Below, in pieces: positions 1-64,000 of a DNA stretch of 64,000 nucleotides. Position numbers and translations under genes: made by a program. The notes beneath the pieces are model-generated. The model ran no database searches, was not told the origin of the DNA, and was given only the letters and a program-made list of their open reading frames with translations. Origin of the DNA: a bacterium (GTDB lineage Bacteria > SAR324 > XYD2-FULL-50-16); the NCBI GenBank assembly GCA_018830885.1, contig JAHJRI010000078.1, positions 4,144 to 68,143 of the forward strand, given 5' to 3'. Within the stretch, counting starts at the first letter, position 1, and each line of letters starts with the position of its first letter.

Positions 1-124
1 TTTCTGAGCACCCGTCCTTGATTTTGATTTGTGACCAGGAAACGGGCGGCGAAATTCACACCGGAAGGGGGTCTCATGTTCCCCCAAAGATATCGTGGGA
101 TCGATAGAGACCTTGTAAAACTGG

Positions 125-435
125 CTGATCACGGAAGTCATTCATGCCCATCCGGATCGTTTTCTGGGCTGGTTGATGGTAACCCCCGGAGGTCAAAATG
201 ACCCAGTCGCTACCATCGCAGTGATTTTCTCACCCTGACCGATCAGTTTCCGCAACTGAAACTGACCCTGGCCCATGCCGGGTTCCCGGAGTTTGCCGAA
301 CCCTGGAAACGGATCAAAGGAACCCGCATTGAGAACCTGTTCCCGGATACCGGTGTCCAGAAGCGACTCCTGGGGGAGAACTGCAGGGAGATCATCCGCA
401 GACGCTTTGACCGGACGAGAACTGATCCGCAATAA
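125..435 (+). pseudogene. Degenerate amidohydrolase_2-family gene remnant (frameshifted, internally deleted)
   Basis: Two + frames give ITEVIHAHPDRFLGWLMVTPGGQNDP and DFLTLTDQFPQLKLTLAHAGFPEFAEPWKRIK...IENLFPDTGVQKRLLGEN, resembling amidohydrolase_2 motifs (HPDRF, FPxLKxxLAHAG, terminal xLGEN); the pieces are in different frames and much shorter than the family norm. Confidence 0.5.
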
Positions 436-1012
436 TCCGGGCCAGACGCATCGTATGGCGCCTGGTCTCTTCCCGTGAGCGTCCCGGATACCGCGCATAA
501 CTGATCATCGTCCCGTTGATGGCTGAAAAAAGAGCATGCGCCTTCAATCGCGAATCCGTCACCAGTCCTGCCAACCTGAGAATCTGCTCAAGTCTGTCAA
601 AAAGATCCCGCATAATAGGGTCAATTCTGGTGGCGTTTTCGGAGGGTAGACGACGACCCAGCATGAAATGGGACATCATCTGGTAAAAGGTCATGTTCTC
701 GTTCAGATACGCCACCTGGATTTCACAGAACCGGAGTACGGAGCATTGGGCATGACGCCCAAACTCCTCATCGATCAGACTGCTGATATGACTGACATGG
801 TTGAGGAAAATATCCACAAACAGGTCATCCATGTTCCGGTAGTAGCGATAGATCGTTCCCGGGCTGACCTGGGCTGTTTTTGCGATCTCCCGCACCGTCA
901 CCTGCCTGAAATCCTTATCTGAAAACAGCTGCTGGGCCGCTGTCAGGATCAATTCCCGCCGTGTCTCTCTCTCTTTTTCTCTAAGCGCCTTCAGTGCCGA
1001 CATGACATCCAA
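392..1012 (-). CDS. TetR/AcrR family transcriptional regulator
   Basis: N-terminal HTH ILTAAQQLF...VTVREIAKTAQVSPGTIYRYY; 206 aa; GGAGG SD upstream. Confidence 0.92.
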   Translation of the reverse strand: MDVMSALKALREKERETRRELILTAAQQLFSDKDFRQVTVREIAKTAQVSPGTIYRYYRNMDDLFVDIFLNHVSHISSLIDEEFGRHAQCSVLRFCEIQVAYLNENMTFYQMMSHFMLGRRLPSENATRIDPIMRDLFDRLEQILRLAGLVTDSRLKAHALFSAINGTMISYARYPGRSREETRRHTMRLARIIADQFSSGQSVCG

Positions 1013-1032
1013 CCTCCTTCCGTTGCAACCGT

Positions 1033-2307
1033 TTATTGAGACACAGGGGCATCATGCACCTGCCACATATCAGTATCCGTAAAACAGCGTTCACTTTCGT
1101 CGGGTTTCATCGCATCCTGCTCCATCTTACGCCGCTGGTACCCTTCATCCAGGACCTCGCTGTAATATTCATGCTGAATCATCAGGTTCATGATCTCGCT
1201 GGTGCCGGTCCAGATCAGACCCAGCCGTGTGTCCCGCAGGGCACGTTCAATGGGATATACCGTTGTATACCCGATCCCGCCCATCACCTGCATGGCATTG
1301 TTGACAACATGCCATGCGGTCTCGGTGGCATGCCGCTTGGCTTCGCTGACCAGTCTCCGGCAGTTGGGCGCATCTTCATCAACAGAGCGGGCAGCCATAT
1401 AGGTTAAGGCTCGGGCGGCATCCAGCTGGGTGATGGCATCCGCCACCAGAAAATTGACCCCCTGGTACCGTCGGATCGCTTTTCCAAAAGCCGTCCGTTT
1501 ATCTGAATACCGTACCGCCAGATCAAGCGATCCCCAGACACCCAGACACCCGGCAGCCGATGTGAGTCGTTCCGGGATCATCATCTGGTTGAAACAGATG
1601 GCACCACCATGGAGCTCCCCGATAATATTCTCCCTCGGGACCTTGACATCACGAAACACCAGACGTCCGGTCCCGCCACCCCTGCACCCCATCAACTCAT
1701 AGAGGTATTCTGTCTCCACCCCCGGACCGCGGTCGACGATCAGCAGACTGATCCGGTTGTATTTATGAGCCTCCGGCTCGAAATTGGTCCGGCAGTATAC
1801 GAGAAAAAAATCGGCCCCCTCTGCACCCACCACAAACCGCTTCTGACCATTGAGAATAAAATGGTCCCCTTCCAGCACCGCCCTGGTCGTCGCTCCAAAA
1901 AAATCGGACCCCCCTCGAGGCTCTGTCAAGGCTTCGGCCGCAATCAGCTTTCCCTCAAGATAGGGTTTCAGATACTTCTGCTTCTGGGCCTCTGTTCCAA
2001 AATAGTTCAGGGCCTCACCCACAATCGACGGCATTACAAAGGCGCACCCCAGAGCCATGCCCAGACAGCCTATTTCTTCGGTAACCGCAACCTCCGCTAC
2101 CCAACTCATCTCACGCCCCCCATAAGCCTTGGGAAACCGGATTCCACGAAGATTGATCGCCGCCAGCTGCTCAACAAAATCCCTGGGATAGACAATCTCA
2201 TCCTTGTCCAGTTTCCGTAGAAAATCACTGGAGATCTCCTCCCGGACAAACTGACGCACCTCATCCCGAAGTGCCCGCTCCTCCGCCGTTAATAGAAAAT
2301 CGTACAT
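1033..2307 (-). CDS. Acyl-CoA dehydrogenase
   Basis: ALTEPRGGSD, LNGQKRFV, QVMGGIGY motifs; 424 aa; co-oriented with tetR. Confidence 0.93.
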   Translation of the reverse strand: MYDFLLTAEERALRDEVRQFVREEISSDFLRKLDKDEIVYPRDFVEQLAAINLRGIRFPKAYGGREMSWVAEVAVTEEIGCLGMALGCAFVMPSIVGEALNYFGTEAQKQKYLKPYLEGKLIAAEALTEPRGGSDFFGATTRAVLEGDHFILNGQKRFVVGAEGADFFLVYCRTNFEPEAHKYNRISLLIVDRGPGVETEYLYELMGCRGGGTGRLVFRDVKVPRENIIGELHGGAICFNQMMIPERLTSAAGCLGVWGSLDLAVRYSDKRTAFGKAIRRYQGVNFLVADAITQLDAARALTYMAARSVDEDAPNCRRLVSEAKRHATETAWHVVNNAMQVMGGIGYTTVYPIERALRDTRLGLIWTGTSEIMNLMIQHEYYSEVLDEGYQRRKMEQDAMKPDESERCFTDTDMWQVHDAPVSQ

Positions 2308-2354
2308 CGTCCCCCCTTATCAATGGTTCAAGTTGATATTAATGTTCCAAATAG

Positions 2355-2394
2355 TAAACACTGTTCATTTTATAGAATCAATGTTTCCTGTCAA
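2355..2394 (-). promoter_or_regulatory. Sigma70-like promoter (TTGACA-N16-TAAAAT) with overlapping imperfect palindrome (candidate TetR operator)
   Basis: Minus-strand TTGACA 2394-2389, TAAAAT 2372-2367; palindrome TAAAC-ACT-GTTCA 2355-2367. Confidence 0.5.
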
Positions 2395-2601
2395 GTACTA
2401 TCCACCATGACGGCATTCTATCTGGCACCCCCTCGGGTAAGGAACATGGCTCCTCAAGGGGTGGACAGAAGCATGATGATTGACATAACCCGAAGGCGTG
2501 GTTTTCTCTGCAGGTTGCTTTTTCACCAGCTGTCAGTTAGCCTTGGTACAAGGGCGTCTGCCTGGATCACAACCACCAAACCTTTTGCTAGCCTGTCACT
2601 G

Positions 2602-3408
2602 ATGATGAAACGAAAGCCGTTGAAGATCTCCTGGCGTGCCTGGTGCCTGAGTAAACTCGGGAAAAGAGATTTTTCAGCCCATGAGATGCGGCAGATGATC
2701 GTGAACCGCGCGGCAGAATCGGAACAGGCCGTAAATGCTGATGCTGTGGTTGATGAACTGGTTGGGCAGGGTATTATCGACGATACCCGGTATATTGAAA
2801 GTCAGATTGGGATGCACACCGGAACCTTCGGGCTGAAAGGTCCGAAGGAGCTGGAGAAGAAACTCCGGATCAAGGGAGGCATTCCGACGGAGATGATCGC
2901 CGAGTATATCAACCCGGAAGACCCCAAATGGTATTCCCTGGCAAGGGATTTCTGTCTGAATGCGCTCTCCGGAAAGGCAGATCCGATCGCGTCAACAACC
3001 GACATTCCGGAAAAACAGTATTTCAAACTGAAGAGCAGTCTCTATCGAAAAGGATTCACACAGAGCCAGATTGAATTTGCACTGGAAGGCTTCAAACCGA
3101 CCCGGGAAATCCACACGGATGATAATCCGGGGGCGTTGCAGCGATGGATCGAAAAACGGATGAATGACGGCAGAGGGCCCTATGATATTCTGGCCTTTTT
3201 AAAACAGAAGGGCTTTGATGGTAAAGAGATCCAAAAACAGTTGCAGTTTCCGGATGAAGTATGGATCGAACTGGCAGTGAAAGAGCGGGAAAAGCGGTTC
3301 GGTCAGGGAATCCCCAAAACGGCCAAGGAAAAAAGAAAACAGATCGATTTTCTCCAGAGACGGGGGTTCTTATTTGAACATATCAACGCTGCGTTCAATA
3401 AACGATAG
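2602..3408 (+). CDS. recX: RecX family regulatory protein (long form)
   Basis: LGKRDFSAHEM, IIDDTRY, KGP..L..KG and terminal FLQRRGF motifs; start moved from 2323 to ATG 2602 because upstream residues are not RecX-like and overlap the divergent promoter. Confidence 0.75.
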   Translation: MMKRKPLKISWRAWCLSKLGKRDFSAHEMRQMIVNRAAESEQAVNADAVVDELVGQGIIDDTRYIESQIGMHTGTFGLKGPKELEKKLRIKGGIPTEMIAEYINPEDPKWYSLARDFCLNALSGKADPIASTTDIPEKQYFKLKSSLYRKGFTQSQIEFALEGFKPTREIHTDDNPGALQRWIEKRMNDGRGPYDILAFLKQKGFDGKEIQKQLQFPDEVWIELAVKEREKRFGQGIPKTAKEKRKQIDFLQRRGFLFEHINAAFNKR

Positions 3409-3555
3409 CCTGGGGTAACTGTTTAAGTGCGGGGTCCTGTTCAAACAGGAAAATCCGGGGTGCAATCGAACCTGATCCAACGAAAACCGGACATCAGAGA
3501 AATTTCGAACTTGCTTGTTCAGTTTGGAAATGGTTGGCAGGGGGGGGATTGTTTG

Positions 3556-3583
3556 AATCCGACCGATTTCGGTCGGATTTTTT
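3556..3583. terminator. Hairpin terminator between convergent recX and csp
   Basis: AATCCGACCGA-TT-TCGGTCGGATT followed by a T run on +. Confidence 0.7.
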
Positions 3584-3589
3584 CAAGAA

Positions 3590-3790
3590 TTAAACGATAA
3601 CGACGTTTGCTGCTGCGGGACCTTTCTGGCCTTCTTCAACATCGAAAGTCACCTTGTCACCTTCGTTCAAGGATCTGAAACCATTTGAGTTGATCGCTGA
3701 ATAGTGAACAAAAATATCCGTTCCATCTTCGTTTTCGATAAAACCGTATCCTTTATTATCGTTAAACCATTTTACTGTTCCATTAGCCAT
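3590..3790 (-). CDS. csp: Cold-shock protein (CspA family)
   Basis: GTVKWFN, KGYGFI (RNP1), IFVHYSAI (RNP2); 66 aa. Confidence 0.97.
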
Positions 3791-3896
3791 TGTGGATTGC
3801 TCCTCATTAAATCGTTTTTTTTTGTTATATCATCTCTAATTTCCAGCATCCACTTATAGCAACAACAAATGGCACTTTCTATCAGATTGGAACCGG
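3791..3896 (-). promoter_or_regulatory. Conserved structured 5' leader of csp (copy 1)
   Basis: Blocks 26/30 and 20/21 nt identical to the leader of the csp at 63462; includes GTGGATGCT complementary to the SD-to-start region. Confidence 0.6.
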
Positions 3897-4050
3897 GCCC
3901 TGACTGGTCCGGCAATTGGTTTCGGAAATGCATCTCGCGCTCCAAAACAACAAACTATCGCAAAAGATCAATTTGCACAACCGGTTTTTTTACTCTTTAT
4001 GAAAATTTATGGTTGTGACATGGTTCCTCGACGCCAGAAAACGCAGCAGA

Positions 4051-5064
4051 TCAAATGACATCGCCACCACCCGACCCACTGATAATAATTTTCCCCTCTT
4101 CTTCCAGTTTGCGGGCGATTTTGACCACTTTCTGCTGGGCGATGTCCACATCAGCCACCCTGACCGGTCCCAGTGCATCCAGGTCGTCCCGCACCATATC
4201 CGCCGCCCGTTCCGACATGTTACTGAATATATGTTCCCGCACTGCATCAGACGCGGTTTTTAGGGTCAACACCAGTTCGTTCTGGGGAATCTCCTTGAGA
4301 ATAGCCTGCATTCCGGTGGGATCGACCAGTACCAGATCCTCAAAGGTAAACATCAGTTCCCGGATCTGCTCGGCTAGATCCGGATTGGATTCTTCAATCG
4401 TCGCCAGGATACGACTTTCCGTGGTCTTATCCATGGTATTGAGCATTTCCGCCACCGCCTCGACACCCCCGACTTTTGCCGCGGATGAGGCCCCCGATGC
4501 TTTCAGTTCTTTTGAAAGCACCTCTTCGATCTCCTTGACGACCCCTGGTGGGATGGATTCAAGGATTGCCATGCGATATGTGACATCGGCCTGAAGGTTT
4601 TCAGGCAGCTCTTTCAGAACCTGGGCTGTTTGTTCCGGGTCTTCAAGATGGGCCAGTATCAGGGCGATGGTCTGGGGATGCTCGTTCAGAATATGGCTGG
4701 CAACCATTTTGGGTTCAAGCCATTTGAGGGAATCCAGTGACCCCTCGTCCTGAGACGATTGCAGGTTGTCAACCAGGGTCTTGGCCTTGTCATCTCCCAA
4801 CGCCTGCGTCAGTGCATTTTTGACAAAATCACCACTGGCATTGATGGTGACGCCCTGATCCTGCATGGCCGCTTTCCGGTAGAACTCCTCCAGCACGTTG
4901 TCCAGTTCTTCCGGGGAGACATCTGTAAAGCGGGCCATATAGTATCCGACCTGCTGAATTTCACGGTCTTCCAGGTTCTTCAGAATTTCAGCCGCCCCTT
5001 CCTCTCCGAGAGCTAACAGGAGAATAGCTGCTTTTTTGGGGCCCGTTAATTTCCCTACACTCAC
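4051..5064 (-). CDS. fliG: Flagellar motor switch protein FliG
   Basis: KAAILLLALG, EHPQTIALILAHL, GGV, MFTFEDL, NMSERAA motifs; probable GTG start at 5064. Confidence 0.93.
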   Translation of the reverse strand: MSVGKLTGPKKAAILLLALGEEGAAEILKNLEDREIQQVGYYMARFTDVSPEELDNVLEEFYRKAAMQDQGVTINASGDFVKNALTQALGDDKAKTLVDNLQSSQDEGSLDSLKWLEPKMVASHILNEHPQTIALILAHLEDPEQTAQVLKELPENLQADVTYRMAILESIPPGVVKEIEEVLSKELKASGASSAAKVGGVEAVAEMLNTMDKTTESRILATIEESNPDLAEQIRELMFTFEDLVLVDPTGMQAILKEIPQNELVLTLKTASDAVREHIFSNMSERAADMVRDDLDALGPVRVADVDIAQQKVVKIARKLEEEGKIIISGSGGGDVI

Positions 5065-5139
5065 GGTTGCACCTACTGAATGCGTTATCGAATATGAGTC
5101 TGGATAATAGATTATTGGCGATTCAGCCTCTGATGTATG

Positions 5140-5155
5140 AGCAAGAACTGTACCT
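5140..5155 (-). promoter_or_regulatory. Putative sigma54 (-24/-12) promoter for fliG
   Basis: Minus-strand AGGTACAGTTCTTGCT = GG-N10-GC with TTGCT, about 75 nt upstream of the probable start. Confidence 0.5.
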
Positions 5156-5613
5156 GTCAAAGTGAACCGATCCCTTTTTCCAACATTTCAACCCGGGATT
5201 AACACCGGATCCCTGGAGCGGAGCCTGAGCAGACACGAAACGGAAAAAATCTGAGCTATCTGCACCCGCTACTATAGTTGACGTCTCAGATTCTACTCCC
5301 GAAAGTCGCAGAGATCGATTCTCCATTCTCAAGATCTATTTTATCGAATTATCCACCCATAATCAAGCTGTTTGGTTTGGTCGAAATCGATGACAAGTCA
5401 GTCAGGGATTGACATTAGCCAGAAACATCGGCGGTATTTTTTGCCTGTGGGGCTATTGACAGACCGACGTTTTCACAGATCCGGAAACAGATAAACGGGA
5501 CATCCATTCGGACGCTGGCGCATTGCTTTGCCATGAGGGATTATCGGAAAATAATGCGTCTGATAGACCGGGCTGGATGAAAAAAAAGGGGGATGAGATA
5601 CTATCGCCAGTGT

Positions 5614-6018
5614 TCAGAGCTGCTCCAGAGCCCGGAACAGGATAGACTGGATCTCCAGAGAAAACGCGATCACATCTTCCTGTCCCGTAATCCGCATCAT
5701 CGCGGTGGGGTCCACGACGGTGACGAACACCTCGCCTGTTTCCGGCGATTCGTAGACGACAACGTTGCAAGGCAGCAGGAGACCCGTATCCAGATTCGCC
5801 TTGAGAATATCCAGAGAGAGGTGGGGGTTGTAGGCACCGAGAATGACGTAATTGGAAAAGTCCTGATCCAGTTTTTCCTTGAGTATCTGTTTGACGTTGA
5901 TTTCGGTCAGGACAGCAAAGCCCTCACTTTTCAGACAGGCTGTGGTTTTTGCAACAGCTTCTTCAAATGAATAGGAGACTTTTCGTTTGATCCCATAAAC
6001 GAGGTTTTCACTGTCCAT
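5614..6018 (-). CDS. DUF302 domain protein
   Basis: EGFAVLTEINV...YVILGAYNP...GLLLPCNVVVY; ATG at 6018 with GGAGGA SD. Confidence 0.8.
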   Translation of the reverse strand: MDSENLVYGIKRKVSYSFEEAVAKTTACLKSEGFAVLTEINVKQILKEKLDQDFSNYVILGAYNPHLSLDILKANLDTGLLLPCNVVVYESPETGEVFVTVVDPTAMMRITGQEDVIAFSLEIQSILFRALEQL

Positions 6019-6147
6019 GGTTACTCCTCCTGGTTCTTCTGGTGTTTGAGATTCACGATCTTTCAAGATTGATTATTTCATATCCGGGGATAGTCTGCAA
6101 ACGGATAAAAAAACAGGGTGCACCAAAAACCTGTGGGCAACATTGAA

Positions 6148-6229
6148 GGTGTGATCGGTCTTTTCGAAGCTTGCAGCTTCGAACACGGATGTCTGCCGAG
6201 AATGAGTTCAATGACAGACTGATCATACC
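6148..6229. repeat. Structured intergenic repeat, copy A (short form)
   Basis: Shares TCGGTCTTTTCGAAGCT and a 30-nt exact block CGAGAATGAGTTCAATGACAGACTGATCAT with 40216-40371; 14-bp closing stem. Confidence 0.8.
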
Positions 6230-6413
6230 CACACAAACTTGCTGCATCCAAAAAAAATCCCTGGATTAAGGGCTGAAAGCCTGGCGACGATCCAATTCGG
6301 CGATAATGGGGCCGACCGCATAAAGAAAAAAGGGCCGAACCGGAAGCGGATCCGGATTGTCGTCAGCGCCCGCAGACATGCCCTCCTGATCGGTCAATCC
6401 GGCCGGGGGTCAT

Positions 6414-8090
6414 TCACTGTTTGGGAGCCGCCAGCTCGGCTGCCAGTTCAGGTTCCAGATTGTATATATCGGGTAGAAAGCGCAACTGACCTTTTCTATC
6501 AACATCGACTGTCCAATAAACCACATAGATAGGAACAGGTTCTTTGAAAACCAGTTTGCGCTGATCTCCCGATTTCATCAAGGACCATATTTCTGATCTA
6601 GACCATTTTTGATCCCCCTGCAGCAGAAAGGCAGCCAGTTCAAGCGGATGTTCCACTCTGACGCACCCAGAACTCAGCGCTCGCAGAGAGTGCTGAAACA
6701 GTCCCTTTGACGGCGTGTCGTGCAGGTAGATATGCTGCTGGTTTGGAATGACAAATTTAACAGCTCCCAGGGAGTTGTCCCAACCCGGTTCCTGTCTAAA
6801 ATAGAAATCGATCTCGTCAGGATCCAATGATAACCAGTCAACCGAATCAGACGCTATCTCTTCCTCATCTGCACTCATTTTTCTAAACAAGCGGATCCCT
6901 TTGGAAGCCAGGTAATCCGGATTTTTTTTCACGGCAGGCAGAATCTCACGTTCGGCGATGTCCGGAGGAATATACCAGTAGGGATTAATTACCAGGTAGG
7001 GAACCTCGGCATTGAAAACGGGGGTTTGTTGTTCGGGTTTGCCAACAACGACCCGCATCTTCAAGGCGGTTTTTTCATCCTCAACGGCCCTTAATGCCAT
7101 CTCGGGGATGTTGACAATGAGGTAACGCTCCCCCAGATCACGGGGAAGCCGGCGGCGCTGATTGATGTTGATCCGGATCTGCAGAAGCCTTTTTTCAACG
7201 GGCTCGTTCAAAACAAAGCGGGTTCTGTGATCCAGTATCCCGCTTTTCCGCAGACCATGACGCCCCTGAAATCGCTGGACAGCAGATTCAAGGACTGTAT
7301 CAAAGACGGGCGACAACCGCTCATCCGGAGCGTCGGGGTTAGATTCAGAAACCAGATCGCCAGTCAGTTGGAGACGCTTTCTCAGAATGGGGATTTTAGG
7401 GTCACGGTCCCCTTTCGCCATTTCGTTTCCCGGGGGAATCACCGGCCAACCCCCTTCAGCTTCAATGCTCAGATATCGGCCCAATGCCTGTCTCAGGACC
7501 TCTTCATCTTGTCTGGCAGTTTTAAAGCCTTCGAGCACGTCAGAAATCCGTTCCGTCCACAATGCTTTTTCCAAACCGGCCAGAAGATGGCTTGCAACAG
7601 CCGCCGGCAGGGATTCCTGTCCGGGTTGCTGCCCCTGATACAGATGCAGACTGATTTGCAGAAACGCATCCGTCAACAACAGGTCAAGGTCGGCAGGGGT
7701 ATCCACCCGATCCTGAGTCTGATTGGTCTCGTCCAGCATGGAAATACGGTTGCGGATAGCATCAATATGATAGCGCGCCGGGTCCAAGCCCTCAAATCGG
7801 GATTGTTGAATCGCAGTCACCATATCCCGGGCAAGGGGTATCACCCCCCAATCGTCCAGCCAGGTCGGTCTGAAATCGTGCTCCTGATAAAACCGGTAGA
7901 GCAGCTCGCCTGACTGAAGACGCTGTTTCTGAATCAACAGTGGTGCCGGGGATTCAACCGCTGCCAGCCTGGCACGGATCTGGTCTGATATTTGCTGAAG
8001 CGATGGGAAGGCCTGGATCTGCGCAGGCAAGACCCCGGCAATGGTCAATCCCAGCCAGATAATGATTCCCTTAAACCATTGATTAAGCAT
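6414..8090 (-). CDS. L,D-transpeptidase, YcbB/LdtD type with peptidoglycan-binding domain
   Basis: Signal peptide; AVQRFQGRHGL PG-binding segment; IYLHDTP...SSGCVRV catalytic motif. Confidence 0.92.
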   Translation of the reverse strand: MLNQWFKGIIIWLGLTIAGVLPAQIQAFPSLQQISDQIRARLAAVESPAPLLIQKQRLQSGELLYRFYQEHDFRPTWLDDWGVIPLARDMVTAIQQSRFEGLDPARYHIDAIRNRISMLDETNQTQDRVDTPADLDLLLTDAFLQISLHLYQGQQPGQESLPAAVASHLLAGLEKALWTERISDVLEGFKTARQDEEVLRQALGRYLSIEAEGGWPVIPPGNEMAKGDRDPKIPILRKRLQLTGDLVSESNPDAPDERLSPVFDTVLESAVQRFQGRHGLRKSGILDHRTRFVLNEPVEKRLLQIRININQRRRLPRDLGERYLIVNIPEMALRAVEDEKTALKMRVVVGKPEQQTPVFNAEVPYLVINPYWYIPPDIAEREILPAVKKNPDYLASKGIRLFRKMSADEEEIASDSVDWLSLDPDEIDFYFRQEPGWDNSLGAVKFVIPNQQHIYLHDTPSKGLFQHSLRALSSGCVRVEHPLELAAFLLQGDQKWSRSEIWSLMKSGDQRKLVFKEPVPIYVVYWTVDVDRKGQLRFLPDIYNLEPELAAELAAPKQ

Positions 8091-8246
8091 AGTGTCCGCA
8101 ACGGTTAGATGCCAAGATTGGTTGACATGGCCATCTGAAGTGGATACCCTTCAAATAGTGCATTTGCAGATACCTGCATGTTTCAAAAACCTGTCTGAGC
8201 AGGTATCGCTCTCTAATCAGAATGACCCAGTTTCGATGTTAGTAAC

Positions 8247-9254
8247 ATGTCCAGGATCATAATCGGGATTCATGGTTTAGGCAATAAGGTCCCTGAAAAT
8301 ATACTGTCCAGATGGTGGGAGTCATCAATCATTGAGGGGCTCAACAAGACGGTGCAGAAAAGCCCCGACTTCGATTTTCAGCTGGTGTACTGGGCCGATT
8401 TCCTTCATCCCGTGCCCCTGGATCCAGCCATCCAGGATAAAAAACATGACCTCTATGTCGAGGACCCGTATATTCCGGCTTCAAGCGCCTACCAGATTGA
8501 GAAAAGCAGTGATTTCAGGAAGAAATTACTGGACTACATGGGTGGTCAACTGGACCGTATTTTTCTGAACGAAGATCTCTCCATCAACTTCACATCGATC
8601 AGCGATTTTATCATTCACCATTTCTTTAGTGATCTGGAGATCTACTATTCAGCCGATAAACAGGCACACCTGTCTGCCAGCGATCCGATCCGGGAACAGG
8701 TTTGTCAGCTTCTGGCAAGGATCCTGAGGCAGCACCGTCGCAAGGAGATATTTCTCATCGCCCACTCGATGGGGTCTATCATCGCCTATGACGTACTGAC
8801 ACGGTATGCCCCGGAGATTGAGATTGATACCCTGGTGACAATCGGGTCCCCCCTGGGACTGCCCATTATTCGAAGCAAAATAGCCGCTGAAATGGCGAAG
8901 ACAGACACGTTCATCCCGGGATTGAAGACCCCGGAAAATATAAAAACCAACTGGTACAACCTTGCTGATCTGCGGGACAAAATCGCTTTTTATTACCACC
9001 TGAAAGAGAGTTTCGCCCCTAATACAAGGAACGTGCAGGTCATCGATCAACTGGTGGTCAACAATTATATGTACAAGGGGGAGAAAAACCCCCACAAAAC
9101 CTATGGCTATTTGAGATCACCCGAAATGGCGACGATCATCGACGCGTTTTTATCTCGCAAGCCTGCTTCATCCCTGATGCGATTTCAGGCGTTTCTGAAA
9201 AATGCCGCTCAACACTGGTCGGGGATTTTCCAGAGTCCGACAGGCAGCCAATAG
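8247..9254 (+). CDS. Alpha/beta-fold hydrolase
   Basis: IHGLG oxyanion motif, AHSMG nucleophile elbow, VTIGSPLG, late His (NPHK). Confidence 0.75.
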   Translation: MSRIIIGIHGLGNKVPENILSRWWESSIIEGLNKTVQKSPDFDFQLVYWADFLHPVPLDPAIQDKKHDLYVEDPYIPASSAYQIEKSSDFRKKLLDYMGGQLDRIFLNEDLSINFTSISDFIIHHFFSDLEIYYSADKQAHLSASDPIREQVCQLLARILRQHRRKEIFLIAHSMGSIIAYDVLTRYAPEIEIDTLVTIGSPLGLPIIRSKIAAEMAKTDTFIPGLKTPENIKTNWYNLADLRDKIAFYYHLKESFAPNTRNVQVIDQLVVNNYMYKGEKNPHKTYGYLRSPEMATIIDAFLSRKPASSLMRFQAFLKNAAQHWSGIFQSPTGSQ

Positions 9255-9380
9255 CTACCGCAATCGAAATTCGACCCGGAAGGGCGTTCTTTCGACAAGC
9301 CCCCTCCCTTCCGACTGGCCGTGCCCGGCAAGTCGGAAAGGTCGGATGTCACCATTAACCGTCAACAAAGGATAGGTAGA

Positions 9381-10007
9381 ATGTCTGATCAACTGACGCT
9401 GGAAATATTCTCCGATTATATCTGACCCTGGTGCTATTTCATCACCGGGCGTGCTGAGAAACTGAAACAAAATTATGAGATCGGGATCCAGTGGCGGGCT
9501 TTTCCCCTGCACCCCGAAACCCCAGCGGAAGGCCAATTGCTGACCGACCTCTTCAAGGGCTATCCGATGGATATTGAAGGCATGAAAGCGAGACTCAGGG
9601 AAACCGCCATCGGACTGGGTCTGCCCCTCGGAGAGCGCGACAGAACCTATAACAGTCGTCTGGCCCAGGAACTCGGTCTGTGGGCAGAGGAGGAAGGCGC
9701 AGGGGATGCATTTCATATGGCAGCGTTCAAGGCATACTTTGCCGATGGACATAATATCGGGCAGATATCTGTTCTGCTTGAGCTCGCTTCTGCCGTTGGT
9801 CTTTCCGTCGAAACAGCCGCAGATGTGCTGAACAAACGCCTTTTCCGGGAAGCCGTAGACCAGGATTGGGACTATGCCAGGAAACTGGCGATCACAGCCG
9901 TTCCGACATTTCTCATCAACCGGGATCGTTTGGTTGGGGCACAGCCTTATGAAATGCTGGAGAATTTTGTTACCACCCATGGCGCGGCCAAGCGCCGCCG
10001 GAATTAA
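9381..10007 (+). CDS. DsbA/FrnE-family thiol oxidoreductase, predicted selenoprotein (UxxC)
   Basis: ATG 9381 with SD-like GGATAGG; reads MSDQLTLEIFSDYI-TGA(9423-9425)-PWCYF...WRAFPLHP in frame with ORF 9537..10007 (AVPTF, GAQP); TGA sits at the first Cys of the family CPWC motif. Confidence 0.88.
9437..9461 (+). promoter_or_regulatory. Candidate bacterial SECIS hairpin
   Basis: TTTCATCAC-CGGGC-GTGCTGAGAAA; G-containing apical loop starts 21 nt after the UGA. Confidence 0.55.
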
Positions 10008-10373
10008 AACGGCAGGCCGTCCGACTGCAGTTCAGAAAGGATGGCCAGTCCAAATCCTGAACTGCCGAAATTCACAGTTCTGACCAGAGATCTGCTGTGC
10101 GGCGGTCTCCGTCTCTCGGTCCCTGGTAAACCCCCTGGAATTAATGGTTGACGCCCACATTCAGAACCCCACCCGGATGCCCTGCTCAGAAAACAACAGG
10201 GCGTGCAAACAGGTCAGCGGGTTCCGGGTGGACCTGGCTGTTTACCAGCGGGTGATGGCTGATTTCAACGTATTTCTTCCTTGTTTTCATTGATGACCTG
10301 TGCTAGTTTCGGTTTGACATCAATCTCATCCTAATTAATATCCCGTGGATCACTCAGAAAAGGAAACCGGAAC

Positions 10374-10763
10374 ATGGAACTTTTTGACAAGAGCACGCTG
10401 ACGACAACCATTTTCCTTGCGGCGTTAATGTCTGCAGTTGACGGCGATATTGATAAAGAGGAGTGGAATGTTATCAAACAGTTCATCAAGCTGCACTGGG
10501 TCCCTGCATTTGGCGATTTTAAGGAGGCACAGTCACAAATCATCTCCCATGTCAAAAAACTGGTTCACAATCCTGAGGCGCTGAAGAAGAAGGTCAATCA
10601 GCTGGTGGGTATCCTGCGGCCAAAGCTGTCGATGAAACAGAAAGAGGTATTGTTGAACCTGGTTCGCGAAGTCATGATGGCAGACAGGGAGATTGATGAA
10701 CAGGAAGAGAAACTGATCGATCAGCTGATGCAGATAATGGAAGTCAAGAAAAAAGAGATGTAA
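10374..10763 (+). CDS. TerB-like family protein
   Basis: Two repeated motifs AVDGDIDKEE and MADREIDEQE; 129 aa. Confidence 0.7.
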   Translation: MELFDKSTLTTTIFLAALMSAVDGDIDKEEWNVIKQFIKLHWVPAFGDFKEAQSQIISHVKKLVHNPEALKKKVNQLVGILRPKLSMKQKEVLLNLVREVMMADREIDEQEEKLIDQLMQIMEVKKKEM

Positions 10764-10773
10764 GAGCCCCCCC

Positions 10774-11205
10774 TTATCCTTCTGTCAAAGACGGCGTTTC
10801 AACAGAAAGCGGTTCCGGATATCCCAGTTTCTGCATGACATCAATCACCCCCTGTTTCCGGATGGGCTTGGTCATGTAATTGTCACACCCCTCCCTGACA
10901 CTGGAAAAGATATTTTTTGTATCCTTCATGGCGGATACCATCACGATTTTCGCCCCCGTTTCCGGTGCCAGATTGTCCTCTTCCCAACCTCGAATATTCA
11001 CCAGCACTTCGTGTCCGTCGATCTCCGGCATGATGATATCCAGAAAAATCACATCAAATGGTTCCTGCGCCTGATGGGCTTTGAGGAATTGGTCATAGGC
11101 CGTTTTCCCGTCCTCAGCGAAGATGCAGGTCCCGTATCTCTCAAGACGTTTCTCAAGCAGCCGGCAACTCTCGATATCATCATCAATTATCAGAAATTTC
11201 ATCAT
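10774..11205 (-). CDS. Single-domain response regulator (CheY-like)
   Basis: LIIDDD, FLDIIMPEIDG, MVSA, TKP; probable start 11205. Confidence 0.9.
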   Translation of the reverse strand: MMKFLIIDDDIESCRLLEKRLERYGTCIFAEDGKTAYDQFLKAHQAQEPFDVIFLDIIMPEIDGHEVLVNIRGWEEDNLAPETGAKIVMVSAMKDTKNIFSSVREGCDNYMTKPIRKQGVIDVMQKLGYPEPLSVETPSLTEG

Positions 11206-11481
11206 TTTTTCCAGCAGCCTCATAACAGTGCGATTGAGCCGTTTTTTCCAATTCAATGTCTAGCATGCTCCACCCATTCTGACCAGTGAAACCAGATGTC
11301 AAAACAGGCCGGACACAGCTGTTTTCCGCCTTTGGAAAGGCTCCGCAGGCCATCCGGCCCCGCTTTTTAGGATTGACGAAACGATCAGGGGAAGAGTAGC
11401 ACTGAAAGTCGAAACAGGGGCGGACTGCTGTTTCACACCGGTGAGTCCCCCATAAACCAAGAAACAAGCAAAGGGTGCAGT

Positions 11482-13635
11482 ATGTTCAGAAATCGCGTCA
11501 AAACAAAGATAATTCTGGCAGTAATCGGTATTATTGCCGTGACCATGATCATTTCATCAGCCATTGTATCATTCATTATTTATCAGCAGAACAGGGATAC
11601 CTCCTACAGTCTGTTGCGGCAGTCAGCAACTATTCTGCGCGACGATATCGATGGTTTAACACAGAAGCTGCTGAAAAACGCACGTCAGGCGGCGACAGCC
11701 AACGACATGGGAGCCAACATCGAATTCGCCGCGTCCGTAAGCTACAAAGAAGGGGAATCCATGGGTATGAAAAGTACTTATCAGGCCATGTCCCAGGGAC
11801 TCTATAATATCAGTCAGGCCGGCAACATCTGGAAAGCAGCCATTTACAATAAAAAAAACCAGCTGTCCGGATTCACGGTCATCGAAGGCGATCAGGGATT
11901 AATCGGCTTTCCCCGGACCAGCGATTTTTTGGTGGTCAACCTGAACCGGAATGAACAGGTCAACCCCGATGCCTGGAAACCACTGGCTGATTTTTCAGGA
12001 TTCGACCGGGTTTATCAGGGCGAGATCCCCAAAACGGAAACCGTCAGCTTTAAGCGTATCGACGCCTATATCACCCTCGTCGCCAAAGTCCCCATTGTCA
12101 CAACAGCTATCAACGAGAAGACCCAGGCAACCGAGCAGGTGCCGGTCGGCATCATTGTGGCCGTATTTCGATTTGATCAGGGGTTCATCGAGCGTCTTTC
12201 TAAAATTACCGGGAACCGCATCGGAATTATCAAACCGGATAACACCACCATTGGAGATCTCTCCGGGTATCCCGAATTGAACCCGGATACATTTGGTCCG
12301 GTGGACAAAGCGTGGCGTATTCAAAAACAGCCGGTGATCCTGAACGATATATCCCTGGAAAAAGAGCGCTATTTCCAGGGTCTGCTGCCGATCTACGCTG
12401 AGGACGGATATGTGGGGGCATTGACCATGCTGCATTCCATGAATGTCTCCATGAACAACACGCTGCATGTGGTGAAGGTTCTCAGCCTGGTTTCCCTCGG
12501 GTGTATTATCCTGTTTTTCCCTCTGGCTTTTTTTGCATCCAACTCCTTTTCGAAACCGCTGGAGGAGTTGTCCCGTGTCCTTTCAGACGTTGAACAGACC
12601 GGTGATTTTTCCCATCGCGTCAGCGTCAACAGCAGGGACGAAATCGGTCAGACCTCGGAAGCATTTAACCATCTGATGGACGCATTGCAGGAAGCGATCG
12701 GCAATGTCAACAATGTCCTGGCCGCCGTCGCCAAAGGGGATCTTTCCCACAGCATTGCCGGAAACTACAGGGGTGAACTCAGTCGTCTGCAGACCCATAC
12801 CAATGACTCCATTGTCATGCTGGGACGCTTGATGTCCCAGGTGATAGAAGCCAGTCAGCAGGTCAATACCGGTGCGCAGGAACTGTCCCATTCGGCACAG
12901 GTGCTGGCCAACGGGACCACCCAGCAGGCAGCGACGCTGGAGGAGGTCGCCTCTTCCATGGATGAAATCGAAACCCGCACCAAAACCAACCGGGATAATG
13001 CCAATCAGGCCAGGGTATTAACAGATCAGACCATCGAAATCGTCAAGAACGGCAACCACCAGATGGAAAGTATGCTGGCATCGATGAAGCGGATCAATGA
13101 ATCCAGTTCCCAGGTTTCCAGGGTTATCAAAACGATTGACGAGATCGCCTTCCAGACCAACCTGCTGGCTTTGAATGCAGCTGTGGAAGCCGCCAGGGCC
13201 GGGAAATACGGCAAGGGATTTGCGGTTGTCGCCGAGGAGGTTCGAAATCTCGCTGCTCGGAGTGCAGCAGCGGCCAAGGATACGACAGAGCTGATCGAAA
13301 GTTCCATCAAGGAGGTGGAAAAAGGGGTGCAAAACGCTGACAGCACTGCCTCTGTGCTTGAAAGAATCACCGAAGGGATCAATCAGTCCAACGCGCTGAT
13401 CAATGAGATATCCGCTGCCTCCGTGGAACAGGCCAACAGTGTCACAGAAATCAACAAGGGACTGACGAATGTCAACAACGTGGTCCAGCAGAACTCATCA
13501 ATTTCAGAGCAGGCCGCCGCTGCTTCAGAGGAACTCTCCGGCCAGGCCGCCCGACTGCAGGAAATGATGAACCTCTTTATCCTGTCAAAGCAATTGCTGG
13601 ACTCAGACACCGTATTGCTGATCGAGGAGAGCTGA
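11482..13635 (+). CDS. Methyl-accepting chemotaxis protein
   Basis: Two TM segments, HAMP (RDEIGQ), IAFQTNLLALNAAVEAARAG signalling hairpin. Confidence 0.95.
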   Translation: MFRNRVKTKIILAVIGIIAVTMIISSAIVSFIIYQQNRDTSYSLLRQSATILRDDIDGLTQKLLKNARQAATANDMGANIEFAASVSYKEGESMGMKSTYQAMSQGLYNISQAGNIWKAAIYNKKNQLSGFTVIEGDQGLIGFPRTSDFLVVNLNRNEQVNPDAWKPLADFSGFDRVYQGEIPKTETVSFKRIDAYITLVAKVPIVTTAINEKTQATEQVPVGIIVAVFRFDQGFIERLSKITGNRIGIIKPDNTTIGDLSGYPELNPDTFGPVDKAWRIQKQPVILNDISLEKERYFQGLLPIYAEDGYVGALTMLHSMNVSMNNTLHVVKVLSLVSLGCIILFFPLAFFASNSFSKPLEELSRVLSDVEQTGDFSHRVSVNSRDEIGQTSEAFNHLMDALQEAIGNVNNVLAAVAKGDLSHSIAGNYRGELSRLQTHTNDSIVMLGRLMSQVIEASQQVNTGAQELSHSAQVLANGTTQQAATLEEVASSMDEIETRTKTNRDNANQARVLTDQTIEIVKNGNHQMESMLASMKRINESSSQVSRVIKTIDEIAFQTNLLALNAAVEAARAGKYGKGFAVVAEEVRNLAARSAAAAKDTTELIESSIKEVEKGVQNADSTASVLERITEGINQSNALINEISAASVEQANSVTEINKGLTNVNNVVQQNSSISEQAAAASEELSGQAARLQEMMNLFILSKQLLDSDTVLLIEES

Positions 13636-13925
13636 TCCGGCGGAAACCCTTTTTGACCGGCTCACCCTTTCCTGCTGCGGGCATCGCAGCCGGTCTGTTC
13701 CAACATATCTCAGGGTGTTCCGAAAAAGCCCCTGCATCCTGAGAACAGGCCTCTGCCCAGACTATTGCCAATTTGAAGTTTGACGGAATTTTACCGATCC
13801 CGGTAAGCTGAAACTGGTTTTTTACTGGAACAGTCTTCACTGCCTTCCACTTCTTCCTCACATTCCTGTAAACGGTTGAACAACAGAACTGGAACCGATC
13901 ATCATTCATATTTAAAGAGAACCCT

Positions 13926-15635
13926 ATGAAAATACTCCGCGTAAACATGAGCGACCTGACCATTTCTTATGAATCCGTTTTAGACCGCGATCTGATTATC
14001 GGTGGCAGGGCTCTGACAGCCAGAATTCTGAATAAAGAGGTCCCACCGAAAACCGATCCGCTGGGACCGGACGCAAAATTGATCATTGCCTGTGGGGCAC
14101 TGGCCGGAACCAAGGCCCCGTCAGCCGGGCGCTTCTCCATTGGTGCGAAAAGCCCGCTGACCATGGGCATCAAAGAGGCCAACAGTGGCGGTCCGGCCGG
14201 TCAAAAGCTGGATCTCCTGGGGTATCGGGCTGTTATCGTCGAAGGACAGGCAAAGGATGGGAAACTGTATCTGCTGAAAATCAGCTCGGAGGGCGTTGAA
14301 CTCAAAGATGCGGAAGCCTACCGGGGAATGAAAAACTACACACTGGCATCCAAGCTGTACCAGCAGTTTGATGCAAAAGCCGCCATCATCTCCATCGGCA
14401 TTGCCGGAGAAAAGGGCTGGAAAGCCTCTGCCATCACAATGACTGACAATGACGGCCACTCCTCTAGACACGCTGCCCGGGGTGGTCTGGGGGCGGTTAT
14501 GGGATCCAGAGGGCTGAAGTGTATCGTGATTGATGACAGCGGCACGCAAAAGGTGGAGATAGCACACAAACCCGCTTTTCAGGCATCCGTAAAGAACTGG
14601 GCCAAAATCACCAAGGAGGACAAAAACCTGAAAGGAACCATGAAGCAGGGGACAACCGCGGTGATCGGCACGTTGAGATGGCTGGGGGCCATGCCCGCCT
14701 TGAATTACAGCAACGAAAAACTGGAGGGAATTGAATCCATCAACGGCGATGCCATCGAGAAGTTGAACCAGTCCCGGGGAGGCAAAATGGCTGGGTGTAT
14801 GCCCGGCTGCATCGTCCGCTGCTCCATCGTCTTCAATGACGAAAAGGGAAAACATGTGACCTCCAGCTACGAGTACGAAACCATCGCCCTGATGGGAACC
14901 AACCTGGGTCTCGTGGATCCGGATGTGGTGGCAAAACTGGATTTTCTGGCCGATGATATTGGCATCGATACCATCGAGGTCGGTGCTGCGATGGGGGTAG
15001 CCGCCAGTGCCGGGAAGATGAAGATGGGGGATGCGGCTTCCGCGCTGGCTTTGCTGGATGAGATCGAAAAGGGAACAGAACTGGGTGTCATGCTGGCAAA
15101 CGGCGTTGAGGAGACCTGCCGCAAACTCGGTATCGACCGGATTCCGGCATTCAAAGGCCAGGCGATTCCCGCCCACGATCCCAGAATTACCAAACCAACC
15201 GGTGTCAGCTACCATACCAGTCCCATGGGTGCCGATCACACCGCCGGTATCTCCTATGATGATTTCAGCTCCAGGGAAGGGCAGATCGAACGATCGCTCG
15301 CGTCCCAGGTATTCAATGCCACGCGTGACGCCATGGGCTACTGCATGCTGGCCACACCGGCCGACAATAAACTGCTGCTGACCTTTCTCAAGGAGCTGAT
15401 AAACGCCCGGTACGACCTGAATGTATCGGAAAAAGACATCATCGAAGTCGGTAAAGAGACGTTGAAGAACGAACTGGCATTTAACCAGGGCAGCGAATTC
15501 TTTTCCGCTCATGAACCTTCTCCGGCGTTTATCCGAACAGAACCCATGGGGCCTAACAATGCTGTTTTTGATATCGATCCTGCTGAAATAGAGACCCTTT
15601 GGGGAAAACTGGACGCTTACCAGATGGAACTCTGA
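13926..15635 (+). CDS. aor: Aldehyde:ferredoxin oxidoreductase family (W/Mo-pterin) protein
   Basis: KSPLT, AARGGLGAVMGSRGLK, CxxGCxxxC, EYET, DDxGxDTI, GADH motifs. Confidence 0.9.
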   Translation: MKILRVNMSDLTISYESVLDRDLIIGGRALTARILNKEVPPKTDPLGPDAKLIIACGALAGTKAPSAGRFSIGAKSPLTMGIKEANSGGPAGQKLDLLGYRAVIVEGQAKDGKLYLLKISSEGVELKDAEAYRGMKNYTLASKLYQQFDAKAAIISIGIAGEKGWKASAITMTDNDGHSSRHAARGGLGAVMGSRGLKCIVIDDSGTQKVEIAHKPAFQASVKNWAKITKEDKNLKGTMKQGTTAVIGTLRWLGAMPALNYSNEKLEGIESINGDAIEKLNQSRGGKMAGCMPGCIVRCSIVFNDEKGKHVTSSYEYETIALMGTNLGLVDPDVVAKLDFLADDIGIDTIEVGAAMGVAASAGKMKMGDAASALALLDEIEKGTELGVMLANGVEETCRKLGIDRIPAFKGQAIPAHDPRITKPTGVSYHTSPMGADHTAGISYDDFSSREGQIERSLASQVFNATRDAMGYCMLATPADNKLLLTFLKELINARYDLNVSEKDIIEVGKETLKNELAFNQGSEFFSAHEPSPAFIRTEPMGPNNAVFDIDPAEIETLWGKLDAYQMEL

Positions 15636-17092
15636 TGACCGCATTGAACCTGGACAGACTCTTCAATCCCAGGACGATTGCCATGATCGGCGCCTCCGCA
15701 ACGCCGGGAAAATGGGGAAATATTATTCTGCTGAATATACTTAAAGGCAATTTCAAAGGCAGAATCTTTCCGGTCAATCCCAAAGCGGAAAAAATTCTGG
15801 GATATCCATGCTACGCGAGTGTACAGGATATCCCGGAGACGATTGACATGGCCCTGATCACCACGCCATCTCAATCCATTCTGCCCCTGATCGATGCCTG
15901 CGGGGAAAAACAGATCCCTTTTCTGGTCGTGGTCACCTCCAATTTCAGCGAAACCGGCGATGCGGGAGCGAAGCTGGAAAAGGAGATGATCGCCAGGGCG
16001 GCCACCTACGGCATACGGATCGTCGGACCCAATACCATGGGTATATACAGCGCCGAATCAGAACTGCACGCGCTGATGCCGATGCTGATGCCCCTGAGGG
16101 GTTCTGTCTCCATGTTCTCCCAGAGCGGAAACGTGGGGGTGCAGATGATGGACTACGGGCAGAAGGAGGGTGTCGGATTTGAAAAATTCGTCAGTAGCGG
16201 AAACGAAGGCGACCTGAACAATGTCGATTACCTGAAATATTTTGCAAATGACAAAAACACCCGGGTGATTCTCGGCTATATCGAAGGGGTGGATCCCGGG
16301 ACCGGTTTTCTGCCAACCGTCAGGAGCATTTCAAAATCCAAGCCCATCGTCATGTTCAAGGGTGGCCGGACTGAAGTCGGGTCACGGGCGGCGGCCTCCC
16401 ACACCGGCTCCCTGGCCGGTACCCGGGAAATCAACCGGGCTGCCTTTCGACAGGCAGGGATCATGGAGGTACAGTGCAGCCTGGAACTGATTGACTGCGC
16501 CAAGGCTTTCGCCAACTACCCCATTCCAAAGGGAAATCGCGTCGGAATTATTACCCGGGGCGGCGGTTGGGGCGTCATTACCGCCGATTCCTGCGAGGAA
16601 GCGGGGCTGGTTGTCCCCCCCCTTCCAGACGATATGATCCGGCGGATCGACCGGATTCTCCCAGACTACTGGAATCGCGGGAATCCCGTCGATCTGGTGG
16701 CAACGGTTGCGGACGACCCCATGCCGGAGATTCTGACCATGCTGGCCGAATGGGATGGTGTCGATGCAGTGATTGCCCTCGGGGCAGGATTCAGGTCCTT
16801 CAATTTTGAGTACTCCTCTGATGTGACCGGACCACCGGAGCTGATTGAAACCATGCGCTTCATGAAAAGCCTGTTTGATAACACCTCCAACGCGCCTGAC
16901 AAAATCCTGCAGCTGATCGCAGACCTGGTCAAAAAGACCGGCAAACCCATCATATCTGTCTCCACCGGCTCCCAATACTCGCACAAGGAGTTCACGGAAA
17001 GATACAAGATCGTCTCCTTTCCCACACCGGAAAGAGCGGTCAAGGTACTGAAAATCATGTGCGAATACCATCAAATCAGGCAATCCAGATAA
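15635..17092 (+). CDS. ADP-forming acyl-CoA synthetase alpha subunit
   Basis: IGASATPGKWG, IVGPNTMG, SQSG, phospho-His SHTGSLAG, NPVD; ATG overlaps the aor stop (TGATG). Confidence 0.9.
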   Translation: MTALNLDRLFNPRTIAMIGASATPGKWGNIILLNILKGNFKGRIFPVNPKAEKILGYPCYASVQDIPETIDMALITTPSQSILPLIDACGEKQIPFLVVVTSNFSETGDAGAKLEKEMIARAATYGIRIVGPNTMGIYSAESELHALMPMLMPLRGSVSMFSQSGNVGVQMMDYGQKEGVGFEKFVSSGNEGDLNNVDYLKYFANDKNTRVILGYIEGVDPGTGFLPTVRSISKSKPIVMFKGGRTEVGSRAAASHTGSLAGTREINRAAFRQAGIMEVQCSLELIDCAKAFANYPIPKGNRVGIITRGGGWGVITADSCEEAGLVVPPLPDDMIRRIDRILPDYWNRGNPVDLVATVADDPMPEILTMLAEWDGVDAVIALGAGFRSFNFEYSSDVTGPPELIETMRFMKSLFDNTSNAPDKILQLIADLVKKTGKPIISVSTGSQYSHKEFTERYKIVSFPTPERAVKVLKIMCEYHQIRQSR

Positions 17093-17172
17093 AACAGAAA
17101 CTTCGCCGTTCCTGAATCGCATGTCCACCATGCCCGATGGAACCGGCTGTCTGTTCAGAGGAAGCGCTGGAT

Positions 17173-17202
17173 TTGACATAGCCGATCCGTCGGGGTTATA
17201 AC
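17173..17202 (+). promoter_or_regulatory. Sigma70-like promoter for the ACD beta gene
   Basis: TTGACA-N18-TATAAC. Confidence 0.5.
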
Positions 17203-17279
17203 TTGATGGAACAAAAGACGACTGACAAAAAAGAGACCCACACGAATCGCTGAACTGCCATTTCAACCAGGAGGAATAA

Positions 17280-17951
17280 ATGGAGATTATCAAACAGGCA
17301 CTTAAGAATAACCAAACAACGCTATCCGAATTTGATTCTAAAAGAGTGCTGACTGAATACAAAATCCCGGTCACAAGAGAAATCGTTGCCAAGGATGTCA
17401 ACGAACTGAAACAGGCAGTGGAAAAAATCGGCTTTCCTCTCGTTCTGAAGGGAAGTTCCGCCGAAATTGCACATAAAACTGAAAAAGGCCTGATTAAAAT
17501 AGATATCAGAACGTTGGAAGAAGCCACCGCCGCATTCGAAGAGATCACCGCCAAAATGGGGGACGACAAGGGCGGCGTGCTGGTGCAGGAAATGATCAAA
17601 GGCCAGCGCGAACTCGTTGTCGGTCTGACCCGTGATCCCCAGTTCGGTCCCTGCGTCATGTTCGGTCTGGGTGGGATATTCACCGAAATACTGAAGGATG
17701 TGGCTTTTCGTGTTGCTCCCCTCACACGTAAAGACGCCATGGATATCATGGATGATTTCAAGAGCAAAAAAATACTGGATGCCGTTCGGGGGATGGAAGC
17801 TGTGGATCGGGAAATCCTGGCAGACATCCTGATTGCTGTTGGCCAGATCGGGCTGGATCACGAAGAGATCCAGGAGATCGATATCAACCCCTTGAAAATC
17901 CTCAATGGAAAACCAGTGGCTGTCGATGCCCTGGTCGTACTGAAAGCATAA
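17280..17951 (+). CDS. ADP-forming acyl-CoA synthetase beta subunit (ATP-grasp)
   Basis: GFPLVLK, HKTEKG, DPQFGP, GLGGIFTE, DINPL; GGAGG SD. Confidence 0.92.
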   Translation: MEIIKQALKNNQTTLSEFDSKRVLTEYKIPVTREIVAKDVNELKQAVEKIGFPLVLKGSSAEIAHKTEKGLIKIDIRTLEEATAAFEEITAKMGDDKGGVLVQEMIKGQRELVVGLTRDPQFGPCVMFGLGGIFTEILKDVAFRVAPLTRKDAMDIMDDFKSKKILDAVRGMEAVDREILADILIAVGQIGLDHEEIQEIDINPLKILNGKPVAVDALVVLKA

Positions 17952-17978
17952 TCCGATACCTCCCCGACCACACATCTG

Positions 17979-18009
17979 CTCGCGGCTGGTCGATTACCCA
18001 TGCCGCGAG
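17979..18009. terminator. GC-rich hairpin between convergent genes
   Basis: CTCGCGGC...GCCGCGAG inverted repeat. Confidence 0.45.
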
Positions 18010-18021
18010 GGGTTTCCCGCT

Positions 18022-19419
18022 TTATTCAATACGCCGCACCTGAATTGTCGGTACCAGTTTGTCCTGGGCTTTGATTTCGTGAATCACCACCACCCGGTCT
18101 CCCGGGGCAAAGTCATCTGCCGCGCGCAGCACATGCAGTGCCTTCTGGACCGTTTCCTCGAAATCCGTTTCAAATTGGATCAGGATCGGGTACACCGCTC
18201 GATAGAGAATCAGTGTCTTCTGGGTTTTCGCTGAGTTGGTAAAGGCAAAAATCTTGATATTCGCTGGCCGGCAGTTGGATACAATGGCCGCTGACCGGCC
18301 GCTTTGGGAAAAAGTGACAATGCCTTTGAGCTTGAGGTCTCCCACCAGTTGCACGGCGGCCAGGGCAATATGCTGAAGATCGTTGTCCCGGATCATCTGC
18401 CGGGCATAGGCCACACCGGGAGACTGTTCCGCTTTGCGGGCCGTCCGCACCATGTAGTCAATTGCTTTGACCGGATATTTTCCGCTGGCGGTTTCACCGG
18501 AGAGCATGATGGCATCCGCCTCTTCAAACACTGCGTTAGCAATATCGGTTATCTCAGCACGGGTGGGAATAGGATTCTCAATCATCGATTCCAGGAGATG
18601 GGTAGCGATGATGAGACATTTCCCGTGAATGGCACAGAGGTAAGCGATCTGTCGTTGAATGGTGGGAAGATCCTCCATATCCACTTCAATCCCAAGGTCA
18701 CCCCGGGCCACCATAATACCATCCACCTCGCGAATAATCTCCTCCAGATTATTGACCCCCTCGTAGTTTTCAATCTTGGCGATGATCTTGGTCTGGCGAC
18801 CTTTCTCCCCGAGCAGTTCCCGCAGTTCAACGATGGCGTTTTTATCCCTCACAAATGAAAGAGCAATAAAATCAATATCATTTTCGATTCCAAAAAGAAT
18901 ATCGGATTTGTCCTTATTGGTCAGCGCCGGAATTTGCACATGGATTCCCGGCAGATTGACATGCCGCCGGGGTTTGATCTCACCCCCATCCAGGACCTTG
19001 CACCACAACTGATTGTCCTCTTTTTTTGTTACCTGCAGATTGATCAGACCGCTGTCAACGGTGATCCGGTCACCGATATTGACTGTGGACGGAAGATGGG
19101 GATAGTTGACAAACAGGACATTGCTGTTGTCATCGGCCTGGGGAGGGACGACAATGGCAATGGTTTTTCCCTCAGTCAGAATCATCCCGGAAACACCGGT
19201 TCTGATCTCGGGACCCTGGGTATCGAGCAGAAGACCTACCGGATAATCCACCTCCTGATTCAGCTGCTGAACCATGTTGATCACCTCAAGATGGGAGGGT
19301 TGATCACCGTGGGACATATTCAGCCGGACAATATTCATACCCGCCTGGGACATCTTTTTTAAATCCGCAAAAGTATTGCTGGCCGGTCCGATGGTACAGA
19401 TGATTCTGGTGTTGATCAT
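18022..19419 (-). CDS. pyk: Pyruvate kinase
   Basis: IICTIGPAS, RLNMSHG, DTQGPEIRTG, IIAKIE, ARGDLG, MLSGETA; ATG 19419. Confidence 0.96.
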   Translation of the reverse strand: MINTRIICTIGPASNTFADLKKMSQAGMNIVRLNMSHGDQPSHLEVINMVQQLNQEVDYPVGLLLDTQGPEIRTGVSGMILTEGKTIAIVVPPQADDNSNVLFVNYPHLPSTVNIGDRITVDSGLINLQVTKKEDNQLWCKVLDGGEIKPRRHVNLPGIHVQIPALTNKDKSDILFGIENDIDFIALSFVRDKNAIVELRELLGEKGRQTKIIAKIENYEGVNNLEEIIREVDGIMVARGDLGIEVDMEDLPTIQRQIAYLCAIHGKCLIIATHLLESMIENPIPTRAEITDIANAVFEEADAIMLSGETASGKYPVKAIDYMVRTARKAEQSPGVAYARQMIRDNDLQHIALAAVQLVGDLKLKGIVTFSQSGRSAAIVSNCRPANIKIFAFTNSAKTQKTLILYRAVYPILIQFETDFEETVQKALHVLRAADDFAPGDRVVVIHEIKAQDKLVPTIQVRRIE

Positions 19420-19650
19420 GCCGATCTCCTCATGGGTTGCTTTTGATCCCGGGCCTGATGGGTGATGTGAATACGCCCGCATTCTGGGTCCAGCATACCA
19501 TGGTTTCCTGTTTGAAAAAAGGTTAATTTCATGTATTTAATGGCACGACAAACCGGATCTGAGCACCCTGCTTGTTTCCCGGTGTATAGGATAAATGACG
19601 GTATCCTTTAAAAAATAGGGATCGTGATGCAAAAGAGGGCATATCCGAAA

Positions 19651-19679
19651 TTGACGTTTGACGAAGAGAAATGTAGAAT
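19651..19679 (+). promoter_or_regulatory. Sigma70-like promoter
   Basis: TTGACG-N17-TAGAAT upstream of the phosphohexomutase gene. Confidence 0.55.
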
Positions 19680-19754
19680 CAGCTATGATAAAAAGTACCT
19701 GTCAATAGTTGAAGCAGAAACCCCGATTGCGGATCCCCGATGGACGAGGCGATA

Positions 19755-21467
19755 ATGAGTAAGGCCCGGGAGTGGGCTGCCAACGAGTATTTTGATACTG
19801 CATTTCGAGACGAAATTCAGCATCTGCTGGACGACAACGATGAAAGCGAGCTGATCGATCGGTTTTATAAGGATCTGGAATTCGGTACGGGCGGATTGCG
19901 GGGGATCCTGGGAGCCGGGTCCAACCGCATGAATATCTATACCGTTCGCAAAGCCAGCCAGGGTCTGGCCAACTACCTGCTCAAAAACAGTGTTCAACCG
20001 CCCAGCATAGCGATCGCTTACGACAGCCGGCGGTTTTCCGATCTCTTCAGCCGTGAAACGGCCTGTGTGTTTGCGGCAAACGGCATCCAGGTTCATCTTT
20101 ACAAAAAGCTGCGTCCGGTGCCGATGCTCTCTTTTGCGGTTCGTGAACTGGGAACAACGGCCGGGGTCGTGGTGACCGCCAGCCACAATCCGGCAGAATA
20201 CAATGGTTACAAGGTATACTGGTCCGATGGGTGCCAGGTCACGCCACCCCATGACGAAGGTATCATCGATGAGGTCAACTGGATTAAGGATTTTACAGCC
20301 GTCAAATGGATGACTTTTGAAGCAGCCCTTGAGCAGGAACGGGTGTGGTTTATTCCCGACAGCGTCGAGGAGGCCTATTTTACAAAAGTGGAAGCCCTTG
20401 CCATGAGGCCGCGGGAAGGTAATCGGGATATCGGCATCGTCTACACCCCTCTTCATGGGACGGGGAACTACCCCGTCAGGGAGATCTTACGGCGGCGCGG
20501 TTTTGAGAAGGTTCGCGTGGTCAAAGCACAGGAGGAACCGGACGGCGCATTTTCCACCGTCACATCTCCCAATCCGGAAGATCCCAGTGCGCTGAAACTG
20601 GCGTTGGAAACCGTCGGTGACAATGATCACCTGATTGTGGGAACAGATCCGGATGCAGACCGTATCGGCGTGATGATCCGGCATAAAAACGAATGGATCA
20701 AAATCAATGGCAACCAGATCGGTCAGCTGCTACTCGCCTATTATCTTGAGAAACTCCGTGAACAGAAAAAACTGCCTGACAACGGCGTCTATATCACCAC
20801 CATCGTGACATCCGACCTGGGTCGGGAGATCGCTGACAGCTACGGTGTCCAATCCCGGGAAACCCTGACCGGATTTAAATATATCGGTTCCGTCATTCGG
20901 GAACTGGAGGAGACAGGGACCGGTAAGTTCATCTTCGGAACTGAAGAGAGTCATGGCTACCTGTTTGACGACTTTGTCCGGGACAAAGACGGGGTCATCG
21001 CCACCATGATTTTTTGTGAACTGTGCGCCGAGCTACATCAAAAAGGGATGTCGGTCATTGATCAACTGGTGGCCATCCACAGCCGATACAGCTTCCACAC
21101 GGATTCCCTCATAAACAAGGTGATCAAGGGACATGAAGGTGCCGCAAAGATCGCACAGATTATGGAGTCACTGCGAAACCATCCGCCGGCAGAGATCGCC
21201 GGTACCAAAGTGATGACAGTCAGGGACTACCTGAAGGGGGAAATTCTGGATCGCCGCACCGGAAAGGTGACCGGTCAAACCAGACAACCACAATCGAATG
21301 TGCTGGCTTTTTATATGGCCGATGGCAGCCGCATTACCGCCCGGCCATCTGGGACGGAACCGAAAATAAAATTCTATTTCAACCTGAAAGGCACCGATGA
21401 AGCGGCGCTGAAAAGGACAAAATCTGCATACGAAACAGATTTCTGCAAGCTGGTTGATGGCATTTGA
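19755..21467 (+). CDS. pgm: Phosphoglucomutase/phosphomannomutase
   Basis: FGTGGLRG, TASHNP, DPDADR, EESHG, RPSGTEPK; start could also be 19740. Confidence 0.93.
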   Translation: MSKAREWAANEYFDTAFRDEIQHLLDDNDESELIDRFYKDLEFGTGGLRGILGAGSNRMNIYTVRKASQGLANYLLKNSVQPPSIAIAYDSRRFSDLFSRETACVFAANGIQVHLYKKLRPVPMLSFAVRELGTTAGVVVTASHNPAEYNGYKVYWSDGCQVTPPHDEGIIDEVNWIKDFTAVKWMTFEAALEQERVWFIPDSVEEAYFTKVEALAMRPREGNRDIGIVYTPLHGTGNYPVREILRRRGFEKVRVVKAQEEPDGAFSTVTSPNPEDPSALKLALETVGDNDHLIVGTDPDADRIGVMIRHKNEWIKINGNQIGQLLLAYYLEKLREQKKLPDNGVYITTIVTSDLGREIADSYGVQSRETLTGFKYIGSVIRELEETGTGKFIFGTEESHGYLFDDFVRDKDGVIATMIFCELCAELHQKGMSVIDQLVAIHSRYSFHTDSLINKVIKGHEGAAKIAQIMESLRNHPPAEIAGTKVMTVRDYLKGEILDRRTGKVTGQTRQPQSNVLAFYMADGSRITARPSGTEPKIKFYFNLKGTDEAALKRTKSAYETDFCKLVDGI

Positions 21468-21537
21468 ACCACCGTTCATCTTTTGAATTCAGACTCCGTC
21501 AGGAGCTATACGACCAACCCAAAACAAGGAGGGAGAT

Positions 21538-21756
21538 TTGGAACAAGCCGATCTGGAAATCATCGAAAAGCATGCAAAGGACAATAACAAGCTTGATCGC
21601 CTGTATAAGGAACATCTGAGACTTGAAGCAGAGATTGAGAAAATCCAGTCCATCCGCATCAAGAGTCACGATGAAGAGAAAAAGCTGAGGCAACTCAAAA
21701 AATTGAAGCTGGAGGGCCGTGATCAGATGGAGCTGATTTTCCAAACCTTGCGGTAA
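21538..21756 (+). CDS. DUF465/YdcH-like small coiled-coil protein
   Basis: LYKEH..LE...LKKLKL..RD pattern; TTG start with strong GGAGGGAG SD. Confidence 0.7.
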   Translation: MEQADLEIIEKHAKDNNKLDRLYKEHLRLEAEIEKIQSIRIKSHDEEKKLRQLKKLKLEGRDQMELIFQTLR

Positions 21757-21951
21757 GCGGGCCTTAAAACCCCGCAAAAAGCCTTTGCTTTTGTCAATAT
21801 GGGGATTGCCTGAATGATTCGATTCAGATACTTCTGAGACTTGGTCCCGGTATCCCGGCCGGAGGGCATCTCCATTCCGTTTCCGAAATACTGCGGTTAG
21901 TGGGGTAACCGGTCCGGTTCACCCGCTGAAAATCTGTCTCGATATCGTGGT

Positions 21952-22731
21952 ATGGTGGTTCAGGATATTTTCGTCGTTATATTGGGACTCGTGTTCGGGT
22001 CCTTCCTCTATACGATGACGCTGCGCCTCCAGCATCAGACCCCCGTCAGTCGCCGGTCATCCTGTGATCACTGTGCGGCAGTCATTGGCATCATCGGGCT
22101 GATACCGCTTGTGGGGTTTGTTGTTTCAAAAGGGAAGTGCAGAAACTGCGGCGGTTCTATATCCTGGGCATATCCTCTGACAGAGGTGCTGAATGCCGGG
22201 CTGGTGTATACGATTTTCCTCAGGACCGGCTGGCAGCTGGAATTCATCCATGCCTTCCTGATATTTGAATCGCTGTTGCTGATCGCATTTCTTGATTTCA
22301 GGACGCACTGCATCTATCCACAGCCGGTCATATTCGCCTTTCTGGTTCAATGTGTCTGGCTGGCCGGGGTCCGGAGCACCGATCTGTTGGACTCTCTGTT
22401 CGGGCTGTTTATGGGAGCGGGTGTATTTCACTGGATCGGCTATCTCTACCAGAACCTTCGCAGACGGGTCGGTCTGGGGGAAGGCGATGCAACCCTGCTC
22501 GGACTGATCGGATTTGCTTTCGGCTGGAATGTGCTTTTTGCCACCATTTTCTGGGCAGCCGTCTTCGGCATCCTCTTTGGGGGCACCCTGCTGCTGGTTC
22601 GACGGCAATCCTGGAAGGCCGAAATTGCGTTTGGCCCCTGGCTGGTGCTGGCGGCATATCTGATCTGGTATTTTCCGGATTTCTTCCAGAATGTACCATT
22701 TAAAACCGGGACCCAACTGATCCTGCGGTAA
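21952..22731 (+). CDS. pilD: Type IV prepilin peptidase
   Basis: GSF, CxxC...CxxC zinc site, LDF, GEGD, AFGPWL. Confidence 0.88.
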   Translation: MVVQDIFVVILGLVFGSFLYTMTLRLQHQTPVSRRSSCDHCAAVIGIIGLIPLVGFVVSKGKCRNCGGSISWAYPLTEVLNAGLVYTIFLRTGWQLEFIHAFLIFESLLLIAFLDFRTHCIYPQPVIFAFLVQCVWLAGVRSTDLLDSLFGLFMGAGVFHWIGYLYQNLRRRVGLGEGDATLLGLIGFAFGWNVLFATIFWAAVFGILFGGTLLLVRRQSWKAEIAFGPWLVLAAYLIWYFPDFFQNVPFKTGTQLILR

Positions 22732-22787
22732 GACCCGACCGTTGATAAAACTGATTTTAAAACAAACCACTTAACCCATTACCCATC

Positions 22788-23840
22788 ATGAGTGAGAGCA
22801 ACTTGAAAAAAAAGGATTTGGCCTGGGGCAGTCTGGGATTTGACTATATAAAAACCGATTATCGGTTTACCGCTACCAACAGGGACGGCAAGTGGTCTGA
22901 TGGAGAACTCATCACGGATGAGATCATGAGGATCCACGAAGGCTCTCCGGCACTGCACTATGCACAACAGTGTTTTGAAGGCTTGAAGGCACAGACCGCC
23001 AAAGACGGCAGTGTGCTGCTGTTCAGACCGGAATTGAACGCCGAACGTCTGCACATGACAGCCGAGCGTCTGATGATGCCACCGGTACCCAGGGAGCTGT
23101 TTCTGAAAGGTGTGGAAGAGACGGTACGGGCCAACTATGCCTGGATTCCGCCCTACGGATCGGGAGCATCACTCTATATCCGGCCCCTGCTGATTGGCGT
23201 CGGGGAGAACATGGGCCTGAGACCGGCCAAAGAGTACGATTTTCGCGTCATCGTTTCTCCGGTGGGCCCCTATTACAAAGGCGGAGGTATCTCGCTGATA
23301 TCACTTGCAGTCACAGAATTTGACCGGGCTGCCCCCCTGGGCACAGGAAAATTCAAGGCAGGTGCCAACTATGCGGGCGGTTTACTCTCGACCCAGACGG
23401 CCAAGGACATGGGAGCGAATGAAGCACTTTACCTGGACTCTGCCCAGCGCAAGTATCTGGATGAAGCGGGGTCGGCCAATATCCTGCTGGCAATGACCGG
23501 CAACCGGTTTGTCACCCCACGGTCCAATGCGATTCTTCCCAGCGTCACGCGCCGCTCCATCATGACGCTGGCCAAAGATGAATTGAAAATGACGATTGAA
23601 GAACGACCCGTCGCCATCAGAGAAGAGATGGCCGAGATCGAAGAAATGGCAGCCTGTGGAACCGCAGCGGTTATCTCTCCGGTCGGTAAGATCTGGATCG
23701 ATGGGCAGTGGCATCTATTTTATGGAAACGGCGAAAAGGTGGGCCCCGTCATGAAACGCCTGTATGACTCGCTGACCCAGATACAAAAGGGGGAGAAAGC
23801 AGACCCCTTTGGATGGACAACAAAGGTCAACATTGGTTAA
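22788..23840 (+). CDS. ilvE: Branched-chain amino acid aminotransferase
   Basis: LHYAQQCFEGLKA, LYIRP, KAGANY, ILPSVTR, GTAAVISP. Confidence 0.95.
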   Translation: MSESNLKKKDLAWGSLGFDYIKTDYRFTATNRDGKWSDGELITDEIMRIHEGSPALHYAQQCFEGLKAQTAKDGSVLLFRPELNAERLHMTAERLMMPPVPRELFLKGVEETVRANYAWIPPYGSGASLYIRPLLIGVGENMGLRPAKEYDFRVIVSPVGPYYKGGGISLISLAVTEFDRAAPLGTGKFKAGANYAGGLLSTQTAKDMGANEALYLDSAQRKYLDEAGSANILLAMTGNRFVTPRSNAILPSVTRRSIMTLAKDELKMTIEERPVAIREEMAEIEEMAACGTAAVISPVGKIWIDGQWHLFYGNGEKVGPVMKRLYDSLTQIQKGEKADPFGWTTKVNIG

Positions 23841-23942
23841 TCCGTCCGGGATACCGATCCGCCCCGAACTCTCCCGGGAGAGGGGGCAGATCCTGAAAAT
23901 GGGAGCACCGCCGCTCCCTGTTCATGATTGGAAATTAGAACG

Positions 23943-24584
23943 ATGACAGCACTTTTCGGAATTTTAATCACCTCCTTTATCATTGCGCTCTCGGGCGCTC
24001 TGATGCCGGGTCCGTTTCTGACAGCGACCATCAGTGAAAGCGCCAGAAAGGGATTTTCCGCAGGTCCCCTGATGATTATCGGTCACGGGATTCTGGAGCT
24101 GCTGCTGGTGGTGGCTTTGATGCTGGGGCTCGCCCCTTTCCTGAAAAACGATACCGTTTTTGGGGCCATTGCCGTTTCCGGTGCTTTTATCCTGCTCTGG
24201 ATGGCTTTCGGGATGTTCCGGTCACTGCCAACCCTGCAGATGGTGACAAAAACGGAGGATGCCCGTCGCGGCGGGCTGATCATGACCGGAATCCTGATGA
24301 GTGTCGCCAACCCCTATTGGGCCATCTGGTGGGCAACGATCGGCCTGGGATACATTGTTCACAGCCAGGGTTTTGGTTTTATCGGTGTGCTCTTGTTTTT
24401 CGTTGGCCATATTCTGGCAGATCTGGTCTGGTACTCCGCTGTTTCCTTTTCCATATCCAGGGGCAAATCATTTCTCAGCATACCACTGTATCGCAGTGTC
24501 ATTGGTGTGTGTGCCTGTTTTCTGGTCGTGATGGCCGTCTATTTCGGTTATTCCGGTTTTGAAAAATTTGCGGTGATCAACTGA
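23943..24584 (+). CDS. LysE family exporter
   Basis: SGALMPGP, GHGILE, ANPYWAIWW; about 6 TM segments. Confidence 0.85.
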   Translation: MTALFGILITSFIIALSGALMPGPFLTATISESARKGFSAGPLMIIGHGILELLLVVALMLGLAPFLKNDTVFGAIAVSGAFILLWMAFGMFRSLPTLQMVTKTEDARRGGLIMTGILMSVANPYWAIWWATIGLGYIVHSQGFGFIGVLLFFVGHILADLVWYSAVSFSISRGKSFLSIPLYRSVIGVCACFLVVMAVYFGYSGFEKFAVIN

Positions 24585-24658
24585 GGGACCACGGGTCGCG
24601 AAGCCGATTGCGCCAATCAATTTAACCAGGACCCATCTTCCGAGGGGATGGTTTTTCC

Positions 24659-24868
24659 ATGGAAAAACAAGATACCAAGCTGACCGTTAAATGCCCTACT
24701 TGCCGTCAACCCGCAGCCTGGCAGGGCAATGCGTTTCGTCCTTTCTGCAGCGAGCGATGCAAGCTGATCGATCTGGGCAACTGGGCAGAGGGCCGTTACA
24801 ATATCGAAAGTATCGAACCGCCTGACTTTCCCGAGGACGACACGGACGGAACCCTTCCCGAAAACTGA
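24659..24868 (+). CDS. yacG: DNA gyrase inhibitor YacG
   Basis: CPTC...RPFCSERCKLIDLGNW. Confidence 0.92.
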   Translation: MEKQDTKLTVKCPTCRQPAAWQGNAFRPFCSERCKLIDLGNWAEGRYNIESIEPPDFPEDDTDGTLPEN

Positions 24869-24869
24869 T

Positions 24870-26798
24870 ATGACAGGGAGACAGTTGCTGTTCCGGATGG
24901 CGATCTTGCTGGGCATGGTTCTCCTGGCACCGGGACTCAATGCAACAGAGCCTTTTAAATCCCAGATCCCCGGGGTGGAAGAGAATCCCGTTGACTTTCA
25001 GGCCCGTCTGGTTCCACCCGACGTCCGATCAGCAGAAAAGGTCCGGCTGGTTGTTGAATCCCGTCTGAAACCGGGTTGGCATATTTACTCCGTGATCCGG
25101 TCAGAGGATCCCGATGCCCCCCCGCCGACCCGTCTTGATGTCCATGCCGGTCTGCTGACCGAAGATGGACCGGTCTATGAAACACCCCCTGAAACTGAAT
25201 TCATCCCTGTCCTGGGAATGAAGATCGATTATCACTCCGGGCAGGCTTTCTTTTATCAGAATCTACAGGTGGTCAAGGACGCCGCGCCCGCATCCCGTTC
25301 CCTGACAGCCGATCTGACCTATCAGCTGTGCACCGCTGCCATCTGCCTGCCACCAAAAACAGAAACATTCACAGTTGCCTACCGGATCGACCCGGGGGAG
25401 GCCAGAACCGCCTTTCTTCATCCCGATCGAACCATCAATACGCTGCCGGGAAAAGGAGACCGCAACGTCCTGGCGGAGTTTCAGGCAAGTGGTTTCTGGG
25501 CTTTTATCGCGCTGGCTGCGCTGATGGGACTGGTCTCACTCCTGACCCCCTGTGTATTTCCCATGATTCCCATCACGGTCACCTATTTTTCCAAACAGGC
25601 CGAAGGAAAGCAGTCTCGTGTCATCAAACTGGCAACCCTGTTCGCACTGGGGATCATCTTCACCTATACGGCTGTCGGGCTGCTGCTGTCAGGGCTGTTC
25701 GGGGCTGGCAGCGCCCTGCTGCTGGCGTCCAATCCGATAATCAACCTGATCATCGGTATTGTGTTTATCCTGTTTGCCCTGAGTCTGATGGGTCTGTTCG
25801 AAATATCCCTGCCGGCCGGGCTGGAATCCTTTTTCGACCGGAAATCGCGATCTCTGGGGGGTATTGCAGGGGTGTTGCTCATGGGGTTTACCTTTACCCT
25901 GACCGCATTTACCTGCACGGTCCAATTCGTGGGAACCATGCTGATTGCCGCCGCCCAGGGAGAATGGATCTGGCCGCTGCTGGGGATGCTGGTTTTCTCG
26001 ACAGTCTTTTCCCTGCCCTTTTTTCTGCTCGCCATCGCCCCCAGCCTGGTCAGGCAGATCCAGGGACGATCCGGGGCCTGGCTGGGCAGAAGCAAGACGG
26101 TCCTGGGAATACTGGAAATGATGGCCTCGATCAAGTTTCTTTCCAACGCTGACCTGGTCTGGCAGACAGAGCTCCTGCCCCGAAATACCGCCATCGGCGT
26201 CTGGACTGCCCTGCTGCTGGCGATTGTGATCTACCTGATATGGACCGGTATCCGGCCAGTCCTGAACCGATCCCCCATCCAGTGGGCCGCCGTGGCCTTC
26301 TTTCTCTCCCTGACGATTCTTGTCAGCAGGGGCTGGAACGACCGTTCTCTGGGAAGCCTGGTTGATTCCGTCCTGCCGCCAGCCAGTGGTCTGCACCAGA
26401 CAGCAGGTGAGATGGTTTCCGCGGAAGAGATCCGGGAGCTGCAGTGGCTGGATTCCTACAGCGAGGCCCTGAAGCTGGCACAGCGGGACAAGCGGCCCAT
26501 ACTCCTGGAGTTCACAGGCTATACCTGCGTCAATTGCCGCTGGATGGAGCAGAATATCCTGGCCCGCAAAAAGATCCATTACCACATTCGAGACGGATTT
26601 ATTCCGGTGCGACTCTATACCGACGGCGGGAAAAACGCCCAGAAAAACCTGGATTTCCAAATCGACCGGTTTCAGACGGTCGCCCTGCCCTTTTATGCCA
26701 TCCTCAGCCCCGACGGCCACCTCATCCGCAAACAAAACGGTATTACCCTGAATCCAAAAGCGTTCGAGCAGTTTCTGACCCTCAAACAAACAGAGTGA
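24870..26798 (+). CDS. dsbD: DsbD-type thiol:disulfide interchange protein
   Basis: N-domain GWHIYS and QLC...ICLP; TM domain TPCVFPMIP and FTCT; thioredoxin CVNC. Confidence 0.9.
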   Translation: MTGRQLLFRMAILLGMVLLAPGLNATEPFKSQIPGVEENPVDFQARLVPPDVRSAEKVRLVVESRLKPGWHIYSVIRSEDPDAPPPTRLDVHAGLLTEDGPVYETPPETEFIPVLGMKIDYHSGQAFFYQNLQVVKDAAPASRSLTADLTYQLCTAAICLPPKTETFTVAYRIDPGEARTAFLHPDRTINTLPGKGDRNVLAEFQASGFWAFIALAALMGLVSLLTPCVFPMIPITVTYFSKQAEGKQSRVIKLATLFALGIIFTYTAVGLLLSGLFGAGSALLLASNPIINLIIGIVFILFALSLMGLFEISLPAGLESFFDRKSRSLGGIAGVLLMGFTFTLTAFTCTVQFVGTMLIAAAQGEWIWPLLGMLVFSTVFSLPFFLLAIAPSLVRQIQGRSGAWLGRSKTVLGILEMMASIKFLSNADLVWQTELLPRNTAIGVWTALLLAIVIYLIWTGIRPVLNRSPIQWAAVAFFLSLTILVSRGWNDRSLGSLVDSVLPPASGLHQTAGEMVSAEEIRELQWLDSYSEALKLAQRDKRPILLEFTGYTCVNCRWMEQNILARKKIHYHIRDGFIPVRLYTDGGKNAQKNLDFQIDRFQTVALPFYAILSPDGHLIRKQNGITLNPKAFEQFLTLKQTE

Positions 26799-26901
26799 TC
26801 CCGCCTCATTGAAAAACGGATCGCGTACTGCGTTCCAGCGTCTGCCCTCTCTCCACATTTCCCTTGGCAACCAGACTGCCTTCAGAGTATATTTCTTTTA
26901 T

Positions 26902-26914
26902 CGAATACTATTCG
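26902..26914. promoter_or_regulatory. Palindromic operator candidate upstream of the SDR gene
   Basis: CGAATA-C-TATTCG just downstream of TATATT (26888-26893). Confidence 0.45.
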
Positions 26915-26958
26915 TTTTCAAGCGGGTAAAGTTTGTTTAATTTTCAAAAGGGGAAGCC

Positions 26959-27795
26959 ATGTATCTCGAACTCAAGAACAAAACAGCACTGGTGACTGGA
27001 TCCGGAAAAAAAACAGGTATCGGATATGCGATAGCGGAAAAATTTGCAAAGAACGGAACCCATGTAATCATCGCCGATCTGAACCGGCAGAAGCCGGATG
27101 ATGGCGGGGTCAGGACAGCAACCTCAGAAGAGTCGCTGGAGATCGCCGCTGATTTGAGTCAGCGTTACGGAATCCGGACACTGGCCGTGGATGTGGATGT
27201 GACAAATAACGCTTCCATCGCCAGAATGGTGGAGACAATCAGCGGATCATTCGACTCTGTTGATGTGTTGTGTAATAACGCCGGGGCTACATTCGGGGTT
27301 CCCAATGCGGTGCATACCTATGATGAAGAGGCCTGGATGAAAACCATTGATGTGAATCTGCACAGTGTTTTCAAGGTTTCCCGGGCGGTGCTGCCCCTGA
27401 TGATGAAAAAAGGCGGCACCATTATCAACACCGCTTCCCGGGCTGGTAAGGTGCCCCCTCTGTTCAACGGGGCCTATGCTGTGGCAAAGGCCGGTGTCAT
27501 CATGCTGACCAAGGTGATGGCTCGGGAATTGGCCGGTAACAACATCCGCATCAATGCTGTCTGTCCCGGTCAGATTATGACAGACCTGGAAAAGTGGCGC
27601 TTCGGTCTTGAAGCACAATTCTTTAACACCACCATAGAGGAACGCCAGGCTGAGATGTGCAAAACCATACCCCTCAACCGGATCGGCGAACCTGAAGAAG
27701 TTGCGAAGCTGGTTGTCTACCTGGCTTCGGATGAATCGTCCTACATGACCGGTCAGGCAGTCAACGTGACCGGGGGTCAGTTGATGGAATTGTAG
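26959..27795 (+). CDS. Short-chain dehydrogenase/reductase
   Basis: TGSGxxxGIG, NNAG, YAVAK, NAVCPG. Confidence 0.93.
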   Translation: MYLELKNKTALVTGSGKKTGIGYAIAEKFAKNGTHVIIADLNRQKPDDGGVRTATSEESLEIAADLSQRYGIRTLAVDVDVTNNASIARMVETISGSFDSVDVLCNNAGATFGVPNAVHTYDEEAWMKTIDVNLHSVFKVSRAVLPLMMKKGGTIINTASRAGKVPPLFNGAYAVAKAGVIMLTKVMARELAGNNIRINAVCPGQIMTDLEKWRFGLEAQFFNTTIEERQAEMCKTIPLNRIGEPEEVAKLVVYLASDESSYMTGQAVNVTGGQLMEL

Positions 27796-27800
27796 CCGGG

Positions 27801-28109
27801 TTATTCCTTCTTCACATCGGCTGCCATTTCGTCCTGCACAATGATCATATCCTTGTTGGCTTCAAAGGTTTTGGAGCCGACACCCTGCACTTTCATGATC
27901 TCATCTGGCGCCTTAAACCCGCCGACTTTTTCCCGATATTCAACAATTCGCGCCGCATAGGTTGGCCCGATTCGTTTCAGTTGACACAGCTGTTTTTCAT
28001 CAGCGGTATTGATGTTAATCTTACCCTGATCAGCAAACACAGGCATACCCATCAAAAACAGCAAGCCAAGCAAAAGGTGGATTCCTTTTTTCAATGTTCT
28101 GATTCGCAT
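27801..28109 (-). CDS. comEA: ComEA-like helix-hairpin-helix DNA-binding protein
   Basis: Signal peptide; ININTA, LKRIGP, VQGVG. Confidence 0.85.
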   Translation of the reverse strand: MRIRTLKKGIHLLLGLLFLMGMPVFADQGKININTADEKQLCQLKRIGPTYAARIVEYREKVGGFKAPDEIMKVQGVGSKTFEANKDMIIVQDEMAADVKKE

Positions 28110-28518
28110 GGTCTCCTCTTTTTCTGAAGTTAAAGAACAATGAGTACTCCTGGGGAAAATTTTTCCAATCTGCCATTGGAAAAAGCGGGTCTACTGTTTC
28201 AGAATTCGGTTCCAAAGTCAACAAAATCCTAAATTGGATGTCAAACAGCAAATAGTGAGCAACGAGGTGACCGTGGATTTCTTCCGTCAACAGGAATTCC
28301 GGAGTGAACAGCTCATTGTTCAATCAAAACCGGAAAATTCATCCTTTTTTGAAAACCTGAAATCCCATTGAAGTCACGGATATCAATAATCCATTGCAAA
28401 AAGAATCAAAATCGATAGAATCAGCTGACGTCAAAAACGTTTTTTCTTAATTTGGAAATCCAGAGATCTGGTTGTTCCAGATTCATTTCCCACTGAAAAA
28501 CAAACCAAGGAGAACAGG

Positions 28519-29142
28519 ATGAATCACCCGGAAGCCACCCAGGCGGCACTCAATCTATTGCGCAGCGGAGAACCGTTTCAATGGTATGTCATTACCCTGC
28601 TGGCACTGGTGATGTATGTGTATTTCAATGAGGTCTCCAAAGGGAACTGGAAGAACATCGCTGCCGGCCTGTCGTTGTATATGGTCCACTGGTTTTTTGA
28701 GATCATGAACGGCCTGATCCAGCACTTCAGCGGACATGCCCTCTGGACCGTACCGACAGGAACGGCATTTCTGCTGCTGGTAGGGGTTGGGGTTGAACTC
28801 AGCCTGATGTTTTCCGTTGCCGGGCTGATCTTCAGCAAAATTCTGCCGGCAGACCCCAGCATGAAAATCCTCGGTATCAATAACCGGCTGGTGATAGCGG
28901 TTGGAAACGCTGCATTTTTTTCCATCTTCGAGATATTCCTGGCAAAGACGCCGGCATTTGTCTGGGTCTATCCCTGGTGGGGATCCCTGCCCGTGTTCAT
29001 TTCGGTCTACATCCCCTTCTTTGTCATTTCGATGTTCAGCTATGATTGGCAGCCGAGGACACAAATCCGGGTGATTGGGACGCTGTTTGCGATCAATGCC
29101 GGGATGCTGGTTGTTTTTGCAGGAATGCTGAGCTGGATATAG
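28519..29142 (+). CDS. Uncharacterised integral membrane protein
   Basis: 207 aa, about 6 hydrophobic segments, AGGAG SD; no family recognised. Confidence 0.75.
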   Translation: MNHPEATQAALNLLRSGEPFQWYVITLLALVMYVYFNEVSKGNWKNIAAGLSLYMVHWFFEIMNGLIQHFSGHALWTVPTGTAFLLLVGVGVELSLMFSVAGLIFSKILPADPSMKILGINNRLVIAVGNAAFFSIFEIFLAKTPAFVWVYPWWGSLPVFISVYIPFFVISMFSYDWQPRTQIRVIGTLFAINAGMLVVFAGMLSWI

Positions 29143-29556
29143 GGGAATTCGCAACCGCGGCTATCGAAATCAGCACCCCCTGGTTTTCATTCCCATGCGG
29201 CCATGTGATGGCCAGGTGTCCTGACACAACCGTCCCACACCCGGCACCGGCTAGCACCGGGCATCCGGTTTTCTTTTGTCCCCCATGGAGATCGGCCCTG
29301 GTGTCATTCTTCTGGGCGGGCAGCGGGACATCAGCCTTTACCGTCGCAGGTAACTGCGGGATTCTCTATGGGAACGCGCAAAATTCCCAAAACGGGCAGG
29401 GCTCATTCCGAGTGACGCAACCCGAGAAAGAGTTCCGTTTTTTAAAGGCCTCTGGTAAGATGAAATATAAAAGATATCGGGTTTGTTATTGGCCGGGCTC
29501 AGGATGAACCTCAGCCAGGCTATGAACTGCACCTGGTCCAAGCACGAAGGGATGGA

Positions 29557-30372
29557 ATGAACCGACCGAGAATATTTTTGAGCAATGATGACGGGATTGA
29601 ATCCCCGGGCTTGCTGGCCGCAGTGGAAGCGGTCATGGACCTGGGAGAGATTATCGTCGTGGCCCCGTCCACCCAGCAAACCGGCATGGGCAGAAGTCTG
29701 AAAGGGGACCGACAGAGCCGCCTGATTCCCTATGATCTGGGTATCAGCGGGCACGACATCCAGGCCTTTCACTTCGACTGTACACCGGCCATGGCAGTCC
29801 ATCATGGTCTGCTTGCGCTCTGCTCGGACCGCAAACCGGACCTGTTGATCAGTGGTATCAATTACGGAGAGAACATCGGCACCGGGATCACCGCCTCGGG
29901 AACCGTAGGTGCGGCCATGGAAGGAGCCGGTCTGGGGGTTCCTTCCATGGCCGTTTCCAAGGAGACCGCGCCCGGGGACTATCATGAGTATACGGACCAG
30001 GATTGGGTGGCGGCAGCCCATTTTACCCGGCAGTTTGCCAGCGTGATGCTGATGGAGAAGCTGCCCGCCGATGTGGACCTGCTGAAAATCGATGTGCCCA
30101 GGCAGGCCTCCCCCGCCACACCGTGGCGACTGACCCGTCTGTCCAGGGATCGTTACTGGCATACGTTTCTTGCGGATCCAGGTCCCCACAGCAAGGTCGA
30201 TGATGCCCAGGTAACGATTGATATCGATCACTCAAAACTGAACGTCCAATCCGATGTCTATGCCATTACCATTGACAGGATTGTCTCAGTAACGCCGTTG
30301 AGCCTGGATTTTACGAGTCGTACAGGATTCGAGCACATTCGCAGCCTTCTGTCAGCAGTCCGGGAGAACTGA
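29557..30372 (+). CDS. surE: 5'/3'-nucleotidase SurE
   Basis: SNDDG, VVAP, SGINYGEN, SGTVGAAMEG, SVTPL. Confidence 0.92.
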   Translation: MNRPRIFLSNDDGIESPGLLAAVEAVMDLGEIIVVAPSTQQTGMGRSLKGDRQSRLIPYDLGISGHDIQAFHFDCTPAMAVHHGLLALCSDRKPDLLISGINYGENIGTGITASGTVGAAMEGAGLGVPSMAVSKETAPGDYHEYTDQDWVAAAHFTRQFASVMLMEKLPADVDLLKIDVPRQASPATPWRLTRLSRDRYWHTFLADPGPHSKVDDAQVTIDIDHSKLNVQSDVYAITIDRIVSVTPLSLDFTSRTGFEHIRSLLSAVREN

Positions 30373-30427
30373 CCGCCCGTACCCTGCAGAGAAAACTTGG
30401 TACTTAACCCTAACCCCCATATTGACC

Positions 30428-31921
30428 ATGAACGATTCTGAATTTCAGCAGTTTGTCCAAACATTCCAGGACCGGGTCAGGGATCGACTGTCCAAACAGG
30501 CGGCCTATGAAACCGTCAATTACCTGGAAGGATTGCCCCGTGATCTGCTGGATCCGCTGCTTGAATTGTCGCCGCTCTCCGTCTTTGTTCCCAAGGCATA
30601 TGGGGGCGACGGCGGAACCCCTGCCCGCTGTCTGGCACTGCTCGAAGCCACATCTTACGAATCGATTGCTGTCGGTCTGATGCTGGGTATCAGCGGATCC
30701 CTGTTTCTGGACCCGGTCGCCAAGTATGGCAACGAAACAGTCAAGGCGCATGTTTTCAAGCGGTTTCTGCAGGAGAAGGTGCTGGGCGGATTGATGATCA
30801 CTGAACCGGATTTCGGGACAGACGCCCTTGCCCTGCAGACCGCCTACCAGGTGAGTGATGGGTTATGCCACATCCAGGGGGAAAAACACTGGGGCGGCCT
30901 GACCGGACTGGCAGATTTCTGGCTGATGACAGCCCGCCAGCAAAAATCGAACGGAAAACTGGCCCGGGATGTGGATCTGTTTATCTGCGAAATGGCACAA
31001 CCGGGGCAACGCATCGTCGTTGAGTCATATTACCACAAACTGGGTCTGTTTCTGATCCCTTATGGGCTGAACCGGGTCGACATCAACGTCCCTCTCACAT
31101 CGAAACTGAACTCCACATCCAGCGGTCTCAAGATGATGATGGACCTGCTGCACCGCAGTCGTCTCCGCCTGTCGGGAATCGGCATCGGTTTTATCCGGCG
31201 CATGCTGGATGAGGCGGTCAGCCATTGCCAGACCCGTTTCGTCAGTGGCAGCCGTCTGGATGAATATGATCAGGTTCAGCACCGATTGTCCGAACTTCAG
31301 GCGTGGTATACCATCAATTCAGGGATGTGCGCATTTACGGCCCGGGTATCGTCCATTGATTCCGATCTGTCCGGCCTGGGTCTGCAGGCAAACGCCAATA
31401 AGGCGATCCTGACCGACATGATGCAGGAGGCGGCCCAATCTCTGCTGCAACTGGTCGGGGCCAAAGGGTACCGCCGTGACCACATTGCCGGCCGGGCCAT
31501 CGTGGACTGCCGTCCCTTTCAGATATTCGAAGGATCCAACGACGTCATGTACAGCCAGATAGCAGATGTGTTCCTGAAGGCGATGAAGCGGGCGATGGAA
31601 CCCAATCTGCTCCGCTTCTGCACCACCTTTGAACCGGTATCGAAGGCAGCGGACCATTACCGGGATCTGCTGGATATCAGGATCGATACCGAGGCCGTGC
31701 AGCGGCTCCGGGTTCGTATGGGAAAAATCGTGGCCTGGCTGATTTCAATCGGGTATGTCCTCGATCTAACCGGTCAACAGTTCAGACAGGATCTGATCGA
31801 TAACGCGGTTGCCGTTGTCCGCACAAGGATCGCTGAACAGGTATCCGGGTTGAAACAGCCAAACCCGGTATCGCTGGTAGCGGACTACGCGAATGGAAGT
31901 GACTGGAAACAGGTACTCTAG
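30428..31921 (+). CDS. Acyl-CoA dehydrogenase family protein (C-terminally extended)
   Basis: MITEPDFGTD, GEKHW, GAKGY, IFEGSND. Confidence 0.85.
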   Translation: MNDSEFQQFVQTFQDRVRDRLSKQAAYETVNYLEGLPRDLLDPLLELSPLSVFVPKAYGGDGGTPARCLALLEATSYESIAVGLMLGISGSLFLDPVAKYGNETVKAHVFKRFLQEKVLGGLMITEPDFGTDALALQTAYQVSDGLCHIQGEKHWGGLTGLADFWLMTARQQKSNGKLARDVDLFICEMAQPGQRIVVESYYHKLGLFLIPYGLNRVDINVPLTSKLNSTSSGLKMMMDLLHRSRLRLSGIGIGFIRRMLDEAVSHCQTRFVSGSRLDEYDQVQHRLSELQAWYTINSGMCAFTARVSSIDSDLSGLGLQANANKAILTDMMQEAAQSLLQLVGAKGYRRDHIAGRAIVDCRPFQIFEGSNDVMYSQIADVFLKAMKRAMEPNLLRFCTTFEPVSKAADHYRDLLDIRIDTEAVQRLRVRMGKIVAWLISIGYVLDLTGQQFRQDLIDNAVAVVRTRIAEQVSGLKQPNPVSLVADYANGSDWKQVL

Positions 31922-32334
31922 GGGACGTAATCCTCGTCATCGTCCTCGTCATAAGATGCATAGGTTGCCTTGAGCTGGTCAAACGCTTCCTGTCTGATTT
32001 CCAGGAGCTGCTCCCGAATACGGCATTCGAACTTCTGTAGTCGGATGCCGGGTTCACCTTCCAGATCCCCGGTATCCAGTCGGTAACGCCAGAGATGCTT
32101 GCTGCAGACAAGGTGGTTCTCCTCCAGGATGCCCTGCCCCATCGGCGCCTCCTGGTGCAGGCACCGACCCGCGAAAACAGCCAGGGAATCCCCCTTTTTA
32201 ATCGTCACCAGCTCGGTAGCCTGGATCGTGACAGGATTGATTCCTTCGGAAAGGTCCTTCAAATCGGCGATTGGCAGCCAATCACCATCACCAGCTTCTG
32301 CATGGTTCATCGATTTTTTCTGAAAGAGATTCAC
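31918..32334 (-). CDS. Rieske [2Fe-2S] ferredoxin
   Basis: CxH (CLHQ) and CxxH (CSKH); acidic C-terminus. Confidence 0.85.
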   Translation of the reverse strand: MNLFQKKSMNHAEAGDGDWLPIADLKDLSEGINPVTIQATELVTIKKGDSLAVFAGRCLHQEAPMGQGILEENHLVCSKHLWRYRLDTGDLEGEPGIRLQKFECRIREQLLEIRQEAFDQLKATYASYDEDDDEDYVP

Positions 32335-32349
32335 TCCCCACCGACATAT

Positions 32350-33507
32350 CTAAATAAGGATCTCCAGATCCTCAAGGGGATAGGAGACACAGGCGTGAAC
32401 ATAGCCGAACTGCCGATCTGATTTCCGGACCGGCGTCCCCTGGGGCTGAAAGACACTGCCGGAAAGGATTTTGACCCGGCACATGCTGCATTTGCCTGAG
32501 CGACAGGTCGACGGGATCACCAGCCCGTTTTTCTCCAGGGTCACCAGGATCGACTGGGCGGAGACACTTTCCAGACCGTGAGACCCGTTGACGCTGATCC
32601 GGCAGGGGTTATCCGGCTTGACACCTGCGGGCCACCCGGGATACTCCCAGATATTGATCGGCGTACCAAACATCTCCTTGCGGATCTTGCGACCGGGAAC
32701 ATTCAATTTTTTCAACTCCGGCAGACAGAAGTTGTACATGGCCTGGGGACCGCAGATGAAAAAACTTTTGCCACTGATCTCACCCACAGTCTCCCTGATC
32801 AGGTCGGCCGTGATATATCCGGTTTTTCCCTGGTAATCCGCAGCCGGATGCTCCACCACCGGGAGATAGTGAAAATTGGGGTGCCGGTCAGCTATCTGGA
32901 GCAACTCCTCATGAAAAATAATATCGTCAACGGAACGATTACCGTAGAGCAGGTAAAGCGTCCTGTTCAGGCCACGGGCAACCGTATCCCGGATCATGCT
33001 CATCAGGGGCGTAATCCCGCTGCCACCGGCCAGCAGCACCAGGGTGTCGTCATGGATAATCGGGTTATGATGAAAGGTTCCCTTGGGTCCCGAACAGACC
33101 AGGGAATCACCCACTTCGATCCGGTCCAGCAGGAAATTGGAGACCAGCCCCTTTTCCATACGTCTCACCGTCAGGTCGAAGTAACCGGTTTCGCAGGGGG
33201 CGGAAGCGATGCTGTAAGCCCGGGAAGTTTTGATCCGATCGACTTCGACGGAGACCGAAACATATTGCCCGGCCTGGAATGGTGGCAAAGGCCCCCGGGT
33301 GCCGACCAGGCGAAATGTTCTGGTGGAGACGGTTTCATCAATGATTTCCGAAACCCGCATGGCGATTTGTTTTGGGTGCAGGCGGTCGATAAAGGATTTG
33401 ACAGAGCCTTTTTCCCCGGTAAAGTCCCTGCCATATTTCCTGGCGATCTCGATCTCCCTGACGATATCTCCGTATCCCTCCAGTTGTTCGATGACTTCCT
33501 GTTTCAT
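32350..33507 (-). CDS. FAD/NAD(P)H ferredoxin-reductase-type oxidoreductase with C-terminal [2Fe-2S]
   Basis: RAYSI, AGGSGITP, FICGP, CRSGKCSMC...HAC. Confidence 0.9.
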   Translation of the reverse strand: MKQEVIEQLEGYGDIVREIEIARKYGRDFTGEKGSVKSFIDRLHPKQIAMRVSEIIDETVSTRTFRLVGTRGPLPPFQAGQYVSVSVEVDRIKTSRAYSIASAPCETGYFDLTVRRMEKGLVSNFLLDRIEVGDSLVCSGPKGTFHHNPIIHDDTLVLLAGGSGITPLMSMIRDTVARGLNRTLYLLYGNRSVDDIIFHEELLQIADRHPNFHYLPVVEHPAADYQGKTGYITADLIRETVGEISGKSFFICGPQAMYNFCLPELKKLNVPGRKIRKEMFGTPINIWEYPGWPAGVKPDNPCRISVNGSHGLESVSAQSILVTLEKNGLVIPSTCRSGKCSMCRVKILSGSVFQPQGTPVRKSDRQFGYVHACVSYPLEDLEILI

Positions 33508-33523
33508 GGGTACTCTCCTCTGG

Positions 33524-35020
33524 TCAGTTCAGTTCTTTGATAACCGTTTTGGCAGCGACCACACCAGAAGTCAGCGTGGGTTGAAAACCAATCATTCCGA
33601 ACCAGCCGCCGACACCGTGTAAGCCCTTAATGTGTGTCTGGTTGCGGATGAACAGATCGGAATCCTTGATGAGATGATCAAAAGCATAGATGGAACCTTT
33701 CTGGGTTCCCAGATAGCGCATGCTGGTGATGGGGGTCGCGATTTCAATCTCCTCGATATGATCCCGCAGATGGGGATAGAATTCAGCCAGTCGGGTCAGG
33801 ATCGCATCCGCACACTCATATTTCTTTGCCACATACTGAGCAGGAGGTACCTGCAGCCAGGTATCCCCGTATTTGAGGGTAACCACCGCGACCTGACTGG
33901 TTCCCTCCGGTGAAAAACCGGGATCGATCAGGTTGTAGCAGCTCATGAGCAGCATATCATCCCGGGTGATCTCCAGGTTTTTCATCTGTTGATAGGAGCG
34001 GTCATAATCATCAATACCAAAGACAAAATTGGTCGTTTCCCGGATATCGACCGTCTCGGGAGGACAGTCCAGCCCCATGTAGAGGGTAAAAGCCCCCTGG
34101 GCAATGGTTGTCTGCCGCATCTCCCGGCTCACTTCGGCCGGAACATGCTCGGGATCCATCATATCGACGAAGGTTGATATTTTTGACGCGTTGGAAATAA
34201 CCACCCGGCTGGTGATCTCCTCTCCTTTCTCGGTGATGACGCCCTGGACAGCCCCCTCCCGAACGAGAATCTTTCTGACCCCGTCACTGTAACGGATCGT
34301 TCCGCCATGCTGCAGGATGGTATCCGCCACGGCATTGGAAAGCGCCTGGGACCCGCCCTTGATATGGGTGGGCTTGAACTCACAATATCCCACAATCACC
34401 GAGGTCAGGTCATGAAAACTCATCAGCCGCGGTGGCAGGCCGATATAACTCCAGTAGGGCGAAATGGCAAATTTGAGCCGGGGGTCCGTGAAGTACTCAT
34501 CCAGAACCGCCTGGGCCGATTTGAGGGCATATTTGAAATAGAGCGGGTATTTTTCCGGTCCGGCATCCGGGTCCTGCATGTAGTAAGCACTGACCGCTTC
34601 CATGAAATAGGCGTAGCTGAAATCGATATATTTCTGAATGGCCTCCTTTTCATGGGGAAAGGCTTGCTGGAGGTCCGACACGAGCTGGTTCCGGTCCGGA
34701 CGCAGGGTGATGTCGAGGTCGCTTCCGGACAGCTGCAACCGGTAAAGATCATTCATGGTGACAAAATCCAGCTTGTCAATCACATCCACACTGGACAGCA
34801 TCCGCCAGAGGGGTCCCTGGTAGGCCTCCGTCCCCAGTCCGCTGAGCTGATGCAGGGCCACTTCAAATTCAAATCGACCCCGACAGAAGCTGGTGGCACA
34901 CCCACCGGGGATGTTGTGCCGTTCCAGAACCAGCACCCGCACCCCTTTTTTCGCCAGCCTGGCTGCGGCCATCAGACCGCCGTTGCCGGCGCCGATGACA
35001 ATGACATCATAGTCCGCCAT
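33524..35020 (-). CDS. Phytoene desaturase/retinol saturase (CrtI-like) FAD oxidoreductase
   Basis: VIGAGNGG, LERHNIPGG, GGSQALS, ATPIT, GSIY; ATG 35020. Confidence 0.85.
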   Translation of the reverse strand: MADYDVIVIGAGNGGLMAAARLAKKGVRVLVLERHNIPGGCATSFCRGRFEFEVALHQLSGLGTEAYQGPLWRMLSSVDVIDKLDFVTMNDLYRLQLSGSDLDITLRPDRNQLVSDLQQAFPHEKEAIQKYIDFSYAYFMEAVSAYYMQDPDAGPEKYPLYFKYALKSAQAVLDEYFTDPRLKFAISPYWSYIGLPPRLMSFHDLTSVIVGYCEFKPTHIKGGSQALSNAVADTILQHGGTIRYSDGVRKILVREGAVQGVITEKGEEITSRVVISNASKISTFVDMMDPEHVPAEVSREMRQTTIAQGAFTLYMGLDCPPETVDIRETTNFVFGIDDYDRSYQQMKNLEITRDDMLLMSCYNLIDPGFSPEGTSQVAVVTLKYGDTWLQVPPAQYVAKKYECADAILTRLAEFYPHLRDHIEEIEIATPITSMRYLGTQKGSIYAFDHLIKDSDLFIRNQTHIKGLHGVGGWFGMIGFQPTLTSGVVAAKTVIKELN

Positions 35021-35138
35021 GATTTCTCCCCTTAACCTGGTTACAGTTTCGCATGATTCCGTGTGCACGCCCCTGGCGTGCGGGTATGGATGACACCAGC
35101 AAACAAAAAAATCGCGCTGCGTATCGGGGGTGACCCCG

Positions 35139-36122
35139 TTATGCCAGGATCATGCTGTTCAGACGATCCATCAGCACATCGGCCTCCGCGATAATATCAG
35201 TGATGATCCGCTTGACGGATTTCACTTCATCCACCAGTCCCACTGTCTGACCACAGGCCAGGGGTGACGATTCGGCATCACCGGACATGTATGCCTGTTT
35301 CCCCTTGCCACCCGCCACTTTGTTGATCACCTCTTCCAGGGATGCCCCGGTGGACTCCAGTGCCAGGCACTCTTCTGCCAGCCGGTTTCTGGCAACCCGG
35401 ATGGGATTGCCAATGGAATTCAGCAGCAGCAGGGTATCCGTCGCTTTCGTCTCAACCAGTTTCTGCTTGATCCCGGCGTGTATGGCCGTCTCTTCCGAAA
35501 CGAAAAAGGCCGTCCCCATCAAGACCGCTTCCGCTCCCATCGCCAGGGCGCCCAGAAATCCGGCGCCGCTGGCAATACCACCACCGGCAATGATGGGGAT
35601 ATTCAGCTCCCTGACAGCCAGGGGAATCTGGATAAAAGAGACCACATTTTCGGTTCCGATATGGCCGCCGGAACCATAACCGAGGATCGTTACGGCATCC
35701 ACCCCCAGTTTTTCAGCCCTTTTGGCATGCCGTACGCTGGTGAGCTTATGAATGACCTTGACACCGCCCTGTTTCAGGACCGGCATCAACGGCTCAGGAC
35801 TGCGTCCTGCTGTTTCGACGAATTTTATCCCGGCCTCACACACCACATCACAAAACTGCAGGGTCCGTTTGGGCTCACCAAATTCAGGAACCATGGAGAG
35901 GTTGATACCGAAGGGTTTATCGGTCAGGTCCCGTATTTTTTTGATCTCTTCTTTCAGATCTTCCGGCTTTGCGAGGGATTCTGCCGTCATAAATGCAGTT
36001 CCACCCGCATTACACACAGATGCCACAAACGCGGCCCGGCTGATCCACTGCATACCACCGGCAAGAATGGGATACTCGATGCCCAGCATCTCGGTTATTT
36101 TGGTCTGGTACCGTTTTGCCAT
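35139..36122 (-). CDS. Nitronate monooxygenase/FabK-like FMN oxidoreductase
   Basis: YPILAGGM, KPFGIN, GGH, IAGGGI, MGTAF. Confidence 0.88.
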   Translation of the reverse strand: MAKRYQTKITEMLGIEYPILAGGMQWISRAAFVASVCNAGGTAFMTAESLAKPEDLKEEIKKIRDLTDKPFGINLSMVPEFGEPKRTLQFCDVVCEAGIKFVETAGRSPEPLMPVLKQGGVKVIHKLTSVRHAKRAEKLGVDAVTILGYGSGGHIGTENVVSFIQIPLAVRELNIPIIAGGGIASGAGFLGALAMGAEAVLMGTAFFVSEETAIHAGIKQKLVETKATDTLLLLNSIGNPIRVARNRLAEECLALESTGASLEEVINKVAGGKGKQAYMSGDAESSPLACGQTVGLVDEVKSVKRIITDIIAEADVLMDRLNSMILA

Positions 36123-36149
36123 TGTTTCATGTCCTGTATCAATGGGTTG

Positions 36150-37913
36150 TCATTTATTGAGAAGCAGTTCAGGGATATCAATCATCTTGGCCCGCAGATA
36201 TTCTCCCAGGGTTTTTGCCTGGGGATCGCTGCGCAGAGAAGCTGCCACGCCTTCGCCCAGGACACCTTTGATATAGAAATTCAGGGCATACAGGTTGGGG
36301 AGTTCATAGCGCTCGATCTCATACTCCCGCATATCCGGCAACAGTTCCTTCAGTTTTTCGGTTGTCAGAAAAGCATTCAGAAAGGCATAGGAAACCGCTG
36401 TTTTCCCCCAGACACCCAGGTTGGCATTTCCCCCCTTGTCCCCGGAGCGGGTGGCAAACAGACGCCCCAGGGGCAGTCTGACGGTGTTTCCTGCCGGTAC
36501 CGGCGGAATTTCAACCACCAGCGGCTCCGGTATCGGTGCGGAAGCATCCGAACCGGTGGGGTCAACCGTAAACTCCTCTCCCCCGACAACGATCTTCTGC
36601 TGGATGTTGGTTCCGGAAACCAGGGCCGGCCAGTGTTGAATCACCGGACTGCCTTTGCCGGGAGGGGCCGTGCCGGTAAAACCGGGGATACTGGCCAGTG
36701 CCAGCTCGATGATTTTTGCCGAGAACTTGGCCACTTTCTTGGGATCCGGATCCATTACCCCCAGAGCAAGATAGGCAAATGCCTCCTCATTGCTGGTGGG
36801 GTCCTCCTTCTGGGACGCGGTCAGTTTCACATTCACCACCTGGAACTGCTCTTTGCCGCCGATGGCTGCAAAAAGCGTATCCTCAACAATCTTTGCCTTC
36901 TTCTCGATATCCAGGCCGGTCAGGAGAAGTGTCATGGCATTGCGATGACCATAGAGATTGTTGATACAGACTTTGGTCGTATCCGGTGGGGGTTCGCCAC
37001 AAACCCCGGCGACCCTGACACGGTCATCCCCCTCCTGGGAGATTTGAATGGTATCAAAACGGGCGGCCACGTCCGGGGTCAGGTATCTGGGGTCCCTTAC
37101 CTCATACATCAGCTGGGCGGTAACCGTACCGACAGATACCAGCCCACCGGTTCCCGGGTGTTTGGTAATGACGAATGAGCCGTCCGCATGCATCTCGGCA
37201 ATGGGGAAGCCGACGTTATGAAATGAGGGGACTTCATCGATAAAGGAGTAATTCCCCCCGGTCGCCTGTCCGCTGCACTCGATGATATGTCCAGCCACTG
37301 CTGCGCCGGCCAGCCGGTCCCAGTCATTCTTCTGCCATCCAAAATGCCAGGCGGCAGGTCCCATCACCACGCCTGCATCCGCAATCCGTCCACCGACAAC
37401 GATATCGGCCCCCTCTTCCAGGGCCTTGACAATCCCCCAGCCCCCCAGGTAGGCGTTGGCTGTAATGGGTTGTGCCCCGGCTTCCTTGAGTGAGATGCCC
37501 TTATCCAGGTGATTGAAGGGCTCTCCTTTTTCCTGGAGTTCTGCCAGGCGCGGCATGAGATTGTCCCCTTCGATAAATGCGATCTTCGGTTTCAGTCCCA
37601 GGGTTTCGGCCACCTTTTGCAGTTGGGCCGCCAGGCTTCTGGGGTTCAAACCACCCGCATTGGAAACCACACGAATTTTTTTGTCCAGACACTGCCCCAT
37701 GATCTCTTCCATCTGTTTCAGGAAAGTGGATGCATAGCCCAGGTTCGGATCCTTGAGGGTGTGCCGGAAAAGGATGGCCATCGTCAGTTCGGCCAGATAA
37801 TCCCCGGTCAGAAAATCGATCGGACCCCCTTCAACCATCTCCCGCGCGGCGCTGAACCGGTCTCCCAGGAATCCGCTGCAGTTGGCAATAATCAGTTTGT
37901 CTTTATCTTTCAT
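36150..37913 (-). CDS. atuA: Acyclic terpene utilization AtuA family protein
   Basis: IANCSGFLGDR, DYLAE, NAYLG, GHIIEC, RSGDKG, DPQAK; ATG 37913 with GGAG SD. Confidence 0.9.
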   Translation of the reverse strand: MKDKDKLIIANCSGFLGDRFSAAREMVEGGPIDFLTGDYLAELTMAILFRHTLKDPNLGYASTFLKQMEEIMGQCLDKKIRVVSNAGGLNPRSLAAQLQKVAETLGLKPKIAFIEGDNLMPRLAELQEKGEPFNHLDKGISLKEAGAQPITANAYLGGWGIVKALEEGADIVVGGRIADAGVVMGPAAWHFGWQKNDWDRLAGAAVAGHIIECSGQATGGNYSFIDEVPSFHNVGFPIAEMHADGSFVITKHPGTGGLVSVGTVTAQLMYEVRDPRYLTPDVAARFDTIQISQEGDDRVRVAGVCGEPPPDTTKVCINNLYGHRNAMTLLLTGLDIEKKAKIVEDTLFAAIGGKEQFQVVNVKLTASQKEDPTSNEEAFAYLALGVMDPDPKKVAKFSAKIIELALASIPGFTGTAPPGKGSPVIQHWPALVSGTNIQQKIVVGGEEFTVDPTGSDASAPIPEPLVVEIPPVPAGNTVRLPLGRLFATRSGDKGGNANLGVWGKTAVSYAFLNAFLTTEKLKELLPDMREYEIERYELPNLYALNFYIKGVLGEGVAASLRSDPQAKTLGEYLRAKMIDIPELLLNK

Positions 37914-37980
37914 GATGTTCTCCATCTTTGTGATCAGTGGGCAATTTGTCCCGTTCTGGTGAAATATTCCTGTTTCGGTC

Positions 37981-38754
37981 TTATTTGCCGGTAAAGTTGG
38001 GTTTTCGTTTCTCGATAAAAGCGGTGATTCCCTCCCTGGCATCGTCAGTCGCCGCCACATCCTTCAGCCTGGCTGACAACGTATCCAGAGCCTCTGCAAA
38101 CGGCATATCGGCCACTTCATAGAAGGCCTCCTTGCCAATTTTCATACCGATCGGGCTTTTTTCGACCAGGTTGTCTAAAATCGATTGAACCTCGCTGTCC
38201 AGCTGGTCAGCGGGAACAACCCGGGTTACCATCCCCATTTCGAAGGCCTTGCGGGCGGTCAATTTTTCACCCAGCAGAATCATCTCCATGGCGGTTTTCC
38301 TGAGGACGTTACGGAAAATCAGTGCTCCGATCATCAGTGGAAACAGCCCGACATTCACTTCAGGGGTTCCGAACCGGGCCTCTTCCTTGGCGATGACAAT
38401 ATCGCAGGCCAGCATGAAGCCGGTGCCGCCGGCCAGACAGTATCCATTGATCTTTGCCACGGTGGGTTTTGAAAACCCCGCGATTCTCTTGAGCAGGTCG
38501 GCATACCGTTTGAAGGCGTCCTGCCCCCCGCCCTCGGTCATGGCACCGCTCAGATCGGCCCCGGAACAGAAGGCCTTGTCCCCGGCCCCGGTGATGCAGA
38601 CGACCCTGACACCACTGTCATTTTCCGCCTGATCCAGGTATTTAAAAAACAGCTCGATGGCCTGGGGACTGATGGAGTTGCGGTGCTGCTCCCGGTTGAG
38701 GGTCAGAAAAGCGACCCGGTCTTTGATTTCATACAAAACATCGATCTCATTCAT
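37981..38754 (-). CDS. Enoyl-CoA hydratase/isomerase (crotonase) family
   Basis: FCSGADL, AGG, PEVNVG, EGITAFIEKRKP. Confidence 0.92.
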   Translation of the reverse strand: MNEIDVLYEIKDRVAFLTLNREQHRNSISPQAIELFFKYLDQAENDSGVRVVCITGAGDKAFCSGADLSGAMTEGGGQDAFKRYADLLKRIAGFSKPTVAKINGYCLAGGTGFMLACDIVIAKEEARFGTPEVNVGLFPLMIGALIFRNVLRKTAMEMILLGEKLTARKAFEMGMVTRVVPADQLDSEVQSILDNLVEKSPIGMKIGKEAFYEVADMPFAEALDTLSARLKDVAATDDAREGITAFIEKRKPNFTGK

Positions 38755-38772
38755 GGCTTTTTCTCCCTGGTT

Positions 38773-40146
38773 TTATTCATCATCATCATCGTCATCGTCA
38801 TCGTCATCGGGGATAAATTTCTCAATATAGCTGGTATCGAAGTTCCCCTTTTGAAAATCGGCATCATCCATGACCTGGCTGTAGAGGGAAATCGTCGTTT
38901 TCAGCGGGCTGACATCGAACTCCGCCAATGCGCGCCTCATAATCCGGATCGCCCCTTCCCGGGTCAAATCAAAGGTGATCAGTTTGGCAATGAGGGAGTC
39001 GTAATAGATCGGCAACTCGTAGCCCTCATAGAGATGGGTATCCAGCCTGACACCGAATCCACCTGGAGGACGGTAGGAGACAATCTTTCCCGGTGAGGGC
39101 ATGAAGTTCATGGCGGGATTTTCGGCGTTAATCCGGCACTCTATCGCCCACCCCCGGATATTCAGTTCCTCGTAGGTGTAACCCAGCAACTCGCCATACG
39201 CGAGACGGATCTGCTCCCTGACCAGGTCAATCCCGGTGGTCAGCTCCGTCACCGGGTGCTCCACCTGGATACGGGAATTGATCTCGATAAAATAGAAGTC
39301 GTTGTTTTTATCCAGCAAAAATTCCACCGTCCCGGCATTAAAATAGTTGAGGGCCTTTGCAGCCTTGATGGCAGCCAGACCCATCTCCTGCCTTAATTCA
39401 GGCGTCAATCCGGGAGACGGGGCCTCTTCGATCAGTTTCTGGTAGCGGCGCTGGATGGTGCACTCCCGTTCACCGAGATGAATCACATCCCCGGACCGGT
39501 CCGCCAGAATCTGGAATTCGATGTGCCGGGGCTGGACAATATACTTTTCAAGATAGACGGTGCTATTGCCAAAAGCGGCCCCGGCCTCGGATTTCGCTAT
39601 GGAGAACTCCTCGCTGAGGGTAGCTTCGTCACTGCAGACACGAATACCGCGCCCCCCGCCGCCACCGGAGGACTTGATCATCACCGGGTATCCGATGTCA
39701 ACCGCGATCAGCCGGGCTACCGCAATGTCATCGACACCCCCGGGACTGCTGGGAATGACCGGTACCCCGGCAGCCGCCACCACTTTCTTACCGGCGATTT
39801 TATCACCTGCCAGGCTGAGGTTGTGGGGAGTGGGACCGATGAAGACGATACCGCTGTCTGCACAGGCTTTGGCAAATTCCTCTTTTTCAGCCAGATAACC
39901 ATACCCGGGATGTATGGCTTCCGCCCCGGTCTCCTTGGCAGCCTGGATGATACTGTCAATATTCAGATAGCTTTTGGCACTGATGGGCGGCCCGATACAG
40001 ACCTGTTCATCGGCCAGCTTCAGATGCAGCGATTCGGCATCCGCCTCCGAATAGACAGCGACGCTCTGAATCCCCATCTCTCTGCAGGCACGGATGATCC
40101 GGACGGCAATTTCGCCCCGGTTGGCAACTAGAATCTTCGAAAACAT
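38773..40146 (-). CDS. accC: Biotin carboxylase
   Basis: ANRGEIA, HPGYGYLAE, GGGGRG, ERECTIQRR, RIQVEHPVTE; ends in D10-E. Confidence 0.95.
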   Translation of the reverse strand: MFSKILVANRGEIAVRIIRACREMGIQSVAVYSEADAESLHLKLADEQVCIGPPISAKSYLNIDSIIQAAKETGAEAIHPGYGYLAEKEEFAKACADSGIVFIGPTPHNLSLAGDKIAGKKVVAAAGVPVIPSSPGGVDDIAVARLIAVDIGYPVMIKSSGGGGGRGIRVCSDEATLSEEFSIAKSEAGAAFGNSTVYLEKYIVQPRHIEFQILADRSGDVIHLGERECTIQRRYQKLIEEAPSPGLTPELRQEMGLAAIKAAKALNYFNAGTVEFLLDKNNDFYFIEINSRIQVEHPVTELTTGIDLVREQIRLAYGELLGYTYEELNIRGWAIECRINAENPAMNFMPSPGKIVSYRPPGGFGVRLDTHLYEGYELPIYYDSLIAKLITFDLTREGAIRIMRRALAEFDVSPLKTTISLYSQVMDDADFQKGNFDTSYIEKFIPDDDDDDDDDDE

Positions 40147-40171
40147 GGGTTCCTGTTATAATGAAAAAAAA

Positions 40172-40441
40172 GTAACTATTCAGTTTTTAAGTTACACATT
40201 CAATTAACTAACTGAAGTCATGTTCGGTCTTTTCGAAGCTGCAAGTCTCGCTTCTCATGAACGGATTGGAAGTGGCTAAGCATCGCCAGGATGGCGATGT
40301 CAACGACCGCCCTCGGAAGACGGCCATGGATGACCGTCGAGAATGAGTTCAATGACAGACTGATCATGACTGTTCGCGAACCTTCTGAGCAACTGCTTCG
40401 AATCGTGACAAGAATACCTTGTAAGTTAGCTGAATAGTTGC
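40172..40441. mobile_element. MITE-like non-coding element (270 bp) containing structured repeat copy B
   Basis: Terminal inverted repeats GTAACTATTCAG (40172-40183) / CTGAATAGTTGC (40430-40441), 11/12 match; A-rich flanks; internal hairpins; no ORF. Confidence 0.55.
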
Positions 40442-40507
40442 AGAAGAAAAAAATAAGCCGAACGCCGTGACTGTTACAAAACTGTTTCAGCAGACACGGC
40501 GAATATG

Positions 40508-40768
40508 TTAATCGGTCTCAAGAACAAACATGACATCGCCGTCACCCAGGGCTTTTTCATTTTCAGCTACAATCTCCACCACCGTGCCACTGGTCGGCGA
40601 CTTAATTTTTTGAAACACCTTCATGGTCTCCAGCAGGCCCAGCACCTGCTTCTTCTTGACTTCCGTCCCAATCTCCACATAGGGGGGCTGGTCCGGTGCC
40701 GATTGACGGTAAAACACGCCTGACATAGGGGCTTTTACTTCAACTCGTTTACCACTGTTGTCTGCCAT
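40508..40768 (-). CDS. accB: Biotin carboxyl carrier protein (lipoyl/biotinyl domain only)
   Basis: APMSGVFYR, ETMKV biotinylation Lys; 86 aa from ATG 40768. Confidence 0.88.
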   Translation of the reverse strand: MADNSGKRVEVKAPMSGVFYRQSAPDQPPYVEIGTEVKKKQVLGLLETMKVFQKIKSPTSGTVVEIVAENEKALGDGDVMFVLETD

Positions 40769-40985
40769 ATGTTTATCCTTGAATAGTCTGAGATTTATAA
40801 TTACTGAAATTGAACGATCTCCCCCCATCCCCATCCTCATCCCCTTCCCTACAGGCAATCATTCTTTCAGCCAGGAAGGGTGATCAAAAGGCTATTTCCT
40901 CTGTCACTGTTCCATTGGCATTCTGCCCTCAGTACGGCGAGCGATGTCAATTGCAGGGTATACCGTCCTTGCCTCCCTGTTTTCA

Positions 40986-42551
40986 CTAGGTGGGTGGCGT
41001 ACCATGGATCTTTGCCCGTTCCGGCAGTTTCTCCACCTTGTTACGGGTGATATTCAGCGCCTCGATGATTTTCCTGCGGGTATCATCGGGATTGATGATT
41101 TCATCGACCACCTGGGCCGTGAACGTCCGGCCCACATCAAAAACATCCACTTTTTCCCGCGAACGATTGAGATATCCCTCGTACGCATCCTCCTCGATAC
41201 CCTCAACAACCTTGCGATAATCCTGTGTCGATGCCTCCACGGCAAATCTGGCAATAGGCCAGGCATAGGTCAGGTCGGCACCCAGGCCCTTGACACCGCC
41301 CATGATCATGCTGCCGGCGTCGGAATAGGCTTCCCTCAGAATCACGCTGATCTTGGGGATGGTCGCCGTGGCGTATACATCCAGGATCTTGCCAAAATGC
41401 CGGAGCAGCCCGATCGCCTCCTGGTCCTCTCCCGGCACCACCGGTGGGGTATCCACCAGATTGACCAGCGGGATATTGTAAGCGTCCAGAACCTGCAGAA
41501 AACGATAATACTTGTCGCAGGAGTTGATTTCGAGAATACTGCCCGGTTCCGACGGGTTATTGGCAACCAGACCGACGGATTCCCCATTGAACCGGCAGAA
41601 ACAGGTGATCAGGTTTTTGGCGTACTCCTTCTTGATCTCAAAATACACACCGTCATCCACCAGTGCCTCAATCACATCGTGCATGTCATAGGATTTTTCA
41701 TAAACATCCGGAACGATCTCGACCAGCTCAGGCACCGCCCGCAGGGGATCGTCCTTCGGCTTGACATAAGGCGGTTTCTCCCGGAAGTTGGAGGGCAGAT
41801 AGGCCATCAGCTCCCGGGTATACAGGATGGTCTCGGTATCATCCGCACCCACCACATCACAGGTGCCACTCAGCGCCATGTGATAATCCGCACTCCCCAC
41901 CTCCTTGTTAAACTTTTCCGATGTGGCTGCCTGGGTCTGACGGGGTCCTCCCAGCCAGAGATTGCCCGTCTCCCGGCACATCAGCAGAAAGTCGCAGAGG
42001 GTCGGCGCATAGGCCTGGCCTGCGATGCAGGGACCCATGAGCACATTGACCTGGGGGATCACACCGGACACCTGGGACTGCAGCAGAAAATACCAGTCGA
42101 TACCGGCAATGATGACGTCCTGGTGTCCCAGACGCCCTCCGGAGGAATCCAGCAACCAGATCATGGGATACCCCCATTTGGCGGACATCTTGATCAGCTC
42201 GGCCGTCTTCTGAATATGCTGGGCGCCAATCGACCCTCCCAGAACGGTAAAATCGCTGGCATACACGGTCACCATCCGGCCGTGAATCTCTGCAGTCCCC
42301 ATTATGGCACCATCGCAGGGGGCTTCGCTTTTTTTCCCATCCATGCGCTGCCCGGTTGTGTTCACACAGGAGCCCAATTCGTTGAACGTACCGGCATCGA
42401 TCAGGACATCAATCCGCTCCCGGGCGGTCAGTTTGTTGCGACCATGCTGTCTTTCGATATGCTCGATACCGCCACCCATCAGATTTTGCTCCTGAATCCC
42501 TTTCAATCTTTCTATCGCTTTGTTCATTATCTCTGTCATGGTATACCCCAT
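40986..42551 (-). CDS. Acyl-CoA carboxylase carboxyltransferase subunit (paralog 2)
   Basis: KLTARERI, DFTVLGGS, SGVIPQ, GPCIAGQAY; PccB-like length. Confidence 0.9.
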   Translation of the reverse strand: MGYTMTEIMNKAIERLKGIQEQNLMGGGIEHIERQHGRNKLTARERIDVLIDAGTFNELGSCVNTTGQRMDGKKSEAPCDGAIMGTAEIHGRMVTVYASDFTVLGGSIGAQHIQKTAELIKMSAKWGYPMIWLLDSSGGRLGHQDVIIAGIDWYFLLQSQVSGVIPQVNVLMGPCIAGQAYAPTLCDFLLMCRETGNLWLGGPRQTQAATSEKFNKEVGSADYHMALSGTCDVVGADDTETILYTRELMAYLPSNFREKPPYVKPKDDPLRAVPELVEIVPDVYEKSYDMHDVIEALVDDGVYFEIKKEYAKNLITCFCRFNGESVGLVANNPSEPGSILEINSCDKYYRFLQVLDAYNIPLVNLVDTPPVVPGEDQEAIGLLRHFGKILDVYATATIPKISVILREAYSDAGSMIMGGVKGLGADLTYAWPIARFAVEASTQDYRKVVEGIEEDAYEGYLNRSREKVDVFDVGRTFTAQVVDEIINPDDTRRKIIEALNITRNKVEKLPERAKIHGTPPT

Positions 42552-42561
42552 TCACTGGTTA

Positions 42562-44109
42562 TCAGGCCGGTTTGATATAGCGTTTCTTGTCGGGCAGACC
42601 CTCCTTCTTGTTCCGGGTCGCTTTCAGGGTGCGGATGATCTTGGAGCGCGTATCCCTGGGATCTATCGGTTCCTGGATCATATAGTAGGAGGTCCATTCC
42701 CGGGCGTTCATGACGCTGAAATGCTCCTTCAGAATATTGAGATAGGAGTCGTAAACCTCCTGGTAATTTCCCGCTTCTTTGGCCTTGGCCAGCTCCTTGT
42801 GAAAGACGGCCTGAACCACGGCATCCGGTCCGGTGGGGGCAAACTCGGCGGTCGGCCAGCCATAGATGTTGTCCGGCTGCATCCGGGAACACCCCATCAC
42901 GATATTGGCCCCGCCATAGGCCCGCCTCAGCACGATCGTCACTTTCTGGTTGGTCAGGTGGGAATAGGAGTGCAGGTTCTTGGCACCATGCCGGATAATT
43001 CCCACCCGCTCCCATTTGTCTCCCGGCACATAGGCCGTGGAATCCACCAGGTTGACCAGGGGAATACTGAACGCATCGAGAAAATTCATGAACCGGTCAT
43101 ACTTGTCCGATGAGTCGATTTCAAAAATACCGCTCAGTTCATCCGGGTTGTTCGCGATAACCCCCACCACTTCCCCCGCCATGCGACAGAATCCGGTGAC
43201 GAGATGCGTGGCAAAATCCGGCTGCAACTCAAAAAATTCACCGTTATCCACAATCTTTTCAATTATCTCGTGGATGTCATAGGTAAACTTGGGATTATCC
43301 GGCATCACCGCCAGAATTCCCTCCTCCCTGCGGTCCGGGTCATCCTTCGTATCCACCCAGGGTGCTTTTTCCCAGCAGTTCTGCGGCAGATAGGCCAGCA
43401 GCTGCTTCGTTTTATCGATCGCATCCGCATCATCTTCAGCAATCAGATCCACCTGGCCGGATTTCTCCATATGAAATTCGGCCCGACCCGCCTCCCCGGT
43501 CTTGATGTCACCCCCCAGCCACAGAAAACCGGTCTGTTCATTCATGATCAGAAAATCAGCCAGGACTGGCAGCGCAGCCATCGTCCCTGTGCAGGGACCC
43601 AGCAGCAGCATGATCCTGGGAATCACACCGGAATAGAGACAGTAGGCTCGAATCAAGCGGGACAGACCATTCAGGCCCGTCTGGCCATTCTTAATCCCCA
43701 GCCGCTCACCGGCCGAATCCATGATGCCGATGACAGGCATCCGCCGCTGACCGGCCATTTCCACCAGTTCTGCTATTTTCCATGCGGCCTGGTCTCCCAG
43801 GGAACCCGACATGACCGTAAAATCCATGGAAAAAACCATCACCGGTCGGCCATCCACCTCACCATAACCCATGACCACACCTTCCGCAGGCGTCGGTCTG
43901 AGTTTACCGTCATAAGGGGGACGCGTATCCCGCACCAGTGAACCCACCTCATCAAAACTGCCCGGATCCAGTAAATGGTCGATTCTCTCCCGGGCTGTCA
44001 ATTTTCCCAGGTCGCGCTGTACCTTGAGACGTGATTCGCCTCCGGCGTTGATGCTCTCCTGGCGATTGTTCTCCAGTTTGGCCAGATAACCATCCATCCA
44101 TTGTCCCAT
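42562..44109 (-). CDS. Acyl-CoA carboxylase carboxyltransferase subunit (paralog 1)
   Basis: GKLTARERI, DFTVMSGS, GIIRHGAK, RRAYGGA. Confidence 0.9.
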   Translation of the reverse strand: MGQWMDGYLAKLENNRQESINAGGESRLKVQRDLGKLTARERIDHLLDPGSFDEVGSLVRDTRPPYDGKLRPTPAEGVVMGYGEVDGRPVMVFSMDFTVMSGSLGDQAAWKIAELVEMAGQRRMPVIGIMDSAGERLGIKNGQTGLNGLSRLIRAYCLYSGVIPRIMLLLGPCTGTMAALPVLADFLIMNEQTGFLWLGGDIKTGEAGRAEFHMEKSGQVDLIAEDDADAIDKTKQLLAYLPQNCWEKAPWVDTKDDPDRREEGILAVMPDNPKFTYDIHEIIEKIVDNGEFFELQPDFATHLVTGFCRMAGEVVGVIANNPDELSGIFEIDSSDKYDRFMNFLDAFSIPLVNLVDSTAYVPGDKWERVGIIRHGAKNLHSYSHLTNQKVTIVLRRAYGGANIVMGCSRMQPDNIYGWPTAEFAPTGPDAVVQAVFHKELAKAKEAGNYQEVYDSYLNILKEHFSVMNAREWTSYYMIQEPIDPRDTRSKIIRTLKATRNKKEGLPDKKRYIKPA

Positions 44110-44432
44110 AACTCTGATCTCCTTAATTCCTGGTGTTTGTCAAAACGGGTCGTAAAATATGACGCACCGGTGAAGTTACCATTACTTACCCCATTGCCAT
44201 CCAACGGTCCCTGAAACCGCTTCCTGAATCTTCAACCACAGGATCTCTTTGACTTGCTGATACGTGATGAATACCTGTTTTCAATCTTTTATCCGGGTCG
44301 TTGACCTCTGCAGTTACCGGTAAGACGCCCGGCGAACGGAAGGTTAGTATTCATAACTGTCCCGGTCTCTGTCAAGAGCTATCCCTGTATTCAATACCGC
44401 TTGTGGAGAGTTGCTGAACAAAAATTTTATTT

Positions 44433-44487
44433 TGAATTAGATTCAGTATTTGAACAAAATAATAGGTAACATGATACAATCTGTCAA
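44433..44487 (-). promoter_or_regulatory. Sigma70-like promoter (TTGACA-N17-TATTAT) with downstream palindrome
   Basis: Minus-strand TTGACA 44487-44482, TATTAT 44464-44459; palindrome TGAAT-TAG-ATTCA 44433-44445. Confidence 0.5.
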
Positions 44488-44534
44488 GTCCAAAGCATGG
44501 GATTTATCCGCATCAAGGTGTCAGCAGAAGACGG

Positions 44535-44745
44535 ACCCCGATAACCGGAGCGTCATGCGCCTTGAAACGGGTGTCCTGGTTCAAAAAAGCGAGGTTTTTC
44601 GCCATCGTCTGTGCCACGAGCTTTCGATCAAAAGGGTCGCGGTGATTGATGGGCAGGGCAGTGGGTATCGATCCGGATGGTTTCGATCAGCCGGGAGATA
44701 TCGAGGTGCTGGTCAATAAGCGGGTCATACCGTGGGATGTCGAAA
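44535..44745 (-). pseudogene. vapC: VapC (PIN) toxin C-terminal remnant
   Basis: Minus frame reads ALPINHRDPFDRKLVAQTMAKNLAFLNQDTRF, matching the VapC HRDPFDR motif; upstream part in another frame, no N-terminus or antitoxin. Confidence 0.65.
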
Positions 44746-44778
44746 TCAGCACTGCTGATTTCGACAGGATCCAGCTGA

Positions 44779-45492
44779 TTACCGGCAGTGGATGCAGGTA
44801 TCAAAATGGTTTTCAGGCAGTTTGAATTTGGTTTGAAAATATTCCAGCTGCTTGATGGGGGCAATTTCCCGGCCGCAGGACTTGCATTTCTGCATGGGAA
44901 ATTCGGTATCCCAGATGGTGCGGATGCCGTCCTTTTGTTTCAGGGGGATGACATCGACCGGACAGATCTGGGAACAGGATCCGCAGGCGATACAGTCAAT
45001 TGCCGGGCCCTCGAAGGGGGTTGTCACTTCACGGGTGTAGCCGCGACCCTTGTACCCGATTGCGTTAACGCCGACCACCTCCCGGCACACTCTGACGCAC
45101 TGACCGCAGAGAATACAGCCCTTCTGTTCCAGTTCGAAACGGGATTTGCTGATCCCCAACCGTGCTGCGATCTCTTTGAGTTTGGAGCTGTATGGATTGC
45201 GAGCAATCAGCAGCTCAATGACCAGTCGACGCACGTTTTGAACCCGTGGGGTCTCGGTTTGAATGTCCAGGCCGGGGGCAACTTCGTAGATACAGGAAGC
45301 CACCATGCGGGTGCGGTTTTTCTGCGCTATTTCCACCATGCAGAGTCGGCATGAGCCGTAAGGATTCAGTTCATCATTATCGCAAAGGGTCGGAATATAG
45401 ATATTGGCCGACTGCGCTGCCCTGAGGATGGTGGTCCCCGGTTCAGCCGGTATCTCTCTGCCGTTGATGGTAATTGTGATGGTTTCAGACAT
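44779..45492 (-). CDS. BfuA/NuoG-N-terminal-like Fe-S protein ([2Fe-2S] + 2x[4Fe-4S] + C-terminal CxxC...CxxC)
   Basis: IPTLC...GSCRLC...ASC, CILCGQCVRVC, CIACGSCSQICP, CKSC...CIHC; no H-cluster or Mo-bisPGD domain. Confidence 0.85.
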   Translation of the reverse strand: MSETITITINGREIPAEPGTTILRAAQSANIYIPTLCDNDELNPYGSCRLCMVEIAQKNRTRMVASCIYEVAPGLDIQTETPRVQNVRRLVIELLIARNPYSSKLKEIAARLGISKSRFELEQKGCILCGQCVRVCREVVGVNAIGYKGRGYTREVTTPFEGPAIDCIACGSCSQICPVDVIPLKQKDGIRTIWDTEFPMQKCKSCGREIAPIKQLEYFQTKFKLPENHFDTCIHCR

Positions 45493-45545
45493 GATTTTCT
45501 CTCTTTTCTAAAAACTCCAGTTCACGGTTTCTGATTCTGACCCGG

Positions 45546-47399
45546 TTAACTCACTCTGACAGCATCGTCGTTGCAGACTTCAAAGCAGGCGCCGCATTGA
45601 ATACACTTTTCCTGGTCGATAACATGCAGCTTTTTCTTCTCGCCACTGATCGCCTGGACAGGACAGGGTTTAACGCACAAGCGACAGCCGGTGCAGGCAT
45701 CAGCATCAATGGTATAGGTGATCAGCGCCTTGCAGACACCGGCCGGACATCTCTTGTCCTTGATATGGGCCTCATACTCCTCCCTGAAATAGCGAATGGT
45801 GCTGAGCACCGGAGAAGGTGCAGAACCGCCCAGTGCGCAGAGAGAGCCATCGGCAATCGCTTCTCCCATCCACTCCAGGGTTTCAATATCACCCTCATGA
45901 CCCCTGCCCTCGGTGATCCGGTCCAGAATCAGACGCATGCGGTGTACCCCTTCCCGACAGGGGGTACATTTGCCGCAGGATTCCTCCTCGAGAAAGCTCA
46001 GAAAGTAGCGTGCCACGTCCACCATACAGTTCCGGTCGTCCATGACGATCATACCCCCGGAACCCATCATGGAACCCAGTTTGGTCAGTTCATCAAAATC
46101 CACCGGGCTGTCCAAATGCTCTTTGGGGATACAGCCACCGGACGGACCACCGGTTTGAACGGCTTTGAACTCCCGTTTATTCGGGATCCCACCACCGATT
46201 TCGTAGATGATTTCCCTCAGGGTCGTTCCCATGGGCACTTCCACCAGGCCGGTATTGTTGATCTTTCCCACCAGGGCAAAAATCTTGGTCCCCTTGCTGC
46301 CCTCGGTACCGATGGACTGATACCAGGCTGACCCCCGGTCAATGATCAGGGGAACGTTGGCCCAGGTTTCCACGTTGTTAAGGGTGGTGGGTTTGTCGTA
46401 AAGACCGCGATCCGTGGCATGGACATACTTGGCTCGGGGTTCCCCGCTGCGTCCTTCAATGGAAGCGAACAGGGCGGAGGACTCCCCGCAGACAAAGGCG
46501 CCGCCGCCACGAATGATCTTGATGTCAAAACAGAAATCGGTGCCCAGGATATTGTCACCCAGCAGCCCCAGTTCACGGGCGTTGTTGATGGCCAGAGCGG
46601 CATTGGTCACCGCCAGGGGGTATTCGTTCCGCACATAGATATAACCCTGGGTGGAGCCGATGGCATAAGCCCCAATGAGCATCCCTTCAAGGATGGCGTG
46701 GGGATTTCCCTCCAGCAGACTGCGGTCCATGTATGCCCCGGGATCTCCCTCGTCAGCATTGCAGATGACGTATTTGATATCGCCTTCCGCCTTGCGGGTC
46801 GCATCCCATTTCCAGCCGGCCGGGAATCCACCGCCGCCCCTGCCGCGCAGGTTGGCATCGATGATTTCCTGGATAACCGCCTCCGGCGCCATGGTGCTGA
46901 GTGCTTTTGCCAGTGCCCGGTAACCGCCGTTGGCCATGTAGTCTTCCATGTTCTTGGGATCGATTTCCGGATTCTGGGCCAGCAACAGACGCATCTGCTT
47001 TTTGTAGAATGACACTTCGTCTTCGCAGGTGACTTTTTCACCGGTGAGCGGCTCTACATAAAGCAACCGATCGATGATTTCACCTTCGCAAACCGTTTTT
47101 TCAAGGATCTCCGCTGCGTCATCAAGTCCCACTTTCTGATAGAATATTTTCCGGGGATTGATCACCACAATGGGGCCTCTTTCGCAGAAACCGTGACAAC
47201 CGGACGTCCGCAGGTCAACCACGTCCTCCAGGTCACGTTTTCCGATTTCCTCTCTAAAGCTGTCGATCAACTGCTGGGTACCATACGCAAGACAACCGGT
47301 GCCGGCACAGATGGTGATGCAGGTTTTGTCCGGGTCCCGTTTGGCGACAATCGAATCCTGCAGCGCCTTTAATTGGTCAGGGGATGTGATTTTCTCCAT
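45546..47399 (-). CDS. HydB/BfuB (NuoF-like) FMN/NAD(P)H-binding subunit
   Basis: N-terminal CAGTGC/GCHGFC, GRGGGGFP, NADEGDPGAYMDR, GGPSGG, ESCGKCTPCREG, C-terminal 2x[4Fe-4S]. Confidence 0.93.
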   Translation of the reverse strand: MEKITSPDQLKALQDSIVAKRDPDKTCITICAGTGCLAYGTQQLIDSFREEIGKRDLEDVVDLRTSGCHGFCERGPIVVINPRKIFYQKVGLDDAAEILEKTVCEGEIIDRLLYVEPLTGEKVTCEDEVSFYKKQMRLLLAQNPEIDPKNMEDYMANGGYRALAKALSTMAPEAVIQEIIDANLRGRGGGGFPAGWKWDATRKAEGDIKYVICNADEGDPGAYMDRSLLEGNPHAILEGMLIGAYAIGSTQGYIYVRNEYPLAVTNAALAINNARELGLLGDNILGTDFCFDIKIIRGGGAFVCGESSALFASIEGRSGEPRAKYVHATDRGLYDKPTTLNNVETWANVPLIIDRGSAWYQSIGTEGSKGTKIFALVGKINNTGLVEVPMGTTLREIIYEIGGGIPNKREFKAVQTGGPSGGCIPKEHLDSPVDFDELTKLGSMMGSGGMIVMDDRNCMVDVARYFLSFLEEESCGKCTPCREGVHRMRLILDRITEGRGHEGDIETLEWMGEAIADGSLCALGGSAPSPVLSTIRYFREEYEAHIKDKRCPAGVCKALITYTIDADACTGCRLCVKPCPVQAISGEKKKLHVIDQEKCIQCGACFEVCNDDAVRVS

Positions 47400-47881
47400 T
47401 ATGATTTACCTTCTTTGCTTTTTTGGCTCTCTTTGCTCAGCTTCTTCAGCAACCGACTGGTTTTGGCAATGGTCATCTGTCCGTGGTATTCCTCGTTGAC
47501 AACCATGACAGGCCCCAAAGCACAGGCTCCCAGGCAGTTGACGGTTTCAAAGGTGTACTCCAGATCCTCGGATGTCTCACCTTCCTTAATATGCAGTTCT
47601 CTTTCAATATGATCAATAATCAAGGGGACCCCCCGGACATGGCAGGCGGTTCCCTTGCAGAGATTGATCTGGAACCGGCCTCTGGGAGTCAGGCTGAAAG
47701 CCTTATAAAATGTCGCCACTTCAAAGATACGGCTCAGGGAAACGTCCAGATAGGAACTGACCAGATCCAGGGCTTCCCTGGGCAGATAGTTCAACTCCTT
47801 TTGGACATCCTGGAGTACGGGAACCAGAAACCCCTTGTCTCCGTCGTATCGATCGATAATCGTTCTGATGGTTTTTTCCAT
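47399..47881 (-). CDS. HydC/BfuC (NuoE-like) [2Fe-2S] subunit
   Basis: VATFY, CKGTACHVRG, CLGACALGP. Confidence 0.93.
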   Translation of the reverse strand: MEKTIRTIIDRYDGDKGFLVPVLQDVQKELNYLPREALDLVSSYLDVSLSRIFEVATFYKAFSLTPRGRFQINLCKGTACHVRGVPLIIDHIERELHIKEGETSEDLEYTFETVNCLGACALGPVMVVNEEYHGQMTIAKTSRLLKKLSKESQKSKEGKS

Positions 47882-47898
47882 GATCTGTTTTCTATTGA

Positions 47899-48828
47899 TT
47901 AGGCTTTAGCCTGGGTTTTTGCCTGCAGTTTTTCGAAATCCTTGGTCACTCTTTTCTGGATGGTATCAATCAGATCGTCGGTCAGGTGCCTGAACCGACC
48001 CTGGGGCTTCAGATACTCTTTGACAGGTCTCAACGGCTCGTCAAAAGAGAGTTTGTATTTACCGTTGGTGACCTCAAAAAGAGGGAAAACACCGGTTTCA
48101 ACCGCCAGGCGGCCGATCCAGATGGCTTTTTTGGTAGGAATCCGCCAGCCGGTAGGACAGACTGACAAAATATGCACATAAGCGGGTCCCTCAATACGGG
48201 CTGCTTTTTCCAGTTTCTGGATCAGGTCCATCGGATAACTGGCACAGGCAGTGGCAACATAGGGTATTTCATGGGCAACCGCAATGGCCGGCATGTTCTT
48301 TTTCCATGTCAGCTGACCCGCACGGGCTTTGCCGGCGGGTGATGTGGTCGTGCTGGCGCCGAACGGGGTCGATGAGGAGCGTTGAATCCCAGTGTTCATA
48401 TAGGCTTCGTTGTCATAGCAGACATAGACCATATTGTGTCCGCGCTCCAGAGCACCCGACAGTGATTGAAAGCCGATGTCCGCTGTCGCACCGTCCCCTC
48501 CCATACCCAGGATGGTTGTTTTCTGATCCGGAATTTTTCCTTTACGCACCAGGGCCTTGAAACCGGCTTCCACACCGGAAGCCACCGCGGCGGAATTCTC
48601 AAAGGCGACATGAATCCAGGGAACACCCCAGCTGGTGTGGGGATACGCCGAGGAGACCACCTCCATACAGCCGGTGGCACAGGCCACCACCGTATTGGGT
48701 CCCAGCGCTTTCGCTACCAGGCGAACGGCCAGCGCTTCAGCGCAACCTTGACAAGCCTTGTGCCCCGGTGTGAAATACTCCTGTTTGTTAACCAGGCGGG
48801 TGGCATATACATTCAAAGGTTCCATCAT
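47899..48828 (-). CDS. porB: 2-oxoacid:ferredoxin oxidoreductase beta subunit (TPP-binding)
   Basis: GHKACQGC, TGC, GGDG...YDNEAYMNTG, CPTGW. Confidence 0.92.
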   Translation of the reverse strand: MMEPLNVYATRLVNKQEYFTPGHKACQGCAEALAVRLVAKALGPNTVVACATGCMEVVSSAYPHTSWGVPWIHVAFENSAAVASGVEAGFKALVRKGKIPDQKTTILGMGGDGATADIGFQSLSGALERGHNMVYVCYDNEAYMNTGIQRSSSTPFGASTTTSPAGKARAGQLTWKKNMPAIAVAHEIPYVATACASYPMDLIQKLEKAARIEGPAYVHILSVCPTGWRIPTKKAIWIGRLAVETGVFPLFEVTNGKYKLSFDEPLRPVKEYLKPQGRFRHLTDDLIDTIQKRVTKDFEKLQAKTQAKA

Positions 48829-50003
48829 TCTCTGGCTCCATATATGGTATAGTCGTTCCGCTTCAGCATCTCTTCCGAAGCGCTGGTCGTTTCTTCATAA
48901 ATCTTGATAAAGTCATCGGCGGTAATATCGCGACCCGCCAGACTGCAGATATAGTTGGTGACGAACGGCATGTTGTCCTGGTGATACAGGGCCGACCGGA
49001 TTTCGCTGGCGACCGGTCCCCCGGGACCGCCAAAGGAGACCGCCCGATCGATGACAATGATCTGGTCAAGACCCTTGACGACTTCTGCCAGCTCTTCAAA
49101 CGGAAAGGGACGCCAGAGTCTCATCTTGAGCAGACCCACGGCCTCTCCTATTTCTCTCAACTCGTCGATGGCCAGTGAAAGGGTTTCACCAATACTTCCC
49201 ATGGAGAGAAAGGCAACTTTTGCACCTTCGGTTTTGTATGACTCAATCGGATGGTAATACCGGCCGCAGACATCCCCCAGTTCTTTCCAGGCGGCGAGTA
49301 TCTGGGTTTTGGATCTCAGCAGCGCCTCGTTCTGGGATTTTTTGGCCTCGGTGAAGATATCCGGCATGCCCAGGGCACCCATGGTGACCGGTTTATCCGG
49401 ATGCAGCCGATGGAGGGGTTTGAAATCGGGCAGGTACCGGTCAACCATCTCCTGTTCCCAGTATTCGATCGGCTCGATCATATGAGAGAGCGAAAAACCG
49501 TCGATATTGATAATTACCGGTAATGACACCTTTTGATCTTCAGCCACCCTGAATGCAAAAAAGATGTTGTCAAACACCTCCTGGCCGTTTTCCGCAAACG
49601 TCTGGATCCAGCCGGTATCCCGAATGGACATGACATCCGAGTGATCGTTCCAGATGCTCAACGGTCCGGAGAGGGACCGATTGGCCAGGATCATGACGAT
49701 GGGCAACTGCATGGAGGCAGCCAGAAAAACGATCTCGTTCATCAGGGCCAATCCCTGGGAACTTGTACAGGTAAATGTCCGGGCACCGGCCGCTGAGGCC
49801 CCGCAGGCGACGCTCATGGCTGAGTGTTCGGATTCCACCGGGACATACTCCGCATCCAGATCGCCGGCAGCCACCAGTTCAGCCAGATGTTCCACAATAT
49901 GGGTTTGCGGTGTGATGGGATAAGCCGCCACAACGTCCACATTTGTCATCCCGATAGCATCAGCTGCCGCGACGGATACTTCGACACCAGTTTTTTTGGC
50001 CAT
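48825..50003 (-). CDS. porA: 2-oxoacid:ferredoxin oxidoreductase alpha subunit
   Basis: AYPITPQT, ESEHSA, TSSQG, NRSL, DGF; ATG 50003 overlaps the porD stop. Confidence 0.92.
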   Translation of the reverse strand: MAKKTGVEVSVAAADAIGMTNVDVVAAYPITPQTHIVEHLAELVAAGDLDAEYVPVESEHSAMSVACGASAAGARTFTCTSSQGLALMNEIVFLAASMQLPIVMILANRSLSGPLSIWNDHSDVMSIRDTGWIQTFAENGQEVFDNIFFAFRVAEDQKVSLPVIINIDGFSLSHMIEPIEYWEQEMVDRYLPDFKPLHRLHPDKPVTMGALGMPDIFTEAKKSQNEALLRSKTQILAAWKELGDVCGRYYHPIESYKTEGAKVAFLSMGSIGETLSLAIDELREIGEAVGLLKMRLWRPFPFEELAEVVKGLDQIIVIDRAVSFGGPGGPVASEIRSALYHQDNMPFVTNYICSLAGRDITADDFIKIYEETTSASEEMLKRNDYTIYGARE

Positions 50004-50296
50004 TACTCCTCCTCCGCAACCATGGTGATACACCCGGTAAAACACTCTGCCGAGCAGATACCACACCCTTTGCAGTAATAAAGATCTGCCTGAAAAAAGC
50101 CCTCCTCGGTCTTGGCGATGGCCATGTCCGGACAGAAAATGTAGCAGATACCGCATTTAATGCACTGGGATTGATCAACCACCGGACGTTCAGATCGCCA
50201 ATCACCGGTTTTGTACTCTCTTGAAGTTCCCGGTTCGCGCATGACAAAGCCAGCGTCCAGATCCTTCCAGCCCGGTTCCGATTTTAATTTTGCCAA
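50003..50296 (-). CDS. porD: 2-oxoacid:ferredoxin oxidoreductase delta subunit
   Basis: TGDWR, CIKCGICYIFCP, YCKGCGICSAEC. Confidence 0.9.
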   Translation of the reverse strand: MAKLKSEPGWKDLDAGFVMREPGTSREYKTGDWRSERPVVDQSQCIKCGICYIFCPDMAIAKTEEGFFQADLYYCKGCGICSAECFTGCITMVAEEE

Positions 50297-50482
50297 ATCA
50301 TTCTCCTTCTTGCATACAGCTAAAACAACGGATCATGAATGATCCTGTTCCAAAATCCTGGTGAAACGCACCGTTCCGTATTCCAGGTCACTTCCATGAG
50401 ACAGCAGCCTGATCCTCATTGTCGATTCAGAAGGCACCGTTTCCAGGGGTGTATTGATAAATAACAGTGTTACCGTTCAGTG

Positions 50483-51028
50483 TCAGCCGATCTCCGTCTC
50501 CCGAAAGGCCCTTTTCAACGCGTTGATGTTCTTGTCTGCAATACGGCCGAATCGGTGTTTGAGCGGTCCAATCAGAGCTTCGATGGAGATCAGTTCATTG
50601 GCCTTGAGCAGGGACCCCAGCATGGTCGTATTGGTAATGGGCAGTCCCAGTTCTTCAATGGCGATTCGATTTGCATCGACCGTACCCATTCGGTGACGGA
50701 TACCCAGCTCTTCCCGCAGTTCGGCTGCGGTGTGTTTTGAGTTGGTGACCAGAATCCCATCCTCCTTCAGACCCGAGGTGACATCCACCAACCTGAGTAT
50801 GGAAGGATCCAGAACCATGACCAGGTCAGGTGAGTGGATCATGTGCCTGTTGCGAATCGGATGGTCATCAATCCGGATGAATGCCATCACGGGGGCGCCC
50901 CTTCTTTCCGGACCGAAATTGGGAAATGCCTGGGCATATTTCCCAATTCCAATCGCAGCAGTCGCCAGAAGCTCGGCAGAAGTAACTGCTCCCTGGCCAC
51001 CCCGGCCGTGTAGTCGAATCTCAATCAT
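50483..51028 (-). CDS. porG: 2-oxoacid:ferredoxin oxidoreductase gamma subunit
   Basis: HGRGGQG, FGPERRGAP, NTTMLG. Confidence 0.92.
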   Translation of the reverse strand: MIEIRLHGRGGQGAVTSAELLATAAIGIGKYAQAFPNFGPERRGAPVMAFIRIDDHPIRNRHMIHSPDLVMVLDPSILRLVDVTSGLKEDGILVTNSKHTAAELREELGIRHRMGTVDANRIAIEELGLPITNTTMLGSLLKANELISIEALIGPLKHRFGRIADKNINALKRAFRETEIG

Positions 51029-51536
51029 GTCAGTTTTATGGAATCGGATAAACGCTAAAATCGAATTAGTCTCTATGACCTGCTATTTCGAACACGAAGA
51101 AATGAAACTTGCAGCATTTAGTTGGATATCTTCAGTTTTGAAGGTTGAACCAAGAATTTTCATGTCTGACTCGGGCTATCAAGCTTAACCTTCAAACGTC
51201 TCAGAATCTATCAGATGATGATCAGTTTAATCAACGTTAAATCCGTAAAAAGCTAAAAATAAATGATGTTTATCATTCCTGTAAAAAAACGGAGGTCAGT
51301 CATATCAACTGCATTTGGATACCAGCGGTCAGTATAATGAAACGTCTTTTTACCGTTTTGCCATCACGTATAGTTGTATGCCGTTTGGCGGTGTTGAACT
51401 GGAAAGTGTCCCTCCATCAAAATTCTCCCCCGGGTCCGGCCAAACCGTCATCGAATGTAGCGAATTCACAGAAAAGCTGAAAATATACAAAAATTCATCA
51501 AGATAGATTTCAAACAAGGGACTCATCCAGATGATA

Positions 51537-51553
51537 TGGCAATTATGATGCCA
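51537..51553 (-). promoter_or_regulatory. Sigma54 (-24/-12) promoter facing the por-bfu operon
   Basis: Minus-strand TGGCATCATAATTGC (GG-N10-GC), next to a sigma54 activator gene; candidate enhancer palindrome GAGATATATCTC at 51634-51645. Confidence 0.65.
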
Positions 51554-51760
51554 CTTTCCCGGAATGCATATTATAAACTGTTATTTCAGGTTACTATAAA
51601 TTTTCGGGGCTGGTCCGCACGGACGGGTCAATTGAGATATATCTCTATTTGGTGATCTTTCTATAATTTGGTTTTTACAGAATTGGCGAAATTTGTCACA
51701 ATTCAGGCTGAAAAACATCGCTTTTATCCCCTTTGCAACCGCACCCGATAAGGTCCCTTT

Positions 51761-54700
51761 ATGACAGTGACAACCGAATCGAACGAACTCCTGGCCAAAG
51801 CAGCGCTTTTCGACGGTGTTTTTTCCATTGACTGGCTGCTGAACCTGTCCAACATGAAAGTATCCCGTATCCTGGCCATTCTGGATGAGCATGTCCGGAG
51901 CGGGTTATTGGAAAAGGCGTCATCCGGGCTCTACAGTTTCTGCAATCACGAGCAACGCGAGCAGTTGGCCGGTATTGTCAGTGACAATCGGAAAGAGGAG
52001 CTCCATCGGGAGATCATCGACATCCTCAAGGCGGAAATACCGGCAGAGGAGCAGCGTGCGACCATTCTCTCCCGCCATTTACTCCATGTCTCAAACGATC
52101 TGGAGGGGTGCCAGTTACTGATCAAAGCTGGGGATCTTTATGCCGAAGAGGTGAAATACAAAGAGGCCATCCAGTGTTATGCCAAAACGATCAAGGATCT
52201 GGACAGTGTCCGGCACAATGAGGCCGATCTGTTATATATAGAAACGGTCAATAAGTACATGAACCTTTTTTCAGTCAGGATAGACAGCAACTGGGCCACC
52301 ACCATTCTCCAGAATGCGCTGGCGCGGGCCGAAGCTATCAACAACAACGGGTTTCTGGCCATCCTCAACATGCATATGGCGGTCAACCAATGGCAGCGCG
52401 CCCATTTTGATGTATCCAAGGTTCATTACGACCGGGGCTGGGCTGCGGCCCAGAGGGTGGAAGATCCCAAGCTGTTGAAATCCATTTATACCCTGAGCGC
52501 TTTTTTTTATTACCTGCAGGGACGGTTCCTCGATACTATCAAGGAGTATGAAAAATCGATCCAGAACGTGGAAAAATTCCCGGAGGACACCTCCCTGCTC
52601 TTTGCCATTGCGGCGATCGGCCGTTCCTATGCAGCCATTGGGCAGGCCAGTCAGGGTTTGGGGATGCTGGATGCCATCCGCAAGCATTGTCTCAAGATCA
52701 ACCAGTTGCAGGTTGCCGAGTGGGCGGTTTTGCAGATTGGCTATATCCTGAAGGGGATCGGTCGGATTGATGATGCCCACAAACTTCTGGCCGATCTGGG
52801 CGGCGAAACCATTAAATCCGGAGATGCCCGCCTCAAGGAGGACCTGAAATTACTGCAGGCACTGATTTACTACTGGAAAGAGAACAAGGAAACATCGGTC
52901 GAGCATCTCAAGGAGTATTTCAAGATCGTCGAGGAGAACGAGGCATTGGGGGTCCCGACATCCTCCTATGGTTTTATGCTGCAGATCTGCTGGTCCATGG
53001 AACTGGAAAAATATCCCCGGATCAACGACATTTCCCTCGAGGAGGCCGTCAATCAATCGATCAGCGGGAAAAACACCTTTTACAAGGGGTATGGATTCCG
53101 CTACAAGGCACTGTTGCAAAAACAGAACAACCACAGCCCGGAGGAGATTCTCAAAACCCTGACCCTTTCTCTGCGCTGCCTGGAAAAATCCGGGCACCGC
53201 CTGGCCATCGCCCGCACCCGTATTGAGATCGCCCGCCAGTACCTGGCCATGGGGAACCAGAATCTGGCCAGAAAAGAGGCCAAGAAGGCGGCGGCGACGA
53301 TTCTCTCCCATAAGGAACTCCATTTCCCCGACGATCTGAAATTTCTGATCAAGGATATACACATCAAGGATAACCTGCTGGAGGAGATTCTGAAGCTGGG
53401 GCAGGAGATCACCACGATCCGCAACACCAAGGACATTGAAAAGCATATTATCCTGACCGCGATTCAGGTGACCGGAGCAGAACGGGGCGCCATTTTTCTG
53501 CTGGACAGGGAGCACAGACCCGGTGAATTCGAGCTGCGGGCAGCCAAGAACCTGACAGAGGAGGACATCCGGCGGTCCGATTTCCGGGAACAGATGGCAA
53601 TGATGCGTGAGGTGGTTAAATCCGGAAAAGGGATCATTAAAAAATCGGATCCCCCCGAACAGAAACCCAACTCGCCCTATAATGTCCGCTCCTATATTTG
53701 TGTGCCCATGATCATTAAAAATGAAATCCTGGGGGTGCTCTATTTTGACAACCGGTTTCTGGCCTCGGCCTTTAAGAAATCGGATCTCAACATGTTTACC
53801 TATTTTGCCACCCAGACGGCGATCGCCATGGACAACGCCGAGGCCTACGACGAGGTGCAGCGTCTCAACAAGCGCCTGAAAAAGGAGAAACAGTATTATA
53901 AGGAGCGACATCTCGAAAGCCTGCGGTTTGATAAAATCATCGGTGAGAGTCCACCCATCCTGAACGTATTGAACAAGGTCATCCAGGTGGCGGACACCGA
54001 CACCACCGTCCTGATCACGGGGGAGACCGGTGTAGGGAAGGAGCTGGTGGCCAGAACCATTGTCGATAAGAGTCCCCGCGCGGATAAGCCCTTTGTCTCG
54101 GTGAACTGCAGTGTCTTTTCAGAAACACTAATCGCCAGCGAACTGTTCGGACATGAGAAGGGCGCTTTCACCGGCGCCAATGAAAAAAAAGCGGGGCGGT
54201 TCGAGCTGGCGGATGGCGGAACCCTTTTTCTGGATGAGATCGGGGATATTCCCATGGAAGTGCAGGTCCGGTTGTTACGTGTACTGCAGGTCCAGGAATT
54301 TGAACGCGTCGGCGGCACCAAGACACTGCACTCGGATTTCCGCCTGATCGTGGCCACCAACCAGAATCTCGAAAAAATGGTCAAAACCGGTCGGTTCCGC
54401 GAGGATCTCTTCTACCGGCTCAATGTCTTTCCCATCCAGGTACCGCCGCTGCGAAAAAGAAAGGAGGACATCCCCCATCTGGCCCTGCACTTTCTGAAAA
54501 CGATCAGCCAGAAAATGGGCAAGCATTTTACCGAAATCCTGGAAAGCGAAATGGAAAAACTGGTCAGTTACAGCTGGCCGGGAAATGTGCGGGAACTCGA
54601 AAATGTCATTGAGCGCGGGGTGATCATGAGTTCAAAATCCAGTTTCAAGGTGCCGGAATTGAACACGGACCAGCCCGGCGCCGGTGTCAACAACACCCTG

Positions 54701-54874
54701 TTGACCCTGGCGGAAAACGAAAAACAGCACATCCTGCAGGCCATGGAAAAAACAAACTGGAAAATCAGCGGCCCTGGCGGGGCGGCAGAACTACTGGATA
54801 TCAACTATGGCACTCTGCGGTCACGGATGGCCAAACACGGCATCCGCAAGAAGACCCGGGCGGCGGACGACTAG
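51761..54874 (+). CDS. Sigma54-dependent activator with long helical/TPR-like N-terminus, GAF, AAA+ and HTH
   Basis: GETGVGKE, ELFGHEKGAFTGA, LFLDEIGD, FREDLFYRLNV, WPGNVRELEN, GAF (TGAERG...LYFDN), terminal HTH. Confidence 0.93.
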   Translation: MTVTTESNELLAKAALFDGVFSIDWLLNLSNMKVSRILAILDEHVRSGLLEKASSGLYSFCNHEQREQLAGIVSDNRKEELHREIIDILKAEIPAEEQRATILSRHLLHVSNDLEGCQLLIKAGDLYAEEVKYKEAIQCYAKTIKDLDSVRHNEADLLYIETVNKYMNLFSVRIDSNWATTILQNALARAEAINNNGFLAILNMHMAVNQWQRAHFDVSKVHYDRGWAAAQRVEDPKLLKSIYTLSAFFYYLQGRFLDTIKEYEKSIQNVEKFPEDTSLLFAIAAIGRSYAAIGQASQGLGMLDAIRKHCLKINQLQVAEWAVLQIGYILKGIGRIDDAHKLLADLGGETIKSGDARLKEDLKLLQALIYYWKENKETSVEHLKEYFKIVEENEALGVPTSSYGFMLQICWSMELEKYPRINDISLEEAVNQSISGKNTFYKGYGFRYKALLQKQNNHSPEEILKTLTLSLRCLEKSGHRLAIARTRIEIARQYLAMGNQNLARKEAKKAAATILSHKELHFPDDLKFLIKDIHIKDNLLEEILKLGQEITTIRNTKDIEKHIILTAIQVTGAERGAIFLLDREHRPGEFELRAAKNLTEEDIRRSDFREQMAMMREVVKSGKGIIKKSDPPEQKPNSPYNVRSYICVPMIIKNEILGVLYFDNRFLASAFKKSDLNMFTYFATQTAIAMDNAEAYDEVQRLNKRLKKEKQYYKERHLESLRFDKIIGESPPILNVLNKVIQVADTDTTVLITGETGVGKELVARTIVDKSPRADKPFVSVNCSVFSETLIASELFGHEKGAFTGANEKKAGRFELADGGTLFLDEIGDIPMEVQVRLLRVLQVQEFERVGGTKTLHSDFRLIVATNQNLEKMVKTGRFREDLFYRLNVFPIQVPPLRKRKEDIPHLALHFLKTISQKMGKHFTEILESEMEKLVSYSWPGNVRELENVIERGVIMSSKSSFKVPELNTDQPGAGVNNTLLTLAENEKQHILQAMEKTNWKISGPGGAAELLDINYGTLRSRMAKHGIRKKTRAADD

Positions 54875-55047
54875 TCGATCCATCGACTGCGGGAGGCTTC
54901 CTGAAAGCAGCAGCCACTGCCTCCCGGAGCCATCCCCCGGCAGCCCTGTTCACGCAGCTGGGGTCAAATACCACCCGGTCAGATAGGGGTCGTTCCAGGC
55001 ATGTCCTATTACCGGCAGCAGGGATAGGTCGCAGGTCTGGATAGATA

Positions 55048-55076
55048 TTGACTGATCCACCCGTCCTGAATAGAAT
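55048..55076 (+). promoter_or_regulatory. Sigma70-like promoter
   Basis: TTGACT-N17-TAGAAT upstream of the BKACE gene. Confidence 0.55.
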
Positions 55077-55215
55077 GGTTTTCCAGAAGGACCCATCCCC
55101 CGACGCGCCCTTTCCGTCAAAGGGCATCCGGTGAACCGGCGTCGCCGCGATCGCCTTCAAGAACTGATCAATCGGACGGACAGTGACGTCAAAACAGAAT
55201 AGGAGAACACAAATT

Positions 55216-56154
55216 ATGGCAAAAAGAACAAACAAGGTCATTATCAGCTGTGCGATGACAGGGGCGATTCATACGCCCACCATGTCGGACTATCTGCCCA
55301 TCACACCGGAAGACCTGATCCGGCAGGGTGTTGATGCGGCCGCAGCCGGCGCGACGATTCTGCATCTGCACGCCCGGGACCCCAAAACAGGCATGCCGGT
55401 CGGGGACCCGGAAGTCTTCAAGCAGTTTCTGCCCCAGCTGAAAGCCCAATGTAATGCGGTGTTGAATCTCACCACCGGGGGCGGCCTGAACATGCAGCTT
55501 CAGGATCGATTGAAAGCAGCCGTCTGGGCCCAGCCGGAGATGTGTTCACTCAATATGGGGTCCATGAATTTCGGTCTTTTCCCGGTTGCCCGACGGTACA
55601 CCACCTGGAAATATGACTGGGAAAAACCGTACCTGGAAGGAACCGACGATTTTATCTTCCGCAACACCTTCAAGGATATCGAGGGCATCCTCAAAACCCT
55701 GGGCGAGGGGTTCGGAACCCGATTCGAATATGAGTGCTACGATATCGGCCATTTGTACAACCTGGCCCATTTTCTGGATCGCGGGCTGGTCAAACCGCCC
55801 CTGTTTGTGCAATCCATTTTCGGAATTCTGGGAGGGATCGGTGCCGATCCGGACAACCTGATCTTCATGAAACGCACAGCAGACCGGCTCTTTGGCGATG
55901 ATTATATCTGGTCGGTCCTGGCCGCCGGCAGGCACCAGATGTCTTTCTGCACCCAGGCTGCGCTGCTGGGCGGCAATGTCCGGGTCGGGCTGGAAGACAG
56001 CCTTTTCCTCGGAAAAGGAGAACCGGCCAAAACCAACGCGGAACAGGTCGCCAAAATTCGCCACCTGCTGGAGACCCTCTCGCTGGAAATCGCCTCCCCG
56101 GACGAGGCCCGTGAGATGCTGGATCTGAAAGGGGCTGACAACGTCGCGTTTTAA
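55216..56154 (+). CDS. Beta-keto acid cleavage enzyme (BKACE/Kce, DUF849) family
   Basis: CAMTGAIHTP, HLHARD, SLNMGSMNF, RVGLED; ATG 55216 with AGGAG SD. Confidence 0.92.
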   Translation: MAKRTNKVIISCAMTGAIHTPTMSDYLPITPEDLIRQGVDAAAAGATILHLHARDPKTGMPVGDPEVFKQFLPQLKAQCNAVLNLTTGGGLNMQLQDRLKAAVWAQPEMCSLNMGSMNFGLFPVARRYTTWKYDWEKPYLEGTDDFIFRNTFKDIEGILKTLGEGFGTRFEYECYDIGHLYNLAHFLDRGLVKPPLFVQSIFGILGGIGADPDNLIFMKRTADRLFGDDYIWSVLAAGRHQMSFCTQAALLGGNVRVGLEDSLFLGKGEPAKTNAEQVAKIRHLLETLSLEIASPDEAREMLDLKGADNVAF

Positions 56155-56191
56155 AGGATCTGCCGGTAACAACGGGAATTAAAGACCGTCC

Positions 56192-57451
56192 CTAAAAAGC
56201 CATAAAGTGCACCAGCTCCTTGGTCTGCAGAATGAGATCCTCGATGAAGACATGCTCATCCGCAGCGTGGGCCAGGTTGTTGGTTGCACGCACCAGACCG
56301 AAACAGGCGACTTCCAGTTTCTGGGGTTTGAGGGCTTCGGCTACAAACCCCAGGTCCGTGGAAGCACTGACCCCGCCATAGATAAATTCCTCAAACCCCA
56401 TGATTGCTTTTTTCCCCGCCAGCATTTTCCGGATGGCCGGGTTGTCCGGATCAATTTCCACAGGTGGATAGGCGTGGATAATCTCGGTTCTGACATCCAG
56501 CAGCTTGGACTGTTCCTTTCCCCGTTGCACGGCAGCATCGATTTCGGCAATCACCTCGTCATATTTTTCATCGGGAAGGTAACGTCGGTTGATGGACAGA
56601 TCGCATTCATCGGGAACGATATTGTCCTTCATACCGCCCCGGATAATGTTCAGGTTGAACATGGGCGTCATCATGGCAGAAGGTGCCCCGGGCACAGGAA
56701 AGGAGGGAATACGGGACTCTCTGCTTTCCACCGTCTTTTTCAGTTTCATCAGTTCGTTGAGAATGGGGATCATCTCCTCAACGGCATTGACCCCCAGGTA
56801 GTTCATCCCGGAGTGACAGCTTCTGCCGATGGATTTGATATCGTATGACAGACAACCCGCGGCACCGATCGTGACGATGGGTTCCATCGCCGACATCTCC
56901 AGCCACATGAGGTGGTTGGAAAAATAGCCCTGTTCGGCCAGGTAGCGGGCGCCCGGATAAATTCCCATTTCCTCGTCCGTGCAGAGACAGCAGTTGACCG
57001 AATAGTTCGGTTCAATACCCATGTCCGATAGCACCTTCGCCGCCCCCAGAAAACAGGCGATCGACCCCTTCATATCAATGGTTCCCCGGCCGTACAACCT
57101 GCCATCGATCACTTTCCCGCCAAAGGGGTCCTGGGTCCACTTGTCATCAACCGGTACCACATCCATGTGCGCATATGCGGATACCCGGGGTTGATCGTTT
57201 TTCAGGGTAGCCACCAGGTTGACCCTTTCGCCGGTCAGTTTCCAGGGCATGAGTTGGACCTTCTCCTCGGGGACAATCACCCGCTCGGTCTCAAAACCGA
57301 AGCGGCGAAATTCCGGTTCAACAATATCCACGAGTTTGCCGTAGTTCTCCCCCGGTGGCACAGTGGTGTCAACAGCAATGATTTTCTGGAGGATGTCGAT
57401 AATATAATCCTCGTTTTTATCAACTGCCAGAAATGCGTCCTTTGCAATCAT
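56192..57451 (-). CDS. M20 family (ArgE/DapE-like) amidohydrolase
   Basis: AHMDVVP, GRGTIDMKG, DEE, AHAADE. Confidence 0.9.
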   Translation of the reverse strand: MIAKDAFLAVDKNEDYIIDILQKIIAVDTTVPPGENYGKLVDIVEPEFRRFGFETERVIVPEEKVQLMPWKLTGERVNLVATLKNDQPRVSAYAHMDVVPVDDKWTQDPFGGKVIDGRLYGRGTIDMKGSIACFLGAAKVLSDMGIEPNYSVNCCLCTDEEMGIYPGARYLAEQGYFSNHLMWLEMSAMEPIVTIGAAGCLSYDIKSIGRSCHSGMNYLGVNAVEEMIPILNELMKLKKTVESRESRIPSFPVPGAPSAMMTPMFNLNIIRGGMKDNIVPDECDLSINRRYLPDEKYDEVIAEIDAAVQRGKEQSKLLDVRTEIIHAYPPVEIDPDNPAIRKMLAGKKAIMGFEEFIYGGVSASTDLGFVAEALKPQKLEVACFGLVRATNNLAHAADEHVFIEDLILQTKELVHFMAF

Positions 57452-57466
57452 TTATAGCTCCTGTGA

Positions 57467-58162
57467 TTAAATCATCCCTTTGCCTTCGATCCATTTCTTT
57501 TTATACATGATCCGGGCGGATACGATGGAGATAATGACCATCGGAGGTATGACAACGGAATAGGGCAGGTCGCGCTTCAAAAAAGCGATGATAAAAGCCA
57601 GCCCCAGGGGGACGATGCCCAGTTTGGGCACCTTTGACAGAAAAACGGCTCCCAGGGCGCCAAAAAGAGCTGGCAACACCTGGTTCAGACCAACTTCGGC
57701 TGCCATTCCCGATCCCTGTATCCGGTTGATTAATGGCAGCAACAGCAAGATCCCCAGGATCATGACCAGTTGACTGGCCACCAGAGAACCGGCGATACCC
57801 AGCGTTGAGACAATCTCAGCCTCCGGCGTACCCTCCCTGGTCCCCAAGACCTGTTGCACGGTGGCAGAAACGGGAACCCGCAGATTCATGATGTTACCCA
57901 CCAGAAATGACATGTAAGTACCACCAAAGCCCAGGATCGGATAGTAAACGATCGGTTCCAGGATGCCCATCACGATCATGAAGGACCAGACAGCCGCCAC
58001 AGATCGCCAGAGGGGCCCGAAGGGCGGCAGCAGCCCGTGAAACACAAATAGGAACAGACCCGGCAGAAACATGCAGACAATGGCCGCCAGCAGGGTGTAC
58101 TTTCCGGTTTTTTCGACCGGTGTCAGGAAATGTTCCTGGAAGATGGTTTTTTTGTCTGTCAT
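57467..58162 (-). CDS. Integral membrane protein, partner of the DUF5058 gene
   Basis: EPIVYYPILGFGGTYMSFLVGNIMNLRVP motif; about 6-7 TM. Confidence 0.75.
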   Translation of the reverse strand: MTDKKTIFQEHFLTPVEKTGKYTLLAAIVCMFLPGLFLFVFHGLLPPFGPLWRSVAAVWSFMIVMGILEPIVYYPILGFGGTYMSFLVGNIMNLRVPVSATVQQVLGTREGTPEAEIVSTLGIAGSLVASQLVMILGILLLLPLINRIQGSGMAAEVGLNQVLPALFGALGAVFLSKVPKLGIVPLGLAFIIAFLKRDLPYSVVIPPMVIISIVSARIMYKKKWIEGKGMI

Positions 58163-58163
58163 C

Positions 58164-58886
58164 TCAACCTCCTATCCCAAAATAGTGAAAACCAACCCCG
58201 GCAGCGACCATCCCCAGGACAATGGCCAGGGCCAGCGCCCACTCCTTGAGCCAGCCCTGTCGGCCGACAGTGATCATCACACCGATCAGGACCATGGAGA
58301 AAAAACCACCCAACAGGGCAACCAGTGGCGCTCCACCCTTGATCACCGGTTGCGCAACCATATAGGCGACCGCTCCAAAAAAAGCAGCGGCTGTCATCAC
58401 CTGCATCCACACCTCATCACCACCGGCAACCTTGTTTTTGAGCTTGTGGATACTGGGCGTGAAGAAGGCCACCACGATCAATCCCAGTACAGCACCCAGC
58501 GACATGGTCCAGACAATGGTGGTAAAGATCACCTGGTTGATATCGGTCGTCAGGCCTTCCAGACCGAACTCCCCAGCCGCGATACCGGCTGCAATCAGTT
58601 CGTAGCTGACAGAACCGATGACCGACAGGCGCATCCAGGGAAAGGGGAGTCCCAGACGCGGAATTAACAGCGCCAATCCCAGCAGGATAGCAATCGCCGG
58701 CACCAGGGAGGTGGTGAAACCGATACGGAACGCCTTTACCATATCCTGTTTCGACATGCCGATTTCCCGACCCGCCTTGAAAGAGATCCGGGTCAGACGG
58801 ACGACCTGCACCAGCACCACAACAATGATTGCCGAGCAGGCCAGCCACATACCGGGGCTGTTTGCAATCTCAAGATAATTATCCAT
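58164..58886 (-). CDS. DUF5058-like membrane protein
   Basis: IANS, PWMRLSVIGSVSYEL, WLKEWAL; about 7 TM. Confidence 0.7.
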   Translation of the reverse strand: MDNYLEIANSPGMWLACSAIIVVVLVQVVRLTRISFKAGREIGMSKQDMVKAFRIGFTTSLVPAIAILLGLALLIPRLGLPFPWMRLSVIGSVSYELIAAGIAAGEFGLEGLTTDINQVIFTTIVWTMSLGAVLGLIVVAFFTPSIHKLKNKVAGGDEVWMQVMTAAAFFGAVAYMVAQPVIKGGAPLVALLGGFFSMVLIGVMITVGRQGWLKEWALALAIVLGMVAAGVGFHYFGIGG

Positions 58887-59330
58887 GCGTCACTCTCCAT
58901 TGGACCTAATTTTGGGTAAACCATCAATGCCGTTCACTTAAACACCCTTTTCCTGCTCAGCACCTTGAAACAGGATCCGCAGACAATCGCATCCGGCAGG
59001 GCTGACTCGCGCCGGTTCAGCATCCCTGGTCATCCACCGGTTCTGCCCCACGACATATTCAGGGGGCAGATACCGGTTTCAGGACATCTTCGGGGGCGAT
59101 ATCTGGCAACATCATAGAATCAGGCCAGCAGTTCGTCAAACCTATTTATGGCTTGGATCCTGATTCTCAGCGGGTTGTTGTTTATCTTTTCTGGAATCTG
59201 ATGTAGCGTCGGGTTAGCAAACCGGTCAATCATCGACAATGGTCATCCGCCTGCCGGAGGTCCCCTCTGGCGTCCCTTTCTCCCTGAATGTGCCATTGAT
59301 GACGATTGTCCCAGACAAGGACCCAAACCC

Positions 59331-60044
59331 ATGAACAGTACCGTACAGATTATACCCCTGACCCATCTGGCGCTTTCCTTTGCACCCGGTCTGGTGGTTA
59401 TCATCGTCCTCTATAAATGGCGCATGGACTACCGCAACGCCATCTATGCATTTTCCCGCATGCTCGGGCAACTGCTGCTGATCGGCTATTTTCTGGCCTA
59501 TATTTTCCGCTCGGAAAACGGGATGATTATTTCCCTCGTGCTGGCTGTCATGCTGATTGCATCCAGTCTGATTGCTCTGCGCACAGCCGGGAAGGAACGA
59601 TACAGCCTTTTCCCCATGGCATTGATCGCCATCACGCTGGGTGGAGGGCTGACCTTGATCCTGATTACCCAGGCCGTGCTGGAACTCAGCCCCTGGTATT
59701 ATCCCCGGTTCATGATTCCCCTGGCAGGAATGATTTTCGCCAATGCGCTGAACAGTATCAGCCTGGCTGTGGAAAGACTGACTTCGGAACTCGATCGGGG
59801 CGTAGCATTTCAAGAAGCGAGGGGGATCGCTTTCCGGGCCTGCCTGATCCCCATTACCAACTCCCTGTTTGCCGTCGGTCTGGTGTCGCTGCCGGGGATG
59901 ATGACCGGGCAGATCCTGTCAGGTGTCTCCCCCCTGATTGCCGTCCGATATCAGATCATGGTGATGGCCATGGTATTTGGTGCAGCGGGTATCTCTGCTG
60001 CCATTTTTTTGATTCTTGTCAGACGCAGATTTGCCGCAGATTAA
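59331..60044 (+). CDS. fetB: UPF0014/FetB-type ABC permease
   Basis: RMLGQLLLIG, IPLAGMIFAN, VGLVSLPGMMTGQILSG, AVRYQI. Confidence 0.85.
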   Translation: MNSTVQIIPLTHLALSFAPGLVVIIVLYKWRMDYRNAIYAFSRMLGQLLLIGYFLAYIFRSENGMIISLVLAVMLIASSLIALRTAGKERYSLFPMALIAITLGGGLTLILITQAVLELSPWYYPRFMIPLAGMIFANALNSISLAVERLTSELDRGVAFQEARGIAFRACLIPITNSLFAVGLVSLPGMMTGQILSGVSPLIAVRYQIMVMAMVFGAAGISAAIFLILVRRRFAAD

Positions 60045-60072
60045 GTTGTTATCGAAAATCGGGAGGGTGCAG

Positions 60073-60513
60073 ATGTCAGAAAACAACCGGGAAAAACAGA
60101 TTGCAGATCACATTCAACGGGATCCGTTTGCGGCCATGCTCAATGCAACCATTGACATTCTGGGTCCGGGACACAGCCGGGTCTCTGCAACCGTCACGGA
60201 GTCCATGTGTAATTTCAACGGCACCATTCACGGTGGTATCATCTTCACCATCGGTGACATGGCTTTTGCTGCTGCCAGCAATTCCCACGGCAGAACGGCG
60301 GTGGCCATGAATGTCAACATCAATTTTATCAGGGCCGCCAAACCCGGTGACCTCCTGGTTGCCGAAGCCATTGAACAACATCGGGGCGGCAGAACGGCAC
60401 TCTACGATATCACCGTGCGGGAAGGAGGTTCGGGAGAATTGATTGCCCAGAGCCAGGGACGGGTCTACCGCATGGATGATTGGTTTGTACCACCTGCGGA
60501 AACGGCCGACTGA
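60073..60513 (+). CDS. PaaI-type hot-dog thioesterase
   Basis: DPFA, NFNGTIHGGIIFTIGDMAFAAASNS; ATG 60073 with GGAGG SD. Confidence 0.88.
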   Translation: MSENNREKQIADHIQRDPFAAMLNATIDILGPGHSRVSATVTESMCNFNGTIHGGIIFTIGDMAFAAASNSHGRTAVAMNVNINFIRAAKPGDLLVAEAIEQHRGGRTALYDITVREGGSGELIAQSQGRVYRMDDWFVPPAETAD

Positions 60514-60542
60514 TCGTTTCAGCGATCCGGGAGACTCGATTT

Positions 60543-60567
60543 TTGACATTGAGTGATATCTCACTCA
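60543..60567 (+). promoter_or_regulatory. -35 box plus perfect palindromic operator candidate
   Basis: TTGACA (60543-60548) followed by TGAGTGA-TATC-TCACTCA (60550-60567). Confidence 0.5.
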
Positions 60568-60844
60568 TCCCTGCCCATCTGCCGGATCACCCGCCAACCG
60601 CCCGTATTCGGTTTTTCTGATCAACACGGACAGGGGAACACCTGAAAACCCTGAATGTGATATATTATTCCACACCAATCTGATATCGACAGGGGCTCGG
60701 TATTTTTTTTGCAGCTTTCGGTCAGGTTTTTGCAGCAAAAGATTATACCACCGTTTTTTTTACAAGAACCGGTTTCCTCGGGTCCGGGTTTTCTTTCCCC
60801 GGGTCAAATCGCAACCGATCATCAAAAAAGGAGCACCGTTGACC

Positions 60845-61651
60845 ATGTTTACCTTCAACCCGAACGAAAGATATCAAATGCCGGGGTTCTTCGGCCCCCG
60901 TCAATTTCCGAAAGCATCCGGGCGTTATCATCATGTCACCAGCATTGTCGTCTCCTACCTGACAGACAGGGAGCAACTCGCCCGATATCTGCCCGCTCCC
61001 TTTGAAGTCGGGGAACTACCCATTGTCACGGTTGCCTACGCCTGCAATAAAGAGGTCGACTGGCTAGCCGGCCGGTCCTATAACCTGCTCGGGGTGCATG
61101 CCGCCGTGACGTTCAAGGGGGAAAAAGACCAGCTGGAAGGGGCGTTGACCCTGGTCATGTGGGAGAACCTGACCGACCCGATTCTGACCGGTCGGGAAGT
61201 TCAGGGAATTCCCAAGATTTATGCCGATATCCCGGACCATCAGGTGATCGACGGGGTCTGGCGGGTGAACGCCAGCCATTATGCCAACCGTATCGTGGAA
61301 ATGGAGGTCCGGGACCTCAGACCCCCCACCACCGAGGAGACTGCGGCTTTTGAAGAAGCCACGAAGGGAAAAGACAACTGGATGGGGTGGAAATACATTC
61401 CGAATCCGGATGGGGTAGGCCCTGCACTCAGTCATGCCACCCTTTTTCCGGCTGAAAACGAGATTTCAGAGATCCGGGTCGGACAGGGCACCGTTTCCTG
61501 GGACCGTCTCACCTGGGAGCAGAATCCGACCCAGTTTCACATCGTCAATGCCCTGGCTGATCTGCCCAATCTGGGAACTGTCTATACCGCCGTCAGCAAG
61601 GGAAGTACCGATCTTGCGCCACCGGATCGGGCTCCCCGAATCCTGAAGTAA
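60845..61651 (+). CDS. Acetoacetate decarboxylase-like family protein
   Basis: YLPAPF, GREVQGIPK (Schiff-base Lys position). Confidence 0.82.
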   Translation: MFTFNPNERYQMPGFFGPRQFPKASGRYHHVTSIVVSYLTDREQLARYLPAPFEVGELPIVTVAYACNKEVDWLAGRSYNLLGVHAAVTFKGEKDQLEGALTLVMWENLTDPILTGREVQGIPKIYADIPDHQVIDGVWRVNASHYANRIVEMEVRDLRPPTTEETAAFEEATKGKDNWMGWKYIPNPDGVGPALSHATLFPAENEISEIRVGQGTVSWDRLTWEQNPTQFHIVNALADLPNLGTVYTAVSKGSTDLAPPDRAPRILK

Positions 61652-61718
61652 CAGGTCCATGTCCAGCGGACACGGTTTTCGGAATTCAATCAATCCTTTT
61701 TAAACCGGATAAGCAGCT

Positions 61719-62969
61719 ATGCCAATGAATGAAATCAAGACCGTCGGGTTTATCGGGGCGGGAACCATGGGGTGTTTCAACTCATTATTGACAGGGATTG
61801 GCGGTTACGAGGCGATCCTTTTTGATGTTTCTGAAGAGACGCTCCTGTTGACAGAGATTACACAGGAGATCATTGGCGGCGCCCTGGTGGACCGGAAAAT
61901 GTTTACAGCCGCTCAGATTGCAGAAGGCCGCAGACACATCCACCTGGAAAGGGACCCCGCCCGGGCAGTGGCACATGCCGATCTGCTGAGTGAGTCCGTA
62001 CCGGAAAAACTCGATTTAAAACGATCTGTTCACAGGCAATTTGACGCCCTGTGTCCGCCGCACACCATCATGACAACCAATACTTCAGGTATCCCGGTTT
62101 CAGAAATCGAGGATGCGGTGCAGCGCGGGGACCGATTCGCTGCCATGCATTTCCATCTGGGATCCCCCCTGGTTGACATCGTGGGTGGCCCCCGCACCGG
62201 CGGACAGACGATGGATATCCTGACCCGGTTTGTCAAAAGTATCCACTGCTATCCCCACATCAACCGGAAGGAAAATCCCGGTTATATCTATAATGCGGTC
62301 TCAACAGGCATGACAAAGGTGATCGTACCCATGGTCGTTCAATATCAGGAACGCGTTGAAGATATCGACCGCGCCTGGATGCTCAACAGCGGAGAAGGGG
62401 CCGGACCGTTTGGCGCCATGGACCTGCTGGGGATCAATGTCTATTATGACGGCACCCTGAACGCCATGCGGAATCCCGGCAAGCGAAAACTGTTCGAAGG
62501 GATGCTGACAATTCTGCAACCCCTTGTGGAGCGGGGTGAATTGGGCATGAAAACCGGAAAAGGATTTTATACCTACCCTGAACCTGCCTATCAGAAACCT
62601 GAATTTCTGAAACCGGACCCGCAGGACAACGATCGCTATCAGACCATGATCAACGGCATTATCCTTGAGGCCCTGATGGTCGTATCCCAGGACATTGCCA
62701 CTGTTGAAGAGGTCGATCGGATCTGGATGCTGGCACGTTATTCGGAAGCCGGACCTTTCGGTTGGCTGGACGCCAAGGGGATCGATTGCTTCCTCTCAGA
62801 GATCAAAACCCCCAGCTATGGCCAGATTCACCCCATGGAGCAGATCTCCACTAGCGAAGCCTTGCTGAACCCCTTCCTGGAAAGATCCGAGTTGGGTGTC
62901 AAGTCAGGAAAGGGGTTTTACAGTTACCCGGACCCCCTGTTCAGGAACCCGATATTTTTAACCGTTTAG
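61719..62969 (+). CDS. 3-hydroxyacyl-CoA dehydrogenase with duplicated C-terminal domain
   Basis: GAGTMG, ESVPE, TNTS, MHF; two GPF...G.K.GKGFY repeats. Confidence 0.88.
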   Translation: MPMNEIKTVGFIGAGTMGCFNSLLTGIGGYEAILFDVSEETLLLTEITQEIIGGALVDRKMFTAAQIAEGRRHIHLERDPARAVAHADLLSESVPEKLDLKRSVHRQFDALCPPHTIMTTNTSGIPVSEIEDAVQRGDRFAAMHFHLGSPLVDIVGGPRTGGQTMDILTRFVKSIHCYPHINRKENPGYIYNAVSTGMTKVIVPMVVQYQERVEDIDRAWMLNSGEGAGPFGAMDLLGINVYYDGTLNAMRNPGKRKLFEGMLTILQPLVERGELGMKTGKGFYTYPEPAYQKPEFLKPDPQDNDRYQTMINGIILEALMVVSQDIATVEEVDRIWMLARYSEAGPFGWLDAKGIDCFLSEIKTPSYGQIHPMEQISTSEALLNPFLERSELGVKSGKGFYSYPDPLFRNPIFLTV

Positions 62970-63372
62970 CTCCCCGCCAGCAGCCATAGCCAGGGGTTCA
63001 GCCGTAATCATCAGCTCAGGGAAGCCTCTGAAAATCGGATCTTTTCTGAACGATTCCCGGCCGCAGGAGATCGCCACGATTCGACGAAAACGGTTGCGAC
63101 CGGGAATGGAATCTCTCTTTTTCCCGAAGCTGTCCTTAAAAAAACCCATATTTGCCCGGATTTTCACACACGCGACTACCCCCTGGAGGCTGGCTGAATC
63201 CTGCCAGGAATCTGTATCAGGGGATTCGCACCGCAGTACCCTGTCACCATTTTTGTTGATTCAGATCAACTTCCGGAAAACTAATAAAAGAAAACTTACC
63301 CTTCCTGGTTTATTTTGCTATACTTAATCTTTGAGTCAGAGAACTCAAAAAAAGAATCGGTTCACTTTCGAA

Positions 63373-63461
63373 CCGGTTACGATCTGATTGAAAGTACCAT
63401 TTATAATCTAAGTGGATGCTGGAAGTTAGTAAACGAATAATAATTAATTGGAGTATCCACG
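63373..63461 (+). promoter_or_regulatory. Conserved structured 5' leader of csp (copy 2)
   Basis: Matches the 3791-3896 leader; GTGGATGCT can pair with AGTATCCAC over the SD. Confidence 0.6.
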
Positions 63462-63662
63462 ATGACTGAAGGTACAGTAAAATGGTTTAACGACAGTAAA
63501 GGTTTTGGTTTTATTGAACAGGAAAACGGCGACGATGTATTTGTACATCATTCAGCTATTAACGGTTCAGGTTTTAAATCCCTGCAGGAAGGCGATCGCG
63601 TCACATTTGAGATCGAACAAGGTCAGAAAGGACCTGCTGCAGTCGGCGTTACTGTTAAGTAA
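63462..63662 (+). CDS. csp: Cold-shock protein (CspA family)
   Basis: [21 protein letters not shown]; 66 aa. Confidence 0.97.
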
Positions 63663-63717
63663 TCACCACTGAAGAAGCAACCGGGTTAAGCATTCATTAG
63701 CCAGCCCGGTTAAAAAG

Positions 63718-63743
63718 AAGCCTCCCCTGGGAGGTTTTTTTTT
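63718..63743 (+). terminator. Rho-independent terminator
   Basis: AAGCCTCCC-CT-GGGAGGTTT followed by a T run. Confidence 0.8.
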
Positions 63744-63755
63744 GCCTGAAATTTC

Positions 63756-64000
63756 CTACAAATACTCGTCGGTATAGATCTCTTTGATTTTTTCAAACTC
63801 ATCGATGGCATCGAGAAAAATATCAACCAGCATCGGATCGAACTGACGCCCTTTCTGCTTCCTGATCAACTCACAGACCCTGTCAACTGTCCACTCTTCC
63901 TTGTAGGCCCTTTTACAGCTGACCGCATCGTAAACATCGACCAGTCCAGTGATCCGCCCATAGATATGGATTTCTTCCCCTTTGAGCCCGTTGGGATATC
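63756..64000 (-). CDS. HD-GYP domain protein, C-terminal part (runs off window)
   Basis: Minus frame YPNGLKGEEIHIYGRITGLVDVYDAVSCKRAYK...GRQFDP; not in the ORF track. Confidence 0.88.
   Translation of the reverse strand, partial: YPNGLKGEEIHIYGRITGLVDVYDAVSCKRAYKEEWTVDRVCELIRKQKGRQFDPMLVDIFLDAIDEFEKIKEIYTDEYL

Follow-up and report, generated by a model that had tools for sequence, protein, structure and literature searches.

Can a 2-oxoacid oxidoreductase supply the catalytic unit that an adjoining Bfu core lacks? The question is raised by seven minus-strand open reading frames, porG-porD-porA-porB-bfuC-bfuB-bfuA, at positions 44779 to 51028 of the 64,000-nucleotide stretch of DNA analyzed here (the window). 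An earlier note on this DNA had put forward a seven-subunit complex, naming no precedent but allowing for one, and the proposal is indeed already in print: Schut et al. (2022; PMC9304861) named a seven-subunit arrangement "Por-Bfu" (subunits A to G, BfuA without A3 and A5), an uncharacterized Type 2 Bfu enzyme reported from Chloroflexi and syntrophic 'Proteobacteria', and Feng et al. (2025; PMC12318220) described its A subunit as having a zinc finger and no C-terminal helix. In their passages on Por-Bfu, both papers call it uncharacterized or hypothetical. Here, we lean toward reading the window operon as a member of this class, in which PorGDAB, a predicted pyruvate-type TPP oxidoreductase, and BfuCBA would act as one bifurcating unit.

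Gene content and cofactor motifs

Domain identities of all seven subunits were assigned with Pfam and NCBIfam models. For the four-subunit 2-oxoacid:ferredoxin oxidoreductase, the gamma subunit gene porG (50483 to 51028; 181 aa) matched Pfam POR (E 2.4e-39) and the NCBIfam PorC_KorC subfamily (212.7 bits; cut-off, 81.1). The delta subunit gene porD (50003 to 50296; 97 aa), with a TTG start 8 nt after an AAGGAG ribosome-binding site, encodes a 2×[4Fe-4S] protein (Fer4 dicluster; PorD_KorD, 96.6 bits; cut-off, 60.05) whose eight cysteines are invariant in 16/16 alignment rows. The alpha subunit gene porA (48825 to 50003; 392 aa) matched POR_N (245.5 bits) and PFOR_II (88.9 bits), and its best NCBIfam model was PorA_Arch (469.1 bits, below the equivalog cut-off of 550). 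The TPP-binding beta subunit gene porB (47899 to 48828; 309 aa; TPP_enzyme_C) scored 430.8 bits with the NCBIfam equivalog "pyruvate synthase subunit PorB" (cut-off, 405). Stand-alone PorABDG of the archaeal type has the same four subunits and best-scoring models but uses ferredoxin as sole acceptor and has no NAD module, whereas the window genes adjoin bfuCBA.

The earlier comparison with phenylglyoxylate oxidoreductase stood in part: NADH-dependent PadEFGHI embodies the same idea, a POR-type enzyme to which a subunit for NAD reduction has been added, but the likeness is loose, with all four Pad NCBIfam models far under their cut-offs on the window proteins (174.6/300, 74.2/150, 304.5/700, and 252.8/700 bits). 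The NAD module of Pad is not known to belong to the NuoEF/Bfu type.

The NuoE-like [2Fe-2S] subunit gene bfuC (47399 to 47881; 160 aa) matched Pfam 2Fe-2S_thioredx (E 5.7e-49). The NuoF-like FMN/NAD subunit gene bfuB (45546 to 47399; 617 aa) encodes an N-terminal 2Fe-2S_thioredx piece, Complex1_51K, SLBB, NADH_4Fe-4S, and C-terminal 2× Fer4, with the strings PGAYM and GGPSG, bearing out the full HydB architecture noted earlier. The best solved relatives of BfuB and BfuA belong to WorABCSL, the tungsten aldehyde oxidoreductase-Bfu of Acetomicrobium mobile (PDB 9MQX; PMC12318220): WorB for BfuB (9mqx_B; E 1.7e-234; residues 20 to 614 aligned, Cys motifs kept) and WorA for BfuA (9mqx_A; E 4.9e-46; 36% identity; Foldseek TM 0.70/0.68). 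The BfuB/BfuC core is also common to HydABC (T. kivui 8A6T, A. woodii 7Q4V, and T. maritima 7P5H), and BfuB matched these structures at E 1e-200 to 1e-231. The HydABC A subunit is 570 to 650 aa long with an H-cluster domain, whereas bfuA (44779 to 45492; Fer2_4 plus Fer4 dicluster) encodes 237 aa without a catalytic site.

No H-cluster or molybdopterin domain was found in those 237 aa by Pfam/NCBIfam, solved-relative comparison, or alignment, and LLIARNPYSSK occupies the site of the relatives' His/Cys cluster, leaving BfuA without a His-ligated cluster; the short A subunit lacking both a catalytic site and HxxxCxxC had been described correctly. The missing cluster corresponds to N5 of the route by which electrons enter complex I. 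By motif, BfuA carries a [2Fe-2S], two [4Fe-4S], and a C-terminal four-Cys zinc-finger motif, and all 16 of its cysteines are invariant (16/16 rows). The zinc-finger motif, CxxC...CxxC in the final 35 residues, was absent from the earlier note; its four cysteines are invariant in 16/16 POR-linked BfuA proteins, and the window protein stops one residue past the last.

Seven subunits, a BfuA with A1, A2, and A4 only, a zinc finger, and no C-terminal helix are all features of published Por-Bfu (PMC9304861 and PMC12318220). In WorABCSL, too, the A subunit is short, lacks A3, and bears a C-terminal zinc finger, and electrons enter through A4 (PMC12318220); there, the catalytic module is WorSL plus a polyferredoxin nanowire, docked by the C-terminal helix of WorA, whereas the window BfuA has no such helix and its catalytic module would be POR. 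BfuA length tracks the partner unit, being 237 to 250 aa in 17/18 complete POR-linked copies and ~180 to 220, 440, 585, or 1084 aa in most other loci; lengths of 221 to 261 aa also occur in a few non-POR loci.

Synteny, phylogeny, and possible partners elsewhere

Among the 80 nearest BfuB-related loci, por genes lie beside bfuCBA in 20, and among the closest 23, in 17. The 20 POR-linked loci are labeled in their records as Chloroflexota (9), Thermodesulfobacteriota or 'Deltaproteobacteria' (7), SAR324 (1), or unclassified (3); the nearest named locus is labeled SAR324 cluster, and the hosts given for Por-Bfu in PMC9304861 are also those of the nearest relatives here. All seven genes were present in each of four fetched relatives, so the synteny that the earlier note proposed to check is conserved across several phyla. 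Its second check gave a similar picture: the window BfuB belongs to a six-member clade that is entirely POR-linked (SH-aLRT, 98), and the POR label changes 8 times on the BfuB tree (shuffled mean, 18.7; 0/500 shuffles as low). Because of this recurrence and label clustering, POR-Bfu linkage is more than chance.

PorA is 51 to 69% identical to Bfu-linked PorA from loci with the same gene order and only 40 to 42% identical to its closest own-genome paralogs, which are of the stand-alone type; it is more similar to its Bfu-linked counterparts in other phyla than to these paralogs. Identity falls to 41% with PorA of locus L030, where the gene order is opposite and BfuA has no zinc finger; in locus L003, porG has moved to the opposite end. 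Together, synteny, clade, and PorA identities uphold the genomic part of the claim, namely that the BfuABC core, which lacks a catalytic site, has POR as its attached unit.

BfuCBA might instead serve another partner encoded in the genome, for instance an 11-subunit Nuo-type complex without an NADH module of its own, a formate dehydrogenase, or a hydrogenase; we consider this reading very improbable. The host genome does hold [FeFe]-hydrogenase-like genes and three loci with NuoD-type genes, none sharing a contig with a NuoF match, and a Chloroflexi paper (PMC5736913) includes the suggestion that separately encoded nuoEFG might serve an 11-subunit Nuo. However, the single catalytic [FeFe]-hydrogenase gene seen (HydA, contig C285) adjoins its own NuoF-type/GltD fusion, which speaks against pairing with a hydrogenase, and the remaining hydrogenase-like gene forms a fusion with a histidine kinase. 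Contig C370 carries a NuoE/NuoF pair, and the other Complex1_51K match in the genome is RnfC. The lack of a His-ligated cluster in BfuA and the linkage to POR across phyla also argue against such a partner; absence of a partner cannot be read from this assembly (7.4 Mb, 93% complete, 496 contigs).

A probable single unit and its predicted electron path

The ORF coordinates agree with the gene order and junctions reported earlier; porA starts on the porD stop (TAATG, 1-nt overlap), porA and porB overlap by 4 nt, porB and bfuC are 17 nt apart, bfuC and bfuB overlap by 1 nt, and bfuB and bfuA are 53 nt apart. porG and porD are separated by 186 nt with a small hairpin plus T-run (50330 to 50345, minus strand; −11 kcal/mol; z, −3.58), kept only in same-genus genome G001 among the four relatives aligned. 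This hairpin-bearing spacer was counted against a single unit.

It is conceivable, though rather unlikely, that the operon encodes two co-expressed enzymes, an ordinary POR reducing free ferredoxin and a free-standing BfuABC that swaps electrons between ferredoxin and NAD(H), with the ferredoxin pool as the sole connection between the two enzymes. Subunit lengths and NCBIfam models revealed no extra domain through which any POR subunit might dock; the rearrangements in L030 and L003 fit separate enzymes, as does the Dehalococcoides complexome (PMC6005880), where PorA, PorB, and PorG co-migrate and the account of them mentions no Bfu subunit alongside. On the other hand, a free-standing BfuA without a catalytic site would be left with a dead-end cluster branch, characterized Bfu enzymes, as described in the literature consulted, all take a third substrate through BfuA or its substitute, and the tight junctions and co-inheritance of POR and Bfu across phyla favor one unit.

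For PorGDAB and BfuCBA as one unit, we infer a mechanism by homology to solved WorABCSL and HydABC. The 2-oxoacid and CoA would react at the PorA/PorB TPP site, and electrons would pass through the PorB [4Fe-4S] cluster to the two PorD clusters, enter BfuA at the outer [4Fe-4S] (A4), and reach the BfuB/BfuC FMN site by way of A2 and the [2Fe-2S] A1. There, they would be split, one share going to NAD+ as hydride and the other to ferredoxin through the C-terminal BfuB clusters, giving 2 pyruvate + 2 CoA + NAD+ + 2 Fd(ox) = 2 acetyl-CoA + 2 CO2 + NADH + 2 Fd(red), a reaction that may be reversible. Against such coupling, pyruvate (~−500 mV) can reduce NAD+ and ferredoxin uncoupled, and the authors of PMC9304861 consider the need for bifurcation unclear.

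Regulation, substrate, and role

A 13-bp hairpin without a U-run (44738 to 44766, minus strand; −21.3 kcal/mol; z, −4.48; 0/200 shuffles as stable) starts 13 nt past the bfuA stop and is likely the 3' end of the transcript; a 670-nt gap with a TTGACA-17-TATTAT site separates it from the next gene. At the other end, a sigma-54-type −24/−12 element (TGGCAT-N5-TTGC; 51538 to 51553, minus strand) lies ~510 nt upstream of the porG ATG. In G001, a perfect TGGCAC-N5-TTGCT occupies this position between diverged flanks. The pattern is not enriched in the window (6 seen; 4.9 expected), which leaves position, orientation, and conservation as the basis of the case. A leader of ~510 nt is long and counts against the promoter reading. 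The palindrome GAGATATATCTC (51634 to 51645), which lies ~90 nt upstream of the −24 element in a block conserved with G001 and has a single exact copy in the window, is a candidate activator binding site. Facing the operon is a divergent gene (51761 to 54874, plus strand; 1037 aa) for a sigma-54 activator with, by Pfam and NCBIfam, a long N-terminal region, GAF, an AAA+ sigma-54 interaction domain, and HTH_8; its G001 counterpart has the matching position and 83% identity. In this genus, transcription of the operon appears to begin at a sigma-54 promoter that the divergent GAF-domain activator would control.

Such dedicated control would also suit a Por-Bfu for a non-pyruvate 2-oxoacid, derived from surrounding catabolic genes (two carboxyltransferases, biotin carboxylase, enoyl-CoA hydratase, AtuA, acyl-CoA dehydrogenase, and a beta-keto-acid cleavage enzyme) and inducing the operon through the activator. 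Only PorB clears a pyruvate-specific cut-off, and the substrate is not settled because PorA, PorD, and PorG score under NCBIfam equivalog cut-offs. We nevertheless find a different substrate quite unlikely: pyruvate models score best for all four POR subunits, above ketoisovalerate, oxalate, and phenylglyoxylate models; the catabolic genes are missing from beside the operon in 3/4 fetched relatives and in all 20 POR-linked loci; and the hairpin, gap, and promoter-like site cut bfuA off from the carboxylase genes.

For the pyruvate-type Por-Bfu that we favor, the conserved promoter, palindrome, and facing activator are the new part relative to the published class; the description of Por-Bfu in PMC9304861 mentions neither promoter nor activator. 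A sigma-54 promoter with a GAF-domain activator would mean an induced, not a housekeeping, enzyme, and thus points to expression that is induced rather than constitutive. PMC9304861 proposes that Por-Bfu synthesizes pyruvate when energy is limiting; the regulation in the window suggests, in contrast, an induced role.

Gene content and relation to the Bfu family

The minus-strand operon (44779-51028) comprises porG (50483-51028; 181 amino acids [aa]), porD (50003-50296; 97 aa), porA (48825-50003; 392 aa), porB (47899-48828; 309 aa), bfuC (47399-47881; 160 aa), bfuB (45546-47399; 617 aa), and bfuA (44779-45492; 237 aa). An earlier note had proposed these seven genes and their tight junctions from the sequence alone; reading the open reading frames (ORFs) and searching Pfam and NCBIfam confirmed all seven identities, and the junctions were borne out (porB-bfuC gap, 17 nt; bfuC/bfuB overlap, 1 nt). 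Further overlaps joined porD/porA (1 nt) and porA/porB (4 nt), with gaps of 53 nt between bfuB and bfuA and 186 nt between porG and porD. The start codon of porD was TTG, with AAGGAG 8 nt ahead of it. A 443-aa porA frame was rejected as an upstream extension, since starting at the ATG that overlaps the porD stop yields the conserved length. Within the porG-porD spacer, a 28-aa ORF was dropped because the stretch was absent from G001 (a genome of the same genus) and could not be aligned in the other three relatives. The same spacer held a hairpin followed by a T-run (50330-50345, minus strand; −11 kcal/mol, z −3.6), kept in G001 only, which could reduce read-through into porD or be a processing site.

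PorB scored above the NCBIfam cutoff for "pyruvate synthase subunit PorB" (430.8 versus 405). PorA (469.1 versus 550), PorD (106.2 versus 120), and PorG (214.7 versus 225) fell under their pyruvate-specific equivalog cutoffs, though pyruvate models were the best scoring for all three, and PorG and PorD exceeded the cutoffs of broader pyruvate/ketoisovalerate subfamily models. Unlike PadEFGHI, the NADH-dependent phenylglyoxylate dehydrogenase, the window's proteins lay far below all four Pad equivalog cutoffs (174.6 versus 300, 74.2 versus 150, 304.5 versus 700, and 252.8 versus 700).

The Bfu family follows the definition of Schut et al. 2022 (PMC9304861), in which BfuB joins the FMN domain and [4Fe-4S] region of NuoF to an SLBB domain and a 4Fe-4S domain of ferredoxin type. 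The same definition asks for features of BfuB that are absent from nonbifurcating NuoF homologues, namely, the N-terminal [2Fe-2S] cluster, the C-terminal 2x[4Fe-4S] clusters, and the B2 site; for a [2Fe-2S] cluster in BfuC; and for NAD+ and ferredoxin reduction that is tightly coupled and involves a third substrate (PMC9304861). The window's BfuB had the family's domains in Pfam, namely, Complex1_51K (FMN/NAD), SLBB, NADH_4Fe-4S, and a C-terminal Fer4 dicluster (residues 561-613). The extra clusters were likewise represented, by 2Fe-2S_thioredx matches at residues 23-101 of BfuB and in BfuC and by the alignment to WorB, which shared the Cys motifs CxxxxC...CxxxC, CxxCxxC...C, CPAGVC-type, and two CxxCxxCxxxCP; individual BfuB cysteines are assigned to putative clusters by homology. 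The closest solved structure to BfuB was chain B of PDB 9MQX (E value, 1.7e-234; residues 20-614), from the tungsten aldehyde oxidoreductase-Bfu complex WorABCSL of Acetomicrobium mobile, followed by bifurcating NiFe and FeFe hydrogenases and NfnABC. In contrast to HoxEFU, the diaphorase of bidirectional [NiFe]-hydrogenase, scores stayed below the equivalog cutoffs (HoxU, 133.4 versus 333; HoxE, 122.9 versus 224).

BfuA was closest to WorA (9MQX chain A, 247 aa; E value, 4.9e-46), which was also the top structural match (9mqx_A) to an AlphaFold model of BfuA (mean pLDDT, 81; TM, 0.70/0.68; 36% identity). Sixteen cysteines were invariant in an alignment of 16 BfuA sequences from loci where por genes adjoin bfuCBA (POR linked): four for a [2Fe-2S] cluster and 4 + 4 for two [4Fe-4S] clusters, these twelve being kept in 16 of 16 rows, and four at the C terminus (C203, C206, C233, and C236). 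At the position of the His-ligated cluster (A3), neither His nor Cys occurred in any of the 16 rows. The chains stopped 0 to 4 residues past the last Cys. Among 18 complete POR-linked copies, 17 carried the C-terminal zinc-finger motif and were 237 to 250 aa long; the exception, L030 (a locus labelled Dehalococcoidia), lacked the motif and was 204 aa long. At most other loci, BfuA was roughly 180 to 220, 440, 585, or 1084 aa long, with a few non-POR loci at 221 to 261 aa; BfuA length tracks its partner.

These features correspond to a published class. Schut et al. named "Por-Bfu (A-G)", with four POR subunits, termed it uncharacterized, and placed it in Type 2, with a BfuA without A3 and A5 and electron entry via A4 (PMC9304861). 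Likewise, the window has four POR subunit genes clustered with bfuABC, and its BfuA is predicted to have A1, A2, and A4 but not A3 or A5. Feng et al. 2025 solved the WorABCSL structure and describe WorA as having no A3, a zinc finger built of the four Cys that elsewhere bind A5, and a C-terminal helix that docks WorS; the Por-Bfu homologue has the zinc finger and no such helix (PMC12318220). The window's BfuA fits that description exactly, with a putative zinc-finger motif and a chain that ends one residue after the last Cys. At the gene level, we assign the operon to Por-Bfu with high confidence. The interpretation in the earlier note, with POR as the catalytic unit of a seven-subunit complex, is a hypothesis already published as a prediction.

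Conservation and possible partners

BfuB relatives were collected by scanning a single genome for each species (587 confirmed, best 80 retained), and the neighborhoods of the best 80 loci were scored by tblastn with the window's proteins. Por genes stood beside bfuCBA at 20 of these 80 loci, 18 of them in the window's order (2 of these cut by contig ends), and at 17 of the 23 closest. Another 41 of the 80 had no por genes with at least 3 kb upstream. The other 19 were not judged (18 with <3 kb upstream of bfuC, and L043 with a distant oxidoreductase at 25 to 29% identity). The order at L030 was reversed (bfuCBA-porGDAB), and at L003, another of the BfuB loci, porG was relocated behind bfuA.

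The BfuB tree had 81 rows; in it, the window was paired with locus L001 (77% identity; SH-aLRT, 99) inside a six-member clade, all POR linked (SH-aLRT, 98). The POR label required 8 changes on the tree, versus a shuffled mean of 18.7 (0 of 500 shuffles as low), and this test shows clustering of the label, only that. Several separate POR-linked groups were present, so POR linkage arose more than once or was often lost. Among 40 genomes searched (relatives of the window's genome), 6 had a full-length BfuA (59 to 84% identity): one of two other same-genus genomes (the second had fragments) and 5 of 5 from another large-genome genus. The regions fetched from four relatives each contained all seven genes in order. 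The window's PorA was 51 to 69% identical to Bfu-linked PorA at same-order loci and 41% identical to that of the reversed-order locus, versus only 40 to 42% for its nearest paralogs in its own genome. From the recurring linkage, the tree, BfuA length, the relatives, and PorA identity, the seven genes behave as one inherited unit. Two of the checks proposed in the earlier note, synteny of porGDAB-bfuCBA elsewhere and BfuB phylogeny, turned out in favor of the genomic part of its reading.

Other candidate partners were sought in the window's own genome (7.41 Mb, 496 contigs, 93% completeness, 6.4% contamination), which held three Complex1_51K matches: the window's BfuB, RnfC in an Rnf operon, and a NuoE/NuoF pair at the end of the 3.8-kb contig C370 (L096:1862-3766), where the module runs off the contig. 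The 3-kb contig C285 (L097:4-3046) began with a fusion of the C-terminal part of NuoF and a GltD-like NAD(P) domain, followed by an [FeFe]-hydrogenase carrying the His-cluster domain; since the NuoF/GltD-like fusion adjoins it, this hydrogenase has its own NADH module. C370 and C285 may each carry half of a single hydrogenase operon. Another hydrogenase-like gene, on contig C106 (L098:5605-7656, minus strand), was fused to a histidine kinase and looks like a sensory hydrogenase; its neighbors were a GAF histidine kinase and a response regulator. Three contigs carried NuoD-type genes that had no NuoF near them, so it is conceivable, although improbable, that BfuCBA instead supplies a Nuo-type complex with its NADH module; against this role stand the missing His-ligated cluster of BfuA and the conserved linkage to POR. 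We consider it somewhat more probable than not that POR and BfuABC form one physical complex.

Probable control region and catabolic neighbors

Upstream of porG was a 732-nt AT-rich gap, beyond which lay a divergent sigma-54 activator gene (1037 aa; GAF, AAA+, and HTH_8 domains). The gap held a sigma-54-type −24/−12 element on the por (minus) strand (TGGCAT-N5-TTGC, 51553-51538) and, ~90 nt upstream of it, the palindrome GAGATATATCTC (51634-51645) in a block conserved with G001. In G001, the activator (83% identity) and its neighboring gene were in the same place, and the element read TGGCAC-N5-TTGCT with diverged flanks. The sigma-54 pattern matched 6 times in the window versus 4.9 expected, which is chance level, so the argument for a promoter draws on where the element lies, how it is oriented, and its conservation in one relative. 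In the other genus, none of the three genomes fetched had the activator adjoining the operon. Together, the sigma-54 promoter, the palindrome, and the GAF-domain activator are a likely regulatory handle, and the region is a probable sigma-54 control region of the operon.

An Rfam scan of the whole window gave no match at the gathering score, and hence no known RNA element was recognized in the 510-nt leader or the spacers. A 13-bp hairpin (−21.3 kcal/mol, z −4.5) started 13 nt past the bfuA stop, followed by a 670-nt gap with a TTGACA-17-TATTAT site and then carboxyltransferase genes; on these grounds, the operon was taken as seven genes only.

The catabolic gene run beyond (32350-44109, same strand as the operon) encoded two carboxyltransferases, a biotin carboxylase, an enoyl-CoA hydratase, AtuA, an NMO-type flavoprotein, an FAD oxidoreductase, and a ferredoxin-reductase-like protein, and was followed in the window by an acyl-CoA dehydrogenase (30422-31921, plus strand). 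This set is reminiscent of carboxylase pathways of the acyclic-terpene or leucine type. None of the 20 POR-linked loci and none of the 3 other-genus relatives fetched had the carboxylase and AtuA genes next to the operon; in G001, the contig ends right beyond bfuA. On the other side, directly after the activator gene and with its place kept in G001, was a beta-keto-acid cleavage enzyme (55183-56154, plus strand) that exceeded the NCBIfam equivalog cutoff for "3,5-dioxohexanoate:acetyl-CoA acetone transferase" (528.9 bits versus 430). It may be a further target of the activator; no sigma-54 element was seen ahead of it (308 nt before the gene; 54860-55200 read).

Predicted mechanism and meaning

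By homology to WorABCSL and HydABC, electrons would leave the TPP site by way of the PorB cluster and then both clusters of PorD, reach BfuA through A4, and continue via A2 and A1 to the FMN site, where they would be divided between NAD+ and ferredoxin; every step beyond gene content is proposed by analogy with those enzymes. Schut et al. proposed that pyruvate is either formed from NADH and ferredoxin or oxidized with both acceptors coupled, and they call the reason for low-potential donors to use a bifurcating enzyme not clear (PMC9304861). Obligate coupling of the two acceptors is a possibility that we put at somewhat less than even. It is improbable, although conceivable, that Por-Bfu here, in contrast to the anabolic pyruvate synthesis proposed for Dehalococcoides, is a substrate-induced catabolic enzyme under the GAF-domain sigma-54 activator; its substrate would perhaps be a 2-oxoacid from the carboxylase, Atu-like, or beta-keto-acid-cleavage neighbors, or it would run in reverse as an acyl-CoA reductive carboxylase driven by NADH and ferredoxin.

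Several Bfu enzymes, Por-Bfu among them, are known as predictions only, and nobody has demonstrated a pyruvate oxidoreductase wired into the FMN/iron-sulfur bifurcating core; the literature searched, with most subscription journals outside its coverage, held no biochemical study of Por-Bfu. Schut et al. place the BfuB of Por-Bfu in their clades 35, 44, or 45 (PMC9304861). To this class, the window adds a further lineage, the genome's nearest named relative being labelled SAR324 cluster, and a probable sigma-54 control region; it also adds the coinheritance of the POR and Bfu genes as one unit. The regulatory handle suggests a condition-specific role for the enzyme and could guide expression studies.
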